Positions 1-64,000 of a stretch of DNA of 64,000 nucleotides are shown piece after piece. How positions within the stretch are numbered: position 1 is the first letter of the stretch; each line of letters opens with the position of its first letter. Source of the DNA: Octopus bimaculoides (taxonomy: Eukaryota); NCBI RefSeq assembly GCF_001194135.2, contig NC_068982.1, forward strand, positions 136,144,960 to 136,208,959, given 5' to 3'. The position numbers and the translations under genes are program-made. The notes under the pieces are model-generated. The model had not been told where the DNA came from. It ran no database searches and was given only the letters and a program-made list of their open reading frames with translations.

Positions 1-521
1 CAAGCCCACTGACTTATCCCGGTTGATTATGTCCATGAATCAATCTATCAACCTACCTATGAACTGTATTCTCTTCTATCTACTGTGTTATTCTTCATTC
101 TTCTATACACTATTTTCTTCTTTATAAACTGTGAATTTCCCCATCTAAATCTTTCGTACATACTTACCTTGTCTCTGATGAGAGAATGTCCAGTGTACGG
201 ACATGCTAGCCTATCACTTAGGATATCGCAGGAACAGCTAACATGTAAGTTTTCACATTCACCTTACCCTAATTAAATTTTCAAAATGATTCGAGATACC
301 TGTGCTGCATTGGTTTTTGTCGTACTTTTTCCTTTAATATAATACATACCTTCGAACTCGGAAGCCTAATACTGATCTCTAGCTCCAGCCTCAACTAGGA
401 ACTTGGAACATAACGGTTTACCAATTAGAGCACTACCTCAGCGTACCTATTCGTTTAGATCACCAGTGGACTAAACTCCTTATATTCTCTCTCTCTCTCT
501 CTGTATATATATATATATATA

Positions 522-734
522 TAGGATGGCCTAAAAATAAGTTTACAGTTATCACGTAGGCATTTTAAATTTCTTTTAATACATTTTATTATATTTAAAT
601 TTCTATCTTACATTTAACTAAATTAGCATAGAACAGTGGTTTCATATTTTTTATATAACTAAAATTTAAACTGTTAATATATGAATGCGAAAGTGATAGT
701 TGAATAACTGTAAACCTACTTTTGGACCACCCTG
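522..734. mobile_element. Tc1/mariner-type MITE
   Basis: Imperfect ~29-bp TIRs (TAGGATGGCCTAAAAATAAGTTTACAGTT vs reverse complement of the end, CAGGGTGGTCCAAAAAGTAGGTTTACAGTT); TA on both sides (520-521, 735-736); no ORF. Confidence 0.75.
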
Positions 735-792
735 TATATACATTGGCTTGGAAGCAAACTTTTTAGCACATAGCTCTTCCTGCAAATAATAA

Positions 793-990
793 TGATTTCA
801 AATTTTGGCACAAGTACACCAATTTCGAGGGAGGGTGGTTATCTATTACACCGATCCCAGTACGCAACTGGTACATATTTCATCGACCCAGACAAGATGA
901 AAAGCAATTTCAACTCAGACCATAAAGACGGTAGAAATGCTGTTAATCGTTTAGCCCGGCGTGCGAATGATTCTGACAGATCACCGTCTA
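793..990 (-). mobile_element. SINE type A (tRNA-like head plus GCCTTTCATCC..GGGTCGATAAA..AGTACCAG central domain), degenerate
   Basis: Reverse complement aligns with the type A copies at 17,328 and 61,584. Confidence 0.6.
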
Positions 991-1189
991 ATCAAAATAA
1001 CTTATGAAGGATGAAGCATTAGTGCTAAAGAATAGATAACGTAACAAGATAACGAAAAGATAACGTAACAAACTGTGATATGGAATTTACTGCTAAATAT
1101 TTTATGCTGCAATGAAAAGAAGCAGCGGTTTGAATTTATTGAGTGATGATAAAATATCAGCCCTATTTATTATTATTTCCCAATATCAT

Positions 1190-1521
1190 GGCACTCGGTC
1201 GGTTACGACGATGAGGGTTCCAGTTGATCCGCTCGGGAAATTAATGAGAACTACACAGATATGTATACCCTTAACGTAGTTATCGGGGAGGTTCAGCGCG
1301 ATACAGAGTGACAAGGCTGGCCCCTTTTGAAAATACAAGTACAAGAGAAACAGGAAGAAAGAGTGAGAGAAAGTTGTGGTGAAAGAGTACAGCAGGGTTC
1401 GCCACTACTCACTGCCGGAGCTTCGTGGAGCTTTAGGCGCTTTCGCTCAATAAACACAACGCCCGGGCAGGGAATCGAAACCTCGAGTCCGCTACCCTAA
1501 CCACTGGGCCATTGTGCCTCC
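1190..1521 (-). mobile_element. SINE type C (tRNA-derived head, long body)
   Basis: Minus strand begins GGAGGCACAATGGCCCAGTGGTTAGG (A box) and carries GGTTTCGATTCC (B box); closely similar to 7,142-7,520. Confidence 0.8.
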
Positions 1522-1982
1522 ACATTTCCCAATATATCTAGTATTCGTCTTTTAGAGTTTGGTAAGTGCTGATATTGATGCTGTTTAATCCGAAATCATA
1601 ACTGATCCAAAAGAGCCATTGTCAATTACAATGTAACGGTAGTTAACCTATCTTCTTTTCAAACAACATACGTTACTAACATATATAATTTTTTTCTAAA
1701 AGGCGGCTGGGCGTGATATGTGGCTGCTGTTTCTGTCGAAATGCAAAAGAAATTTAAAGACTACAAACCATTGACTTGTTTAAAGAAACGCATATAACTT
1801 CGTGTCTTCGTTTAATCTTTTGATAAAACGCATCTAGTTCAGCCTTCCAAGTAACAGCATAACACACTCGTACCCACACATAACACACGTGTGTGTTTGT
1901 GTGTGTTGAAACATATCGACTTGTCAACGAAAGAGAAAAAGATTACTTGGTACATCTTGTAAATGATATTATTTACAAGTTT

Positions 1983-2330
1983 CATCATCATCATCAACAT
2001 CTTCATTTGACGTCCGTTTTCTGTGCTGGACTGGCTCGCATGGCTTGACCGCAGCTGGCAAGGTCAGGCGTCACATTAGGTTTCATAGTCTGTTTTGGAT
2101 TGGTTGCCACAGCTGGATGTTCTATCGCCAAAAACCATACAGAATGTGTTGGGTGCTTTTTACGTGCACCCATCATCAGTGTTCTTTACGTGACGCCAGC
2201 ACATCTTACGTGGCACTGTGGTTTTAGGATGTCAATCCTGTTGTGGAGGTAGGACCTTCTTGAGTACAGCAAGGTGTCACATGTCTCGGTTCGCTGTCAT
2301 CTCCTTCGTAACGCTCAGCGATTTAAACGT
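1983..2330 (-). mobile_element. RTE-type LINE 3' end with (GAT)n tail
   Basis: Minus strand reads FKSLSVTKEMTANRDM*HLAVLKK, resembling the RTE ORF C-terminus, then a UTR and a (GAT)n tail at 1,983-2,000. Clade assignment is from memory of RTE ends. Confidence 0.5.
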
Positions 2331-2496
2331 TATAATATACGAAGTAAATCTTTTTTGAGCCTTCAGATATACTAAGTAAATCTTTTTGATAAAACCCATG
2401 TTTCAAGCTAAAACCTAATCCCTTCGTCAGGTTTATATTATTTAATATGTTTTGGAGTATCTTTCTTCCTTTGTTCTTAATATTCTTATGGAATGA

Positions 2497-2830
2497 TTAT
2501 AACATTCGCCTTAGTAAAGATGGAGTTATAGTTTCCAGTCGTATTTGTTTGTTTGTCCGTGGACAAGATATCTCAAGAACCGCCAGATGGATTCGGTTGA
2601 AATTTTGTTTGACTTCGTGACTGGCACGAACTGATTAGATTCTGTGATCAAACCGGTACCGGACAAAGATTCTGGATTATTTTTCTGGTTTTCTTACTTA
2701 ATTTTTAAGAACGGTCGGGTTCAAATGAAACATTTACTATTTTCGCTTGTGAGAGCAGTCTAACTTATTTCAGATATTCCCATTTTAAAAATCATCTCTC
2801 ACTAATCGTTGTGAGGGCGTTGTTGTTGCC
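2497..2830 (+). mobile_element. Helentron/DINE-like non-autonomous element, 5' part
   Basis: TTTGTTTGTTTGTCC tract, GGATT..TGAAATTTTG and GATTAGATT..GGATT blocks typical of HINE/DINE-like elements; continues at 4,546 after an insertion. Confidence 0.55.
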
Positions 2831-4545
2831 TCAAGTTCTTTGTAAGTTATTCTAGCGATATTTTTCATAGTGTTAAGACGTGTAGTTTTTGTGCTTAAGA
2901 TTTGTGTTGAATTTTGTGTTAGTGTTCTTTGGAACACTCTTGTGAACTGGTTTTGCTGCTTTGTGGAAGCTTGTTTGTGCTTTCTCTCTTCTTATTGAGG
3001 AGAGTTAGCCCAATGAAAAAAAAGTAAAACGTGTTCTATTCAGATCTCAGCGGTTCTGAGTTGTCTTCTTCCGAAGGCGAATTATTGCAAGCTATTGGAA
3101 GAATAGACGAGAAAATGAAGGAAAATCGAAAGTTCACAGATGTGGCAAGACTCCAAGAAGACAAAGCAGACATGGAAAAAATTGCAAACTATAAGAAAAT
3201 CAGGAGTAAGGACGGTTCTAATGTGGAATTGTCCCCGCGCCCTGCAAAAAACATTTAAAGATTTAAGAGAAAGAACAATATCGTAGAAAATTTACTCGAT
3301 AAAAGCAGGCAAAACTGATATTGTAACTACAGGGCAATTTGAAAAAGCACTGAGGCTAATATGGTAGGACATTGTATACATTACAAGAACAAAATTCGGA
3401 ATAGAAGAAGCAGGGTTCTAAAAGAAGGAAATTGCTAAGAAGTAAGCAGCGAGGACTACAAGGGATGAATAATTAGTGCTTCTGCCCAGTTACCTCGGAA
3501 GTCGTGCGTCAAGAGTTAGAGTTGAGGGAATTCCAACAGAGACGGATGTGGCCTGGATAGTAGCCGCTGTCTTCTTGGAAAAAGAGGTTCTCCATGCCAC
3601 AGAAACGCATAGCGAAATGTGGAGAGGACAAACGCTTGAGATGACAGTCCAAGCGTCAGCGGATGTCCTGGAAAATATGACAGAGACTATCACGTTGGAC
3701 GAAGTAGTAATGAGAGTGAGGGTTGAGGGCAGAATCCCTCGATTCTTTAAATGCGGCCTAAAGGGTAACATCAGAGCGGACTGGCCTTCACCAACTAAGA
3801 GGATCCAGGAGGAACCCAGGAAGGAAGCGGCGAGAGAAGAGAAAACTTTACCATCTGCAACAGTGAAGGAAGGTGAGACGTGGAAGACAGTGGAAAAGAA
3901 AAACCAGAGGAAGAGAAAGAAGGAATGTGATACGGACTTAAAACCCCAACCTAAATACACCCACCCACCCATTTTCAGCCGCACCCTCCCCCCACAGACG
4001 CAAAACGTATCCACTCCCCTCTGACACAAAAACAATCAAAAAAAGAAAACACCTTACACACACAAGCCCCCAAACTTCCCCTCCCTCGGATAAGTTGCTT
4101 TACAATTATGTATGATAATTCGAACCAAAAAATGAAATCTGAAATAACGTCATAGGAAGACTTAGTGGTGGTAAAAACGCATGAGTATGATAATGTGAAG
4201 GGAGTGGCATATGTGCTTGTTGATATCGGGGGAACAAAGGGCAAGGGTAGAACAAATTTAAATATGGATACACTTGTTTGAGGGTAAACATTGACAGGGA
4301 TGAATTACGGGTGGCTGTGGATTACATAGACCAAGTGGACATACTTGAAGGAACAATGCTCAAAGAAAGAAAGGTATAAATGAAGCTACTCGGAGGTAGG
4401 GCCGAGTAACTTCATTATATTTTTTCATTTTCATTTGTCATTGCATGCTTTTTATATGTTGTCCTTTTTTCTCCTTGTTTTATGTCCCCACGTTTAATGC
4501 ATTGTCTCCTCTATGTTTTCCCCTTTTGGAGAATAATAAATTAAA
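2831..4545 (+). mobile_element. Non-LTR retroelement-like insertion carrying only a decayed ORF1/gag-like frame
   Basis: Flanked by a 15-bp imperfect TSD (GGCGTTGTTGTTGCC 2,816-2,830 / GACGTTGGTGTTGTC 4,546-4,560, 12/15); T-rich 3' UTR ending AATAATAAATTAAA; no RT motifs seen. Confidence 0.6.
3476..4024 (+). pseudogene. LINE ORF1/gag-like protein remnant with degenerate CCHC zinc knuckle
   Basis: RVRVEGIP (RRM-like) ... PRFFKCGLKGNIRADWP matches a Cx2Cx4Hx4C knuckle with substituted ligands, followed by a Lys/Glu-rich tail; the upstream part is broken by stops. Confidence 0.6.
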
Positions 4546-4596
4546 GACGTTGGTGTTGTCTTGGCGGAGGTTTGCGCTCTCTGCGTGCTCTTGTTA
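4546..4596 (+). mobile_element. Helentron/DINE-like element, 3' end
   Basis: CTTGGCGGAGG subterminal motif followed by the imperfect hairpin GCGCTC-TCT-GCGTGC and CTTGTT. Confidence 0.6.
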
Positions 4597-5589
4597 ATAT
4601 TATTTTTTTCTTAATTTTTTCCTAATCTTTTGCTTTTGTTTTCGTGTTTGAATATTGCTGCATCATAATTCTAAAGATGTTGACTATGTTTTTTGGCTAA
4701 TTCACCAATTCGTTTTTCATTCTGTATTTTCATTAGGTGGGTTTCCAATTGTTTATCAATGTTTAGTTTCGTAGCTTTGATATGAATGTATATAAAGATG
4801 CAGTCTCCGTTCTCTTGCTGACACCATATTTTCCTCGTTTAGGTTCATCCATTTTATATCCTGTTTACTTTCTTTTCACCTATAAACTTTTTTTCCGAAT
4901 TTGTTTCTATTTTTAACTGTAATTCATTGATTGCTCTCGCAATCTTTTTTACTTCCTGCTTGTCTCACTTCGGTTCGGGTATTAACGTTCTGTGTAGGTG
5001 TATTTCATGTTAATTGAAATGTTTGTGTGAAATTATGTCTTATTTTGTTATCGTTCAGTGACTGCAAGTTACAGTTGGAAAATTCCGTAGCTTGTAAATA
5101 TTTTAAATGCTCGTCTTTGTGTTTTTGTAATTATTTGTGGTTTGCCAAAACTTCAAAGTAACAGTTAACCATTACATTACGAAAACAAGGTATATATGTT
5201 CCTCTACTGATACGTGCTGGATACTCTTTCAATTTACTCTGTTGCTGTTTTGTAAATATAACTATACATAATAAGAAACAAAATTAGTCACTGTAGATTT
5301 CCCAATTCATACTTAACCAAATATTTGTTGCGTTAAGTAATTAATGTGTATTTATAATTCCTATATGGTTTTCAGTTTGATAGCGATGAGGAGTACAAAC
5401 TTCGCTGTCTTGTTTGTTTTTTTCTTTCTATGGGTTACTTAATATGCTTCTGTTCCGTTAGTATGTGTATTGGTATGGCTCCTCTTCTGTTTGGAGTCGA
5501 GGGGAAACGACCAGGAACATCAACCAATGAAACTTTGACTAAAAACGAAATGCAAAACCGCTGCAGAAAAATTCCTTTATATATATATA

Positions 5590-5810
5590 TGGCGTAGTGG
5601 TTAGGAGCGCGGGCTACTAACCCCAAGATTCCGAGTTCGATTCCAAGCAGTAACCCGGACTATAATAATAATAATAATAACATCGAAAAATACCTTAGGA
5701 ATGAGTACCCAGGTTCGAAATTTCCCCAAGACATCTGAAGAGGGCTGGAGGGTATATCAGCTGAAATGTTGTTAACAAACAAGATGAGGACAAATATCCG
5801 TCGAATGTAG

Positions 5811-5812
<2 letters not shown>
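5590..5812 (+). mobile_element. SINE type D (tRNA head plus hammerhead-like body)
   Basis: A box TGGCGTAGTGG (5,590-5,600), B box GAGTTCGATTCC (5,633-5,644), internal (TAA)n; sits between (TA)n tracts. Confidence 0.7.
5731..5773 (+). ncRNA. Degenerate type I hammerhead-like motif inside SINE D
   Basis: CTGAAGA (5,735-41), G, stem II GGCTGG/TCAGCT, then GAAAT-GTT; reverting two CpG-to-TpG changes gives CAGCC GAAAC GTT. Confidence 0.45.
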
Positions 5813-5845
<33 letters not shown>

Positions 5846-5849
<4 letters not shown>

Positions 5850-5980
5850 GAACCTCGGTTTTCGAACAACTCTGATAACGAATAAATCGTGCTTTCTCTC
5901 CTGTCTTTCTCATATTCATTTAATACAGTATCACCTCGGTTTATGAACGCCTTCGATCACGAATAAATCGAACTATGTAT
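5846..5980 (+). mobile_element. Two pogo/Tigger-like 5' termini in tandem, truncated by the gap
   Basis: TA-TAGTAGAACCTCGGTTTTCGAAC and TA-CAGTATCACCTCGGTTTATGAAC, each followed by a related ..CGAATAAATCG block. Confidence 0.45.
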
Positions 5981-6632
5981 NNNNNNNNNNNNNNNNNNNN
6001 NNNNNNNNNNNNNNNNNNNNNNNNNNNNNNNNNNNNNNNNNNNNNNNNNNNNNNNNNNNNNNNNNNNNNNNNNNNNNNNNNNNNNNNNNNNNNNNNNNNN
6101 NNNNNNNNNNNNNNNNNNNNNNNNNNNNNNNNNNNNNNNNNNNNNNNNNNNNNNNNNNNNNNNNNNNNNNNNNNNNNNNNNNNNNNNNNNNNNNNNNNNN
6201 NNNNNNNNNNNNNNNNNNNNNNNNNNNNNNNNNNNNNNNNNNNNNNNNNNNNNNNNNNNNNNNNNNNNNNNNNNNNNNNNNNNNNNNNNNNNNNNNNNNN
6301 NNNNNNNNNNNNNNNNNNNNNNNNNNNNNNNNNNNNNNNNNNNNNNNNNNNNNNNNNNNNNNNNNNNNNNNNNNNNNNNNNNNNNNNNNNNNNNNNNNNN
6401 NNNNNNNNNNNNNNNNNNNNNNNNNNNNNNNNNNNNNNNNNNNNNNNNNNNNNNNNNNNNNNNNNNNNNNNNNNNNNNNNNNNNNNNNNNNNNNNNNNNN
6501 NNNNNNNNNNNNNNNNNNNNNNNNNNNNNNNNNNNNNNNNNNNNNNNNNNNNNNNNNNNNNNNNNNNNNNNNNNNNNNNNNNNNNNNNNNNNNNNNNNNN
6601 NNNNNNNNNNNNNNNNNNNNNNNNNNNNNNNN
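5981..6632. other. Assembly gap (N run)
   Basis: Ns. Confidence 1.
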
Positions 6633-6668
<36 letters not shown>

Positions 6669-6754
6669 GTAATGAAAATTGCAGTTTTCACAGTTTTAAT
6701 AATTCAAGTCTTAATGCTTTCACTCACCAGATTTTATGATCAATCTTTCATCTT

Positions 6755-6965
6755 GAGCTGCTGTTAAGGTCAGCAACGCATTGGCAACACGGACAAAATT
6801 TTTAGTGGCATTCCTTCCGCCTTCACAGTCTCTGTTCAAATTCCTCCCAGGTATACTTTACCTCTTATCCTTTTGGGGTGGATAAAATAAATACCAGTTG
6901 AAGTATGGGGTTCAATTTAATTGACTCATCCCATTTCAAGAAATTACCAATCATATTCCAACATT
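6755..6965 (+). mobile_element. SINE type A, old/degenerate
   Basis: CCTCTTATCCTTTTGGGGTGGATAAAATAAATACCAGTT core and ..CCAACATTTGTGA tail. Confidence 0.45.
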
Positions 6966-7141
6966 TGTGATCAATATAATAATTCATAATCATCATTTTA
7001 CTGCGATGCTCCAGATAATTAATTGCTTGTTATATCTTTGCATAAATTTTGGTTATATTTGCTCCTAATTTCTTCCACCCTCTAGTTTGTAATATAGCTT
7101 TACTTTGGCCTGTTAATGTTGTGTTTCCGCTGAATGTTGGT

Positions 7142-7520
7142 TGGCACTCCGTCGGTTACGACGACGAGGGTTCCAGTTGATCCGATCAACGGAACAGACT
7201 GTTCGTGAAATTAACGTGCAAATGGCTGAGCACTCCACAGACACGTGTACCATTAACGTAGTTCTCGGGGAGATTCAGCGTGACACAGAGTGTGACAAAG
7301 CTGACCCTTTGAAATACAGGTACAACAGAAACAGGAAGTAAGAGTGAGAGAAAGTTGTGGTGAAAGAGTACAGCAGCGTTCGCCACCACCCCCTGCCAGA
7401 GCCTTGTGGAACTTTAGGTGTTTTCGCTCAATAAACACTCACAATGCCCGGTCTGGGAATCGAAACCGCGATCCTACGATCACGAGTCCGCTGTCCTAAC
7501 CACTGGGCCATTGCGTCTCC
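7142..7520 (-). mobile_element. SINE type C
   Basis: Minus strand GGAGACGCAATGGCCCAGTGGTTAGG..GGTTTCGATTCCCAG; near-full alignment to 1,190-1,521. Confidence 0.85.
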
Positions 7521-9837
7521 CCCGCTGAATGTATGTCATAGATATCAAACACAGCTGATTAAAATCAAAGATATTGCATTTCATTGTTATCATACTCAAC
7601 ATTTAATACATCCGAACTATTTTGCTGACTCCAAACGCCTTTCCGTTCATTTTTTTCTCCACTAATTTTCGTTTCTTTCATACTGGCAGTGGACTGGCTA
7701 TGTAGCTTTGCTGACACTTAAGTGTTCATATGTTTTCATTATAAAGCCATGGTCCGTATTTCAAGCAGACACAATTTATTGGAGAGTAATTTTCTTCTAG
7801 TAGAAATCCCTTTATTGCCGCCAGTAAGCATTTTTAATATCGACACACTGGTTTTCATGAACAGGTTGATTTCGACTAAGACATCTTCAACAATTTTCCT
7901 CGAGTGTGATTCAAACAAAGCATAAAAAATTTCTTTATATTTTGATTTTGCTAATGATTTCTTAGTTTCACATTTGGAGACACACTAGGCTGGCACTAAT
8001 AGTATTTTTTTCTTGACTTGATGTCTAGATATCTTTTAATCTTTTATTTGCTCCAGTCATTAGGCTGCTGTCATACTGAGACACGGAGTTGAACAGTTTA
8101 GTCGAACAAAACCACACCAGTATTTATTTTAAATCTGGTATTTATTCTTTTCCCGCAGCTAACGTCTACAAACTTGAATCACAAAACAATGGTCGACCAA
8201 CATCCTTACAAGAAAACGCTTCCCCAAGATGCAATTGAGTGGCGCTGAAGTAGAGACCATGCAGCTGTAACATGAATTTCTTCCCTAACAGTTATTCTTG
8301 CGCCTTTATGAAGATATGCTCAAGTAAAACAGTCTTTATTTGTATGGTATCTTCATTTTGTAGTTTGCTTATCCCTTAGTTAAATGTGTTTTTTTTGTAT
8401 TCTGAGACTTCTCTTGATATCTCTGCAGTTGTTCTTCTGATTGACTGTTATGTGTTTAGATGTATTTCAGGAGTATTTTCTGCTTTTTATTCTTAGATAT
8501 TAAATCGAAAATGCTCACAATTTATTATAATCTTTTAGTGTTATTTAACACACTTAGAAGAGAAAGAAAACAAAAGTGACTAATCGAGAAGTTCGATTGA
8601 AGACAATTAGGTATCGTGTTCAATCCTGCATTGTGCCATATATCTTATCAAAGTATCCGGACCAGCGAAGTTTTGTGAATAAAATTTGGTTAACAGAAAA
8701 ATGTGCGTAAGCCCACTCGATAAATGGTGTCAGAGCCAGCTTTATCAGATTCTCCCTGGGGATTATTTTAATAGTACGTGTGTGTTTTGAACACCCGGTC
8801 ATTTGCAGCCTAATGCAATGGGAATGATGTTGTGTTAGACTGTTTACTGATGGCATTGTACATAATTTTTACCCATGATGATATTACACAATAAAGTAAC
8901 CGTCATCCGCCCCGCCATCTTTCCCATTCATTTCTCTCTAAATTCACTAAATATACATCCATGTCATTGGTGAAAATAATGCCATTTTCTAAGGCTGCAA
9001 ATGGTTTTCAGGAATATGAATTATCCAAGAAACATATCACCGTGTCGAATTCCTTGTTAAGCTTGGAAGCATTATTTTTCAGTATATTTAAGAAAAACAG
9101 CTTATGTGGCGTATCATTCTATTTCTATTTAAACATTTTCATAAACTTTCCCTCTGTTCTTTTGTGCATCTTGGTCAGCGTACACAAGAGTCTTTTTCTA
9201 TTCAGCTTTCGAAATAAATTTTCATACTGCAATTTGCTTTGAGCCAACCTTGATTTCCGTGTTGATAATATGAAAATGGCTGTTCTTAAAATAACTCACC
9301 TTATACTGTATCTAGCTCCATCTGCGTAATAGAAATAATCATTTTAATATTTCCTACCGTGATAATTTGTATACATACTATTCTCCCGAATTTAGTTTTC
9401 TCTTAGTTATTCTTTATCTTGTTATTTATAGTGGCAGCGGGTTGCAATGAATTGTTAGCAGCATATTTTTCCTTACAATAGAACCAGAACTATAATCTAA
9501 TGTGATTATTTAGTGACATGAATTCGTGTCCTTAAATTCCTCCCTTTATTTAAAATTTTCTTCAATCGTTTCTATACCAACTCAAGAATATGAAGTTACT
9601 ACGTATAAGGTATCAAACATTATAACATAAAACATGGTGAACAAATGGCAACACCCTCACAAGTCTCATACTCACGACAGTTAGCGTCTGGTGGGTGTCT
9701 TCTGAACATCTTTACAACTTTGAAAATATATTCTTAATACTGTCTATTTGCAGCTGCACGAAGTGCACAAATTACGATAAACATATCCAGCTCACTATTC
9801 CACAAAATTATGGGCATTTGGTATTACTTTTGCTATA

Positions 9838-10025
9838 GGAGTAGGTGTCTGGTAAATAGTTTGCTTACCAACCACATCGCTCCGGGTTCAGTCTCACTGC
9901 GTGGAACCTTGGGCAAGTGTCTTCCACTATAGCCTCGGGCTGACCAAAGCCTTGCGAGTGGATTTGGTAGACGGAAACTGAAAGAAGCCCGTCGTATATA
10001 CGTATATATATATATATGTGTGTAT

Positions 10026-10077
<52 letters not shown>

Positions 10078-10352
10078 ATGTTTATATATATATATATATA
10101 TATATACATGTGTGTGTGTGTATGCATGTATGTGTGTGTATATGTTTGTGTGTTTGTCCCTCCCCAACATCGCTTGACAAAAGATGCTGGTGTGCTTACG
10201 TTCCCGTAACCTAACAGGCCAAAGGGACCGATAGAATAAGTACTAGACATACAAAGAATAAGTCCTGGGGTCGATTTACTCGACTAAAGGCGGTGCTCCA
10301 GCATGGCCACAGTCAAATGACTGAAACAAGTAAAAGAGTAAAAGAGTTAAGA
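9838..10352 (+). mobile_element. SINE type B with internal (TA)n/(TG)n microsatellite
   Basis: Head ..CCGGGTTCAGTCTCACTGCG, body GGGCAAGTGTCTT..GTAGACGGAAACTGAAAGAAG, tail ..GACTGAAACAAGTAAAAGAG; matches 18,270, 49,588 and 57,388. Confidence 0.85.
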
Positions 10353-10861
10353 GTATGCTATTTGTATTGTTTTGAAACTGATGTCAGGAATGTTATGTAC
10401 ACTTTGGTCTCTTTCTATGCTAAATTATCATAGAATTTTCACGTTGTTATTTTTAAAGACTGGACACACTTTACGTGCATGACACAGGAAGCTATTGTAA
10501 TTTGGTGGCTATGCATATGTAGATCACCTATGCAACCTTACTGTGAATCGAAGAATACTTTTTGGGAGGCAGTGTTGCAGATACAACGTTGTTTATTTTA
10601 TCATTGCTCTGCTCCACAGATGACAGCTGTCATTGGTATTGAAGGGTTAAGGCATATTTCTTACAATATAAAACTAAAGTTGATTATCTGCTCTAGTAGC
10701 GCTATTGATGATATTTCAGCTGTTTCATTCCTGTTGGTATTATTCACCTAGACTAGAGTTTTAGAATTTATATGCAACCAGCTCAGCGAAGAACTGGTCT
10801 TATCTAATGAATAGGCTTTAGCTTGTTTAACACAGTTAACCAATGTGTCACCAGTATGTTC

Positions 10862-11130
10862 GTTTTCCTTGTTATTCTTTTGCTTGTTCCAGTCATTTGA
10901 CTGCGGCTATGCTAGAGCACCTCCTTAAAGAGATTTTTTTTCAGTCGAAGAAATCGAAACAGGACTTATTCTTTATAAGCCTAGCACGTATTCTATCAGA
11001 CCCTTTTGCCGAACCGCTACGTTACAGGGACGTAAACACATTAACATCGGTTGTAAAGCGATAGTGAGCGGACAAACACAGACGCAAAAGCGTGCACGCA
11101 CACACATACACACAAATGTGTGTGCGTGTG
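10862..11130 (-). mobile_element. SINE type B, 3' half
   Basis: Reverse complement of the type B tail and post-microsatellite body. Confidence 0.7.
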
Positions 11131-11919
11131 TGTGTATAAATTCTAGCTTTTTGATGTCCTATCCAACATCATCCCATCCCAGAATCCTATTGTTGCAGAT
11201 AAAATTGTATTATTGCCTTATTTATGGCTGTAATCATCAAATACATGAGCAACAACGCTTTCTGGCGATTAGAAAAGACATTAACATATTTCTTATATTG
11301 CTTCTTAGCGCTCAGTAGTTTCAAATTAATCTTTCTTCTTGAGATTAGTATTGCTTACTAAATTTCTCATATTATATAAAGTTAGGATTGTTAAGCTTAA
11401 TTCCAGTACGAAAAAGATATATGTTAGAGCTGGTTGTGGAAATATTGTTAATCACACTTATAGTATTATTGCTATTGATATGAATTTAAAAAATGATTTT
11501 TATCTACCAAAACTTTCTTTTTAATTCCTGATCGCAGAGCTTTCACATACGTTTTAGTCTTATTTATTTCAAAGTATTTTTAAAAGAAAGATGAACGTTC
11601 TCTCACTTCGATTATCTCCTCGCGATTTACAAGCCATCTGTTCCACTTGTCACTTCATATTGTCACCTTTTTGCATTTATCTAATACGAAAGACTAAGCC
11701 ATTTTCAAAATTGCTGGATAATACTGAAGAGACTCTAAAGATAAAGGCAATTAATTATGTAAAATCCTAGGTCATTCCTGAAGAATGGGTGATGGATGAG
11801 TTACCACAAGACAATTACTTTCTTGAAATTCTTTTATGCGGCAATATAACGGTAAAAGCTATTATTTTAAATAATAACTAGGAGCATAATCTCCTTGGAA
11901 TATCCAAGTAAATATTCTT

Positions 11920-13031
11920 GTTAGGATGGAGTTAAGTCATCGTGCCGTTTGCGAACGTAAGATCTTTGTACCACTTCATTGATGGCATCATAAAATATAT
12001 GTACTTCGCGTGTTGTGACATAAGTCTCACCTGGGAGCAAATGAATGAATGTTTTGCAATCGAATTAGAAAACTGACTTGTTCCTTTTGTTTTGTTTTTT
12101 GCAAACCATCGAATGCCACCCTGTTTACATGGAACTGATGAATAGTCGTGTAGAAATCAAGCATGGTCCTATTCTACATTTATTTTGTTGTAAAGCACTT
12201 TGGAGATAAGGTTATAAATTACCGGCACATAAGCGTAGATTTGTGAAGCTTAATAGATGAACTGTTTGTTGGTTCTAGGAGGTCTTTTCGGGACAACAGA
12301 CCTCACAGAAATAAGGAACAATATGACCTACAGTGAGAAAATATGTAATTACTTCTACTGGATATTTGAGAAGACTGCTGTATGTAGACATAGTCTTGTA
12401 GTCTTAAGTGTCTAGTGACAATTACCAAAGCGTTTTTAGGTTCTTGTCAGGATTTATCCAGTTTTGGAAGCTGTTTCAAGAAAGTCTAAGCTCAGATTGG
12501 AAGAGATTTGTTGTTAGTATTTCTATAGTCGCTGCTTATTCTTCTAAATAGCTATTGCTTTTAATATTCTTGACTTTGAGGTACTGATTAGGAATGAAAT
12601 GTATCCACATTTTAAACTGCATAAAAAGGACAGAATAGCAGTACATGCTTCAGGCAGACTACGAAGCGTTATATTTCAGGATCAAGATGACAGCCCTTCC
12701 ATGTTCTTTATAACACAACGGCTGCTGTAGGATTATTGTGGAATTTACAGCTGTCAGTAATCTATAGAAGAGAAGTACCCTAGAAGTGTGTAATCAGGAA
12801 AAGCGATAAACAGGTCAACGCAGGTGGACATAAAACTTTTTTGTATGAATATCTTCTTTTTGTACAGGGTGTATTATCAGGTAAACTTACTTAAAATCAG
12901 TAATTTCGACACTATGAAGAGATAATTATTTCACGTACCTAAGTAGATAGCAGTATGTGGGTGAGTGGTGAGATATTTTGTCGGCAACCACATACCTTCG
13001 GCTTCAGATCCACATCGGGGTACGGAGAATT
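11920..13031 (-). CDS. Candidate small exons of an unidentified gene or pseudogene (13,031-12,939; 12,327-12,223; 12,030-11,920)
   Basis: Pyrimidine-rich AG acceptors and GT donors, compatible phase-1 junctions, protein-like translations; the middle exon has one in-frame TAG and no homology is recognised. Confidence 0.2.
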
Positions 13032-13124
13032 CTGAAACAAAAAAACAAAAAAACATTGCAATTTATAAATCTGTAATTCATCCAATTATATACATTGTAC
13101 TGACGTTCCCGGCACTATTTGATT

Positions 13125-13280
13125 TTCTATTCACTTGGCTGTAAAGCTCCACACATCTTTTAACATTAACTGTTTTCTCCTCAGGATCGATAAAATAAGT
13201 ACCAGTTCAGCATTGGGTCGAGGTATTTAAAATACCCCTGCCGAAATTGCTGGTCTTCTGTTAAAATTTAAAACACTTAT
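13125..13280 (+). mobile_element. SINE type A fragment
   Basis: GGATCGATAAAATAAGTACCAGTTCAGCATTGGGTCGA core and GAAATTGCTGG tail. Confidence 0.45.
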
Positions 13281-13299
13281 TACCATAATTATGAGGCTT

Positions 13300-14277
13300 T
13301 CTTCTTTCAGTTGTATTTCTGTTTGCTGCCGAGTGTCTTCCCGAATCCAAGGAAAAGAAAATCCAGTGTATACATTGATACACCACTAAACACACATCAG
13401 ACTTGTCCTTTGTAAGCATTGGTATGTTAGATTTTGTTCAATGTCTGACTTGAACAGGCACTTAGGGTATTTTCCGTGCAGGAGTTTATCTTTCCAGTTG
13501 TCTTCGATATTATTCATGCAATCCTTCTTTGATTTTTGTTTGATGTCTTTTGCATGAATGAAATCTTGTTTATCTGATTATTGGATCTCGTTTATCTGAT
13601 TATTAATTTCTAAATCAGGAGAAACAATGGTAGATCTATCATTATTTGGGTGTTTTGGGATATTCTTATTGTTAACTTGTGTGCAAAAGACTTTTTAAAT
13701 TTCTTACTAAGCTTCATGACTGAAGCTTGTTTGGAATTTTCATGTTTCAGTGCAGTTCGTAAGACCACATCACATGTATTAAGGTACGTTTCAAGGCCTA
13801 TTATTGCTGATTTGAAGGATTGTTTGGGTTGTATCAGGCCTCTTCTACCTATTTTTCCTGGAAGATAAAGCCTGTCTACATCTGATTTTTTTTTAGTTGG
13901 TGCATTCGGTACCTTGTAAGGATTTTACGGAACCATATTCTGCGTGTTAGTCGGACTCCACTTAATGACACCGAAGCAATAGGTGGTTACTGGTATGGCC
14001 AAACAATTCATCACATTCACTCTTTTAGCAGCATTTAATTCTGAGTTTAGGAACATCACTTACCTTTCGTTAGCATCCTTTGCGAATTTTCTCTTTCATT
14101 TTAGAGTGCTGGACACCATCACCTGGATTGCTTCCTAGGTATTTGTATACTTCGGATTTGTCTAAGTTTCGAATAGCTGTAGTTTTATGATTTCTGCCTC
14201 TATGAACTTCCCTGCCTTGAAAGTAGCCTTTGCACATTTATTTATCAAGACCGGATTCTATACCTATAGCAGAGCTT
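13300..14277 (-). mobile_element. R4/Dong-type LINE fragment (post-RT region), decayed
   Basis: Minus strand LNSELNAAKRVNVMNCLAIPVTTYCFGVIKW and SDVDRLYLPGKIGRRGLIQ, motifs of RLE-bearing LINEs; stops and frameshifts present. Confidence 0.8.
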
Positions 14278-14324
<47 letters not shown>

Positions 14325-14378
14325 TATCACTATTATTATTATTATTATTATTATTATTATCATTATTATTATTATTAA
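14278..14378. repeat. Compound (CAT)n/(TAT)n microsatellite
   Basis: Direct reading. Confidence 0.95.
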
Positions 14379-15313
14379 TTAGATATATATATATATATAT
14401 AGACTTTATGATATGTTTGTACATATCAATATTTACACATATAACTTGTAGTCATATGTATATGGATACGTGCACACCCACATATACGTGTATCTTTATA
14501 TCTTATCGCCCCTGTACACGCATGTATATATACCTTGTATACATACATACATTCACACATACACACGAATATACATACGCGCATACAGCGTATGTATGCA
14601 CGCTGGGTCTAAAAATATTGGTTGCCAGGAGACTAAGGTGACCCATCCGCAACTACAATGCTATCATTTAATTTTTTTTTTTTTTTTGGAAGTATTCTTT
14701 TCAGCTGTCTACAAACACAATAAGGCTGAAATAATTTATGCATTCTACTAGCAGTGAATATAAAATTCTCAAACTTCAGGGGATGGGACCCTTAGATACT
14801 AACATGGGCCCCCATATATGGATTTTAATGGCGCAGGGGCCCACTTTCCATCGTGTACCCATACATACTAATACACAATGTGAATTCACATGATGTCAAT
14901 GCATTGAAATCTCTACCACAATATATCAGTAATATATTAACACTTCTGCTGAACCTCGACTAGCATTAAGACTACATTGTGCAGTATCATATATCGTCTT
15001 TATATTTCCATTAAACCACCACCTTCTGCGAATATCACTTATATTGTGAAATCTAGTTTCGCCGATATAGTCATGAGTGTTATACAATTACTGTATGTAA
15101 CATTACGTTTTTACTTCCATTAAACCTCACTCACCGTTCATAAAACACAAAATAATATTACACCCCCTTCAATAATACACACTTTCAATATAAGTAGTAT
15201 ATACACAGGCCTCTACCTCTGTCCATGTATATTTATATATCTAGCTAGCTACGTAGTTTTCAATTTATCCGTCTGTGTGGTTAGCTTCCTCTGTGTGTCA
15301 ATTTGTGATGAGT

Positions 15314-15370
<57 letters not shown>

Positions 15371-15939
15371 GTATGTGTACATGTGTATATGTGTATGAAT
15401 GTGTACATGTGTATGTATGCATGTATATATATACACATATACATATGTATGTATATGTGTATGTGTGTGTGTGTATGTATATGTGTGTGGTCATATATAT
15501 CGGTCTAATAGTGTAGCTATTTCCCGTGTCATTAAATGTATATTCGCGCTTGCATGTGTACATACGCATACACATATATACACACATATATGCCAATGGC
15601 AAAAAAGAAAGATATTTTTTCCGTCAGTCGTCCCAAATTAATGATGTTATCATAAAATCTTTCTTCGTTTTGTAAAAACAACTGTGCAACCGCATCTCTC
15701 ACTAACCAAATTATGTTTTTTTTCTTCAAACTTTCCACAACCGCAGCAGTAACGTGTTTTATTAACTCTCCTTCCGAACACAGCCAGTGAATATATTACA
15801 TATGTATGTTCAGTTAACCACTAGTCAGGGTCTGCTTCACGTACTCGGCAAACTATCTGATCACTAAGTGTGATAAAATCTGTGAGTGGAGTCAGAAATT
15901 GTAAACAATTTAAGATTTCTTGATACCATAAAAATGTAA

Positions 15940-15943
<4 letters not shown>

Positions 15944-16003
<60 letters not shown>

Positions 16004-16049
16004 GTAATAATAACAAGAAGAAGAAGAATGATAATGATAATAATAATAA
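15944..16049. repeat. (AAT)n microsatellite with (AAG)n interruption
   Basis: Direct reading. Confidence 0.95.
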
Positions 16050-16680
16050 AACAAAATGAAATCATTGAACATGTTGTCTTCATGTGCAGTCTTCTTGCGC
16101 CTAGAGAGTATCTCAACAAGCATGCCCCGTGGACCTGCCCCTTGATAAAAACTGGTGGGAACACAAATCATCTCAAGTGCTTGAAAATGATCACTCCCTT
16201 GGAAGTTCACCGTTCAAATTGACTGAAAGATAAATGTGAATACGTGAGACATTATATCGAAAGACCTCAGAAAAATATCATGCCTCCTCATTGATATGAC
16301 TGTCCCAATAGACATGAATATATCTGTCAAGTCCTACCAAAGACTGAGCAGAATAGACATTAGCAAAATGTGGAACGTCAAGACTAAAACAATACCTATT
16401 GTCATAGGTGTCATAGGAATGATAACAAAAAGGGCTGATTCTACCTAGCTCAGATACCAGGAAACCCCAAAATGGCAGAAATTCAAAAGATAATGTTCAT
16501 GCGAACTGCCCATATCCCACGTAAAATACTGTCTATGTAATCTCAAATTTTATAACAAACTAATAATTTTCTTATGTTTTCTTAAACATTCTCTAGAACA
16601 ATGCTATGTGCAAAACCAAATACATGACACCCTAGGCAAAACACCAACATGAACGTCTAACAAGTTGTCTCTTAGCCATG
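16050..16680 (+). mobile_element. R4/Dong-type LINE 3' fragment (zinc-knuckle remnant, RLE end, 3' UTR)
   Basis: NEIIEHVVFMCSLLAPREYLNKH and KTKTIPIVIGVIGMITKRADSYLAQIPGNPKMAEIQKI; ORF end and UTR align with the 30,362-30,710 copy. Confidence 0.8.
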
Positions 16681-16950
16681 TGTTGAGAGGAATTCTTTGG
16701 TGTTTGGATTATTTGCCTCTGGAAATATGGGTGTTTCGTTCAATATCTTTCAACAACCCTTATTCAGGGCCCTTTTGAGCGGGATGGGCTGCTCGACCTG
16801 ATGGAAATTCTAACTGGTCCCCACCTGCGAGGTCATGCGCTGTTTATCTTGATATGAGATCACCATGTCGCGCGCATATGGTTGTAATACATGTGCCTAG
16901 TGTACTCTCATCAGACGAGTAGTCATGATGGCATGCAGTGCTCTCTCCTT

Positions 16951-16981
<31 letters not shown>

Positions 16982-17019
16982 AAGAAGAAGAAGACGAAGA
17001 AGAAGAAAAAGAATAATAA

Positions 17020-17265
17020 CAATGGAAATAGTAGTACCAAAAACTGTCGGAGCCCTGGAAACTTTGAGCAAAATTCTTGAGAAGTACATAATATAAATAG
17101 GGGCTGCAACAAGGGTGGAGCACTTGCAGAAAACAGCACTGCATGGAACCGCTTGAATACTCCGGATGGTGCTCGAAAAATAAAGGCTGTTACCTTAGTT
17201 CACTGGTAGTGAACAGCTCACACCATAGCACATCTCCAGCGTTAGGAACGGTGCAAAGACAATAA
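17020..17265 (+). mobile_element. R4/Dong-type LINE 3' end, second subfamily
   Basis: VPKTVGALETLSKILEKY..LQKTALHGTA*ILRMVLEK*, short UTR, then (TAA)n. Confidence 0.65.
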
Positions 17266-17327
17266 ATAATGATAATAATAATAATAACAAAACGACGCAA
17301 ACAATCACAGTAATACTCGTAAAGTGA

Positions 17328-17543
17328 AAGGGGGCGAACTGGAAGAAACGTTAGCACGTCAGGCGAAATGCTTAACGGTATTTCGTCTGTCTTTACGTTC
17401 TGAGTTCAAATTCAACTGAGGTCGACTTCGCCTTTCATTCTTTGGTGGTCGATAAATTAATTATCAGTTGAGTATGAGGATCGATCTAATCGACTTGCCG
17501 CCTCCCCAAAAATTTCGGGCCCCTGCCTAGAGTAGAAAAGAAT
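17328..17543 (+). mobile_element. SINE type A, short form
   Basis: Full head, core and tail; 16-bp TSD AATACTC(G/A)TAAAGTGA at 17,312-27 and 17,541-56. Confidence 0.85.
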
Positions 17544-18194
17544 ACTCATAAAGTGAGCAGAGGAGAGGTCATTTCTGCAATTGAGTGGAATGCATTGAAG
17601 GTTTTGCATGGTCAATAACAGAGATCAATAAACAAGAAATGTGTCCAAAATGTGTGTGAATTAAAGCTGTTGGGGTAATGAATGCCCGACACATGATGTT
17701 CTACATTCCAAATCGTTAATCTCATGCATTTAATCATATAACCAAAAGATGCTTATATCTCTTGACAGTGGTATCATTGTAATATTTTATTCTTTAATTC
17801 TTTTTACCACCGTAAATATATTATCGTGAATTATACGTTTGTTTTTTGATTCAAAACCTATTTTGTTCCTCGTGAGAGAAATTGTATATTGTGTATGGAA
17901 ATTTTATGTGAAGTTCACTACAGATATTTGTGATAGTAATAATTTTCTCTCTTCTGAACTAATAAAACTGCAGCATTTATAATTTATATATGAAATAAAA
18001 AGTAAGATAAATGATATACGAAAAATAATCTGCCTGTTCAACATAAAAAGAAAATTGCTTCAATATTTTGAATCGCCCATATCTCTTTAAACCCTAGAAT
18101 CAGCTGATAGTCATTTGCTAATGCACCTCCTCCCACACCCATACACACACTCACACACACGCAAATACACAAAAAAGCACACATATGTATATAC

Positions 18195-18228
<34 letters not shown>

Positions 18229-18269
18229 GTGCGTGCGTGCATATATTTGCAGTGATGTTATGCATATTA

Positions 18270-18400
18270 CTTACGAACCACATGGTTCCGGTTTCAGTCT
18301 CACTACGTAGCACCTTGGGCAAGTGTCTTCTACTATAGCCTCGGGCCGACCAAAGCCTTGTGAGTGAATTTGGTAGACGGAAACTGAAAGAAGTCCGTCG

Positions 18401-18437
<37 letters not shown>

Positions 18438-18680
18438 ATGTGTGTGTGTGTGTGTGTTTGTGTGTGTGTTTGTGTGTCTGTGTTTCACCTCCAACATCGC
18501 TTGACAACTGATGCTGGTGTATGTACGTCCCCGTAACTTAGCGGTTCGGCAAAAAGAGTTCGATAGAATAAGTACTAGGCTTACAAAGAATAAGTCCCGG
18601 GGTCAATTTGCTCGTCTAAAGATGGTGCTCTAGCATGGCCAAAGTCAAATGTCTGAAACAATTAAAAAAGAAAAAGAGTA
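18270..18680 (+). mobile_element. SINE type B
   Basis: Aligns with 9,838-10,352 including the internal microsatellite; the first bases of the head are missing. Confidence 0.85.
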
Positions 18681-18762
18681 TATGTACATATATATATGTA
18701 CGTATACACACAGACACACAAATATACACACACACACATATGCATATATGAATATACATACA

Positions 18763-18837
<75 letters not shown>

Positions 18838-19254
18838 AGCTGTAAAACCTATTTATAAATGTTCTAAAATCTACACAGCCTTGTTCTTTTTCTCTCATTA
18901 AGAAAAGTAAATCTTTATATCTATATATTCATGTATTTATAGATGTATATATGTTTGTATGCTTGTATGAATATATATTGCTACACATGAATAATAGAAA
19001 CTTCCAAATTAAGAAAATCCACATTCACCTGTGTATGAATGAAAAAATTCAGTGTCACGATGCCAGTTTATAAATCTGAAAGAAGTGTATCTCGAAATTT
19101 AAATCCTGGTCAACTGAAGTCAAGAATCTGATAGAATTTTGAATATTTTTATCGCTTGACTTACCTTAAGAAAGTTTGCTGCATATATTATGTGTACATA
19201 TGCTCAAAGTAGATTGGTCATAGCGAATGTATATAAAATAACAAGTTTAATGTA

Positions 19255-20182
19255 TTGGGTCATCCCATAAATTATGCGGTTTTTTTCAATTGCAAGAGCA
19301 AAAAGTCGTAGGGTGCGGGAAAGCAATCTGCATCAACTTGCTATAGTACCAGGTAGTAATTTTTGCATTGTCCTTATTGTTAGTGAAATTTTGATGAGTG
19401 CAGTTAGATTTTAACAGTTATTTCTTCAAATTTATAATGGAACTGACAAAGGGGCATATTCGGCATATTTTGCTTTATGCGTTTAATAAAGACAACAACG
19501 CAACGGAAAATGCGAGGAATATTAATGTAGTATATTGGGATCGGACAATAAGCGTAAGCTAGTGCAAACGGTAGTGCTAGAAATTCCGAGTCGGAAACTA
19601 CAGCCTAGAAAACGAGTGGCCTTCTTGAAGAACTGTAGAATTCAAAGAGGACGTCCAGCAAAACCTGGCGAAACAAAATCCTATCGTAACTGTTGAGGAA
19701 CTAGCAGGGAAGCTTGAATTTGATCATTCTGCCAGTCAGTCAAGTCAGCGTTAGAAGGAAAACGACCATCTTTGGTTTCAAAAAGAAAGGTGTTCTTCCA
19801 TCCAGATAATCCTCGGCTACATACAGTAAGGATTACATTCCAAAATCTTCAACAGTTTGAATGGGAAACGATGTCCCCCCACCCCATATTTACCGAATAT
19901 TGGACCATGTGATTATCATTTAATCCGTAGTTTTTAAAATCATTTGGATGGAAAAAATATGAATTTTGTAGACGAGGTCAGAACAGTACCGGAGGAATAT
20001 TTTTCATTACGGACAACTGAATTTTGGAAGAGGGACCTTGCACGTCTGCCTGATAGATGGAAGAACATTGTAGAAAATGAAGGAGAGTATATTTTAGATT
20101 TAAAATAAAAGAAATTTGTCTATCTTAATTTTGAAAAATTAAAGAAGTATAAAAAAACTGCATTATTTTGGGGATGACCCAA
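19255..20182 (+). mobile_element. mariner transposon, internally deleted, TIRs intact
   Basis: ~30-bp TIRs (TTGGGTCATCCCATAAATTATGCGGTTTTTT / TTGGGTCATCCCCAAAATAATGCAGTTTTTT), TA TSDs; MELTKGHIRHILLYAFNK HTH start, FFHPDNP and PPYLPNIGPCDYHL motifs; stops present. Confidence 0.92.
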
Positions 20183-20762
20183 TATAGGAAAATTTACAAA
20201 ATCTTCAGAACAATCGAAGGTACTTTATTAATTTTCTTATCTGTGTATGTGAGTGCGTTTGTGTATGTGTATGCGCCTGTATGCGCACAAGCGTGTGTGT
20301 GTATGTGTGTGCGCCTGTATGCACAAGAGCGTTTGTGTGTGTACTTCATTCATTTTATATATTCGACAATCTCTAGGTTAATCAGGAAATCGTTGCTCAC
20401 TTACTTTACCTGATTGCCTGATAAGTCGGGGTGGGGTGGGGTTATATAACGTATTACATAATGTAACTAATTTTTTTATGCTTACGTCAGCGTTAAAACA
20501 CTTAGTGAAACAATAAAACAATTGTACCAATACCAGGTAAGGCATTCGCCTATTGTTTTTGCTTTTTTTGTTTTTACGCCACTCTTAATGTTCATTTGGG
20601 TTCTTTCGAATACTGTATCAGTTACAGATCACCTGACAACAGTAACCATCATTTATCGATGCTTCCCCAACCAAGAGAATAGATTAATTAACTATCTGCA
20701 GTTTATGGATCCTTTGTAATTAACGGTTGAAATAAATAGAATTACAAAGATAGCGTGTAAAT

Positions 20763-20970
20763 ATTATTTTCTACTCTAGGCACAAGACCCGAAATTTTTC
20801 GGTAGGGGCCAGTCGATTAAATCGACCCCAGTACGCAACTGGTACTTAATTTATCGGCTCTTAAAGGATGAGAGGCAAAGTCGACCTCGGCGGAATTTGA
20901 ACTCAGAACGTAAAAACAGACGAAATATCGCTAAGCATTTCGCCCGGCGTGCTAACGTTTCTGCCACCTT
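20763..20970 (-). mobile_element. SINE type A, short form
   Basis: Reverse complement of the 17,328 copy. Confidence 0.85.
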
Positions 20971-21180
20971 ATTACAGTACGAAGCACTCTGGATAAAATA
21001 GTCGAAGACTGCCCGTGAGCCACGAACTTACATCCCCTGAAAACATGACATGCGTTCTATCGTTTACTTCGAGCTAGACCTTTCCAAAAAGAACTATTTC
21101 TCGCTCTCTCGAAGTTTCTACACTATTTTACTGACAATATGTATGTGTATATATATATATATATATATAGACACATAAGT

Positions 21181-21404
21181 AAAATGTGTGTTATGAGCAT
21201 AATAGGATATAATCCTATATAAACTGAACTAACAGTTGAAAAATGGAGAGGGAAAGATGTTAAAAGTGTTTATAAAGTTTTAATCCATACGATCGTATGG
21301 ATTAAAACTTATAAAAAACTTTTATCATCTTCTCTTCTCCATTTTTTAACTGTTAGTTGAGTTTATACAGGATTATATAGTATATATGCTCATAACACAC
21401 TTTT
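21181..21404. repeat. Loopless foldback (~112-bp arms), MITE-like
   Basis: Centre ATCCATACGATCGTATGGAT (axis 21,292/21,293); arms pair out to AAAATGTGTGTTATGAGCATA / TATGCTCATAACACACTTTT with scattered mismatches. Confidence 0.85.
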
Positions 21405-21533
21405 TATTTGTCATATTTACATATTTTAAATACTTGCAATAGCAAGCTACTACTTTGATATGAATAATCTTTATTAGTAATCTAACTATTTGGACTCCAC
21501 AAAAAGTTCACATTGTTCTACTTCAGATAAACC

Positions 21534-21573
<40 letters not shown>

Positions 21574-21756
21574 ACACACACACACACACACACACGTACA
21601 CACACACATGAACACACACACACGTACACACACACACGTACACACGAAGATATATATGTGTATATATGTATATATATATATATATATTTGTATATAGATA
21701 GATAGATAGATAGATTGACAAAGAGATAGATAAAAAGATAGATAGATAAACACATA

Positions 21757-21990
21757 GGCGACGAGCTGTCAGAATCGTTAGCACGCCGGGCAAAATGCTT
21801 AGCGGTATTTCGTCTGCCGTTACGTTCTGAGTTCAAATTCTGCTGAGGTCGACTTTGCCTTTTATCCTTTCGGGGTCGATAAATTAAGTGCCAGTTACGC
21901 ACTGGGGTCGATGTAATCAACTTAATCCCTTTGTCTGTCCTTGTTTGTCCCCTCTATGTTTAGCCCCTGAGGGCAATAAAGAAATAAGAT
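21757..21990 (+). mobile_element. SINE type A, first monomer only
   Basis: Head, core and TTAATCCCTTTGTCTGTCC..GCAATAAAGAAATAAG segment. Confidence 0.85.
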
Positions 21991-22877
21991 AGACAGATAG
22001 ATAAATGCATATAAATATTATATACATATGCAGAGATAGAAACCTGCATAGATACATAGATGCATACACACACGCGTGCTCGCACAGGCACATGCAAACA
22101 TCCACCCAATCACCCACCCACCACGCGCACACACACACACACTCACATGCACATTCACATATATCCTTCTTAAGCAAAAAAAAATAATAAATAGTTTCTG
22201 AGACGTTCTATAGCTAAATGAATTATTTGTATTTATTTTAAGGTATATTTTTGGTCTGCTGTTTCTTGTGTGAAAGTTACTAAATTTTAAATGTAAACGA
22301 TTATACAAATTTATGAGTTTGGTTTAAATATTTATATCTATCGAACAGTTATAAAATTCAAATAATATAATCTTTAAAATTCTTTCATATCTAATGAGAA
22401 CTTCGGATTAATCTCTGATTTAGAATTTCGCTTCTTATCTCGTGGAATATTAAAGAAATTAAGCATGACATATAAAAGCAGAAAAACAAGTTTCTGCATT
22501 TTGAATATTTATCCTACCATTAAAAATGAATGCTAATGCTCTGCTACTGGTTTCTTTTTAAGAAGCGGTAATCTTATTCTTTCTATGCAATTGAAAATTG
22601 ATGTGTTAGGAAAGTATTAGAAAAGCAAGAATGTTTCGAAATAAAATATAACATGTATTTTGATAACATCGAAAAATACGTTACATGTTAGGGACAATGG
22701 GAAACTAAAAGCGAAAATTACACAGATTATTGTACCCGCTTGGTGAAATGAATAACAAACACATGATGCCACATGCCTTTCTAAATATAACAATGATTGT
22801 TATACTAGAACATGGGTATTTATTTTTAAATCATAGCTCCATTTGTGTATATTTCTTTCGATCGGTTATATATATAT

Positions 22878-23781
22878 AATGTCCTGTACCCAGATATGCA
22901 CCTATATATACAGGTAGACGTAGGTATGCACATACCTGTACGTATATATGCATATACTCATTTATTATTTGTTTTTACATGACCAAACGGCAGCGTCATC
23001 ACTGTTGTAAGTAGTTATTTCAACTTTATATTTTCTGACGCGACTCTATCTCTTTCTCTATCACTTTTTCCCCCTCTCGCTCTTCCTCTGTTACGTATCT
23101 CTCTTTACCCCTCTCGTTCTTCCTTCTGTTACTACTATATCTCTCTCTTTCCCCCCTCGTACTTCCTTCTGTTACTACTATATTCCTCTCTTCCTCTCTT
23201 TCTCTCGTTGCTCACCTATTCTTCTACTTCCTCCCATTGTTTCTCCCTCTACCTCTCTCTGTCTCTCTCCCTTACCCCTGCATGGTCACATGCTTCCGGT
23301 CACTAATCCTTTTCTTCTTTGGCTATCGCCGAGCAAACACGCGAACTTACTTCGTCCCCACTTTCAAGTTCGTGCCTCACACCGTTCATATACACATAAT
23401 TTTTCACGTCTGGCCGCATGGCCTTTTCCGTTTGTTTTCCGTTTGTATTCCGGTCTTGTTTTCTTTTCCGTTTGTTTTCCTGTCTTGTTTTTTGTCCGTC
23501 ACTACATTCCTCCATGGCACAGGTTTAATTTGTGTATACAAATTTAATTTGCGGTCCATGGGAAGAGCCGTTTTAACGATTCGTCCTGCCCAACTCTTCG
23601 AAACGCCGGTGTTAAAACGGGGGTAGCTGATGAAGGAAAATGTTCTCTATGTGGCTTGTGTGTTTTCTGTACTGTGGTTATTATTATTTCTTGTCTACGT
23701 TTTGTTTGCAATGTCCTGTACCCAGATATGCACCTATATATACAGGTAGACGTAGGTATGCACATACTTGTACGTATATAT
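22878..23781 (+). mobile_element. 832-bp unit bounded by 72-bp direct repeats (Penelope pLTR- or retrozyme-like), runs into the gap
   Basis: 22,878-22,949 equals 23,710-23,781 with one mismatch; the unit contains a CT-rich tract, a CpG-richer segment and a hammerhead-like motif. Confidence 0.6.
23582..23637 (+). ncRNA. Candidate non-circularly permuted hammerhead ribozyme
   Basis: GTC (23,583-85), CTGCCC/GGGTAG stem I, GAAAC (23,600-04), CTGATGA (23,627-33); stem III ACG/CGT; stem II GGA/TTC; elements are in non-standard order. Confidence 0.5.
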
Positions 23782-24624
23782 NNNNNNNNNNNNNNNNNNN
23801 NNNNNNNNNNNNNNNNNNNNNNNNNNNNNNNNNNNNNNNNNNNNNNNNNNNNNNNNNNNNNNNNNNNNNNNNNNNNNNNNNNNNNNNNNNNNNNNNNNNN
23901 NNNNNNNNNNNNNNNNNNNNNNNNNNNNNNNNNNNNNNNNNNNNNNNNNNNNNNNNNNNNNNNNNNNNNNNNNNNNNNNNNNNNNNNNNNNNNNNNNNNN
24001 NNNNNNNNNNNNNNNNNNNNNNNNNNNNNNNNNNNNNNNNNNNNNNNNNNNNNNNNNNNNNNNNNNNNNNNNNNNNNNNNNNNNNNNNNNNNNNNNNNNN
24101 NNNNNNNNNNNNNNNNNNNNNNNNNNNNNNNNNNNNNNNNNNNNNNNNNNNNNNNNNNNNNNNNNNNNNNNNNNNNNNNNNNNNNNNNNNNNNNNNNNNN
24201 NNNNNNNNNNNNNNNNNNNNNNNNNNNNNNNNNNNNNNNNNNNNNNNNNNNNNNNNNNNNNNNNNNNNNNNNNNNNNNNNNNNNNNNNNNNNNNNNNNNN
24301 NNNNNNNNNNNNNNNNNNNNNNNNNNNNNNNNNNNNNNNNNNNNNNNNNNNNNNNNNNNNNNNNNNNNNNNNNNNNNNNNNNNNNNNNNNNNNNNNNNNN
24401 NNNNNNNNNNNNNNNNNNNNNNNNNNNNNNNNNNNNNNNNNNNNNNNNNNNNNNNNNNNNNNNNNNNNNNNNNNNNNNNNNNNNNNNNNNNNNNNNNNNN
24501 NNNNNNNNNNNNNNNNNNNNNNNNNNNNNNNNNNNNNNNNNNNNNNNNNNNNNNNNNNNNNNNNNNNNNNNNNNNNNNNNNNNNNNNNNNNNNNNNNNNN
24601 NNNNNNNNNNNNNNNNNNNNNNNN
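23782..24624. other. Assembly gap (N run)
   Basis: Ns. Confidence 1.
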
Positions 24625-24666
<42 letters not shown>

Positions 24667-25164
24667 TGTATGTATATATGTGCGCGTGCGCATGTGCGTG
24701 CGAGTGCGAAGATTTTTCCAACCCTATTAGCAATTAAACTCGCGTAATAAAGTTAATACTTTATAGTGTTCATATATCAATAAAAGGTATGTAACAAATA
24801 TGTTCGTACGGGTATATTCTGTGCTAATTTTTGTATATACAACGTACGTGTTTTTTATTCGAATAAATTATAATTGTTACTAATTAAGACCCAAGATCAT
24901 TAGTTTAGCGTGGCTGTTCTAATCGAGTACATTGTCTATAGTCAATGATTGGTACTTTATTTTATTCACCCAAAATGAAGACGGTCAAATTTAGATTCCC
25001 CGATGAAACGTTGCTAGAATTCTGTCATTTTGGTACTCTACACGAATTAAAATTAATATTTTTTGTGATACTTCAGAATTTTTATGCGTATTTTTGTAAT
25101 ATTTCTCACATTACGATATTTAACATCTTTTAATATTTAGTGAAGTGGCACTCAGTTTTCATTG

Positions 25165-25255
25165 ATTGACTTTATGAAAAATTGATGCCCATAAGGCAGT
25201 GCTCCAGCATGGCCGCAGTTAAATGACTGAAACAAATAAAAAAATAAAAGAATAA
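25165..25255 (+). mobile_element. SINE type B 3' fragment
   Basis: AAGGCAGTGCTCCAGCATGGCCGCAGTTAAATGACTGAAACAAATAAA tail. Confidence 0.6.
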
Positions 25256-26086
25256 CCAGGAAATGAAAATGCCTGGCAGAGGTACACAATTAGAGCTTCA
25301 CAGAAATACAGCTTAAACAAAAAGTATTCCAGATGTGTAGTTTAAAACAAGTATATACAATTACTACTTAAGGTTCACTAAAAACATGAAATTCCAACCC
25401 GAACTGCAACTAAAAGCAAGAAAAGATTCCAACTAGTCCTACAATTAAAAGCAACTAAAAGCTGCATAACGACCATTTGGTGTAGATATTTTATGAAGCA
25501 TAAAACGGATGTGTAAGCAAGCAAAACGACTGAAATTCTGTTAGAATATGACATTTATATCCTGAAAACCCATGTTACATGTTACCATGCAGAGGAACGG
25601 AACGTGGAATTATGTGGCTGGGAAGCAAACTTCTGAACCATACAGTCATTCTTGCACCTAATATGTGTGTGTTTGCATTTGTTGTTAAATCGAGTGTTGT
25701 GTCCCACTATGTCTCAAATTTAGTAGTTCATCAAGTAGGAATCTATAAAATAAATGCCAGATTGAAATACGTACTGAGGTCAGTATGATCAATTGAATTT
25801 TTGAAGACGATATCCCATCATGGCGACAGTCGAAGGACTAAACCTAGTAAAGTAATGTTTAAAGAATTAATGGCTTCCAATTACTAACCACATGATATTG
25901 AGTTCAAACCTCGCAGAGAACTTCCAATCGATACCATATTACTATATGCACATCTCAGTCTTCTTGACTTGCAACAATTAACAATTGTAATTTGAAGTTG
26001 AATGTGTAGCAGTAAGAAAGTTGTCTAGATTTCATTAAGCATAATTGTGCGAAATATTTTGAGAAAACGTATTTTATCCCCGCAAC

Positions 26087-26139
<53 letters not shown>

Positions 26140-26585
26140 AGGTGTCTCCGTGGTAACTTGAGCTACTACAAATAGCAGCCAAACCAAACTCTCTTAAAAT
26201 ACACCCTTTTATTAAAAGAAAGACACAGATTAACAGTATTTCAAGAAGAAAAAATCAACAATGCAATGGATCTGCTTCATCAGAGGCAACTCTGTGCTAA
26301 ATAAAACACACTCAAACATACTTTACATTAAAAGATTATCTTCGAAGTTTCATTCCCTGGTAAAACTCCATGTTCTCATTATGCTCTATCTAAGACATAA
26401 AGATTGTTCAGGTAGAATTGCATCCCTTACCTGAAGATCTCAAAATTGTGCGACCCGACCGCGTTTTCAAAATAATTTTTGTACTAAAAAAGAGTTGTTG
26501 CGCAAGAAACATACGCACGCACGCACGCACGTAATCACGCACGCACACACACACACACACATACACACACACACACACACACACA

Positions 26586-27032
26586 NNNNNNNNNNNNNNN
26601 NNNNNNNNNNNNNNNNNNNNNNNNNNNNNNNNNNNNNNNNNNNNNNNNNNNNNNNNNNNNNNNNNNNNNNNNNNNNNNNNNNNNNNNNNNNNNNNNNNNN
26701 NNNNNNNNNNNNNNNNNNNNNNNNNNNNNNNNNNNNNNNNNNNNNNNNNNNNNNNNNNNNNNNNNNNNNNNNNNNNNNNNNNNNNNNNNNNNNNNNNNNN
26801 NNNNNNNNNNNNNNNNNNNNNNNNNNNNNNNNNNNNNNNNNNNNNNNNNNNNNNNNNNNNNNNNNNNNNNNNNNNNNNNNNNNNNNNNNNNNNNNNNNNN
26901 NNNNNNNNNNNNNNNNNNNNNNNNNNNNNNNNNNNNNNNNNNNNNNNNNNNNNNNNNNNNNNNNNNNNNNNNNNNNNNNNNNNNNNNNNNNNNNNNNNNN
27001 NNNNNNNNNNNNNNNNNNNNNNNNNNNNNNNN
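26586..27032. other. Assembly gap (N run)
   Basis: Ns, preceded by (CA)n. Confidence 1.
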
Positions 27033-27121
27033 TCTATTGATTCGGTTATTTCATCAAAAACGAAACTATTATATTTTTACAAATATGAGGTGAATTAAAT
27101 TATTCAGTATTGCGAACCTTT

Positions 27122-27320
27122 GAGAAGCGGGGTGAGCTGGCAGAATCCGTGGCACACCGGGCAAAATTCTTAGCAGCATTTCGTCCTACTTTACGATCAA
27201 ATTTTGTTCAAATTCTGCCGAGGTCGACGTTGCCTTTCATCCTTCCGGGGGTCTATAAAATGAGTACCAGATACACACTTGGGTCGATGTAATCGACTGA
27301 TTCCCTTCCCCACAGATTTT
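27122..27320 (+). mobile_element. SINE type A
   Basis: GCGGGGTGAGCTGGCAGAATC head; GCCTTTCATCCTTCCGGGGTC..AAAATGAGTACCAG core. Confidence 0.7.
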
Positions 27321-27580
27321 CATGATTATTAATTTTGAAAGTTACACCTACGTTAGAAGGTCTCATTTCTTTCTTCGTATTTCATATTAATTAATACAAT
27401 GAGCATATTCCAAATAAAAATCTTCGTAAGATACGGACCTTCACTTTGAAATCTGGGATAATTTAAGTTTCACCAAACAGCTGTTTGGATAAATTCCTAA
27501 AAGGATATCTATGATAATTGGTGTTGAACATAGCTAAGCTCATATCCCAATAGATATGTTCATGCGCACCATCATCAAAA

Positions 27581-27631
<51 letters not shown>

Positions 27632-28127
27632 TATAGGTACGAGCGTATCTTCAAAATTGATATCTTATGAGCGCAATAAAAATATAGGTATGTATTTGTA
27701 AAATTGGGATTTCTTTATTTCACATTGAACAACTAGAGTGTGAGTATCACACGTTTTTGTTTGGCAATGAGTTGGAAGTTACAGTGTCAACTATTTCAGC
27801 AGCCAGTCGGTGTCGAGGTGCGATCACCCTTGAAACTTAATCGCAATAAGTCAGCTAACTTATCACGCAATGATGGTACACGTATTTGAAACTGCTTTCT
27901 TTACATCTCATAACCTATCGTATTTGGAATGGTCGTAAAGCCAGTGTTTCCAAACATTTTTTCATAAATACTCTTCCAAAACACGTTGTATGGAATATAA
28001 TAATATGGAACCAAATATATCAAAGATAGTAATTTGTACTTGTATTTGAAGCAAATATAAACGATTTTATTATTTTCCTTATCAAAATATTCATAGCGTG
28101 AATAATACTCATAAGGTGAATACTTAT

Positions 28128-28335
28128 AGGTTTCAAATTTTGGCACTAGGCCAACTGATTTAGGGGGGGGGGTATAAGTCGATTAAATCGACACAGTGTT
28201 CAATTGGTACTTGTTTTATCGACTCAGAAAAGATGAAACACGTAGTCGCCCTCGGCGGAATTTTAATTCAGAACGTGAAAACGGACGAAATGCCGTTAAG
28301 CATTTTGCCAACGTTTTGATGATTCTGCCAGAACG
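28128..28335 (-). mobile_element. SINE type A
   Basis: Reverse complement of type A head, core and tail. Confidence 0.7.
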
Positions 28336-28999
28336 CCAGCTTATAAAGAGAATAAATATTGCCCCATTTGTTTCTTACAAGATATCATAACAAATAACTA
28401 AAGGTATAAAACTTCACACAATTGACGACACACTAATAATACCCTAAATTTCTGTCTTTCTTACCGCTTTTATGAAAGTAGATTTAGCTACTTTAAAATC
28501 GGTTTCTATCATTACTGATAATGTCAGTCAACGTATTGGCTAAATTGCTGAAGATACTAAAAATCAGGTATGCATGGATGTTTGGACAGAATGTATTAAT
28601 GTAAATAAATAAGAAAGGAATAATTATGATAGCAGACATTATATCAATATGATTGAAATAAGAGTAATTGAAATAACACAGTCCGTTTATTAATATGATA
28701 CCTGTGGCTGATATCCAGCAGCGAGTTTTATAATATTTGGTTCCAAATTTGATGAAACAAATCGTAGACTCAATTGCCGCATAACTTGCAATCGGTTTCT
28801 GCTGTTGATCAAAAGTTGATTTACAGCGTAAAAATGACTTTTTCTCTCAATTACCAGCTTCATTTCGAAACAAAGAATAGTTCTAACTACGTTGCTAAAG
28901 CATATTTTTATACAATTTATGGTTTATACAAAATTTATACAATCTATGGTTTCACAAAACTTCAACTTTACTTCCTCATCCTCTTAAAGTCAGTGATGG

Positions 29000-29625
29000 C
29001 GTCGTATAGAGGATTTTATTTCTCTTTATCACATGTTTTCTTGGATCTCCTGGAGTCTTGCATGCGTAGTGAGCTTGCTACCTGCAGCCTGTGGTAGCAT
29101 GCTATCCGTCCTTTTCTGCTGTTTAATACTTTCCTGATCATTCTGGCAGTGCCAAGGCGGCAAACCTTTTCTAACAGTTCTACTGGGCACTCTATTCCAA
29201 TTTCCTTTATATTCCTCTTGATGCCTTCTGATACTGTTCCCAAAGACCCAAACATAATTGGCACTATATTCACCTTCTTAATTTTCTATAGTCGGGCTAT
29301 TTCGTAATTAAGAGGGTTGTATTTATCTATTTTTACTCCTTCCTTCTTGACTATTCGTGGGTGAAAGGGGCAATATCAACTAAATAGCACGTGAGGTGCA
29401 TATTTTCCACCTACACTGGGTCTGGTCTTTTATGCTGAAGCACCAGATCTGTTTGGATTGGGAAATCCCAGAGGATTTTGGCAGTCTCCGACTCCACCAC
29501 TCTCTGTGGTTTGTACTCATACCACATCTTGCCACTCTCTTACCCCTACATTTCGCAGTTTCCAATGTAGCACCTGATCGTGTCGCTACAACCTGTATAC
29601 TATTATACAGGATGGATTTTGCCTT
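29000..29625 (-). mobile_element. R4/Dong-type LINE 3' fragment (restriction-like endonuclease domain), third subfamily
   Basis: PRIVKKEGVKIDKYNPLNYEIARL*KIKKVNIVPIMFGSLGTVSEGIKRNIKEIGIECPVELLEKVCRLGTARMIRKVLN; frameshifted upstream. Confidence 0.8.
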
Positions 29626-29733
29626 ACATCCTTTTGGGTATAGATAAATTCAGTACCAGTGAAATACTGGGGTCGATATAGTCAACTTATCTTCTTCCCT
29701 CAAATTTCAGGCCTTGTGCTTAAAACAGAAAGA

Positions 29734-29734
<1 letters not shown>

Positions 29735-29807
<73 letters not shown>

Positions 29808-29830
29808 CATCATCACCATCATTATTATTG
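29735..29830. repeat. (ATT)n microsatellite between SINE A fragments
   Basis: Direct reading; type A core/tail fragments at ~29,640-29,725 and ~29,830-29,945. Confidence 0.9.
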
Positions 29831-30185
29831 CTTTACATCCTTCGAGGTCGCTAAAATAAATACCAGGTGAGTACTGAGATCGATTAAATCCACTTATCCC
29901 TCCACCGAAATTGCTGGACTTATGCCAAAATTTGAAGCCACTATTCTTGACGTAATGACTCTCCCATGATACAACAAAATACACAATTTCACATCTAGAA
30001 TCTTGGAAACCAAACACATAAATGAAGCTGTAACAGTCTTTTCACTAAAAAAGACTGCTAAAACTCCTGTCAATATGTTGCTTATGCAGTTAAATTCTAC
30101 TTGTAAATGTATAGCCAGCCTGTATTAACTTAAAACTGATGAGTTTTGTTTTTGCATTTTCTATCTCTGATCTTTCATTTTGCTA

Positions 30186-30255
<70 letters not shown>

Positions 30256-30361
30256 TTTTTATTATTATTATTATTATCATTATTATGGTTCAGTAGTTTT
30301 ATTTTTATAACGTGCTTTATTATTATTATCATTATTATCATTATTATTATTATTATTATTT
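30186..30361. repeat. (ATT)n tracts (3' tail/target of the adjacent LINE)
   Basis: Direct reading. Confidence 0.9.
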
Positions 30362-31762
30362 TATGTTTGACTTTTGTTTTGCATTTGTACAAGTTGGATC
30401 CAAGTCTCACCCAGAGACCTCAAGAGACAACAAGTTAGAAGTTCATGTAGGTGTTATGCCTAGGGTACCATATATTTGGATTTGTACAGTTTTGTTCTAG
30501 TGAATGTTTAAGAAACCATAAGAAAATTATGTGTTTGCTTTAAAATTGAGATCACATAGACAGTATTTTACGTAGGATATGGGCAGTTCCCATGAGCACT
30601 ATCTTTTGAACTTCAGCCATTTTGGGGTTTCCTGGTATCTGAGCTAGGCAGTAATCAGCCCGTTTCGCTGTCATTCCCAGGGCACCTATGACAATAGGTA
30701 TTGTTTTCGTNNNNNNNNNNNNNNNNNNNNNNNNNNNNNNNNNNNNNNNNNNNNNNNNNNNNNNNNNNNNNNNNNNNNNNNNNNNNNNNNNNNNNNNNNN
30801 NNNNNNNNNNNNNNNNNNNNNNNNNNNNNNNNNNNNNNNNNNNNNNNNNNNNNNNNNNNNNNNNNNNNNNNNNNNNNNNNNNNNNNNNNNNNNNNNNNNN
30901 NNNNNNNNNNNNNNNNNNNNNNNNNNNNNNNNNNNNNNNNNNNNNNNNNNNNNNNNNNNNNNNNNNNNNNNNNNNNNNNNNNNNNNNNNNNNNNNNNNNN
31001 NNNNNNNNNNNNNNNNNNNNNNNNNNNNNNNNNNNNNNNNNNNNNNNNNNNNNNNNNNNNNNNNNNNNNNNNNNNNNNNNNNNNNNNNNNNNNNNNNNNN
31101 NNNNNNNNNNNNNNNNNNNNNNNNNNNNNNNNNNNNNNNNNNNNNNNNNNNNNNNNNNNNNNNNNNNNNNNNNNNNNNNNNNNNNNNNNNNNNNNNNNNN
31201 NNNNNNNNNNNNNNNNNNNNNNNNNNNNNNNNNNNNNNNNNNNNNNNNNNNNNNNNNNNNNNNNNNNNNNNNNNNNNNNNNNNNNNNNNNNNNNNNNNNN
31301 NNNNNNNNNNNNNNNNNNNNNNNNNNNNNNNNNNNNNNNNNNNNNNNNNNNNNNNNNNNNNNNNNNNNNNNNNNNNNNNNNNNNNNNNNNNNNNNNNNNN
31401 NNNNNNNNNNNNNNNNNNNNNNNNNNNNNNNNNNNNNNNNNNNNNNNNNNNNNNNNNNNNNNNNNNNNNNNNNNNNNNNNNNNNNNNNNNNNNNNNNNNN
31501 NNNNNNNNNNNNNNNNNNNNNNNNNNNNNNNNNNNNNNNNNNNNNNNNNNNNNNNNNNNNNNNNNNNNNNNNNNNNNNNNNNNNNNNNNNNNNNNNNNNN
31601 NNNNNNNNNNNNNNNNNNNNNNNNNNNNNNNNNNNNNNNNAGTCACGACTGGTATGGCTAGAGCATTGATCGCTTCGATCCTGTTTCTCGCGTTCAGCTC
31701 TGTCTTCAGTATCGCTCTCACCCTGCGATAACATTCTCTTCTGATCCTTTCTCTCACCACTG
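30362..31762 (-). mobile_element. 5'-truncated R4/Dong-type LINE spanning a gap
   Basis: ERIRRECYRRVRAILKTELNARNRIEAINALAIPVVT on one side of the gap and TKTIPIVIGALGMTAKRADYCLAQIPGNPKMAEVQKIVLMGTAHILRKILSM* on the other; 3' UTR; (TAA)n on both flanks. Confidence 0.88.
30711..31640. other. Assembly gap (N run) inside the LINE
   Basis: Ns. Confidence 1.
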
Positions 31763-31794
31763 ATTATTATTATTATCATTATTATCATTATTAA

Positions 31795-31855
<61 letters not shown>

Positions 31856-31885
31856 TAATTAATTAATTAATTAATTAATTAATAA
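31763..31885. repeat. (TTA)n grading into (TTAA)n
   Basis: Direct reading. Confidence 0.95.
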
Positions 31886-32009
31886 TTAATCAGTTAATTA
31901 AGTCACAACTCAAAGAATAAAGTAAATGTCATTTGGAAGTCGGTTTTGCGTTTTTTTTGTAGTTTCAGCTCAGAGCTGTGGCAATGCTGGAGCACCGCCG
32001 TTTTGCTAC

Positions 32010-32505
32010 ACTGTTATTACTGAGATCTTCCTCTAATATGTGGCACTTGGTGTAGAATGGAGTTTGATGTAGCTACCCTCATTTGCACCTCTTGCTGTGA
32101 GGTAGGTTCGTCTGGGACTCTCGACAGGAAGAGGTCCAACCTCGATTTAAAAACACCTACTTCAAGTTTGTACAGGTTCCTTGGGAGAATAGTAAAAAGC
32201 TGTGGGCCCCTGAAACCCAGGCTGTTGCAGTAACTGTTCCTGAAGCGCGATGGCATTGCTGGGATCTTTGGCACTGAGCAGTGTCAACCCGTTCTGGCAT
32301 TGATGTCGCTTTCATTACCAAAATTTGGCACAATTCCTTCCAGGATCTTCCAGATGTATATTACTGCATACCTCTCCTGCCTTCGCTCCAGGGAGTAGAG
32401 TCTTGGCTGTTTCAGCCTTTCCCAGTAGCTGAGCAGTTGCAAAGAGACGATCTTCTTTGTGAAGCTTCGCTGGATTGCTTCAAGGTCCGCTGTTATCAAG
32501 ATTTA
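32010..32505 (-). mobile_element. CR1-type LINE ORF2 C-terminal fragment
   Basis: LEAIQRSFTKKI..LSYWERLKQPRLYSLERRQERYAVIYIWKILEG and GPQLFTILP..FKSRLDLFLSRVPDEP are CR1/L2-group ORF2 end motifs. Confidence 0.8.
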
Positions 32506-33843
32506 TAAATAAAAATTCATTTAAATAGTGGGAAAGCTGGAAGAATCCTTTCGAAAAGGTTCTTTGGACGGTCTTATCATTTTATTGAGGAGGAGTAGTA
32601 TTTCAAAATCTCCATTACTTTCTTTAACAAATTTACAGAACAACCTAATATATATGGTCCGAGTTTTTGATTTTAACAGTAAATATTCTCAAAGCGAGAC
32701 TTCAAGGAAGCTACTCTTTAAGACTTTTAACGAAGTATTCTCATAAATTTTACAGTGAAATTCTAGAGATATCAGGCACTACTTTTTCATATATGACATT
32801 TGACTAACTTATATGGCCCATCATTAGTTTCGCCCGACAATACATTGCTAAAAGGAATACTTGTATCTTCAAGATAACTTTATAAAACCACGAAAATAAA
32901 TTCTCCTTTTGTATCCGCTTTCAATAATCTAAGGAGTAACTGCATACATTTACAACAATTGAAGGAGGATTTTGAGACAAGATTTCAGGCATGATTAAAG
33001 TGCTACTAACCAGATGAAACAGTATAGTCCAAAAATTCTCATAAGATATCATAGCTAATAACTAAATGTGGAAAACTACACACAATTGAACATGGTGTTA
33101 TAAATACCTCAGTTTCTGAAATAATTATCATGGGCATTATCGTAAATATAGATATTTTAAAATTCGTCACTAGAATGTCCCATTTACATATGTAAATGAA
33201 GCATATCATATGAACTCTGTTTTAAGTGTTTTCTGGAAATGTGGTCTTTTAGATGCTATGAAATCATAGCTTCATGTGATATTTTCAGGAAAAAGACAAG
33301 TAGTTTGCCGATCTATATACATGTAGAGCAATAAATCCATTCAGTTGAATTTTTTTTCGCCAACATTGGTTTAACTTTCTCACATTTCTATATTTATTAG
33401 ACTGGCAGAATTATTCGAATTATTTGCATCGCATTCTGCCTTGGTCATGATGGTAAGAAATATCTAAAATTTAAAATAGATTTTCATGTTACCAATATCA
33501 TGAAAATATTATTATATAATTACTGATACTGAATACAGCGGAGTTCTGATCGATGTACACAACGGAACTGTCTGTAAATTGTTTGGTTTATCGACATTTT
33601 TCGACAATTTCGTCAGATGTTTATTTTCAAAGTTTAAAATATTACGAAAAGCAAAAATACAAAAATAAAAATAAAAAACTTCCCAATATTTCATTTTCTT
33701 TTTAATTTTTTGTCATGAATTGTATGTTTGAGAAGTTGACAAGATTCGGTAAAAAAAAAAAAGAAACAGAGTGGAAAATAATATTCAAGACTGAAAATGA
33801 AAAATTTACGCAGAATTTCGGTCGTTCAAACGTCAAAACAAAT

Positions 33844-34061
33844 CATCTCTTCTACTCTAGGCACAAGGCCCGAAATGTTTGGGGAGAGGACCAGTCGATT
33901 AGATCGGCCCCAGTAAGCAACTGGTGCTTTATTTATCGACCCCGAAAAGATGAAACGCAAAGTCGACCTCGGCGGAATTTGAATTAAGAACGTAAAGACA
34001 GACAAAATACCGCGAAGCATTTCGCCCGGCCTGCTAACGATTCTGCCAGCTCACCGCCTTA
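33844..34061 (-). mobile_element. SINE type A, short form
   Basis: Full length; 12-bp TSD GTCAA(A/G)ACAAAT at 33,832-43 and 34,062-73. Confidence 0.88.
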
Positions 34062-35289
34062 GTCAAGACAAATAATGGAATAAAGAGGCATAACAAAATA
34101 TTTCTCCCTAGGGTGGATAGATTTTTTACGCCGGGCTTTTGACTGAAAAATTCACTCTGCAAAGCCGAGGAAAATTTCTGACCGAAGAACTGTCAGGGTT
34201 TTTGAAGCACTGAATGCATCTGGTTTTTATGACCCTTTGGCATTCATAACGCTTTAAAAAATTAAATATTTTAGATATAAACAATTAAAATCTGTTAATA
34301 TATAAATAATTTGGTAGCATAGATTTTTACCCTTCCCTTAGTCTTATTTCACAGAAGTTAATATACAACTTTCTTCCCAGACACCCTCGAGTTTCTACAG
34401 GCCCTATAGGCCCTTTGTGATATAATTTTGCTTGCCGTCCCTTTTACACCTTCAAGCTCCTTTTGTAGGAGGTGACACGTATTCTGGTGGGAAGCAGTTC
34501 AAGCTAAAAAAAATCCATAAATGTTTTGACCGAAAAACTTTAAATCTGGGTCGAACAGCATTAAAGTTTGTGAATCAATGATAACTGCGAAGAAACGAAA
34601 ACAGGTGGGGAGGTTAGCTGACCGATCATTGCATCAGCTTTAATTGAGAATTGGAATATATTATAGAAACACCGCGAAAGGTTAAGTAAGTTTATGCGAC
34701 ATATTTGACGGATGCAGATTTGCTTCTAGTGGACTAAACGTAAAATATCCAGAATATAGAATGTAAAGGGAATGTTCTTTTGGGAAGAAAACATTTTAAA
34801 TGCAAGGGAAGATAAAGTTGAAAAACAGAATATTGGAATATTGGAATAAATCCACATGGTAGGATGGAATGAAGCTATCCATTCTATGGAGTGAAATATG
34901 AGAAGTATTAGAATAAAGAAAGTATTGTTATTTGAATATATTACAACAATTATGAGTCAGAAAGAAGCAAAATGAACATTAAGCAAAGACCATGTAAGTG
35001 TCCAGAATATTGGCTACTATTTTATATAGGCAAATATCATATCTCGTATCTTTCTATAAGCATTATCTCCATAAAAGTAATATAAGCTGATTATTATCAC
35101 ATTCAATGAAATGTGAAACCAAGTAGAATCATTACAGCGTCGGACAGACTGCTTCATTCTGACTCTCGACGATCTGACTCAAAATCCGCAGAAGTTAATT
35201 TTGCTATTCATCAGTTTCTGGGGTCTATAGTACCCATTAAGTACATGCCCTCTGGTCAAAAACGGCCAGACCTATACCCAAATTAGAAA

Positions 35290-35490
35290 GAATCTTGCAG
35301 ATCTGGCAAAATCATTTCTACACGGAAAAAAATGCTTAGTGGCGTTTCTTTTGGCTCTTTACGTTCTGATTGAAAATGCGATCGCAGTAGACTTCGCCTT
35401 TCATACTTACGGAATCGATAAAATGAATACCAGTCAAGCACCAGAGGCGACGTAATCGACTAAATGTCTTTTCAGGCCTTGTTATAAAAA
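35290..35490 (+). mobile_element. SINE type A, degenerate
   Basis: AAATGCTTAGTGGCGTTTC..GACTTCGCCTTTCATAC..GATAAAATGAATACCAG. Confidence 0.55.
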
Positions 35491-35814
35491 AAAAAGTTTA
35501 CCTCCAACCGCTGTCAACGAAATATTTCATCCATTTAGCTATATTATTCCTTATAGCATCGCAGTGTTTGCCACACACCCAAACACGCTCTGTAACACGA
35601 AGGACATTTAACAAATTTACATGGCTTAGATTGGTTCTTTTTTCACGCCTATTAAATCATCTCACCCGCGTATCAACGATATTTAGTATGTATAACTATC
35701 TACTTGTTATCTTTGGTTGAACTTGTTATCGTTGGTTTGACTCATTATTGTTCGTTGCACTACGGGTCATATATAACTGTTATATGCAGGATATTATCAT
35801 ACATTATTTATTGA

Positions 35815-36025
35815 TTTCAAATTTTGTCTCAAACTTAGCAGATTCGGAGGTGGGGTAAGTCGAATACATCGATTCTAGTGATCAACTGGTACTTATTTTA
35901 TGAATTCCGATAGGATGAAACCTAAGTCGTCCTCAGTGACATTCAAACTAAGAACATAAAGACGGACAAAATGCCGCTAAACGTTTTACCTGGCGTTCTA
36001 GCGATTATGCCAGCTTACCGTCTTA
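35815..36025 (-). mobile_element. SINE type A, degenerate
   Basis: Reverse-complement match to type A. Confidence 0.65.
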
Positions 36026-36261
36026 TTATCATACTTTAATATTCCGACTAAATACCCACATCTTCCTTAGAATGGTTTCTGATTTAGGCATAAGGCCAGA
36101 GAGGTTGAGGTGATGGGGAGTAGTCGATACATTCGACCGTGATAAGATGAAATGCAAAGCTAACTGTCATAATTTTGAATTCAGGTACAAGTCATCAAAT
36201 TGTTATCATCAATATATATAGTGTACGAACGCACGCAATCTCTTCAATGAAACAATGGCAT

Positions 36262-36297
<36 letters not shown>

Positions 36298-36363
36298 CGC
36301 TTATAATTTATACACACATACAGACATACACCTACACTCTTGTAGATTGTCTGAGCGTGTGTG

Positions 36364-36395
<32 letters not shown>

Positions 36396-37389
36396 CGTGT
36401 GTAAACAAAATACGTTACCTATCCCTCTAACACAAAGCTACAACGCAGCCATGTAACTGAGTACAGTGATTTCCGGGAAAGAACACTCTTCATATACGTG
36501 TTATATGCATTATAACATTTTAAGTATCCCATCCCACAGGGATTCTTTCTTATTAACTCACTATACAAGGACACGCATCACATCATTACTCTCTCCCTAC
36601 TGGAGTTCTATATACATTTAAAAATGCTGTGTAGTCACATCCTACAAGGTCACGACCACCTATATATCATTGTATATTGAACAACATCACAAGTTTTCAC
36701 ACTTGCTTATTTGCAAACATTTCATATAACGACTGTACCGCTAAACCGAGTCCGTAATATTGCATCTGAGTTTCCCCTGACACTAAGTAATTGCCATTAC
36801 CTAATCCTTATGCTGTATAGAGTCATTAAATTTCAATCACGCAAAATTATACCTTAAATATAGCTAAATGTAATGAATGTAGATATAAGTATAACATAAT
36901 ATTCGTTACCGGTTTACGCAGAAACACTTTATCCCCGGCTGTATCATGTTTCATCACTTCCACCGAACCGGCACCTCGGTAGAAATAGCTTATGTTGTAA
37001 AATATCACGCACAAAATATCACAGAGCTTCTGAATCAGCAGAAACCCTTGGGGAAGCCTTCGTTTTGTTACTTGTCCTAGAATTGGCAGCTTAATTTCCT
37101 CGAAACACATTCTACGATCTTCAAACTGATGCATTGTGTTATATAATCTCGGTTACACGTTTGCTGAAAATGAGAAAGGTTAGTAACGTGTAGAATCTCT
37201 TTCACCATAGGTCGGCCGAATGAGTGTTGACATAGAGCTGAATCAGACCAACAATAGCTAAATCAGCCAAGTAAAGAAAAAACTGACGATAACGATGTGA
37301 ACGGGACTGGAAGAAATGGTTAAGGTGCTGTACCTGGCAGGTGTCCCACTCTACAACAAGGTGGACCCGGTCATAATCCAGCAACTGCT

Positions 37390-38255
37390 CGCGATGCTAC
37401 AAGATATGAGTGGAGTAAACAAGTAAACATGATGGCTATAGAGAGTTACTACCGGAGCACCCCAGTGGATGTGAATGGTGTGTTCGTCAAAGCGTACAGA
37501 AAACGAATGCACAATGCATGGAAAGCAATGAATCTGTTTGAAAATACTAAACAGTGATTATGTGACCAAGCAAGAGGAATACGAACGAATGAATGTTTAA
37601 TACAACTGAAACTAGAAGCTATTAAAAGAAGGATATCGTGTAATGCTTAGCATACAAGAAACGAAAATGGCATAGTAGAAGATATGGACATTTGTTCGCA
37701 AGTGTATACCAGCGTGAACTGTGAAAGAATTGAGGTCAGTGACTACTTAAACAATGAAGATCGATTAATAACTGACAAGATTTTCCATCTATTAAATACA
37801 GAAGGGACAGCGTTTATGTGCGACTTTAAGAAGGCTAACCAATGGAGACTAAATCAAGAGACAAGTAAAGTCAATAATATATTGAGACACATTGAAACAA
37901 AGAACATCACACAAACAAATAATCTTCTCAAGTCTGCTAATAGAACTGTGACGGGAAGGATGGGATTGAGAACAACTGAGAACAGAACAATGACGGATAG
38001 AGGAAGAAATAAACAACCTTACTAGAAAAGGAGAATTTCTGAAGATATAAACTCCTTGAACAGTGTAGTGTCAATACTTGTCAAGAAAAGAAATGGAGAA
38101 CTTAAGAATGAATGGAAATTCGAAAAAGTTAGGAAGACGTATGGTGTAGATACAAAAGGTCTGAATGTTGTAACTGAAAAACTGGAGCAGCTCATACATG
38201 CAAAGATAGCAAAGCTAACTATGTTTTAACAACGGATTAAACAATACCAGGATTG
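37390..38255 (+). mobile_element. R4/Dong-type LINE N-terminal ORF fragment
   Basis: EWSKQVNMMAIESYYRS..YRKRMHNAW..DQARGIRTN..LKLEAIKRRI and IETKNITQTNNLLK..QPY*KRRI..KGLNVVTEKLEQLIHAK resemble the Dong/R4 N-terminal region; multiple stops. Confidence 0.7.
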
Positions 38256-38329
38256 ACTATCACAAGGTTTATTATATGATTCCACATTCGTAGATCATTG
38301 AGTGCTTAGATCTGTTTGGAATTGCTAGA

Positions 38330-39445
38330 AATGTAATAACTTGCTCTAAAAGCAGGTAGTAATTTTACCATGTCTTTATTCTTAGTACACCTTTTGAAGA
38401 GTGCAGTTCGATTTTAACAGTTTTTAATAGATATTTTCAAAGCTATATAGGAAGTGACAAAGGAGCATATTCGGTATATTTTGCTTTATGAGTTCAATAA
38501 AGGCAACGGTGCAACGGAATGTGTGAGCAATATTAATGCTGTTTATAGGGATAGGACAATAAGCATAAGCCAATATGAACGGTGGTTCCAGAAATTCCGA
38601 GCCGGAAACTATAGCCTAGAAGACGAGCCTTGTCCTTGAAGAGCTCGACGAGGACGTCCTGCGAACCCTGGTGGAACAAAATCCAATCGTAACTGTTCAG
38701 AAATTAGCAGGGATACTTGGATTTGGTCATTCAAACATTCATCATCAACTCCGTGCTATCTGAAAAGTCAGCAGATGGGAGTTAATGATTTCTACAAGCT
38801 TTTCGAGTCTAATCGCGCGCAGAGAGTGAATGTGTGCTCTTCTTTGCTGTCAAATTTCACGAATGAGCCTTTTTTTATGGACAGAATAGTGAGTGTTGAC
38901 GAGAAAGAGGATCTCTATAAAATTGTCAAGTACTGAAGATAGGGGATAGGGAAAGGAGAAACACCGGTACCCCAGGCTAAAAAAGGTCTTCACCCACATA
39001 AGTTGTTGTTATCTGTTTGGTGAGATTTAGTCCACTTTGAACTTTTAAACCCAAACGAAACGATAACAAACAAGATCTACCCCAAGCAGCTTGAGCGGCT
39101 TAAGCCAGCGCTAGTAGAAAATCAACCATCTTTGGTTTCAAGACTAAATGTGTTTTTCCATCAAGATAATCCTCAGCCACGTACAGCGAGGATGACCTTC
39201 CAAAAGCCGGAGCAGTTTGAATGGGAAACGATGTTCCACCCATCATATTTGCCTAATATTGCTCCATCTGATTATCATTTATTCCGCAGTCTTCAAAATC
39301 GTTTGGACGGAAAAAATATGAATTTGTAGACCAGGTCAGAGGAGTATTTTCGTCATGGACAAGTGAATTTTGGAACAGGAGCTTTGGAGGTCTACCAGAT
39401 AGATAGAAAAACATTGTGGAAAATGAAGGAGAGTATATTTTAGAT
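38330..39445 (+). mobile_element. mariner transposase pseudogene (D,D34D type), TIRs not found
   Basis: TKEHIRYILLYEFNKG..WFQKFRAGNYSLEDEP, DRIVSVDEK, FFHQDNPQP, HPSYLPNIAPSDYHLFRSLQN; same family as 19,255-20,182. Confidence 0.9.
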
Positions 39446-39879
39446 GAAAAACTAACTTAGCTGCACCGCTTCTACGGTGCAGAATGTCATATTGTATTAA
39501 TCCAATAAAAGGCATCACATCTACATGGACAGCATAGAATGCTTAATATCACTTGCTTGCATCACCATTAAGCCTGTAACTCTTATATACATGAGCCAAT
39601 TTAGAAGCCTCTAAGGTTGGAAACAATAGCCAGATTTCTTTAAATCGCAGACTGATATCTTGCAAAAAGACACATTGAATAATGTTGTCATAGGAGAATT
39701 AGGCGAGATGATCGTGGTTGGAATGTTTTTTATCATAAATCTGGTAAATCATGATCCATGGCAAAAATTTGAACAATGACGATAAATCCTATCAGTTTTT
39801 GTAATCCATCCACTAAACAACCGATTTCACAGCACGCAATGAAGCTAGAATCAACATTAATTACAACGAAACTTGTTAC

Positions 39880-39882
<3 letters not shown>

Positions 39883-39973
<91 letters not shown>

Positions 39974-39985
39974 TCTCTCTTCCTC
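39883..39985. repeat. (TC)n microsatellite
   Basis: Direct reading. Confidence 0.95.
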
Positions 39986-40391
39986 TATTTCACTATTTTT
40001 CTCTGTTTGTCTCACTCTTACAGACAGACACACGCTATATGACTTTCTCTTCGCCTCTGTTCAATTCTAAGTCAATCAAGAAATATTTTTCTGTGTTCTG
40101 ATAATTAAATTTACTAAAGCAAACGTTTTCACCGATGAACATTATCACAATTTCGGTATAACTACTACAACATTGTACTAATATGTAATCTTACTCTGTA
40201 TAAACTACAATCAACGTGACCACTATCTGTAGAACAGTAATGTGTACTAAAAGTATGAATACTATGCTAGTCATTGTATGCGATGCTCCTCCATATATAC
40301 AGGGTATTTAGTGCAGAATCAGACCTTATATTCCCCAGCTGAATCACAAAACACACAATCTAAGGTCGATGCTATGGATTATGGAATAAAA

Positions 40392-40700
40392 GAAGTGGCC
40401 AAGTGATTAGAGGTATTTGGCTCAAGATCGTATGTTCGATCCCTGGTGGCACGTTGTACTTTTGAGCAAGACACTTTATTTAACATTGCCCCAGTTCACT
40501 CAGCTGACAAAAATGAGTTGTACTTGTAATTCAAAGGCCCGGCCTTGTCACATTCTATATCCCGCCGAATCTCCTGGAGAACAACTTTAAAGATGTTCGG
40601 ATTTGTGGAGTGCTCAGCTACTTGCGCGTTGAATTCATAGCAGGTGTTCGGTTGATCGGATAAATTGGAACCATAGGAGTTGCAAGCGACAAAGTGTCTG
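40392..40700 (+). mobile_element. SINE type C variant (C tail, shorter core body), degenerate
   Basis: GTGGCCAAGTGATTAG..GTTCGATCCCTGG head, CCCAGTTCACTCAGCTG core, and the tail shared with 7,142-7,330. Confidence 0.65.
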
Positions 40701-42490
40701 TTTTGATTAGAGCAGTTTCCGATGGCATTCAAATCCAGAGCGTCAGAAAAATAAAGTAAAACGTCTAACAAGTATTATTTTTAACCTTCTCAACAAAGAA
40801 TTACTGTGTAAAGTATTTTTACATTTTGTTTTATTTGTTTCAACCACTGGACTGCAAAGAACCCGTAGCACCACTTTAAAGAGTAAAGTCGATCAAGTCG
40901 TACTGAGTTCTTTGTACTTAAGACTTAAATCTCGTACTTATGCAGAACTTTTGCAGAATCACCAAGTACCAAGTTAAAAGGACGATTTTCAAACGTACTA
41001 GGAGGGAATCTATCCCACAAAAAAAACATTCAACCACTCGCACACATACGTAAATAGCACATATGTGTGTGTTTGTGTACACCCCCCACACACACACACA
41101 AACATGCACACACACATGTACATATACAAATACATATATTGCTATCTAGATATATACGTACAAAACACATACACACACAGACATATATATCGCTTCAGAC
41201 CATAGATCATACATCATACTCGCTCGCCTCTCACTAAATCATAATCTCAACAACGCCAACTGTATGACGTTACCATAATCATCCATACGAATTACACTAT
41301 GCGCAGTACATAACAAAGCAGAATGATATATTCTCCAACGTGTTTGATACCACAAAAAGCATTATATAGTGTACCAAAGAATTTTGTAAAATATGCACCG
41401 TACCAATGCAGTGAAATGTAGATCGGTGCATCGCGAAAATAATGAAACTATATTAAAAAATACGGAATGTTAAAAATAAAAGCTGGAGATGAATCAAAGC
41501 TATGTTTATCGCAAACATGTTCAAAGAAAAAAAATATAGTATAATACTCAAAACACAAAGTGAAGATTTTTTTTCCTTAACAAGTTGCATATATTCATTG
41601 AATAAAGAAGTAAGTATATTATAATTCTCTGCAGTTAAAATTTATCGACTAAATTTATATTTATTGAAGGAAATATACACCAGGTTCTTTTAATAAATTT
41701 CCTTGTTTTGGTTCACCAAGTACGCGAAAGTATTTTTATTAGCATTAAAGTGTGGAATTCTTAAAACACATTCTAGAAACCAATTGCGTACATATATATG
41801 TGTGTGTTTGTGTGTACGAAAACATGCAAATATGAATATATAATACAAATATGTATGTCGTTAAAAGCTTATACAATACCACTCCACTATAGTTGTCAGT
41901 TATATTAAAACTATAAATAAGAGTATCTAAAAGATACCATCATGCTAGAGATAGCGGTCAATCAAAACTTGACTCTAAAACCACATCAAGTATTCATACA
42001 GCACGAGGGGAGACGACAAGGAGACAAAATAAACTAGCAAAAAATTATTGGATAATTCCAGATCCCGGATTTCTGTCTTTGCATTAGAAATGCTTTGCCT
42101 CATCAGCGGAATATACACAAAATAGTACATAAATACAAATATATATATATACACAACATACGAATACTTACAAATATATATGTATATACAACATACGAAT
42201 TTGCAACTATATATAAGCTGGGGATTATAAAGAAACGAATAAATATCACGGAGGCAAATTGGCTGAAAGAAAAACGTAGAAAATAAAATGATAGGGCACG
42301 ATCTCCTGCATCGTGGCTGCCATCAGTATTCTCCAATATGTTCGATTAAGGCTGCACCAAATTTCCTCGTCTATAACCCCAGGAAAGAGTAAACAAGACT
42401 TGAAGCTTTTTCATTTAATTTGGAAGAATATCTTTCTTGGCTACGAAGTCATACTTGATTACGAATGATGGCTAAGAAAACGATATTTCT

Positions 42491-42800
42491 GGCAGTCCGT
42501 TGATTAGGACGACGAGAGTTCCAGTAGATCCGATCGATGGAACAGTCTGCTTGTGAATTGAACGTGCAGGTGGTTGAGTACTCAACGGAGGTGCTTAGTC
42601 TTAATGTAGTTCTCAGGGAGATTCAGCATGACAATAAGTGTGACAAGGTCGGCAATTTGAATTACAAGGACAGCCGCTTTTTACCAGCTGAGTGGCTGGA
42701 GCTATATGAAATAAAGTGTCTTGCTCAAGGATGGAACGCATTACTAGGAATTGAACTCACGTCCGCGAGGCGAATAACTTAGTCACTAAGCCACGTACCT
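42491..42800 (-). mobile_element. SINE type C variant
   Basis: Reverse-complement counterpart of 40,392-40,700. Confidence 0.65.
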
Positions 42801-43349
42801 TGGCAAGGGCAAGATATGAACCGTATAGCATAACACACCTTCTTTTCTACTAAACCACGACCTTAATACAACTAGTGTATGCTATATAACATCACCACGT
42901 CCTTTTATTTTAGCCAATGAAGGGTATTTTAAGTTCTTGTTCATCTTGCTAAAATTAGGATCCAGCAGGTAAGGGCAAATTAGATAATGTAACGATAACT
43001 ACAGCTAAAATAACGGGATGGCCATGGCCAGAATGCCTTTGATTATAGGTCCGCTCGATCAGTTTTGACATAGGGATAAAATATTCCATATATTTATTTC
43101 GATTTCTTTATAATCACCAGAAATTGCATGTAATCACACAGGTCGGTTTACTTCAACTCAATATAACCGTTCTTATACAATAGAGTAATGATGCATTTGA
43201 ATCTCATTAAACCAGCAACTTCACATGACCGCTTGCGAAACATGTCTTTTCTGCCATGAAACTACAATTTTCATGTATCATATACACTCACTACTACCCT
43301 AGTTCTGTCTCCTCATGGGTTCATATAATCGCAATGTACTCCAACCAAA

Positions 43350-43555
43350 TCTAAGCATAGGGCCTTGAAACTTTTGGGGGTAAGGGGATAATAGATTATA
43401 TGGTCTCCAGTGAGTAACTGGTATTTATTTCATCGACTGCGAAAGGAGTAAAGGCAATGTCGATCTCGGCGGAATTTGAACTCGGAACGTAGCGGCAGAC
43501 GAAATGCCGCTAAGCATTTCGCCCAGAGTGCTAACGATTCTGCCAGCTCGCCGCA
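43350..43555 (-). mobile_element. SINE type A
   Basis: Reverse-complement match to type A. Confidence 0.75.
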
Positions 43556-43646
43556 TTACAACCTTCATATAACTATAACTACCTTATACAATGTAAGGAT
43601 ATCTTTGCTAAGTCGATTATCAAATATACATCTTAATGTGTTATCA

Positions 43647-43689
<43 letters not shown>

Positions 43690-44160
43690 NNNNNNNNNNN
43701 NNNNNNNNNNNNNNNNNNNNNNNNNNNNNNNNNNNNNNNNNNNNNNNNNNNNNNNNNNNNNNNNNNNNNNNNNNNNNNNNNNNNNNNNNNNNNNNNNNNN
43801 NNNNNNNNNNNNNNNNNNNNNNNNNNNNNNNNNNNNNNNNNNNNNNNNNNNNNNNNNNNNNNNNNNNNNNNNNNNNNNNNNNNNNNNNNNNNNNNNNNNN
43901 NNNNNNNNNNNNNNNNNNNNNNNNNNNNNNNNNNNNNNNNNNNNNNNNNNNNNNNNNNNNNNNNNNNNNNNNNNNNNNNNNNNNNNNNNNNNNNNNNNNN
44001 NNNNNNNNNNNNNNNNNNNNNNNNNNNNNNNNNNNNNNNNNNNNNNNNNNNNNNNNNNNNNNNNNNNNNNNNNNNNNNNNNNNNNNNNNNNNNNNNNNNN
44101 NNNNNNNNNNNNNNNNNNNNNNNNNNNNNNNNNNNNNNNNNNNNNNNNNNNNNNNNNNNN
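43690..44160. other. Assembly gap (N run)
   Basis: Ns. Confidence 1.
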
Positions 44161-44262
44161 TAGGCTTACAAAGAATAAGTCTGAGACAATTTGCTCGACT
44201 AAAAAAAGGTGGTCCTCCAGTTTGGCCGCGGTTAAGTGACTGAAACAAATAAAAGAATGAAA
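44161..44262 (+). mobile_element. SINE type B 3' end (rest probably in the gap)
   Basis: TAGGCTTACAAAGAATAAGTC..GACTGAAACAAATAAAAGAATGAAAG. Confidence 0.7.
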
Positions 44263-44266
44263 GAAT

Positions 44267-44334
<68 letters not shown>

Positions 44335-45154
44335 CGAGAGAGAGGGAGAAAGAGAGATGAACTTTTTCACTAAAGAGTCGTTATGAAATGATCAAGCCCT
44401 TATTAGCACTACCTCCATAATTCCAAATGCAAAGTAGCGGCATCCCGACTCACGTCAGTGTAACTAGTGTTTCAATATCCATACAGAATGCAATATATTT
44501 TTAGATAATCATGCAGGCGTACGCTCGTACAAATTCGGTATCTCTTATTACATTCTCGCGTTCTGTCATTCTGTCCTCTGTGAGTTACCATCTAGATTCC
44601 CCTCCACTAAAACTGTTCTGCAAATACAGGGCGAATAAATATTTATTTTCTCTCTCTCTCTCCCTCTGTCTCTCTCAATCTCCTCCTCTCTCTCTTTCAC
44701 ACACGTATATCTCACCAAATATCTCATGGTATTTTCATATTTCCTTACAACAGTTTAAACAGAATCTATATTATTGAGTAAATATCACTTTTATTTTAGC
44801 AACTTTATATGATCAATATATTAGCAAGTAAAAAAAAATACCCCCACCTTTTTTATAATGACAATACCTTTATCACCATAAACACGACATAGGAATTTTT
44901 TTCTCGATAGAACGTAACCACCATAGAAATAGGAGAAACCATCAGCTTTTAAGCAAGCACATTATACAACAGAGGGAGCCCCTATAAGTTTGTTAGGTAA
45001 ATCCTAAACACCGTCCTAAACCTGTGCAAATACATGCAGCATACAGTTGCACTAAACAAATACTACTGTACAACAAGACAAGTGGTAGGGGACACTTTTG
45101 CTAAGAAGACCTCACCCATGCTCCTAAATCCGTATGCAATAATAGAATTTAGAA

Positions 45155-45580
45155 AGGCAGCGAGCCGGTAGAGACGTTAGCACGCCGGGCGAAATGCTTA
45201 GCGGTATTTCGTTTGCCTCTACGTTCTGAGTTCAAATTCCGCCGAGGTCAACTTTGCCTTTCATCCTTTCGGGGTCGATTAAATAAATACCAGTTACACA
45301 CTGTAGTCGATATAATCGACTTAATCCGTTTGTCAGTACTTGTTTGTCTCCTCTGTGTGTAGCCCCTTGTAGGCATTAAAGAAATAAGAAACGTTAGCAC
45401 GCCGGGCGAATTGCTTAGCGGTATTTCGTCTGTCTTTACGTTCAAATTCCGCCGAGGTCGACTTTGCCTTTCATACTTTCGGAGTCAATAAATTAAGTGC
45501 CAGTTGTGTACTGGGGTCGATATAATCGATTGTCTCCTTGCCCCAATATTTAGGGTCTTGTGCCTAGAGTAGAAGAGAAT
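45155..45580 (+). mobile_element. SINE type A, dimeric form
   Basis: Two successive head-core modules ending GTGCCTAGAGTAGAAGAGAAT. Confidence 0.85.
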
Positions 45581-45697
45581 ATTAACCGCTACTTTCAACA
45601 GCAAGGTGTGCGTCACAAGACAACAGCTCACTCCGCCTTAAAACTATTCACGATCATTATATAAAACTCACTCCAGCTCAGTCACTATTTCGAGATG

Positions 45698-45950
45698 CGG
45701 AGGCGCGTAGACTAGTGGTTAGAGTGTAGGACCCATGATTATAAGATTGTGGTTTCGATTCCTGGACCGGGCGACGTTTTGCGTTCTTGAGCAATGCACT
45801 TCATTTCACGCTCTTCCAGTCCACTCAGCTAGCAAAAATGAATAATCCTACGACGAACAAGAGTCCCGTCCATGTGGTGAATATATGCACCATGAAACCG
45901 GGAAACCAGCCCTTATGAGTCGGTATGACTCGAGAAAGTAACTTTAATAT
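45698..45950 (+). mobile_element. SINE with type C head and core but a different tail
   Basis: GGAGGCGCGTAGACTAGTGGTTAG..GGTTTCGATTCCTGG head, CCAGTCCACTCAGCTAG core, CATGAAACCGGGAAACCAGCCCTTATGAGTC tail. Confidence 0.7.
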
Positions 45951-48900
45951 TTTTACTATTTTCAGATCAACAGAAAATATAATCCTTTATTCTATCTCAA
46001 CTGTTGCTTTCAGTAACACATTATGCAGTATAGAAAACTCACTCACTACCTATAAAACAATATTTTCAGAATAGCATCAGACAATTTCACTTTAACACAT
46101 TTTATATTCACAATTTACAAGAGGGATACACGACTTATATATTGTACACCACCTGAACTGCAACTTTCAGCAACACTAAATACAATATCCACCTATTTTC
46201 TTACACTCCGCCTTCACTGTTAAGCTCTATGTACGCATCTCAGAAACAGCTCTTAATTTCATAAGTCGGTAGGAGGATATACTCAAAAGTAAACCCCTCA
46301 CCGCATATTAACCGCTACTTTCATTTGCAGGAGAACATCACACCACGCCACAAATGCTACTTTCTTTGTCACTGTATAAAACTCAAGAGCAGTTATTACT
46401 CCACTTTAACTTTACCATTCCGTTGCAGGGTATGAACTTAAAGTATACCTCTCACTCCACATTAACCGCTACTTTCTGTAGCAACGACAACATTTCACTC
46501 CTTACTAACTGCTACCTTCAATATCATTGTAATCAACCCGCTTCAACTCAAACGCTATATAGCATAGAAAATATAATCTCTAACTTTGCCGCAACTAACG
46601 CTTTCAGTAAAACCGTATACCGAACAGGAAAATATTTCACTCGCCGAAAACTAATTTTTTTTTTTTCATAATAACGCGATAAATCACAAGAGTATTTTAT
46701 TTTACACATACAACTAATCTTTTTTTATTCAATATCAAAGCGTACAGAGATGTGTTATTTTCATATTAAAAGATACTGTGTAATACAGCATAAGAACACG
46801 TTATCTCATTCCAATTACATTACTACATTGCAATAACTATTTACTCCGACTAAACCGCCGCTTTCATAATCACATTATACCACATAGCAACAACGATTTA
46901 TTTCACCGCTACTTCAGAATGACAGTATACAGCACACGACTAAATACACTGATTTCATTTCAACTGTAAACTTCATCGCACAACGCAACTCAAACACTCA
47001 CTCTATCTTAGATACTACTTTCGGCAGCTTCATTGATATATAACACAATAAAAGGCCTTATACCATCACGACCACTACTTTCAGAATCACGTTATACATC
47101 ACAAGAGGACTTCCCTTATTTCATTTTCATCTGAAATATCATAACGTGTGGCTCAATGTACAATGCAGGAATAATTCACTCTTCAAATTAAAAGCTTCTC
47201 TTATAATATAGCACCAGAACACACGTGGATTCATACAACTTGGATAAATGCATTTCGAAACCTCAGTAATATTTTCTTACATCAGCTTAATACTTACCAT
47301 TTCTTAATAGAAACATTTCTTATACTTTACCATAAATATTACGTTAGTGTCAATCTATACAACTAAGTAACACATTCTGATAATACAACTTTCCCTGCTG
47401 TTTCACTACTACTGTATACAACACCATAAGCGTCAGTACTATCGTATACAGCGCAGTAATGCTTTCTTACAACTCTAACGTAACAACTGTCTTCTCTATA
47501 TCAACACAGTAGCACTTTCTTATACTCCAGCATAACAGCCGCTTTAAGTGTCATTGTATATAACACACACAGTATGGATTTCCTGACTCCGCCTTAGCTA
47601 CTACTTTCAGCATCACCGTATGCAACACATTGACGCTTTCTTACACTCCACCTTTGTTGCCTTCATTATGATTGTCAATCAACAACACAAACACATTGTT
47701 AAATTACAACATTACTAATTTCATTATTATTGTAAATAACACAGAACGCTTTTTCTCCAACTTCATTTAAACTGCTATTTAACATAACAGTAAGTATAAT
47801 ACAGTAAGGAGCTTTCTCATACTCCATCTGAAATGCTCCTTTCAGTATCACTGTTTAGAAATCAGAGTCAACTCACACTCCACCTAAACTTCAATCTTCT
47901 TTAGCAAGGCATACGGCTTAACAAAATCTCTCACTCCACATTAACCGCTACTTTCATTAGCGCATAATATATATCCCCATAAAACGTCTCATTCCACCCA
48001 TACTGCTACTTTCACTATTAGTATATACAGTTCAGTGCAACTCAGCCGCTACCTTCAGTATACACCATAAGAAGACTTCTCACTCCACATTAAGCGCTGC
48101 TTCTATTAGCAGAGTATATGTATCACATGAAAACACCTTACTCCACCTTAACTGCTATTTTCACTATCGGAGTAAACAACTCGATGCACTTCTACTGCTA
48201 CTTACAATAATAAAGTGTACAGCATGGGAAAAAATCTATCACTCTCTTTAATCCGATATATTTAGAATCTCATATACAACGTATGGTCACATGATGTTAC
48301 ACACTGACAATTTCCTCCACTCCAGCTTAGCTATCAGTGTCACTGATACAGTATACGAGAGGGTAATGCTTTCTCGCACTCCGACTTAACTGCTACTGTC
48401 AATATAACTGTATACGACTCAGAACCAGCTCGCACTCCAACAAAAAGTCAATTTTCATTAGCAAGGTACACAGCATAAGAGAATCTGTCACACTACATTA
48501 ACTGCAACTTCCAGCAGCGCAGTATATAATCGCCGGTAAAATATTTTCATAAGTGTAGTAGATATCAACGGAAAAGATCTCACTCCATTCCAACTGCTAC
48601 TTTCTCTCTAGGTTTATACAATTCGCTGCAGCTCAACTCCTACTTTCTGTAAAGATGTATGCAGCACTGGAAGATTTTTCTATACCTGTAAACGGATATA
48701 TTCAGATTCATACTATAAAACAAAATAGCACATAATATCACACGCAAACTTATATTTGCTATTCAATATCCCAGTTTGCAAGACAGAGACGTGTTGTTTT
48801 ACATTAATATTACCTTTTATAATTTAACACCAGAGCCCATATTAAAGATTACTGTTGGAAGCTACGTTAGAATCACTATTAACAAGAGTGAAATCATTAT

Positions 48901-49587
48901 TTGCTTCCACTAAACTGCTACTTCCATAATCGCAGTATATCACAAGGAGGCAAAGAATCATTTAACTCCAACTTAACTGCTACATCTAGAATTGTTGTAT
49001 GAAGCGAAGCACTAACTCTAGATCTACTAACTTTAGTTAAATTGTTCTTTACGTATACAGCACATCAGAATCCCTCGCTACATTCTAAACACTAAACCTA
49101 AACCCAACAAAATCTCTCACACCAACGTAAGGCCTTCGTTCTCAATCAGCTAAAACAGCGCAAAACAAAATCAATTCATTTAATCTTCACTTAACCTAAA
49201 TGTATATATCATATCTAAATATACATTGTAGAAATAATATTCTTTAATGATTTATTATAAGAATACTCATGACTCAATTCCACATGGACGACTGTATATA
49301 AAATCCATTTTTCATTTAGAATCATTGATTGCTATACAGAAGACTTTCGTACACAGTACCCTAAAGCCCAGATGCACTTTCTTATACTCCACCTCAATTT
49401 CCACTTTTAGTATAGCTTGGTATAATACCGATTTACCTTAACTACTAATTTCAGTGTCACCTAAGACAGAAGAGCAATGCTTTCTTGCACCTCAACTCAA
49501 CTGCCACTTTCACTATCCATATAATCAGCACATTACGCTTTCACATACCCCATCTTAATTGCTACTTTTTGTAATAATATATGCAGT

Positions 49588-49759
49588 AGGCAGGAGTGGC
49601 TGTGTGGTAAATAGCTTGCTTATCAACCACGTGGTTCCAGGTTCAGTCCCACTGCGTTGCCCCTAGGACAAGTATTTTCTACTATAGCTTCGGGTCGACC
49701 AAAGCCTTGTGAGTGGATTTGGTAGACGAAACTGCACGAAGCCCGACACACACACACAC

Positions 49760-49811
<52 letters not shown>

Positions 49812-50025
49812 CGCGCGCTTGTGTGCCTGTGTTTGTACCCCCACCATCGTTTGACAACCGATGCTAATTTGTGTCCGGTTTCGTAAATAGCGGTTCTGCA
49901 AAAGAGACCCGATAGAATAAGTACTAAGCTTACAAAAAATAAGTCCTGGTGTCGATTTGTTCGACTAAAGGCTGTGCTCCAGTACAGTCGCACTCAAATG
50001 ACTGAAACAAATAAAAGAATAAAAG
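49588..50025 (+). mobile_element. SINE type B inserted in the array
   Basis: Full head GGCAGGAGTGGCTGTGTGGTAA, internal microsatellite and tail; splits an array monomer. Confidence 0.85.
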
Positions 50026-50139
50026 TACAGTAACGCTTCCTCACACTCCACTTAAATGTGACTTTCAGTATCACAGAAAATAACTTAGAATCAGCCCTTA
50101 TTCTATCTGAATCTCAACAATCACTAGCACAGTATAGAC

Positions 50140-50384
50140 CAGGGTTTCTCAACGGGAGCCAAAGCATTTCTTAGGGGCCATAACATATTAAACATTGTTG
50201 TTGCTGGTATCCTTTCGTCTCAGGAGACAATGGAGTTGCGCATAAACTACTCTTTCTAAACTTTCTACTTCTCTAGATGCCTTAAGCTGCGGGACAGAGT
50301 GGGGATAAAACCTTAGCATGGGAGCCATAGCAATTTCGCATTGCATTAAAGGAGGCCACGGCCAGCATGAGGTTGACAAAACTG
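50140..50384. mobile_element. hAT (Charlie-like) MITE
   Basis: Perfect 8-bp TSD GTATAGAC (50,132-39 and 50,385-92); termini CAGGGTTTCTCAAC..GTTGACAAAACTG. Confidence 0.85.
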
Positions 50385-50657
50385 GTATAGACTATAAGCA
50401 AACCTCTCACTCCATAGTAACCGCTACTTGCATTAGCGCAGTATTTAACATCAGAAAACGTTTCACTCTACCGATACTGCTACTCTCATTATCAACATTT
50501 AGAACTTACTGCATCTCAACTGTACTTTCAATAACACGGTATACAACGTAGGAAAACCTTTCACGTTCCATAATCAAATATTTCCAGTATCATGTTATAA
50601 ATTACTAGGACGCTTCATTGCAGATACATTTTTCTTCTACTCAATATTACAGTTTAC

Positions 50658-50846
50658 GACGCCGGGAAAAAATGCTTAGCGGCATTTCGTCCGTCTTTAC
50701 TTTCGGAGTTCAAATTCCACCAAGGTCGACTTTGGCTTTCATCCTTTCGGGGCCAATAAAATAAGTACTAGTTGAACACTGGGGCTGATATAACCGACTT
50801 ATCCCCGCTCCCGAAATTGCTGGACTTGTGCCAAAATTTGAAATGG
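50658..50846 (+). mobile_element. SINE type A, 5'-truncated
   Basis: Core and tail present; 14-bp TSD ATATTA(C/T)AG(T/G)TTAC at 50,644-57 and 50,847-60. Confidence 0.8.
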
Positions 50847-53615
50847 ATATTATAGGTTACAAGACAAAGATACATCTTATCCACATTAAACGCTATCCCT
50901 ATAATTAAACACAAGAATACACATTATATTATTCCAAATATTCTACTACATTTGGAATCACTATTTACAAGATACAAAGTGAACACTGACTCATTTGTTA
51001 CAATCGTAATCACAAACTATCTTATACAAACAACATACTATTTAGCACCAATTTAACTGCTACATTTAAACCCACAGAACCATATATATTAACTTCACCT
51101 CAGTTACTACATTCAGTGGATAGCATAGCAAATCCGCTCTCTCTAATCTAAACACTAACTTCTGGTGTATAATATTGAGCAATTGGAAATATCTTACGTC
51201 ATCATAACCGCTACTTTCAGTACCACGGTGTACATCACAGAAATATTTTCTTTTTTTATCCTCTCCTGAAATATAATTATTGCTATCTCAGTGAACAGCA
51301 CAAAAAGATTTCTGACTTGAAAGTAAGGAATGCACTAGAACACATATGACTTCATGCTACTTGGACTAATGCATTTAGAAGCAACATAGCCATTTTCACT
51401 GAAACGAGCTTTGTCACATTTACTATCATCGTGCACAACACGGTAACTCATTCTAATAGTCTACCTTAACTGCAACATTTAGTTTTACTCTTTGCAACAC
51501 GTTTACGCATTTTCCTCCTCCGCCATAACTGCCACTTTTAGCATCGTTGCATTAGAAACAGTAACAATCAACTTATGTTACGTTCAGTACCATTGTATAA
51601 AATTCTGAATCAAATCGTATTTCACTTAAACCTTAATAATCATTAGCTCAGTATACAGCATAGCTAAATCTCTCACGACACGTTAACCGCTAATTTCTCA
51701 GGCGCAGGTTATATCCCCAGAAAATTACTAAATTTATAGAACACTGTAAAGCAGAATTCATCTATGTAATAGAATAATGCGTTCTTACACTCCAAACAAC
51801 TGCTACTTTAAATATTTTGAGCATACGTTAGCAACTCCCTTCACACCACCTTAAACTCAACAATATTTAGTTAGGTAACACCTCTCACTCCACGATACCG
51901 CTACTTTCATTAGCGGAATAGATATCACCGTAACACCTCTCACTCCACCCTAACTGCCACTTCCATTATACATGTATACAACGCACTACACTTCTAGCGC
52001 TACTTTCAGTAACACAATATATAATACAGGAAACTCTTTCACGGTCCAATTTCACTGCTATCTTTACAATCAAAGGAAGCAAAATAGGTCTAAATACTCT
52101 GACTCCACCTCAATTGTTACTTTTGGTGTAAAGTGTAGCACAGCTTCTCTCTACACTCCAATCATTAATTTCGATAGCATAATATAAAGCAAAGAAAGAC
52201 CTCATATCACGAAACGCGACGCTTTACGCGATACTTTCAATGTCATGTTATGCATCACACGACTAGGAAAATATCATAATCAGAACTTCAGTGTGCACTA
52301 CAGGAACAACCCTGGCTTCAGTTTAATAAACACTGGTGGTATATATAATACAGTACCAGAAATCACGTGGTTTTATTCAAACTGGACTACATTTAGAATT
52401 GATATAAGAATGTTCACTAAATCCAGCTCCAATGTTACATTTAGACTCACTGTATACAAATCATTTGCATCTTCGTACACCCCGCTTTAGCTGCTACTTT
52501 TATTATCACTGTGTACACAACAGTAACGCTTTCTTACGCACCAACGTAACAGCTATCTTCTGTCTCAACACAGTAGCACTTTCTTATACTCCACCATAAC
52601 CGCCACTTTCCGTATCACTACATGCAACACAGTAAGGATTATCAGCACTCCGCCTTAGTTTCTACTTTCAACATCGAATACAACACAGGAATGCTTTCCT
52701 ACACTCCAACTTAGCTGCTACCATCGCTATCATTGCTAACGGCGGATAACGATTTCTCACGCTCCAGCTGAACTGCTACTTTCACTTTCACTGTATAAAA
52801 CTCACAAGCTACTCTCACTCCACCTAAACATTAGCATTCATTAGCATAGTATACAGCATAAGTAAACATTAACCGCTACTCACATGAGTACAGTATATAT
52901 CACCATAAAACGCCTCCCTTCCTCCTAACTGCCACTTTCAGTATAAATGCAAATCCCTCTCTACACCTCAGCTGCTACTTTCAGTAACATAGTCTACGAC
53001 ACACGGAAATCTTCCTCTCTGTTTTTCAATATTTTCCGAAACACGTTATAAAATCCAAGAGCACATTATTTCGATACATATTCACTTTACTGTACAATAT
53101 CACAGTTTGCAAAACAAAGACTTGACATATTTCATATTAAATACTATTCCTATAATACTCCGCAAAAAACATGAATATTATTCCAGTTACAATACTGCTT
53201 TATGAATTATTATTTACAAAACAGAAACCGTGTTCTCTGTGCACTCCAACTGAACTGCCTCTTCTATAATCAGTGACTGTCAAACTACATATTAATTCAC
53301 TCCAGCGTAACTGCTGTCTTTAGAATTATAGGATGCAATATAGGGTCCAACATAATCTCGACACCTCAGTTACTGCTTTCGTTGGACTGCATAGCAAATT
53401 CTCTTTCTTCAATCTAAACACTAATTTCTGGTACGTAACATGCAGAAATTGAAAATTTCTTTCGCGATTATAATCGCTACTTTCAGTGTCGTGTTGTACA
53501 CCACAGAAAATCTTTATTTCGTCCACATCTCAGATACTGTAGTCACTATCTCAGTGTACAGTACAGGAAAATATATTCCTTCAACTTAAAAAGAAAACAA
53601 AAATGTATTCTATAT

Positions 53616-54045
53616 TCTTTTCTACTCTAGACACAAAACCCGAAATTTGGGGGTGGGGGCCAGTTGATTAGATTGACCCCAGTACGCAACTGGTACTTAA
53701 TTTATCGACCTCGAAGGATGAAAAGCAAAGGCGACCATGGCGGAATTTGAACTCAGAACATAAAGACAGACGAAATACTGCTAAGCCTTTCGCCAGGTGT
53801 GTTAACGTTTCTTATTTGTTTATTGCCCACAAGGGGCTAAACATAGAGGGAATGAACAAGGACAGATAAAGTGATTAAGTCGATTACACTGACCCCAGTG
53901 CGTAACTGGTACTTAATTTATCAACCCTGAGAGGATGAAAGGCAACGTCGACTTCGGCGGAATTTGAGCACAGAACGTAACGGCAGACGAAATACCGCTA
54001 AGCATTTCGCCCGGCATGCTAATATTTCTGCCAGCTCGCCGCCTT
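53616..54045 (-). mobile_element. SINE type A, dimeric form
   Basis: Two modules; flanked by (A/G)AATGTATTCTATAT at 53,601 and 54,046. Confidence 0.85.
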
Positions 54046-54060
54046 GAATGTATTCTATAT

Positions 54061-54275
54061 ACTTTTCTGCTCTAGGCACAAGACCCGAAAGTTTTTGGAA
54101 GGGGGCCAGTCGATTAGATCGAACCCAGTACGCAACTAGTACTTAATTTATCGATCCCGAATGTATGAAAGGCAAAGTCGACCTCGGCGGAATTTGAACT
54201 CAGAACGTCACGGCAGACGAAATAGCGGTAAGCATTTCGTCCGGCGTGCTAACGTTTTTGCCAGCTCGCCGCCTT
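54061..54275 (-). mobile_element. SINE type A, short form
   Basis: Flanked by the same 15-mer at 54,046 and 54,276. Confidence 0.85.
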
Positions 54276-55323
54276 AAATGTATTCTATATTAGAAGACGC
54301 ATGTCTTCATTCTTCTCGGACTAATTTATTTAGGTTATCATCATAACCATTTCCATTAAAACGAAATTCTCCGTTACATTTAGAATCACTGTAAACAAAA
54401 CTATCAATTTCTTACACCCCCAGGTTCATAACCACGTTCATTATCATTAGATATAACAGATGTATTGCTTTATTACACTCCAACATGACTTATCTTCCCT
54501 ATCAATACAGTAGCATTTTCTTCATACTCCATCTTAACTGCCACTTCAATTATTATTGCAAGCGTCACAATAAAAATGGGGTTCTCTCCACCTTAACTAC
54601 TACTGCTTCCAGTGTCTCTTTATGCAACACAGTAGCACTTTCTTACGGTCTACCTAACTTCTACTTTCTGTATCAATATAGTGGCACTTCTTTACGCACC
54701 ACCATAACTTCTACTTTTAGTATCACTGTATCCAACGCAGTAATAATTACCTGCATCCCGCCTTAGCTACTAGCTTCAGTATCATCGTATATAACACAAA
54801 CTGTTGTCTTACACTACACCTTAACTGCAACTGTCATCATAAGCTCATAAAATACAGTAACCATTCCTCACACTACAATTTAACTGTTACTTTCCATATC
54901 ATTGTATAAAATTCAGAATCAACTCTTATTTCCCTTAAACTTCAACAAATATTAGCATGCTTTCCAGCATAAGAAAACCCCTCACTCCACATTAACCGCT
55001 ACTTTCATTAATACAGTATATATATATATCCCTGCCAACGTCTCACCCCACCGATACTGCTACTTTCATTATCACTGTATACAACTCACTGCAGCTCAAC
55101 TGCTACTTTCACTAACACGATATACCGTTCAGGAAAGTCTTTCACGCTCCCTAATAAAATATTTTCAGTATCACGTTATATTCAACAAGCGCGCATTATT
55201 TCAGATACGATATTTATTTTCTATTCAATAACATAATTTAAAATCCAGAGACATGTTTTATTTTATTCGAATCTCTATCCTTATAATGCATTACAGCAAA
55301 CAATTTTTCTTTAAATTTGAGTA

Positions 55324-55544
55324 CAGCAATCCCTCGCCATATCACGGTTCACCTATCGCGGTTTATTATTTAAGCTTACGTCGATTCCTCCGTGGTGTTG
55401 TATTGCATTTATAATAAAATAAATATATACAAATTATAAAAATACTTTACAAAAATATATACAGTACAGTACTGTTTCTACTTCGTGTATTTTTACCTAT
55501 TGCTGGGGGTTTTGGAATGATAGTCGATAGTCGAGGGATTACAA
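55324..55544. mobile_element. pogo/Tigger-like MITE
   Basis: TA-CAGCAATCCCTCG..CGAGGGATTACAA-TA termini with an AT-rich interior. Confidence 0.65.
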
Positions 55545-57387
55545 TATTCTATTAAGAATCACTATGTACAAAACGAAAATTGTGCACTGCGACTAAACTG
55601 TTACAATCATAATCACCTTATACCACAGCATTTTACTATAATTTAGATTCACAGGGGCAGTGATATTGCCTTTATCTCAATAGCTACAGTCAGTGTACAA
55701 CATAGAAACACTTCTCACTCCACACTAAACGTTATTTTCGGTATCATAATATGCAGCTAAGGAAAAGTTCTCATGCAATGAAATGCGTTACCACACATGC
55801 TACTTTCAGAGTTACGTTATAAATCACAGAAACATCAATTGCATCTTCACTAGTAATATCTTAATCATTACCTTTCTGTATACTACCTACAGAAACATAT
55901 CTAGCTTGACCTTAATGACTGGTACGTGATCCCATTATCCTTTAACTACTACATTTAGGATCTATGTAAGCATGTTAACTAGATCCAGCTCCATCGTTAC
56001 ATTTAGTATCCCTATCAACAAAACAGTAACACTTCCTTATACTCCATCTGAACCAATACTTTCACTTTCAACATATACACAACATAATACCCTCTTACTC
56101 TCCACATTAACTGCTACCTTCTGTTTCAGATCAGGAAGGCTCTCTCACACCCCAACTTAAATACCGCTTTGACGTTCTACTAAATGCAACATAATGACTA
56201 TTTCCGCACTCCACCCTCGCTATAGGTTTCACTATCATCGTATACAACACTGTAATGTTTTCTCATTCTCCAACTTATCTGCTACCTTCATTACCAATAT
56301 AAAGAACACAGAACGCGTTCCTACACTCCACCATAACCACTACTTTGGTTATCACTATATACAGTTCAGTAACACCTTCTCACACTCCAACATAACTGCT
56401 ACTTTCACTATCAGAATATACAATTCACTACTTTTCTACTGCTACTTTCAAATTTCAACCTATGCAGCACAATAAAACATTTCACTCAACATAATCCGTT
56501 ATAATTAGAATCACGTGTAAACCAAAATAGATCTTTTTCATAAATCATATTTTTTATATTCAATATACGTTTATTGCAAAAAGAAGCGAGACTAATTACT
56601 TATTAACATACGCTAATTATAATACAGCAAAATAGCAAACATTTTATCATCCCAATTAAAGTACATTTAAAATTGCTATTTATGACAAAAATCGTTTACT
56701 TCATCTAAATTGCCACTGTTATATCAACCGGTTACCACATAAAAACAACGTAATATTTCAGTCGACTTTCACCTATACTCACAATGTACATTAACAAATC
56801 AGATTACACCGCAGCAACTACTTTCGGGAGAATAATATACAACACATTAGAAGGTCTTATGTCACTATAACCACTTCATTCCATCACGCGATCAATTTAT
56901 TTAATTTTCACCTGAAATATTATAGTCTATACCTCATTGTACAGCGCAGAAATTTCTCGTTTCATTTTAAGCACCGCTTTTATGATATCGTTGAAGAACA
57001 TACATGCCTTGATTCCAGTTTAACGAGTGCTTTTAGAAACAACAGGAAAACATCCTATCACTCCAGCTTAATAATCACATTTAGGATCACAAAAAGACCT
57101 TCTCATACTCCAACGTGGCTACTCCTCTTAAAATAATGCTGTGCAATAGTAGAACTCCATCTCAACGACATTTTAACTGATTCCTTGTGTATATTACGGA
57201 GCAAACCCTCATACATAAGCGAGATACGTGCTCGGTTATGTATTAGGGTTTGCTCATGTTCTTTATTCATCTAATGGCACTATACTGCTCAAAACATATT
57301 CTTTTTTTTCTATCGTTACCATTATATACATGATTCCTATATACAAGGAAAAAGATGTCTTCCTTTCTCTCTTATAAATACTAGTAT

Positions 57388-57798
57388 TTACTCTTTTACT
57401 CTTCTACTTGTTTCAGTCATTTGACTGTGGCCATGCTGGAGCACCGCCTTTAGTCGAGCAAATCGACCCCAGGACTTATTCGTTGTGACCCTAGTACTTA
57501 TTCTATCGGTCTCTTTTGCCGAACCGCTAAGTTACGGGTCCGTAAACACACCAGCATCGGTTGGTTGTCGAGCGATGTTGGGGGACAAACACAGACACAC
57601 AAACACACACACATATATACATATACATATATACTTTCAGGTCTTCTTTCAGTTTCCGTTTACCAAATCCACTCACAAGGCTTTGGTCGGCCCGAGGCTA
57701 AAGTAGAAGACACTTGCCCAAAATGCCACGCAGTAGGACTGAACGCGGAAGCATGTGGTTAGTAAGCAAGCTAATTACCACACAACCACTCATCCACC
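57388..57798 (-). mobile_element. SINE type B inserted in the array
   Basis: Reverse complement of full type B. Confidence 0.85.
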
Positions 57799-59709
57799 TT
57801 TAGCATAATATTATACAATACAAGAAGAAGCCTTTTTCCGGATACTTACCTTCTTCATTCCGCATTATTCTATACATCACGTTAATACCTTTCACTCCAC
57901 AGAAAGCAACTTCCACAAACTCTATGACCATCATATCAATACATTCAACCAATCAATCGCTATTTCTAATTTCACGATCTCTATATACGTTATAGAAACA
58001 CTTTCATTTGTCTCCATCAACTATGACTGCCAAAATTAGAACATCCTACAGAGAGCTACCTCTCACTCTGTGTCACCTGCTACATTTAGTATCACAGTGT
58101 ACATGTCAAGATCTCATTCTGTATCTCCACCTTAATTGCTACTTCGAATCCTACATTAGAAGAAACACATCACTTCAGCTTAACTGCTAATTTCATTATC
58201 ACATTGTACACATCAATAAAACCTTTCTATCTGCCTTAGCCGTTACTTCCACATTTCCGTTATACTTCACACAAACATATTTTCGTGCCCACCTAAAGTT
58301 TATCAGCTGCTTCTCAGTGTACAACGCTGTGAGACTTCTTATTTCATATCAAACTCTCCTTTTATGGTACAACACAACACCTAGACAGCTACACTATGAT
58401 TATAATACACAAGACAGGAACTCGCTCTCCAAATAACTGTTACGTTTATCAGTCTATGATGTAGCATGCAGTAACAGTTATACTTAAAATTCTGCGGTAA
58501 CAATTACATTTCAAATTCTTTACCGCCCCTCAACTACTATTTTCAGAGTCTCTCTCTACATAAGTATTGTTTCAAAACCATTGTATACAGCACACTATAG
58601 TTAACGGTTACTGCTCCATAACCGCTGCCTTTCTTCATTCATTCTAGACTAAATGTTACGTTCATAATCACGATATACAGCAAAGGAACACCAATCACTT
58701 CAACTGTACTGCGATTTCCACCACAACATACAGTGGCAATATACCGTTCACTCCATCTACATCTTAAATTGTACAGTATGCTGCATAGAAACACTCTTCC
58801 CTCCACCTTAGCTGCTACCTTCACATGAACGGTACATTTCATAGGAGACCACCTCAAGCATTCTTCTCAGTGCAAAATATACATCTCATATACACGTTAT
58901 TTCCTCGCCGCATTTGCTGTTATACTCAGTATCACTGGATACAAAACAATGACACATATTGCATCGTAAGCATTAGTATAAGGTAGTATAATAAAATATT
59001 CTACTGTACTTGCTATTATTATATACCAAACGGAAATGCTTTCTTTTTCATTTTTTTCAACCGTTAAGGCACAATCGCTGTTACAACGCGAAGATAGCTT
59101 GTTTTACTTCAGCTCAACAACATTAACTGCATTTCAATTGATATTTTCAGATTCATGTTGTATACTACTTGTAGGCCTAATAACCTCCTTTAAGCATCTC
59201 ATTTCAAGATCACGACATGTTGCAGAAAAAAAAAAACAAACACGTTCATTTACTCCATCGTAACTGCTATTTACGTAATTACTATATACAAAGAAAGTGT
59301 GACATCGCTCACGTTATTTTAACAAACAGTTATAGTGAAACTGTGTACGTCACAAGAATCTCTCCCTCAGCACAACAGTTATATTCAATATGACAGCATG
59401 CAACGCATGAATACCATTCGTTCACACTAACTTCATCTCTTCTTTGTATATCACAGTAAAACTCTACCCCACTCCACCTTATTCAGTATTTTTGGATGAC
59501 AAGTTACAACACGAGTAGAGGCCTTTTACGTTACTTTTCTATTTATATTGCAGAATCACCTTCATTGATATTTACGGTGTGACTCTATACAAAGGAGGAA
59601 CAATTTCTCTCACTTCCGTATAATTACTAATTACTATTTCACAGGTAAACAGATGCACAATGACCTCTCAATTATATAAAATATATATAAAACCATTATT
59701 CTATGCTAA

Positions 59710-60055
59710 TTTAGTTAATTGTGACATAGAAATTTAGAGTGCCCATGTGATAACTGTAAACCTACTTGAACTTCTTGAACTTTTCTGTACTTTCTTTGTA
59801 CTTTCTGCTTTTTTCTATTGTCATCTTTTCTTACTGTTTCCGCCTCCATTTCCACCCACTCTCCACTCTGCTTCAACCATCCTACCCATACTCCGTACCA
59901 TTTCTGTGTTCCTTTCTGTTGAAGAGCGTAGGCTCGAAACGTAAAAGATTTTCTCACTTCCCGAACGTTAAACTAATACATCTGTTTGTTGCTTACACAC
60001 CTGTCTTCCGTCTTTTTGTTTTGTTAGTTTGTTTTATTTTGTAAATTCCAACTAT
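59710..60055 (+). mobile_element. Penelope-like terminal-repeat fragment
   Basis: CT-rich segment unrelated to the array, carrying a minimal hammerhead motif as is typical of PLE pLTRs; truncated by the gap. The family call is inferred. Confidence 0.5.
59912..59947 (+). ncRNA. Minimal type I hammerhead motif with core variant CUGUUGA
   Basis: CTTT-CTGTTGA-A-GAGC-GTAG-GCTC-GAAAC-GTA-AAAG: stem I 4 bp, stem II 4 bp, palindromic ACGT helix III. Confidence 0.6.
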
Positions 60056-60976
60056 NNNNNNNNNNNNNNNNNNNNNNNNNNNNNNNNNNNNNNNNNNNNN
60101 NNNNNNNNNNNNNNNNNNNNNNNNNNNNNNNNNNNNNNNNNNNNNNNNNNNNNNNNNNNNNNNNNNNNNNNNNNNNNNNNNNNNNNNNNNNNNNNNNNNN
60201 NNNNNNNNNNNNNNNNNNNNNNNNNNNNNNNNNNNNNNNNNNNNNNNNNNNNNNNNNNNNNNNNNNNNNNNNNNNNNNNNNNNNNNNNNNNNNNNNNNNN
60301 NNNNNNNNNNNNNNNNNNNNNNNNNNNNNNNNNNNNNNNNNNNNNNNNNNNNNNNNNNNNNNNNNNNNNNNNNNNNNNNNNNNNNNNNNNNNNNNNNNNN
60401 NNNNNNNNNNNNNNNNNNNNNNNNNNNNNNNNNNNNNNNNNNNNNNNNNNNNNNNNNNNNNNNNNNNNNNNNNNNNNNNNNNNNNNNNNNNNNNNNNNNN
60501 NNNNNNNNNNNNNNNNNNNNNNNNNNNNNNNNNNNNNNNNNNNNNNNNNNNNNNNNNNNNNNNNNNNNNNNNNNNNNNNNNNNNNNNNNNNNNNNNNNNN
60601 NNNNNNNNNNNNNNNNNNNNNNNNNNNNNNNNNNNNNNNNNNNNNNNNNNNNNNNNNNNNNNNNNNNNNNNNNNNNNNNNNNNNNNNNNNNNNNNNNNNN
60701 NNNNNNNNNNNNNNNNNNNNNNNNNNNNNNNNNNNNNNNNNNNNNNNNNNNNNNNNNNNNNNNNNNNNNNNNNNNNNNNNNNNNNNNNNNNNNNNNNNNN
60801 NNNNNNNNNNNNNNNNNNNNNNNNNNNNNNNNNNNNNNNNNNNNNNNNNNNNNNNNNNNNNNNNNNNNNNNNNNNNNNNNNNNNNNNNNNNNNNNNNNNN
60901 NNNNNNNNNNNNNNNNNNNNNNNNNNNNNNNNNNNNNNNNNNNNNNNNNNNNNNNNNNNNNNNNNNNNNNNNNNNN
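60056..60976. other. Assembly gap (N run)
   Basis: Ns. Confidence 1.
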
Positions 60977-61583
60977 ATATATATCATACATTATCTCAAA
61001 TATGTATACTATATAATATATATATTATACTTTATCTCAAATATGTATAGTATATATATATTACATTATATATACTATTACGATATATAAATTCACAATG
61101 AATTTTTTAATCATAATGTATATCACACGAAATTATTTCACTTCGTATTGAACCAGTTGCTGTCACAACGTAAGGTATAATTTTACCCTACCACATACAA
61201 GACAGGAACATATTCTCTCTCCATGAACCCTTATGTTCATCTGTCTACACCACAACAAACTATAGCTGTTACAATTAGAACTCTACTAAAACTCTGGAAA
61301 ATTTACTGCCCTGCATTTAAACTACTATCTTTATATTCGTCTCTTATATCACCGTAAGTCCGGTAGATAGAACATGAGTTCCTTTCACTGGAGCTTAAAT
61401 GCAGTTTTCAAAATCATTGTTAATACAACACAGAAACATATTCTATCTGGTTAATACGTATGTATTAAGTTCACCCTATTTTCCTCAATTTGACTGCTAC
61501 TTAGAGAATATGTGTATACAATACATACTGAATTGTCCGTAGGCTACCTTAGTCGCTGCCTTTATAATATCTGTACACATGAT

Positions 61584-62203
61584 TAGGCGGCGAGCAGGTA
61601 GAAACGTTAGCCCGTCGGGCGAAATGCTTAGCAGTATTTCGTCTGCCGTTACGTTCTGAGTTCAAATTCGGCCGAGGTCGACTTTGCCTTTCATCTTTTC
61701 GGGGTCGATAAATTAAGTACCAGTTACGCACTGGGGTCGATATAATCAACTTAATCCGTTTATCTGTCCTTGTTTGTCCCCTCTGTGTGTAGCCCCTTGT
61801 GGGCAGTAAAGAAATAGGTATTTCGTCTGCCGTTACGTTCTGAGTTCAAATTCCGCCGAGGTTGACTTTGCTTTCATCCTTTCGGGGTCGATAAATTAAG
61901 TACCAATTACGCACTGAGGTCGATGTAATCGACGTAATCCTTTTGTCTGTCTTGTTTGTCCCCTCTATGTTTAGCTCCTTGTGGGCAATAAAGAAATAAG
62001 AAATGTTAGCACGCCGGGCGAAATACTCAGTGGAATTTCATCTGTTTTTACGTTCTGAGTTTAAATTCCGCTGAGGTCGACTTTGCCGTTCACCCTTTCG
62101 GGGTCGTCTTAAGTAATTAAGTAACAGTTGCGTACTGGAGGTCGATCTAATCGATTGACCCCCGTCTCCCAAAATTTCGGGCCTTGTCCCTAGAGTAGAA
62201 AAG
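61584..62203 (+). mobile_element. SINE type A, trimeric form
   Basis: Three core modules; 18-bp TSD AATATCTGTA(C/T)ACATGAT at 61,566-83 and 62,204-21. Confidence 0.88.
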
Positions 62204-63139
62204 AATATCTGTATACATGATGGTTACCCCTACCATCATGTGACTTGAACCGCTACCCACATTCACTCCAATTTAACCGCCACTAACGATCTCTCCAACT
62301 TAACTGCTATTCACGTTCAATCCACCTTAGACTTATCTTTCAGCCCACTCCACTTTATATACAATTTTAATTCTGACAATATATAGAAGAATGCCTTTAG
62401 CTCCAACTGAACAGCAACTATCACAATCGCGTGGTTACGATACAGTAAAGCCTCCAGTCAATCGATCTTAGCTGTACCTTTCACAATCCCAGTATACTAC
62501 ATAGAAACACACCTCTCTTTCAATTTCATTTTCTCTTTCTTTCTCTCCCTCTTTCTCTCTCTTTTTCCATTTAGATTCATTATATACAACACAGAAATGA
62601 GGTCTCCTCAACCGCTATTTTCAGAACGCCAGTATTCAGAGCAGAAAATCCTTCCATTGCACTTTAAGTGCTACTAATAGTATCACTGTATGAATCACAG
62701 GTATTCTCTCACGTGACAATTTTCTCTGTCACGTCAAAAACAACGAACGCAACTTATTTCTTTTCCACGTTATCTATTATATTCTCTATGAAAAAAATTC
62801 ATTTCCCCTTAAACACTATTCTTATAATTTAGCACAAACGTACACATTATTTCAACATTTACAATCGCTACATGCAAGAGAGGGAATACTCGTTCTAAAT
62901 TCTCTGTTGTTTTCTCTGTGATACTATTTACTCTCTCGCTCTATCTCAACCACTGCTTTCTCGATTACAGCATATGAAAATCTTTCACTCCATCGTATAC
63001 GTTGCGTGCAAAATCACCGTACACAAGACTGTAATAATTTCTGTCTTTTTTACAGTCTATTTTAGAACCGCGCTATGCAGCCCTGGGAGTTCATTGTATT
63101 AAGACTTTACAGCTATTTTCATTATCACTTTGTGAAAGA

Positions 63140-63290
63140 CATTGAGCTGAGTTCAAATTTCGCCGAGGTGGATTATGCTTTTCATCCTTCCCAGGTCGAT
63201 AAAATAATTACTAGTCAAACACTAGGGTCAATGCAATCAACTTCCTGTCCCTTCAAAAAGTACTGGCTCTGTGCCAAAATTTGAAACTGT
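63140..63290 (+). mobile_element. SINE type A fragment
   Basis: CTGAGTTCAAATTTCGCCGAGGT..GCTTTTCATCCTTCCCAGGTCGATAAAAT..GTGCCAAAATTTGAAAC. Confidence 0.65.
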
Positions 63291-63376
63291 TTTCACTTTG
63301 AGAAAGAATGAGAAGCCTCTCGTTCAGTGTCACCTTCTACAACATTTATCTACCGTTAATCGGCCACTAGTTGAAT

Positions 63377-63407
<31 letters not shown>

Positions 63408-63572
63408 GTTTTATTAACAAATATGAGTAATATTGTTACATATTTTGAATATCAGTGGCAATACCATATAACATTGGAAGCAGAAACAGCTGTTAGATGG
63501 GATGCAGTATTGAATTAATAAATAATAATTGATGTAAGTCAATTGTTGTTAATCAGTACTTCTCCATTTTCT

Positions 63573-63611
<39 letters not shown>

Positions 63612-63612
<1 letters not shown>

Positions 63613-63805
63613 GGAGGGGTTCTGAAGAGTTCTTGGCTTTAAGGATGTCGTGAAAGGCCTGGCTGGAGACCCAACTTTCAGAATTCTTTTGCAAAGCTTA
63701 GGAAAACCAAAGGACCGTTGCGATAAGTTAATGAATCTGAATAAAATCTTAACTGATCTTCCTGATTTTCTGCAACTCAAAGTCAAAACTTTTCAGCACC
63801 CCTCG
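63612..63805. mobile_element. mariner-type MITE
   Basis: TIRs CGGAGGGGTTCTGAAGAGTTCTTGGCTTT / CGAGGGGTGCTGAAAAGTTTTGACTTT; TA on both sides (63,610-11, 63,806-07). Confidence 0.75.
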
Positions 63806-64000
63806 TAAATATGTTCATATATCAAACTTACTGCGTTTCATAATAGTTGTATTAGAATCTCAATGTACTACATCAGTAGATGTTTTACAAAATTTCTTTG
63901 CAAAGCTGAGAATAAACCTGGTTCAATCTACATCAACAGTAACTTACCAAATTACCAGACAGAGGAGCCAAACTCTTTCTATTTCTTCCCCATAACTACA

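What the first reader, a model, noticed from the sequence alone, without database searches (positions are those of the whole stretch)
45580..63060. 17.5-kb fossil higher-order tandem array built on a ~59-bp monomer
Seen: a degenerate ~59-bp monomer (several measured at 56-59 bp) recurs throughout. Specific monomer variants and non-monomer blocks recur in fixed order: marker A at ~46,744, 48,783, 50,864, 53,114, 55,245, 56,586, 58,329 and 62,801, and marker B 320-410 bp after A (net of insertions) at ~47,128, 49,190, 51,260, 53,520, 55,845 and 56,905. A third marker appears twice in some units, implying nested duplications. The units are heavily diverged, so homogenisation has stopped, yet no ORF or TE hallmark explains them. 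Three monomers make 177 bp, near a nucleosome repeat length. Inference: an ancient satellite with HOR structure (for example a retired centromeric or heterochromatic array), or a tandemly amplified ncRNA or regulatory unit. It would probably evade repeat libraries.
Basis: partly seen in the sequence, partly recalled or inferred. Interest (0 to 1): 0.7.

Follow-up and report, generated by a model that had tools for sequence, protein, structure and literature searches.

The report
Decayed octopus tandem-repeat array
This stretch is an old, non-coding block of head-to-tail 56–59-bp repeats that was copied again in ~2-kb chunks, then left to decay and be invaded by jumping elements; it is real, but it is ordinary "fossil" repeat DNA in an octopus-type genome with no sign of a present function.

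Summary
A degenerate 56–59-bp monomer (core CTCCACCTTAACTGCTACTTTCAGTATCACTGTATACAACACA) occurs 63 times at E≤1e-3. Every copy is on the + strand and inside 45.6–63.1 kb. Autocorrelation peaks at lags 56 and 59 (z 9.6 and 5.7), although TRF misses the array.

Multi-monomer blocks recur in fixed order as about five 2-kb units (46.7–56.6 kb). Units are 70–79 % identical to each other; neighbouring monomers are only 51–59 % identical. That is a true but very eroded higher-order repeat. The tails (45.6–46.7 and 58.3–63.1 kb) keep only scattered monomers.

About 2.4 kb of the span is later SINE or other transposable-element (TE) insertion, one with a 16-bp target-site duplication. The assembly gap lies in non-monomeric sequence outside the core, so nothing depends on it.

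No ORF, Pfam domain, Rfam family or conserved RNA fold was found. An 81 %-identical copy of one unit in an unrelated sequencing run shows equal divergence in core and spacer, which fits neutral decay. A SINE pseudo-ORF matches Octopus bimaculoides proteins.

Best reading: a low-copy minisatellite-derived macrosatellite, amplified roughly 35–55 My ago and now inert. A centromeric origin is untested and unlikely, and an ncRNA array is not supported. Interest is low.

The parts
45152..45595 (.). Composite (dimeric) SINE abutting the left edge of the array
   Evidence: 11 copies elsewhere in the window, in both orientations. Same family as 53603-54276 and 61579-62218.
45596..46704 (+). Left eroded tail (U0): scattered monomers, no significant periodicity
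   Evidence: 8 profile hits, 6 at E<=1e-3. Autocorrelation z 0.9. Only 7-36 % covered by matches to U1-U5.
46705..48738 (+). Unit U1 (2034 bp): marker A 46705-46801, marker B 47120-47259, then monomer blocks with an internal 557-bp-offset duplication
   Evidence: 22 monomer hits.
48739..50854 (+). Unit U2 (1455 bp net), carrying two inserts: a dispersed element with an internal (TG)n at 49561-50025 and a single SINE at 50659-50854
50855..53084 (+). Unit U3 (2230 bp) with a nested duplication of the distal blocks. 52383-53100 is the segment with an 81 % homologue in Logan contig L031.
53085..55201 (+). Unit U4 (1443 bp net), 91 % covered by matches to U3 at about 70 % identity
53603..54276 (-). 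Composite SINE retroposed into marker B of U4, flanked by the 16-bp target-site duplication AAATGTATTCTATATT
   Evidence: Joined flanks align across the junction to uninterrupted U3 (78.5 %), U1 and U6. Marker B is split into 53517-53590 and 54273-54333.
55202..56559 (+). Unit U5 (1358 bp, shortened)
56560..58282 (+). Unit U6: weakly homologous (mainly marker B 56901-57038 against U1). Still periodic (z 3.4). Carries a dispersed-element insert at 57384-57831.
58283..60055 (+). Right eroded tail (U7): an A-like marker at 58283-58377 and 7 monomer hits, with no unit-level homology
60056..60976 (.). Assembly gap (N run). Flanks are non-monomeric and continuity is unknown.
60977..63146 (+). Distal eroded tail (U8): 9 weak monomer hits (2 at E<=1e-3), a 42-bp marker-A-like match at 62809-62850, and a composite SINE at 61579-62218
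52762..52817 (+). Best-preserved single monomer (56 bp; profile E 2.8e-9)

Best explanation
This is a low-copy, non-coding, fossil tandem array in an octopod genome. I infer the following history.

(1) Replication slippage or unequal exchange built a 56-59-bp minisatellite.
(2) The monomers diverged from one another.
(3) Unequal crossing-over between misaligned multi-monomer segments amplified a ~2.1-kb block of about 36 monomers, including two now barely recognisable 'marker' stretches, into at least 5-6 tandem units. Smaller nested duplications (about 224-560 bp) occurred as well.
(4) Homogenisation then stopped. Since then the array has accumulated substitutions and indels at the neutral rate and has absorbed SINE and other TE insertions.

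It most likely has no sequence-specific function today.

Shown directly: the repeat anatomy, its single orientation, units being more alike than monomers, TE insertion into pre-existing units, and the absence of coding or structured-RNA signal.

Inferred: the mechanism of amplification, the dating, the neutrality and the low copy number.
For: ANATOMY. Periodicity at lags 56 and 59 has z 9.6 and 5.7. There are 63 monomers at E<=1e-3, all on the + strand and all within 45.6-63.1 kb. Units are 70-79 % identical while monomers are 51-59 % identical. That gap is the defining pattern of a higher-order repeat, but far below the identity of an actively homogenised array.

NESTED DUPLICATIONS. In the homologue L031, a 224-bp four-monomer duplication is 81.6 % identical between its copies, so unequal exchange operated on multi-monomer registers.

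TE INSERTION. A composite SINE with a 16-bp target-site duplication interrupts a unit. The empty site is preserved in paralogous units. About 2.4 kb of inserts are tolerated.

NOT CODING. 56 and 59 are both 2 mod 3, and the consensus trimer carries two stops in one phase. No ORF of >=110 aa lies in the array. No Pfam family is found in six frames over two units or over the tails.

NOT A STRUCTURED RNA. Rfam gives nothing on the monomer and there are no tRNAs. RNAalifold predicts 0 pairs on both strands.

NEUTRALITY. Comparing L031 with window 52479-53100, the core is 84.3 % identical and the spacer 83.1 % (Fisher p 0.74). Transitions to transversions are 59:41.

RARITY. One hit in the word-indexed search of 5.8 billion proteins, and the same single hit in the exhaustive 1.84-billion search. 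The metagenome scan gave only chance matches.

HOST. A SINE pseudo-ORF is 84 % identical to Octopus bimaculoides proteins.

DATING. I used the octopus repeat calibration JC 0.09 = 25 My (PMC13282606). This gives units at about 34-53 My, the L031 split at about 26 My, and the SINE copies at about 15-32 My. The order is consistent: amplification, then lineage split, then SINE invasion.
Against: The constraint test rests on a single 630-bp comparison. It would miss weak or position-specific selection.

The 43-nt core is clearly better conserved among monomers than the 13-16-nt spacer. That could reflect past selection rather than alignment or indel effects.

Copy number in the genome was not measured. 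No eukaryotic genome collection was searchable at the DNA level, and the ORF-based proxy is insensitive. None of four window ORFs tested is itself in the collection.

The organism and library type of run SRR11869391 are unknown. If it is RNA-seq, the array is transcribed in that animal.

No TE nucleotide library (Dfam/Repbase) was available, so derivation from a described element cannot be excluded.
Confidence: 0.74

Rival explanations
1. The ~2.1-kb unit is, or derives from, a non-autonomous transposable element that carries an internal minisatellite. Examples are Helitron/Helentron- or MITE-associated tandem arrays (well known in molluscs) or an SVA-like VNTR element. That element was then tandemly duplicated in place.
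For: The genome is extremely TE-rich. The window holds SINEs, a mariner fragment and LINE fragments, and 66 % of O. vulgaris is annotated as repeats (PMC13282606). The units contain non-monomeric 'marker' stretches between monomer runs. TE-borne internal tandem repeats are a common seed of satellites (established knowledge).
Against: The units and monomers have no copy elsewhere in the other 46 kb of the window, on either strand. Genuine dispersed elements here have 6-40 copies. No Pfam TE domain is present. No inverted termini or inverted copies were detected other than known inserts. Only one related ORF exists in 15 billion predicted proteins. The marker stretches are themselves picked up by monomer-like profiles, so they look like degenerate monomers.
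Confidence: 0.1
2. This is a relic of a once large, homogenised satellite (a former centromeric or pericentromeric/heterochromatic array). It shrank and decayed after the centromere moved or the satellite family was replaced.
For: The higher-order organisation is met, with units more alike than monomers. The array has a single orientation. There is a weak ~3-monomer (167-173 bp) sub-periodicity near nucleosome repeat length. Cephalopod centromeric DNA is essentially undescribed in the searchable literature, so nothing contradicts the idea.
Against: Only about 14 kb net, of which about 10 kb is clearly structured. No second array or related monomers occur in 64 kb. The family is virtually absent from ORF collections. 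Flanking DNA looks like ordinary TE-rich euchromatin-type sequence. No positional or chromatin data were available.
Confidence: 0.07
3. This is a functional array. Either it is a transcribed unit (lncRNA, piRNA-cluster-like precursor or tandem small-RNA genes), or it is a cis-regulatory or protein-binding array in which the conserved 43-nt core is a binding site, for example for one of the many octopod C2H2 zinc-finger proteins.
For: The core is more conserved among monomers than the spacer. Strand asymmetry is strong (C 23.7 % against G 13.1 %; skew -0.2 to -0.4). The locus has persisted for >=25 My in two lineages or paralogues. The homologous contig was assembled identically in about 5 sequencing runs of unknown type. 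The - strand consensus dimer folds somewhat better than shuffles (z -2.4).
Against: There is no conserved or covarying structure in real monomers on either strand. No Rfam family matches. The splice-acceptor-like CTTTCAG is not conserved at the G. Core and spacer diverge equally between homologues. SINE insertions and unit truncations are tolerated. The strand skew is simply the composition of the monomer consensus (13 C against 4 G in the core).
Confidence: 0.06

Closest known systems
Higher-order-repeat (HOR) satellite arrays, e.g. primate alpha satellite
   Same: Head-to-tail monomers in one orientation. Multi-monomer units are more similar to each other (70-79 %) than neighbouring monomers are (51-59 %). 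Nested or variant units arise by unequal exchange.
   Different: Active HORs are 95-100 % identical, span hundreds of kb to Mb and are centromere-associated. This array is about 14 kb, 20-30 % diverged between units, pierced by SINEs, apparently low-copy, and has no positional or chromatin evidence.
Mouse major (gamma) satellite: a 234-bp unit built from four ~58-60-bp subrepeats (from established knowledge, not tested here)
   Same: Nested periodicity built on a ~58-bp subrepeat, with a longer unit made of diverged subrepeats.
   Different: No sequence relationship was tested or is expected. The mouse satellite is megabase-scale, homogeneous and pericentromeric. Here the higher unit is ~2.1 kb and the array is a small relic.
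Minisatellites / VNTRs (10-100-bp units, 0.5-30-kb arrays)
   Same: Unit length, array length, non-coding nature, and origin by slippage or unequal exchange.
   Different: Typical minisatellites are recognisably homogeneous and callable by TRF. This one is too diverged for TRF and has an added ~2-kb level of organisation.
Macrosatellites (kb-scale tandem units such as D4Z4 or DXZ4)
   Same: Tandem units of about 2 kb at a single locus.
   Different: Known macrosatellites are highly homogeneous, often GC-rich and sometimes coding or transcribed. These units are AT-rich (about 37 % GC), decayed and show no ORF.
TE-associated tandem arrays of molluscs (Helitron/Helentron- or MITE-linked satellites; established knowledge)
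   Same: A molluscan genome, with tandem arrays embedded in TE-rich DNA.
   Different: No TE termini, no TE protein domains, and no dispersed copies of the unit within the window. Monomers of those families are usually about 150-190 bp.

Membership tests
HOR-organised satellite DNA | Monomers arranged head-to-tail in one orientation | tested here: met
   113 of 113 profile hits within the array are on the + strand. Spacing modes are 56, 59 and 58 bp.
HOR-organised satellite DNA | Multi-monomer units more similar to each other than adjacent monomers are | tested here: met
   Units are 70-79 % identical. Monomers at distance 1-4 are 51-59 % identical.
HOR-organised satellite DNA | Long, highly homogenised, high-copy arrays | tested here: not met
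   About 14 kb net, and TRF-negative. Only one related ORF in 15 billion proteins. Genome-wide DNA copy number could not be measured directly.
HOR-organised satellite DNA | Centromeric or heterochromatic location (CENP-A, H3K9me3, cytology) | not testable with these tools
   No chromosomal coordinates or chromatin data were available.
Minisatellite / VNTR | Tandem unit of 10-100 bp in an array of 0.5-30 kb, non-coding | tested here: met
   56-59-bp unit, with an 11.6-kb periodic core and 17.5-kb footprint. The repeat phase carries stops. No Pfam family.
Macrosatellite | Tandem repetition of a kb-scale unit | tested here: met
   Five to six units of 1.36-2.23 kb with collinear blocks and markers.
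TE-derived / TE-internal tandem array | Unit bounded by TE termini, or dispersed copies of the unit with target-site duplications | tested here: not met
   No copy of the unit or monomer outside the array in the window, and no inverted copies. No search of a TE nucleotide library was possible.
TE-derived / TE-internal tandem array | Remnants of TE proteins | tested here: not met
   Six-frame Pfam scans over U1-U2 and U6-U8 found 0 families at E<=0.1.
Tandem ncRNA gene cluster (miRNA / snoRNA / tRNA / 5S) | Match to an RNA family, or a conserved or covarying secondary structure per unit | tested here: not met
   Rfam gathering mode gives 0 hits. Sub-threshold hits fall only on microsatellites. 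ARAGORN finds 0 tRNAs. RNAalifold finds 0 pairs on both strands.
piRNA cluster | Dense strand-biased piRNA production | not testable with these tools
   No small-RNA data were available.
Tandem-repeat protein gene / pseudogene | Period divisible by 3, with an open frame or recognisable domain | tested here: not met
   The periods 56, 58 and 59 are not multiples of 3. The consensus has two in-phase stops per 177 nt. No Pfam family.

The most novel reading that the evidence does not exclude
The array is a syntenically retained octopod locus with a role. One version is a relic of, or seed for, centromere/heterochromatin identity in a clade whose centromeric DNA is undescribed. The other is a transcribed or protein-bound array whose 43-nt core is a recognition site, for instance for an expanded C2H2 zinc-finger protein. 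In that case its persistence for >=25 My in two lineages would not be mere neutrality.
Probability: 0.06. Interest if true: 0.5.

Novelty: new member of a known kind. Interest (0 to 1): 0.2.

Why it matters
The value is mainly practical. The array shows that kilobase-scale, strongly diverged tandem arrays in octopod genomes escape TRF-type detection. They would therefore be left as "unique" or "unknown" sequence in repeat annotations; recent work already puts octopus repeat content at about 66 %.

The locus also offers a small, datable record of events: minisatellite expansion, then higher-order amplification, then a lineage split, then SINE invasion. That record could help calibrate repeat turnover in cephalopods.

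It does not open a new biological question unless genome-wide mapping shows that the family marks centromeres, or that it is transcribed or bound.

Tried and rejected
1. Coding repeat. Rejected: the periods are not multiples of 3, the consensus has in-phase stops, there are no long ORFs, and Pfam is empty.

2. Array of splice sites or micro-exons. The core contains a branch-point-like CCTTAAC, then CTTTCAG, then GTATAC. Rejected: the G of CAG and the GT are poorly conserved among 45 monomers.

3. miRNA, snoRNA or tRNA array. Rejected. The sub-threshold Rfam miRNA hits all lie on (TG)n/(TA)n microsatellites inside TE inserts.

4. Relatives in metagenome contigs. The 30 loci found with a two-12-mer pattern are all chance matches in unrelated short-period repeats. 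L022 and L030 have a ~58-bp period but share only about 20 nt with the monomer.

5. Exact-ORF look-ups of four window ORFs. None is on record, so the window's own assembly could not be reached that way.

6. P0001 as a probe, and an exhaustive profile search. Both returned only P0001.

7. Identifying run SRR11869391 from the literature. The only text hit was an unrelated accession.

8. A 9-mer offset histogram for a clean 2-kb period. It was noisy, because units differ in length and carry nested duplications. Block-wise BLAST and marker profiles were more informative.

9. The marker-B profile drifted and also picked up marker A and monomer runs. This suggests the 'markers' are themselves degenerate monomers, not foreign sequence.

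Full report
**Gap first, as instructed.** The N run at 60056-60976 lies between two eroded tails of the array. The 200 bp to its left are C/T-rich unique sequence. The sequence to its right is an AT-rich 41-bp tandem repeat at 60977-61070. Neither flank is monomeric and no alignment bridges the gap. Monomers lie on the + strand on both sides. Like the other five gaps in the window, it abuts simple sequence. Continuity and true distance are therefore unknown. The well-structured core (46.7-58.3 kb) lies entirely to the left, so no conclusion depends on the gap.

**Is the monomer real?** TRF at minimum score 30 reports no 56-59-bp array. Base-match autocorrelation of 45580-60055 against block shuffles does peak at lag 56 (z 9.6) and lag 59 (z 5.7), with smaller peaks at 58, 167 and 173. 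A control region shows none of these.
- I seeded a profile from five adjacent monomers and iterated it with nhmmer. It converged on a 43-nt core, CTCCACCTTAACTGCTACTTTCAGTATCACTGTATACAACACA, followed by 13-16 variable bases.
- It hits 113 sites at E<=1, 63 at E<=1e-3 and 28 at E<=1e-5. Every hit is on the + strand and within 45581-63141. At E<=0.1 there is nothing on the - strand or in the other 46 kb.
- Spacings cluster at 56, 59 and 58 bp, plus 43 bp for a recurrent truncated monomer type.
- The profile was trained on this window, so absolute E-values lean in its favour. The strand and location exclusivity, the independent autocorrelation, and a 14-mer count of 22 against 0.01 expected do not depend on that training.

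**Higher-order structure.** Self-BLAST mixes two signals.
- The first is dispersed 200-670-bp elements, present in both orientations across the window. Inside the finding they occupy 45152-45595, 49561-50025, 50659-50854, 53603-54276, 57384-57831, 61579-62218 and 63147-63287.
- With those masked, the remaining signal is + strand-only matches of 150-670 bp at 64-78 % identity, at offsets of 2.1-2.3 kb and multiples. An example is 52520-53156 against 54629-55287.
- I cut the array at marker A. Units U1-U5 (46705-56559; 1.36-2.23 kb net) cover 21-91 % of each other at 70-79 % identity. U6 is only weakly related. U0, U7 and U8 have no unit-level homology.
- Monomers within runs are 51-59 % identical. 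Units are therefore more alike than monomers, which is the diagnostic property of a higher-order repeat, but at a level that shows homogenisation stopped long ago.
- A monomer triplet (56-61 bp, then 43 bp spacing) recurs at 47934, 50410, 51897, 52867, 54985 and 56326, twice in some units. This confirms nested duplication.
- Periodicity by sub-region is significant only for U1-U2 (z 5.3), U3-U5 (z 5.8) and U6 (z 3.4). The tails give z of 0.9-1.6.
- Net of 2.4 kb of inserts and the gap, the footprint is about 14.2 kb.
- A 3-monomer sub-period is only hinted at. Lags 167/173 give z 4.3/3.4, and identity is 0.59 at distance 3 against 0.51 at distance 1.

**The inserts are later arrivals.** The composite SINE at 53603-54276 is flanked by the 16-bp direct repeat AAATGTATTCTATATT. 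When the two flanks are joined, they align straight across the junction to the uninterrupted marker-B regions of U3 (78.5 %), U1 and U6. A pseudo-ORF through the same SINE family (61552-61845, - strand) is 84 % identical to annotated Octopus bimaculoides proteins.

**What it is not.**
- *Coding sequence.* There is no ORF of >=110 aa. The periods 56 and 59 are both 2 mod 3, and the consensus trimer has two in-phase stops per 177 nt. Six-frame Pfam scans of U1-U2 and of U6-U8 give zero families at E<=0.1.
- *Known RNA.* Rfam gathering mode finds nothing. In E-value mode the only hits are sub-threshold miRNA models on (TG)n/(TA)n tracts. There are no tRNAs.
- *Structured RNA.* The + strand consensus dimer does not fold better than shuffles (z -0.2). 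The - strand does slightly (z -2.4), through a short palindrome. In real monomers, RNAalifold predicts no pair on either strand (45 and 30 sequences).
- *Splice-site array.* The branch-point and acceptor-like look of the core fails because the AG is not conserved.

**Relatives elsewhere.** No eukaryotic DNA collection was searchable, so I used indirect routes.
- A two-12-mer scan of metagenome contigs returned only chance matches.
- The pseudo-peptide encoded by the consensus trimer found one ORF among 5.8 billion: P0001, 159 aa, E 1e-8. It sits on a 1122-bp Logan contig assembled identically in several runs (SRR11869391, SRR11869394 and others).
- That contig, L031, matches window 52479-53100 at 81 % over 634 bp. 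This is better than any unit-to-unit match inside the window. L031 is therefore the orthologue or closest paralogue of the distal part of U3, and the units had already diverged before the two copies split.
- L031 carries its own SINE fragment and another insert at sites that are empty in the window. It also has a private 224-bp (4-monomer) duplication whose copies are 81.6 % identical.
- In the L031-to-window alignment, monomer-core positions are 84.3 % identical and spacer positions 83.1 % (Fisher p 0.74). Transitions to transversions are 59:41. There is no detectable constraint on the part of the monomer that looks 'conserved'.
- Re-querying with P0001, and an exhaustive HMMER profile search of 1.84 billion representative proteins, returned only P0001. 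This is weak evidence for low copy number. It is weak because none of four window ORFs tested is itself in that collection.

**Rough dating (inference).** I used the octopus repeat calibration quoted in PMC13282606 (JC 0.09 ≈ 25 My and 0.2 ≈ 56 My; the O. vulgaris / O. bimaculoides split is 13-33 My). This gives:
- unit-to-unit divergence of about 34-53 My;
- L031 against the window of about 26 My, compatible with a congeneric orthologue;
- SINE copies of about 15-32 My;
- monomer-to-monomer divergence of >=80 My, which is saturated.

The order is coherent: minisatellite first, then higher-order amplification, then lineage split, then SINE invasion.

**Interpretation.** The best-supported account (about 0.74) is a low-copy minisatellite that was re-amplified as ~2.1-kb multi-monomer units by unequal exchange. 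It then ceased to be homogenised and now decays neutrally while absorbing retroposons. The strong C>G skew (C 23.7 %, G 13.1 %) is simply the composition of the monomer in a single-orientation array.

The rivals are:
- a TE-borne internal tandem array (0.10), which has no termini, domains or dispersed copies here, though no TE nucleotide library could be searched;
- a relic of a large centromeric or heterochromatic satellite (0.07), which is untestable here and disfavoured by size and rarity;
- a functional transcribed or protein-bound array (0.06), for which there is no structure and no differential constraint, and in which inserts are tolerated.

**Comparison with known kinds.** The array works like, and meets the structural definition of, a higher-order-repeat tandem array, a minisatellite and a macrosatellite. 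It fails the 'long, homogeneous, high-copy' criterion of classical satellites. Its centromeric status cannot be tested. Architecturally it recalls the mouse major satellite (234 bp built from ~58-60-bp subrepeats; this is from established knowledge and was not tested). Literature searches found no described octopod satellite of this kind.

**Verdict.** The thing itself is an ordinary fossil tandem repeat: a new member of a known kind, and of low interest unless genome-wide mapping or expression data show otherwise.

Noticed in passing
window 38640-39326 (+); related copy 19335-20105: Decayed Tc1/mariner-type transposon. The stop-free segment 39024-39326 matches Pfam Transposase_1 (PF01359; E 4e-6, above the gathering score). 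A second copy at about 78-80 % identity lies 19 kb upstream.
   Followed up: partly
window 9837-10350, 18267-18683, 49561-50025 (+), 57384-57831 (-): A second dispersed ~450-bp element family carrying an internal (TG)n/(CA)n microsatellite. Two copies are inserted in the array in opposite orientations. This family is the source of the spurious sub-threshold Rfam miRNA hits.
   Followed up: partly
window 45152-45595, 53603-54276, 61579-62218; also about 17329, 20761, 21755, 27134, 33850, 43350: An octopod SINE family, often present as dimeric or trimeric composites. At 61585-62218 there are three head-to-tail partial copies. Its pseudo-ORF is 84 % identical to O. bimaculoides 'uncharacterized proteins', which suggests those gene models contain SINE sequence.
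   Followed up: partly
window 30422-30710 / 31641-31797 (-), and 16383-16673: A C-terminal fragment of a non-LTR retrotransposon reverse transcriptase (…IPIVIGALG…) straddles the assembly gap 30711-31640. An inverted 87 % copy lies at 16383-16673. Next to it are ~90-bp repeats at 29735-29828, 30187-30286 and 31763-31853 (89-95 % identity) with long ATT/ATA-type runs.
   Followed up: no
window 3473-4035, both strands: A relatively GC-rich (0.41) segment with stop-free frames of >=180 aa on both strands (183 aa on +, 181 aa on -). It has a CCHC-knuckle-like motif on the + frame, no Pfam hit, and is not on record as a called gene. Possibly a degraded retroelement gag region.
   Followed up: partly
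window gaps 5981-6632, 23782-24624, 26586-27032, 30711-31640, 43690-44160, 60056-60976: Most of the six assembly gaps abut microsatellite or low-complexity sequence, such as (CA)n, (TA)n or AT-rich repeats. A 72-bp 98.6 % duplicate (22878-22949 against 23710-23781) ends exactly at a gap edge, which may be an assembly artefact.
   Followed up: no
L031 1-91 and 1083-1122: The Logan homologue of unit 3 is bounded by a SINE fragment on one side and a different unrelated sequence on the other. Both lie at positions that are uninterrupted in the window, so the two copies have independent insertion histories. L031 also has an internal A15 run replacing about 10 bp of the window sequence.
   Followed up: partly
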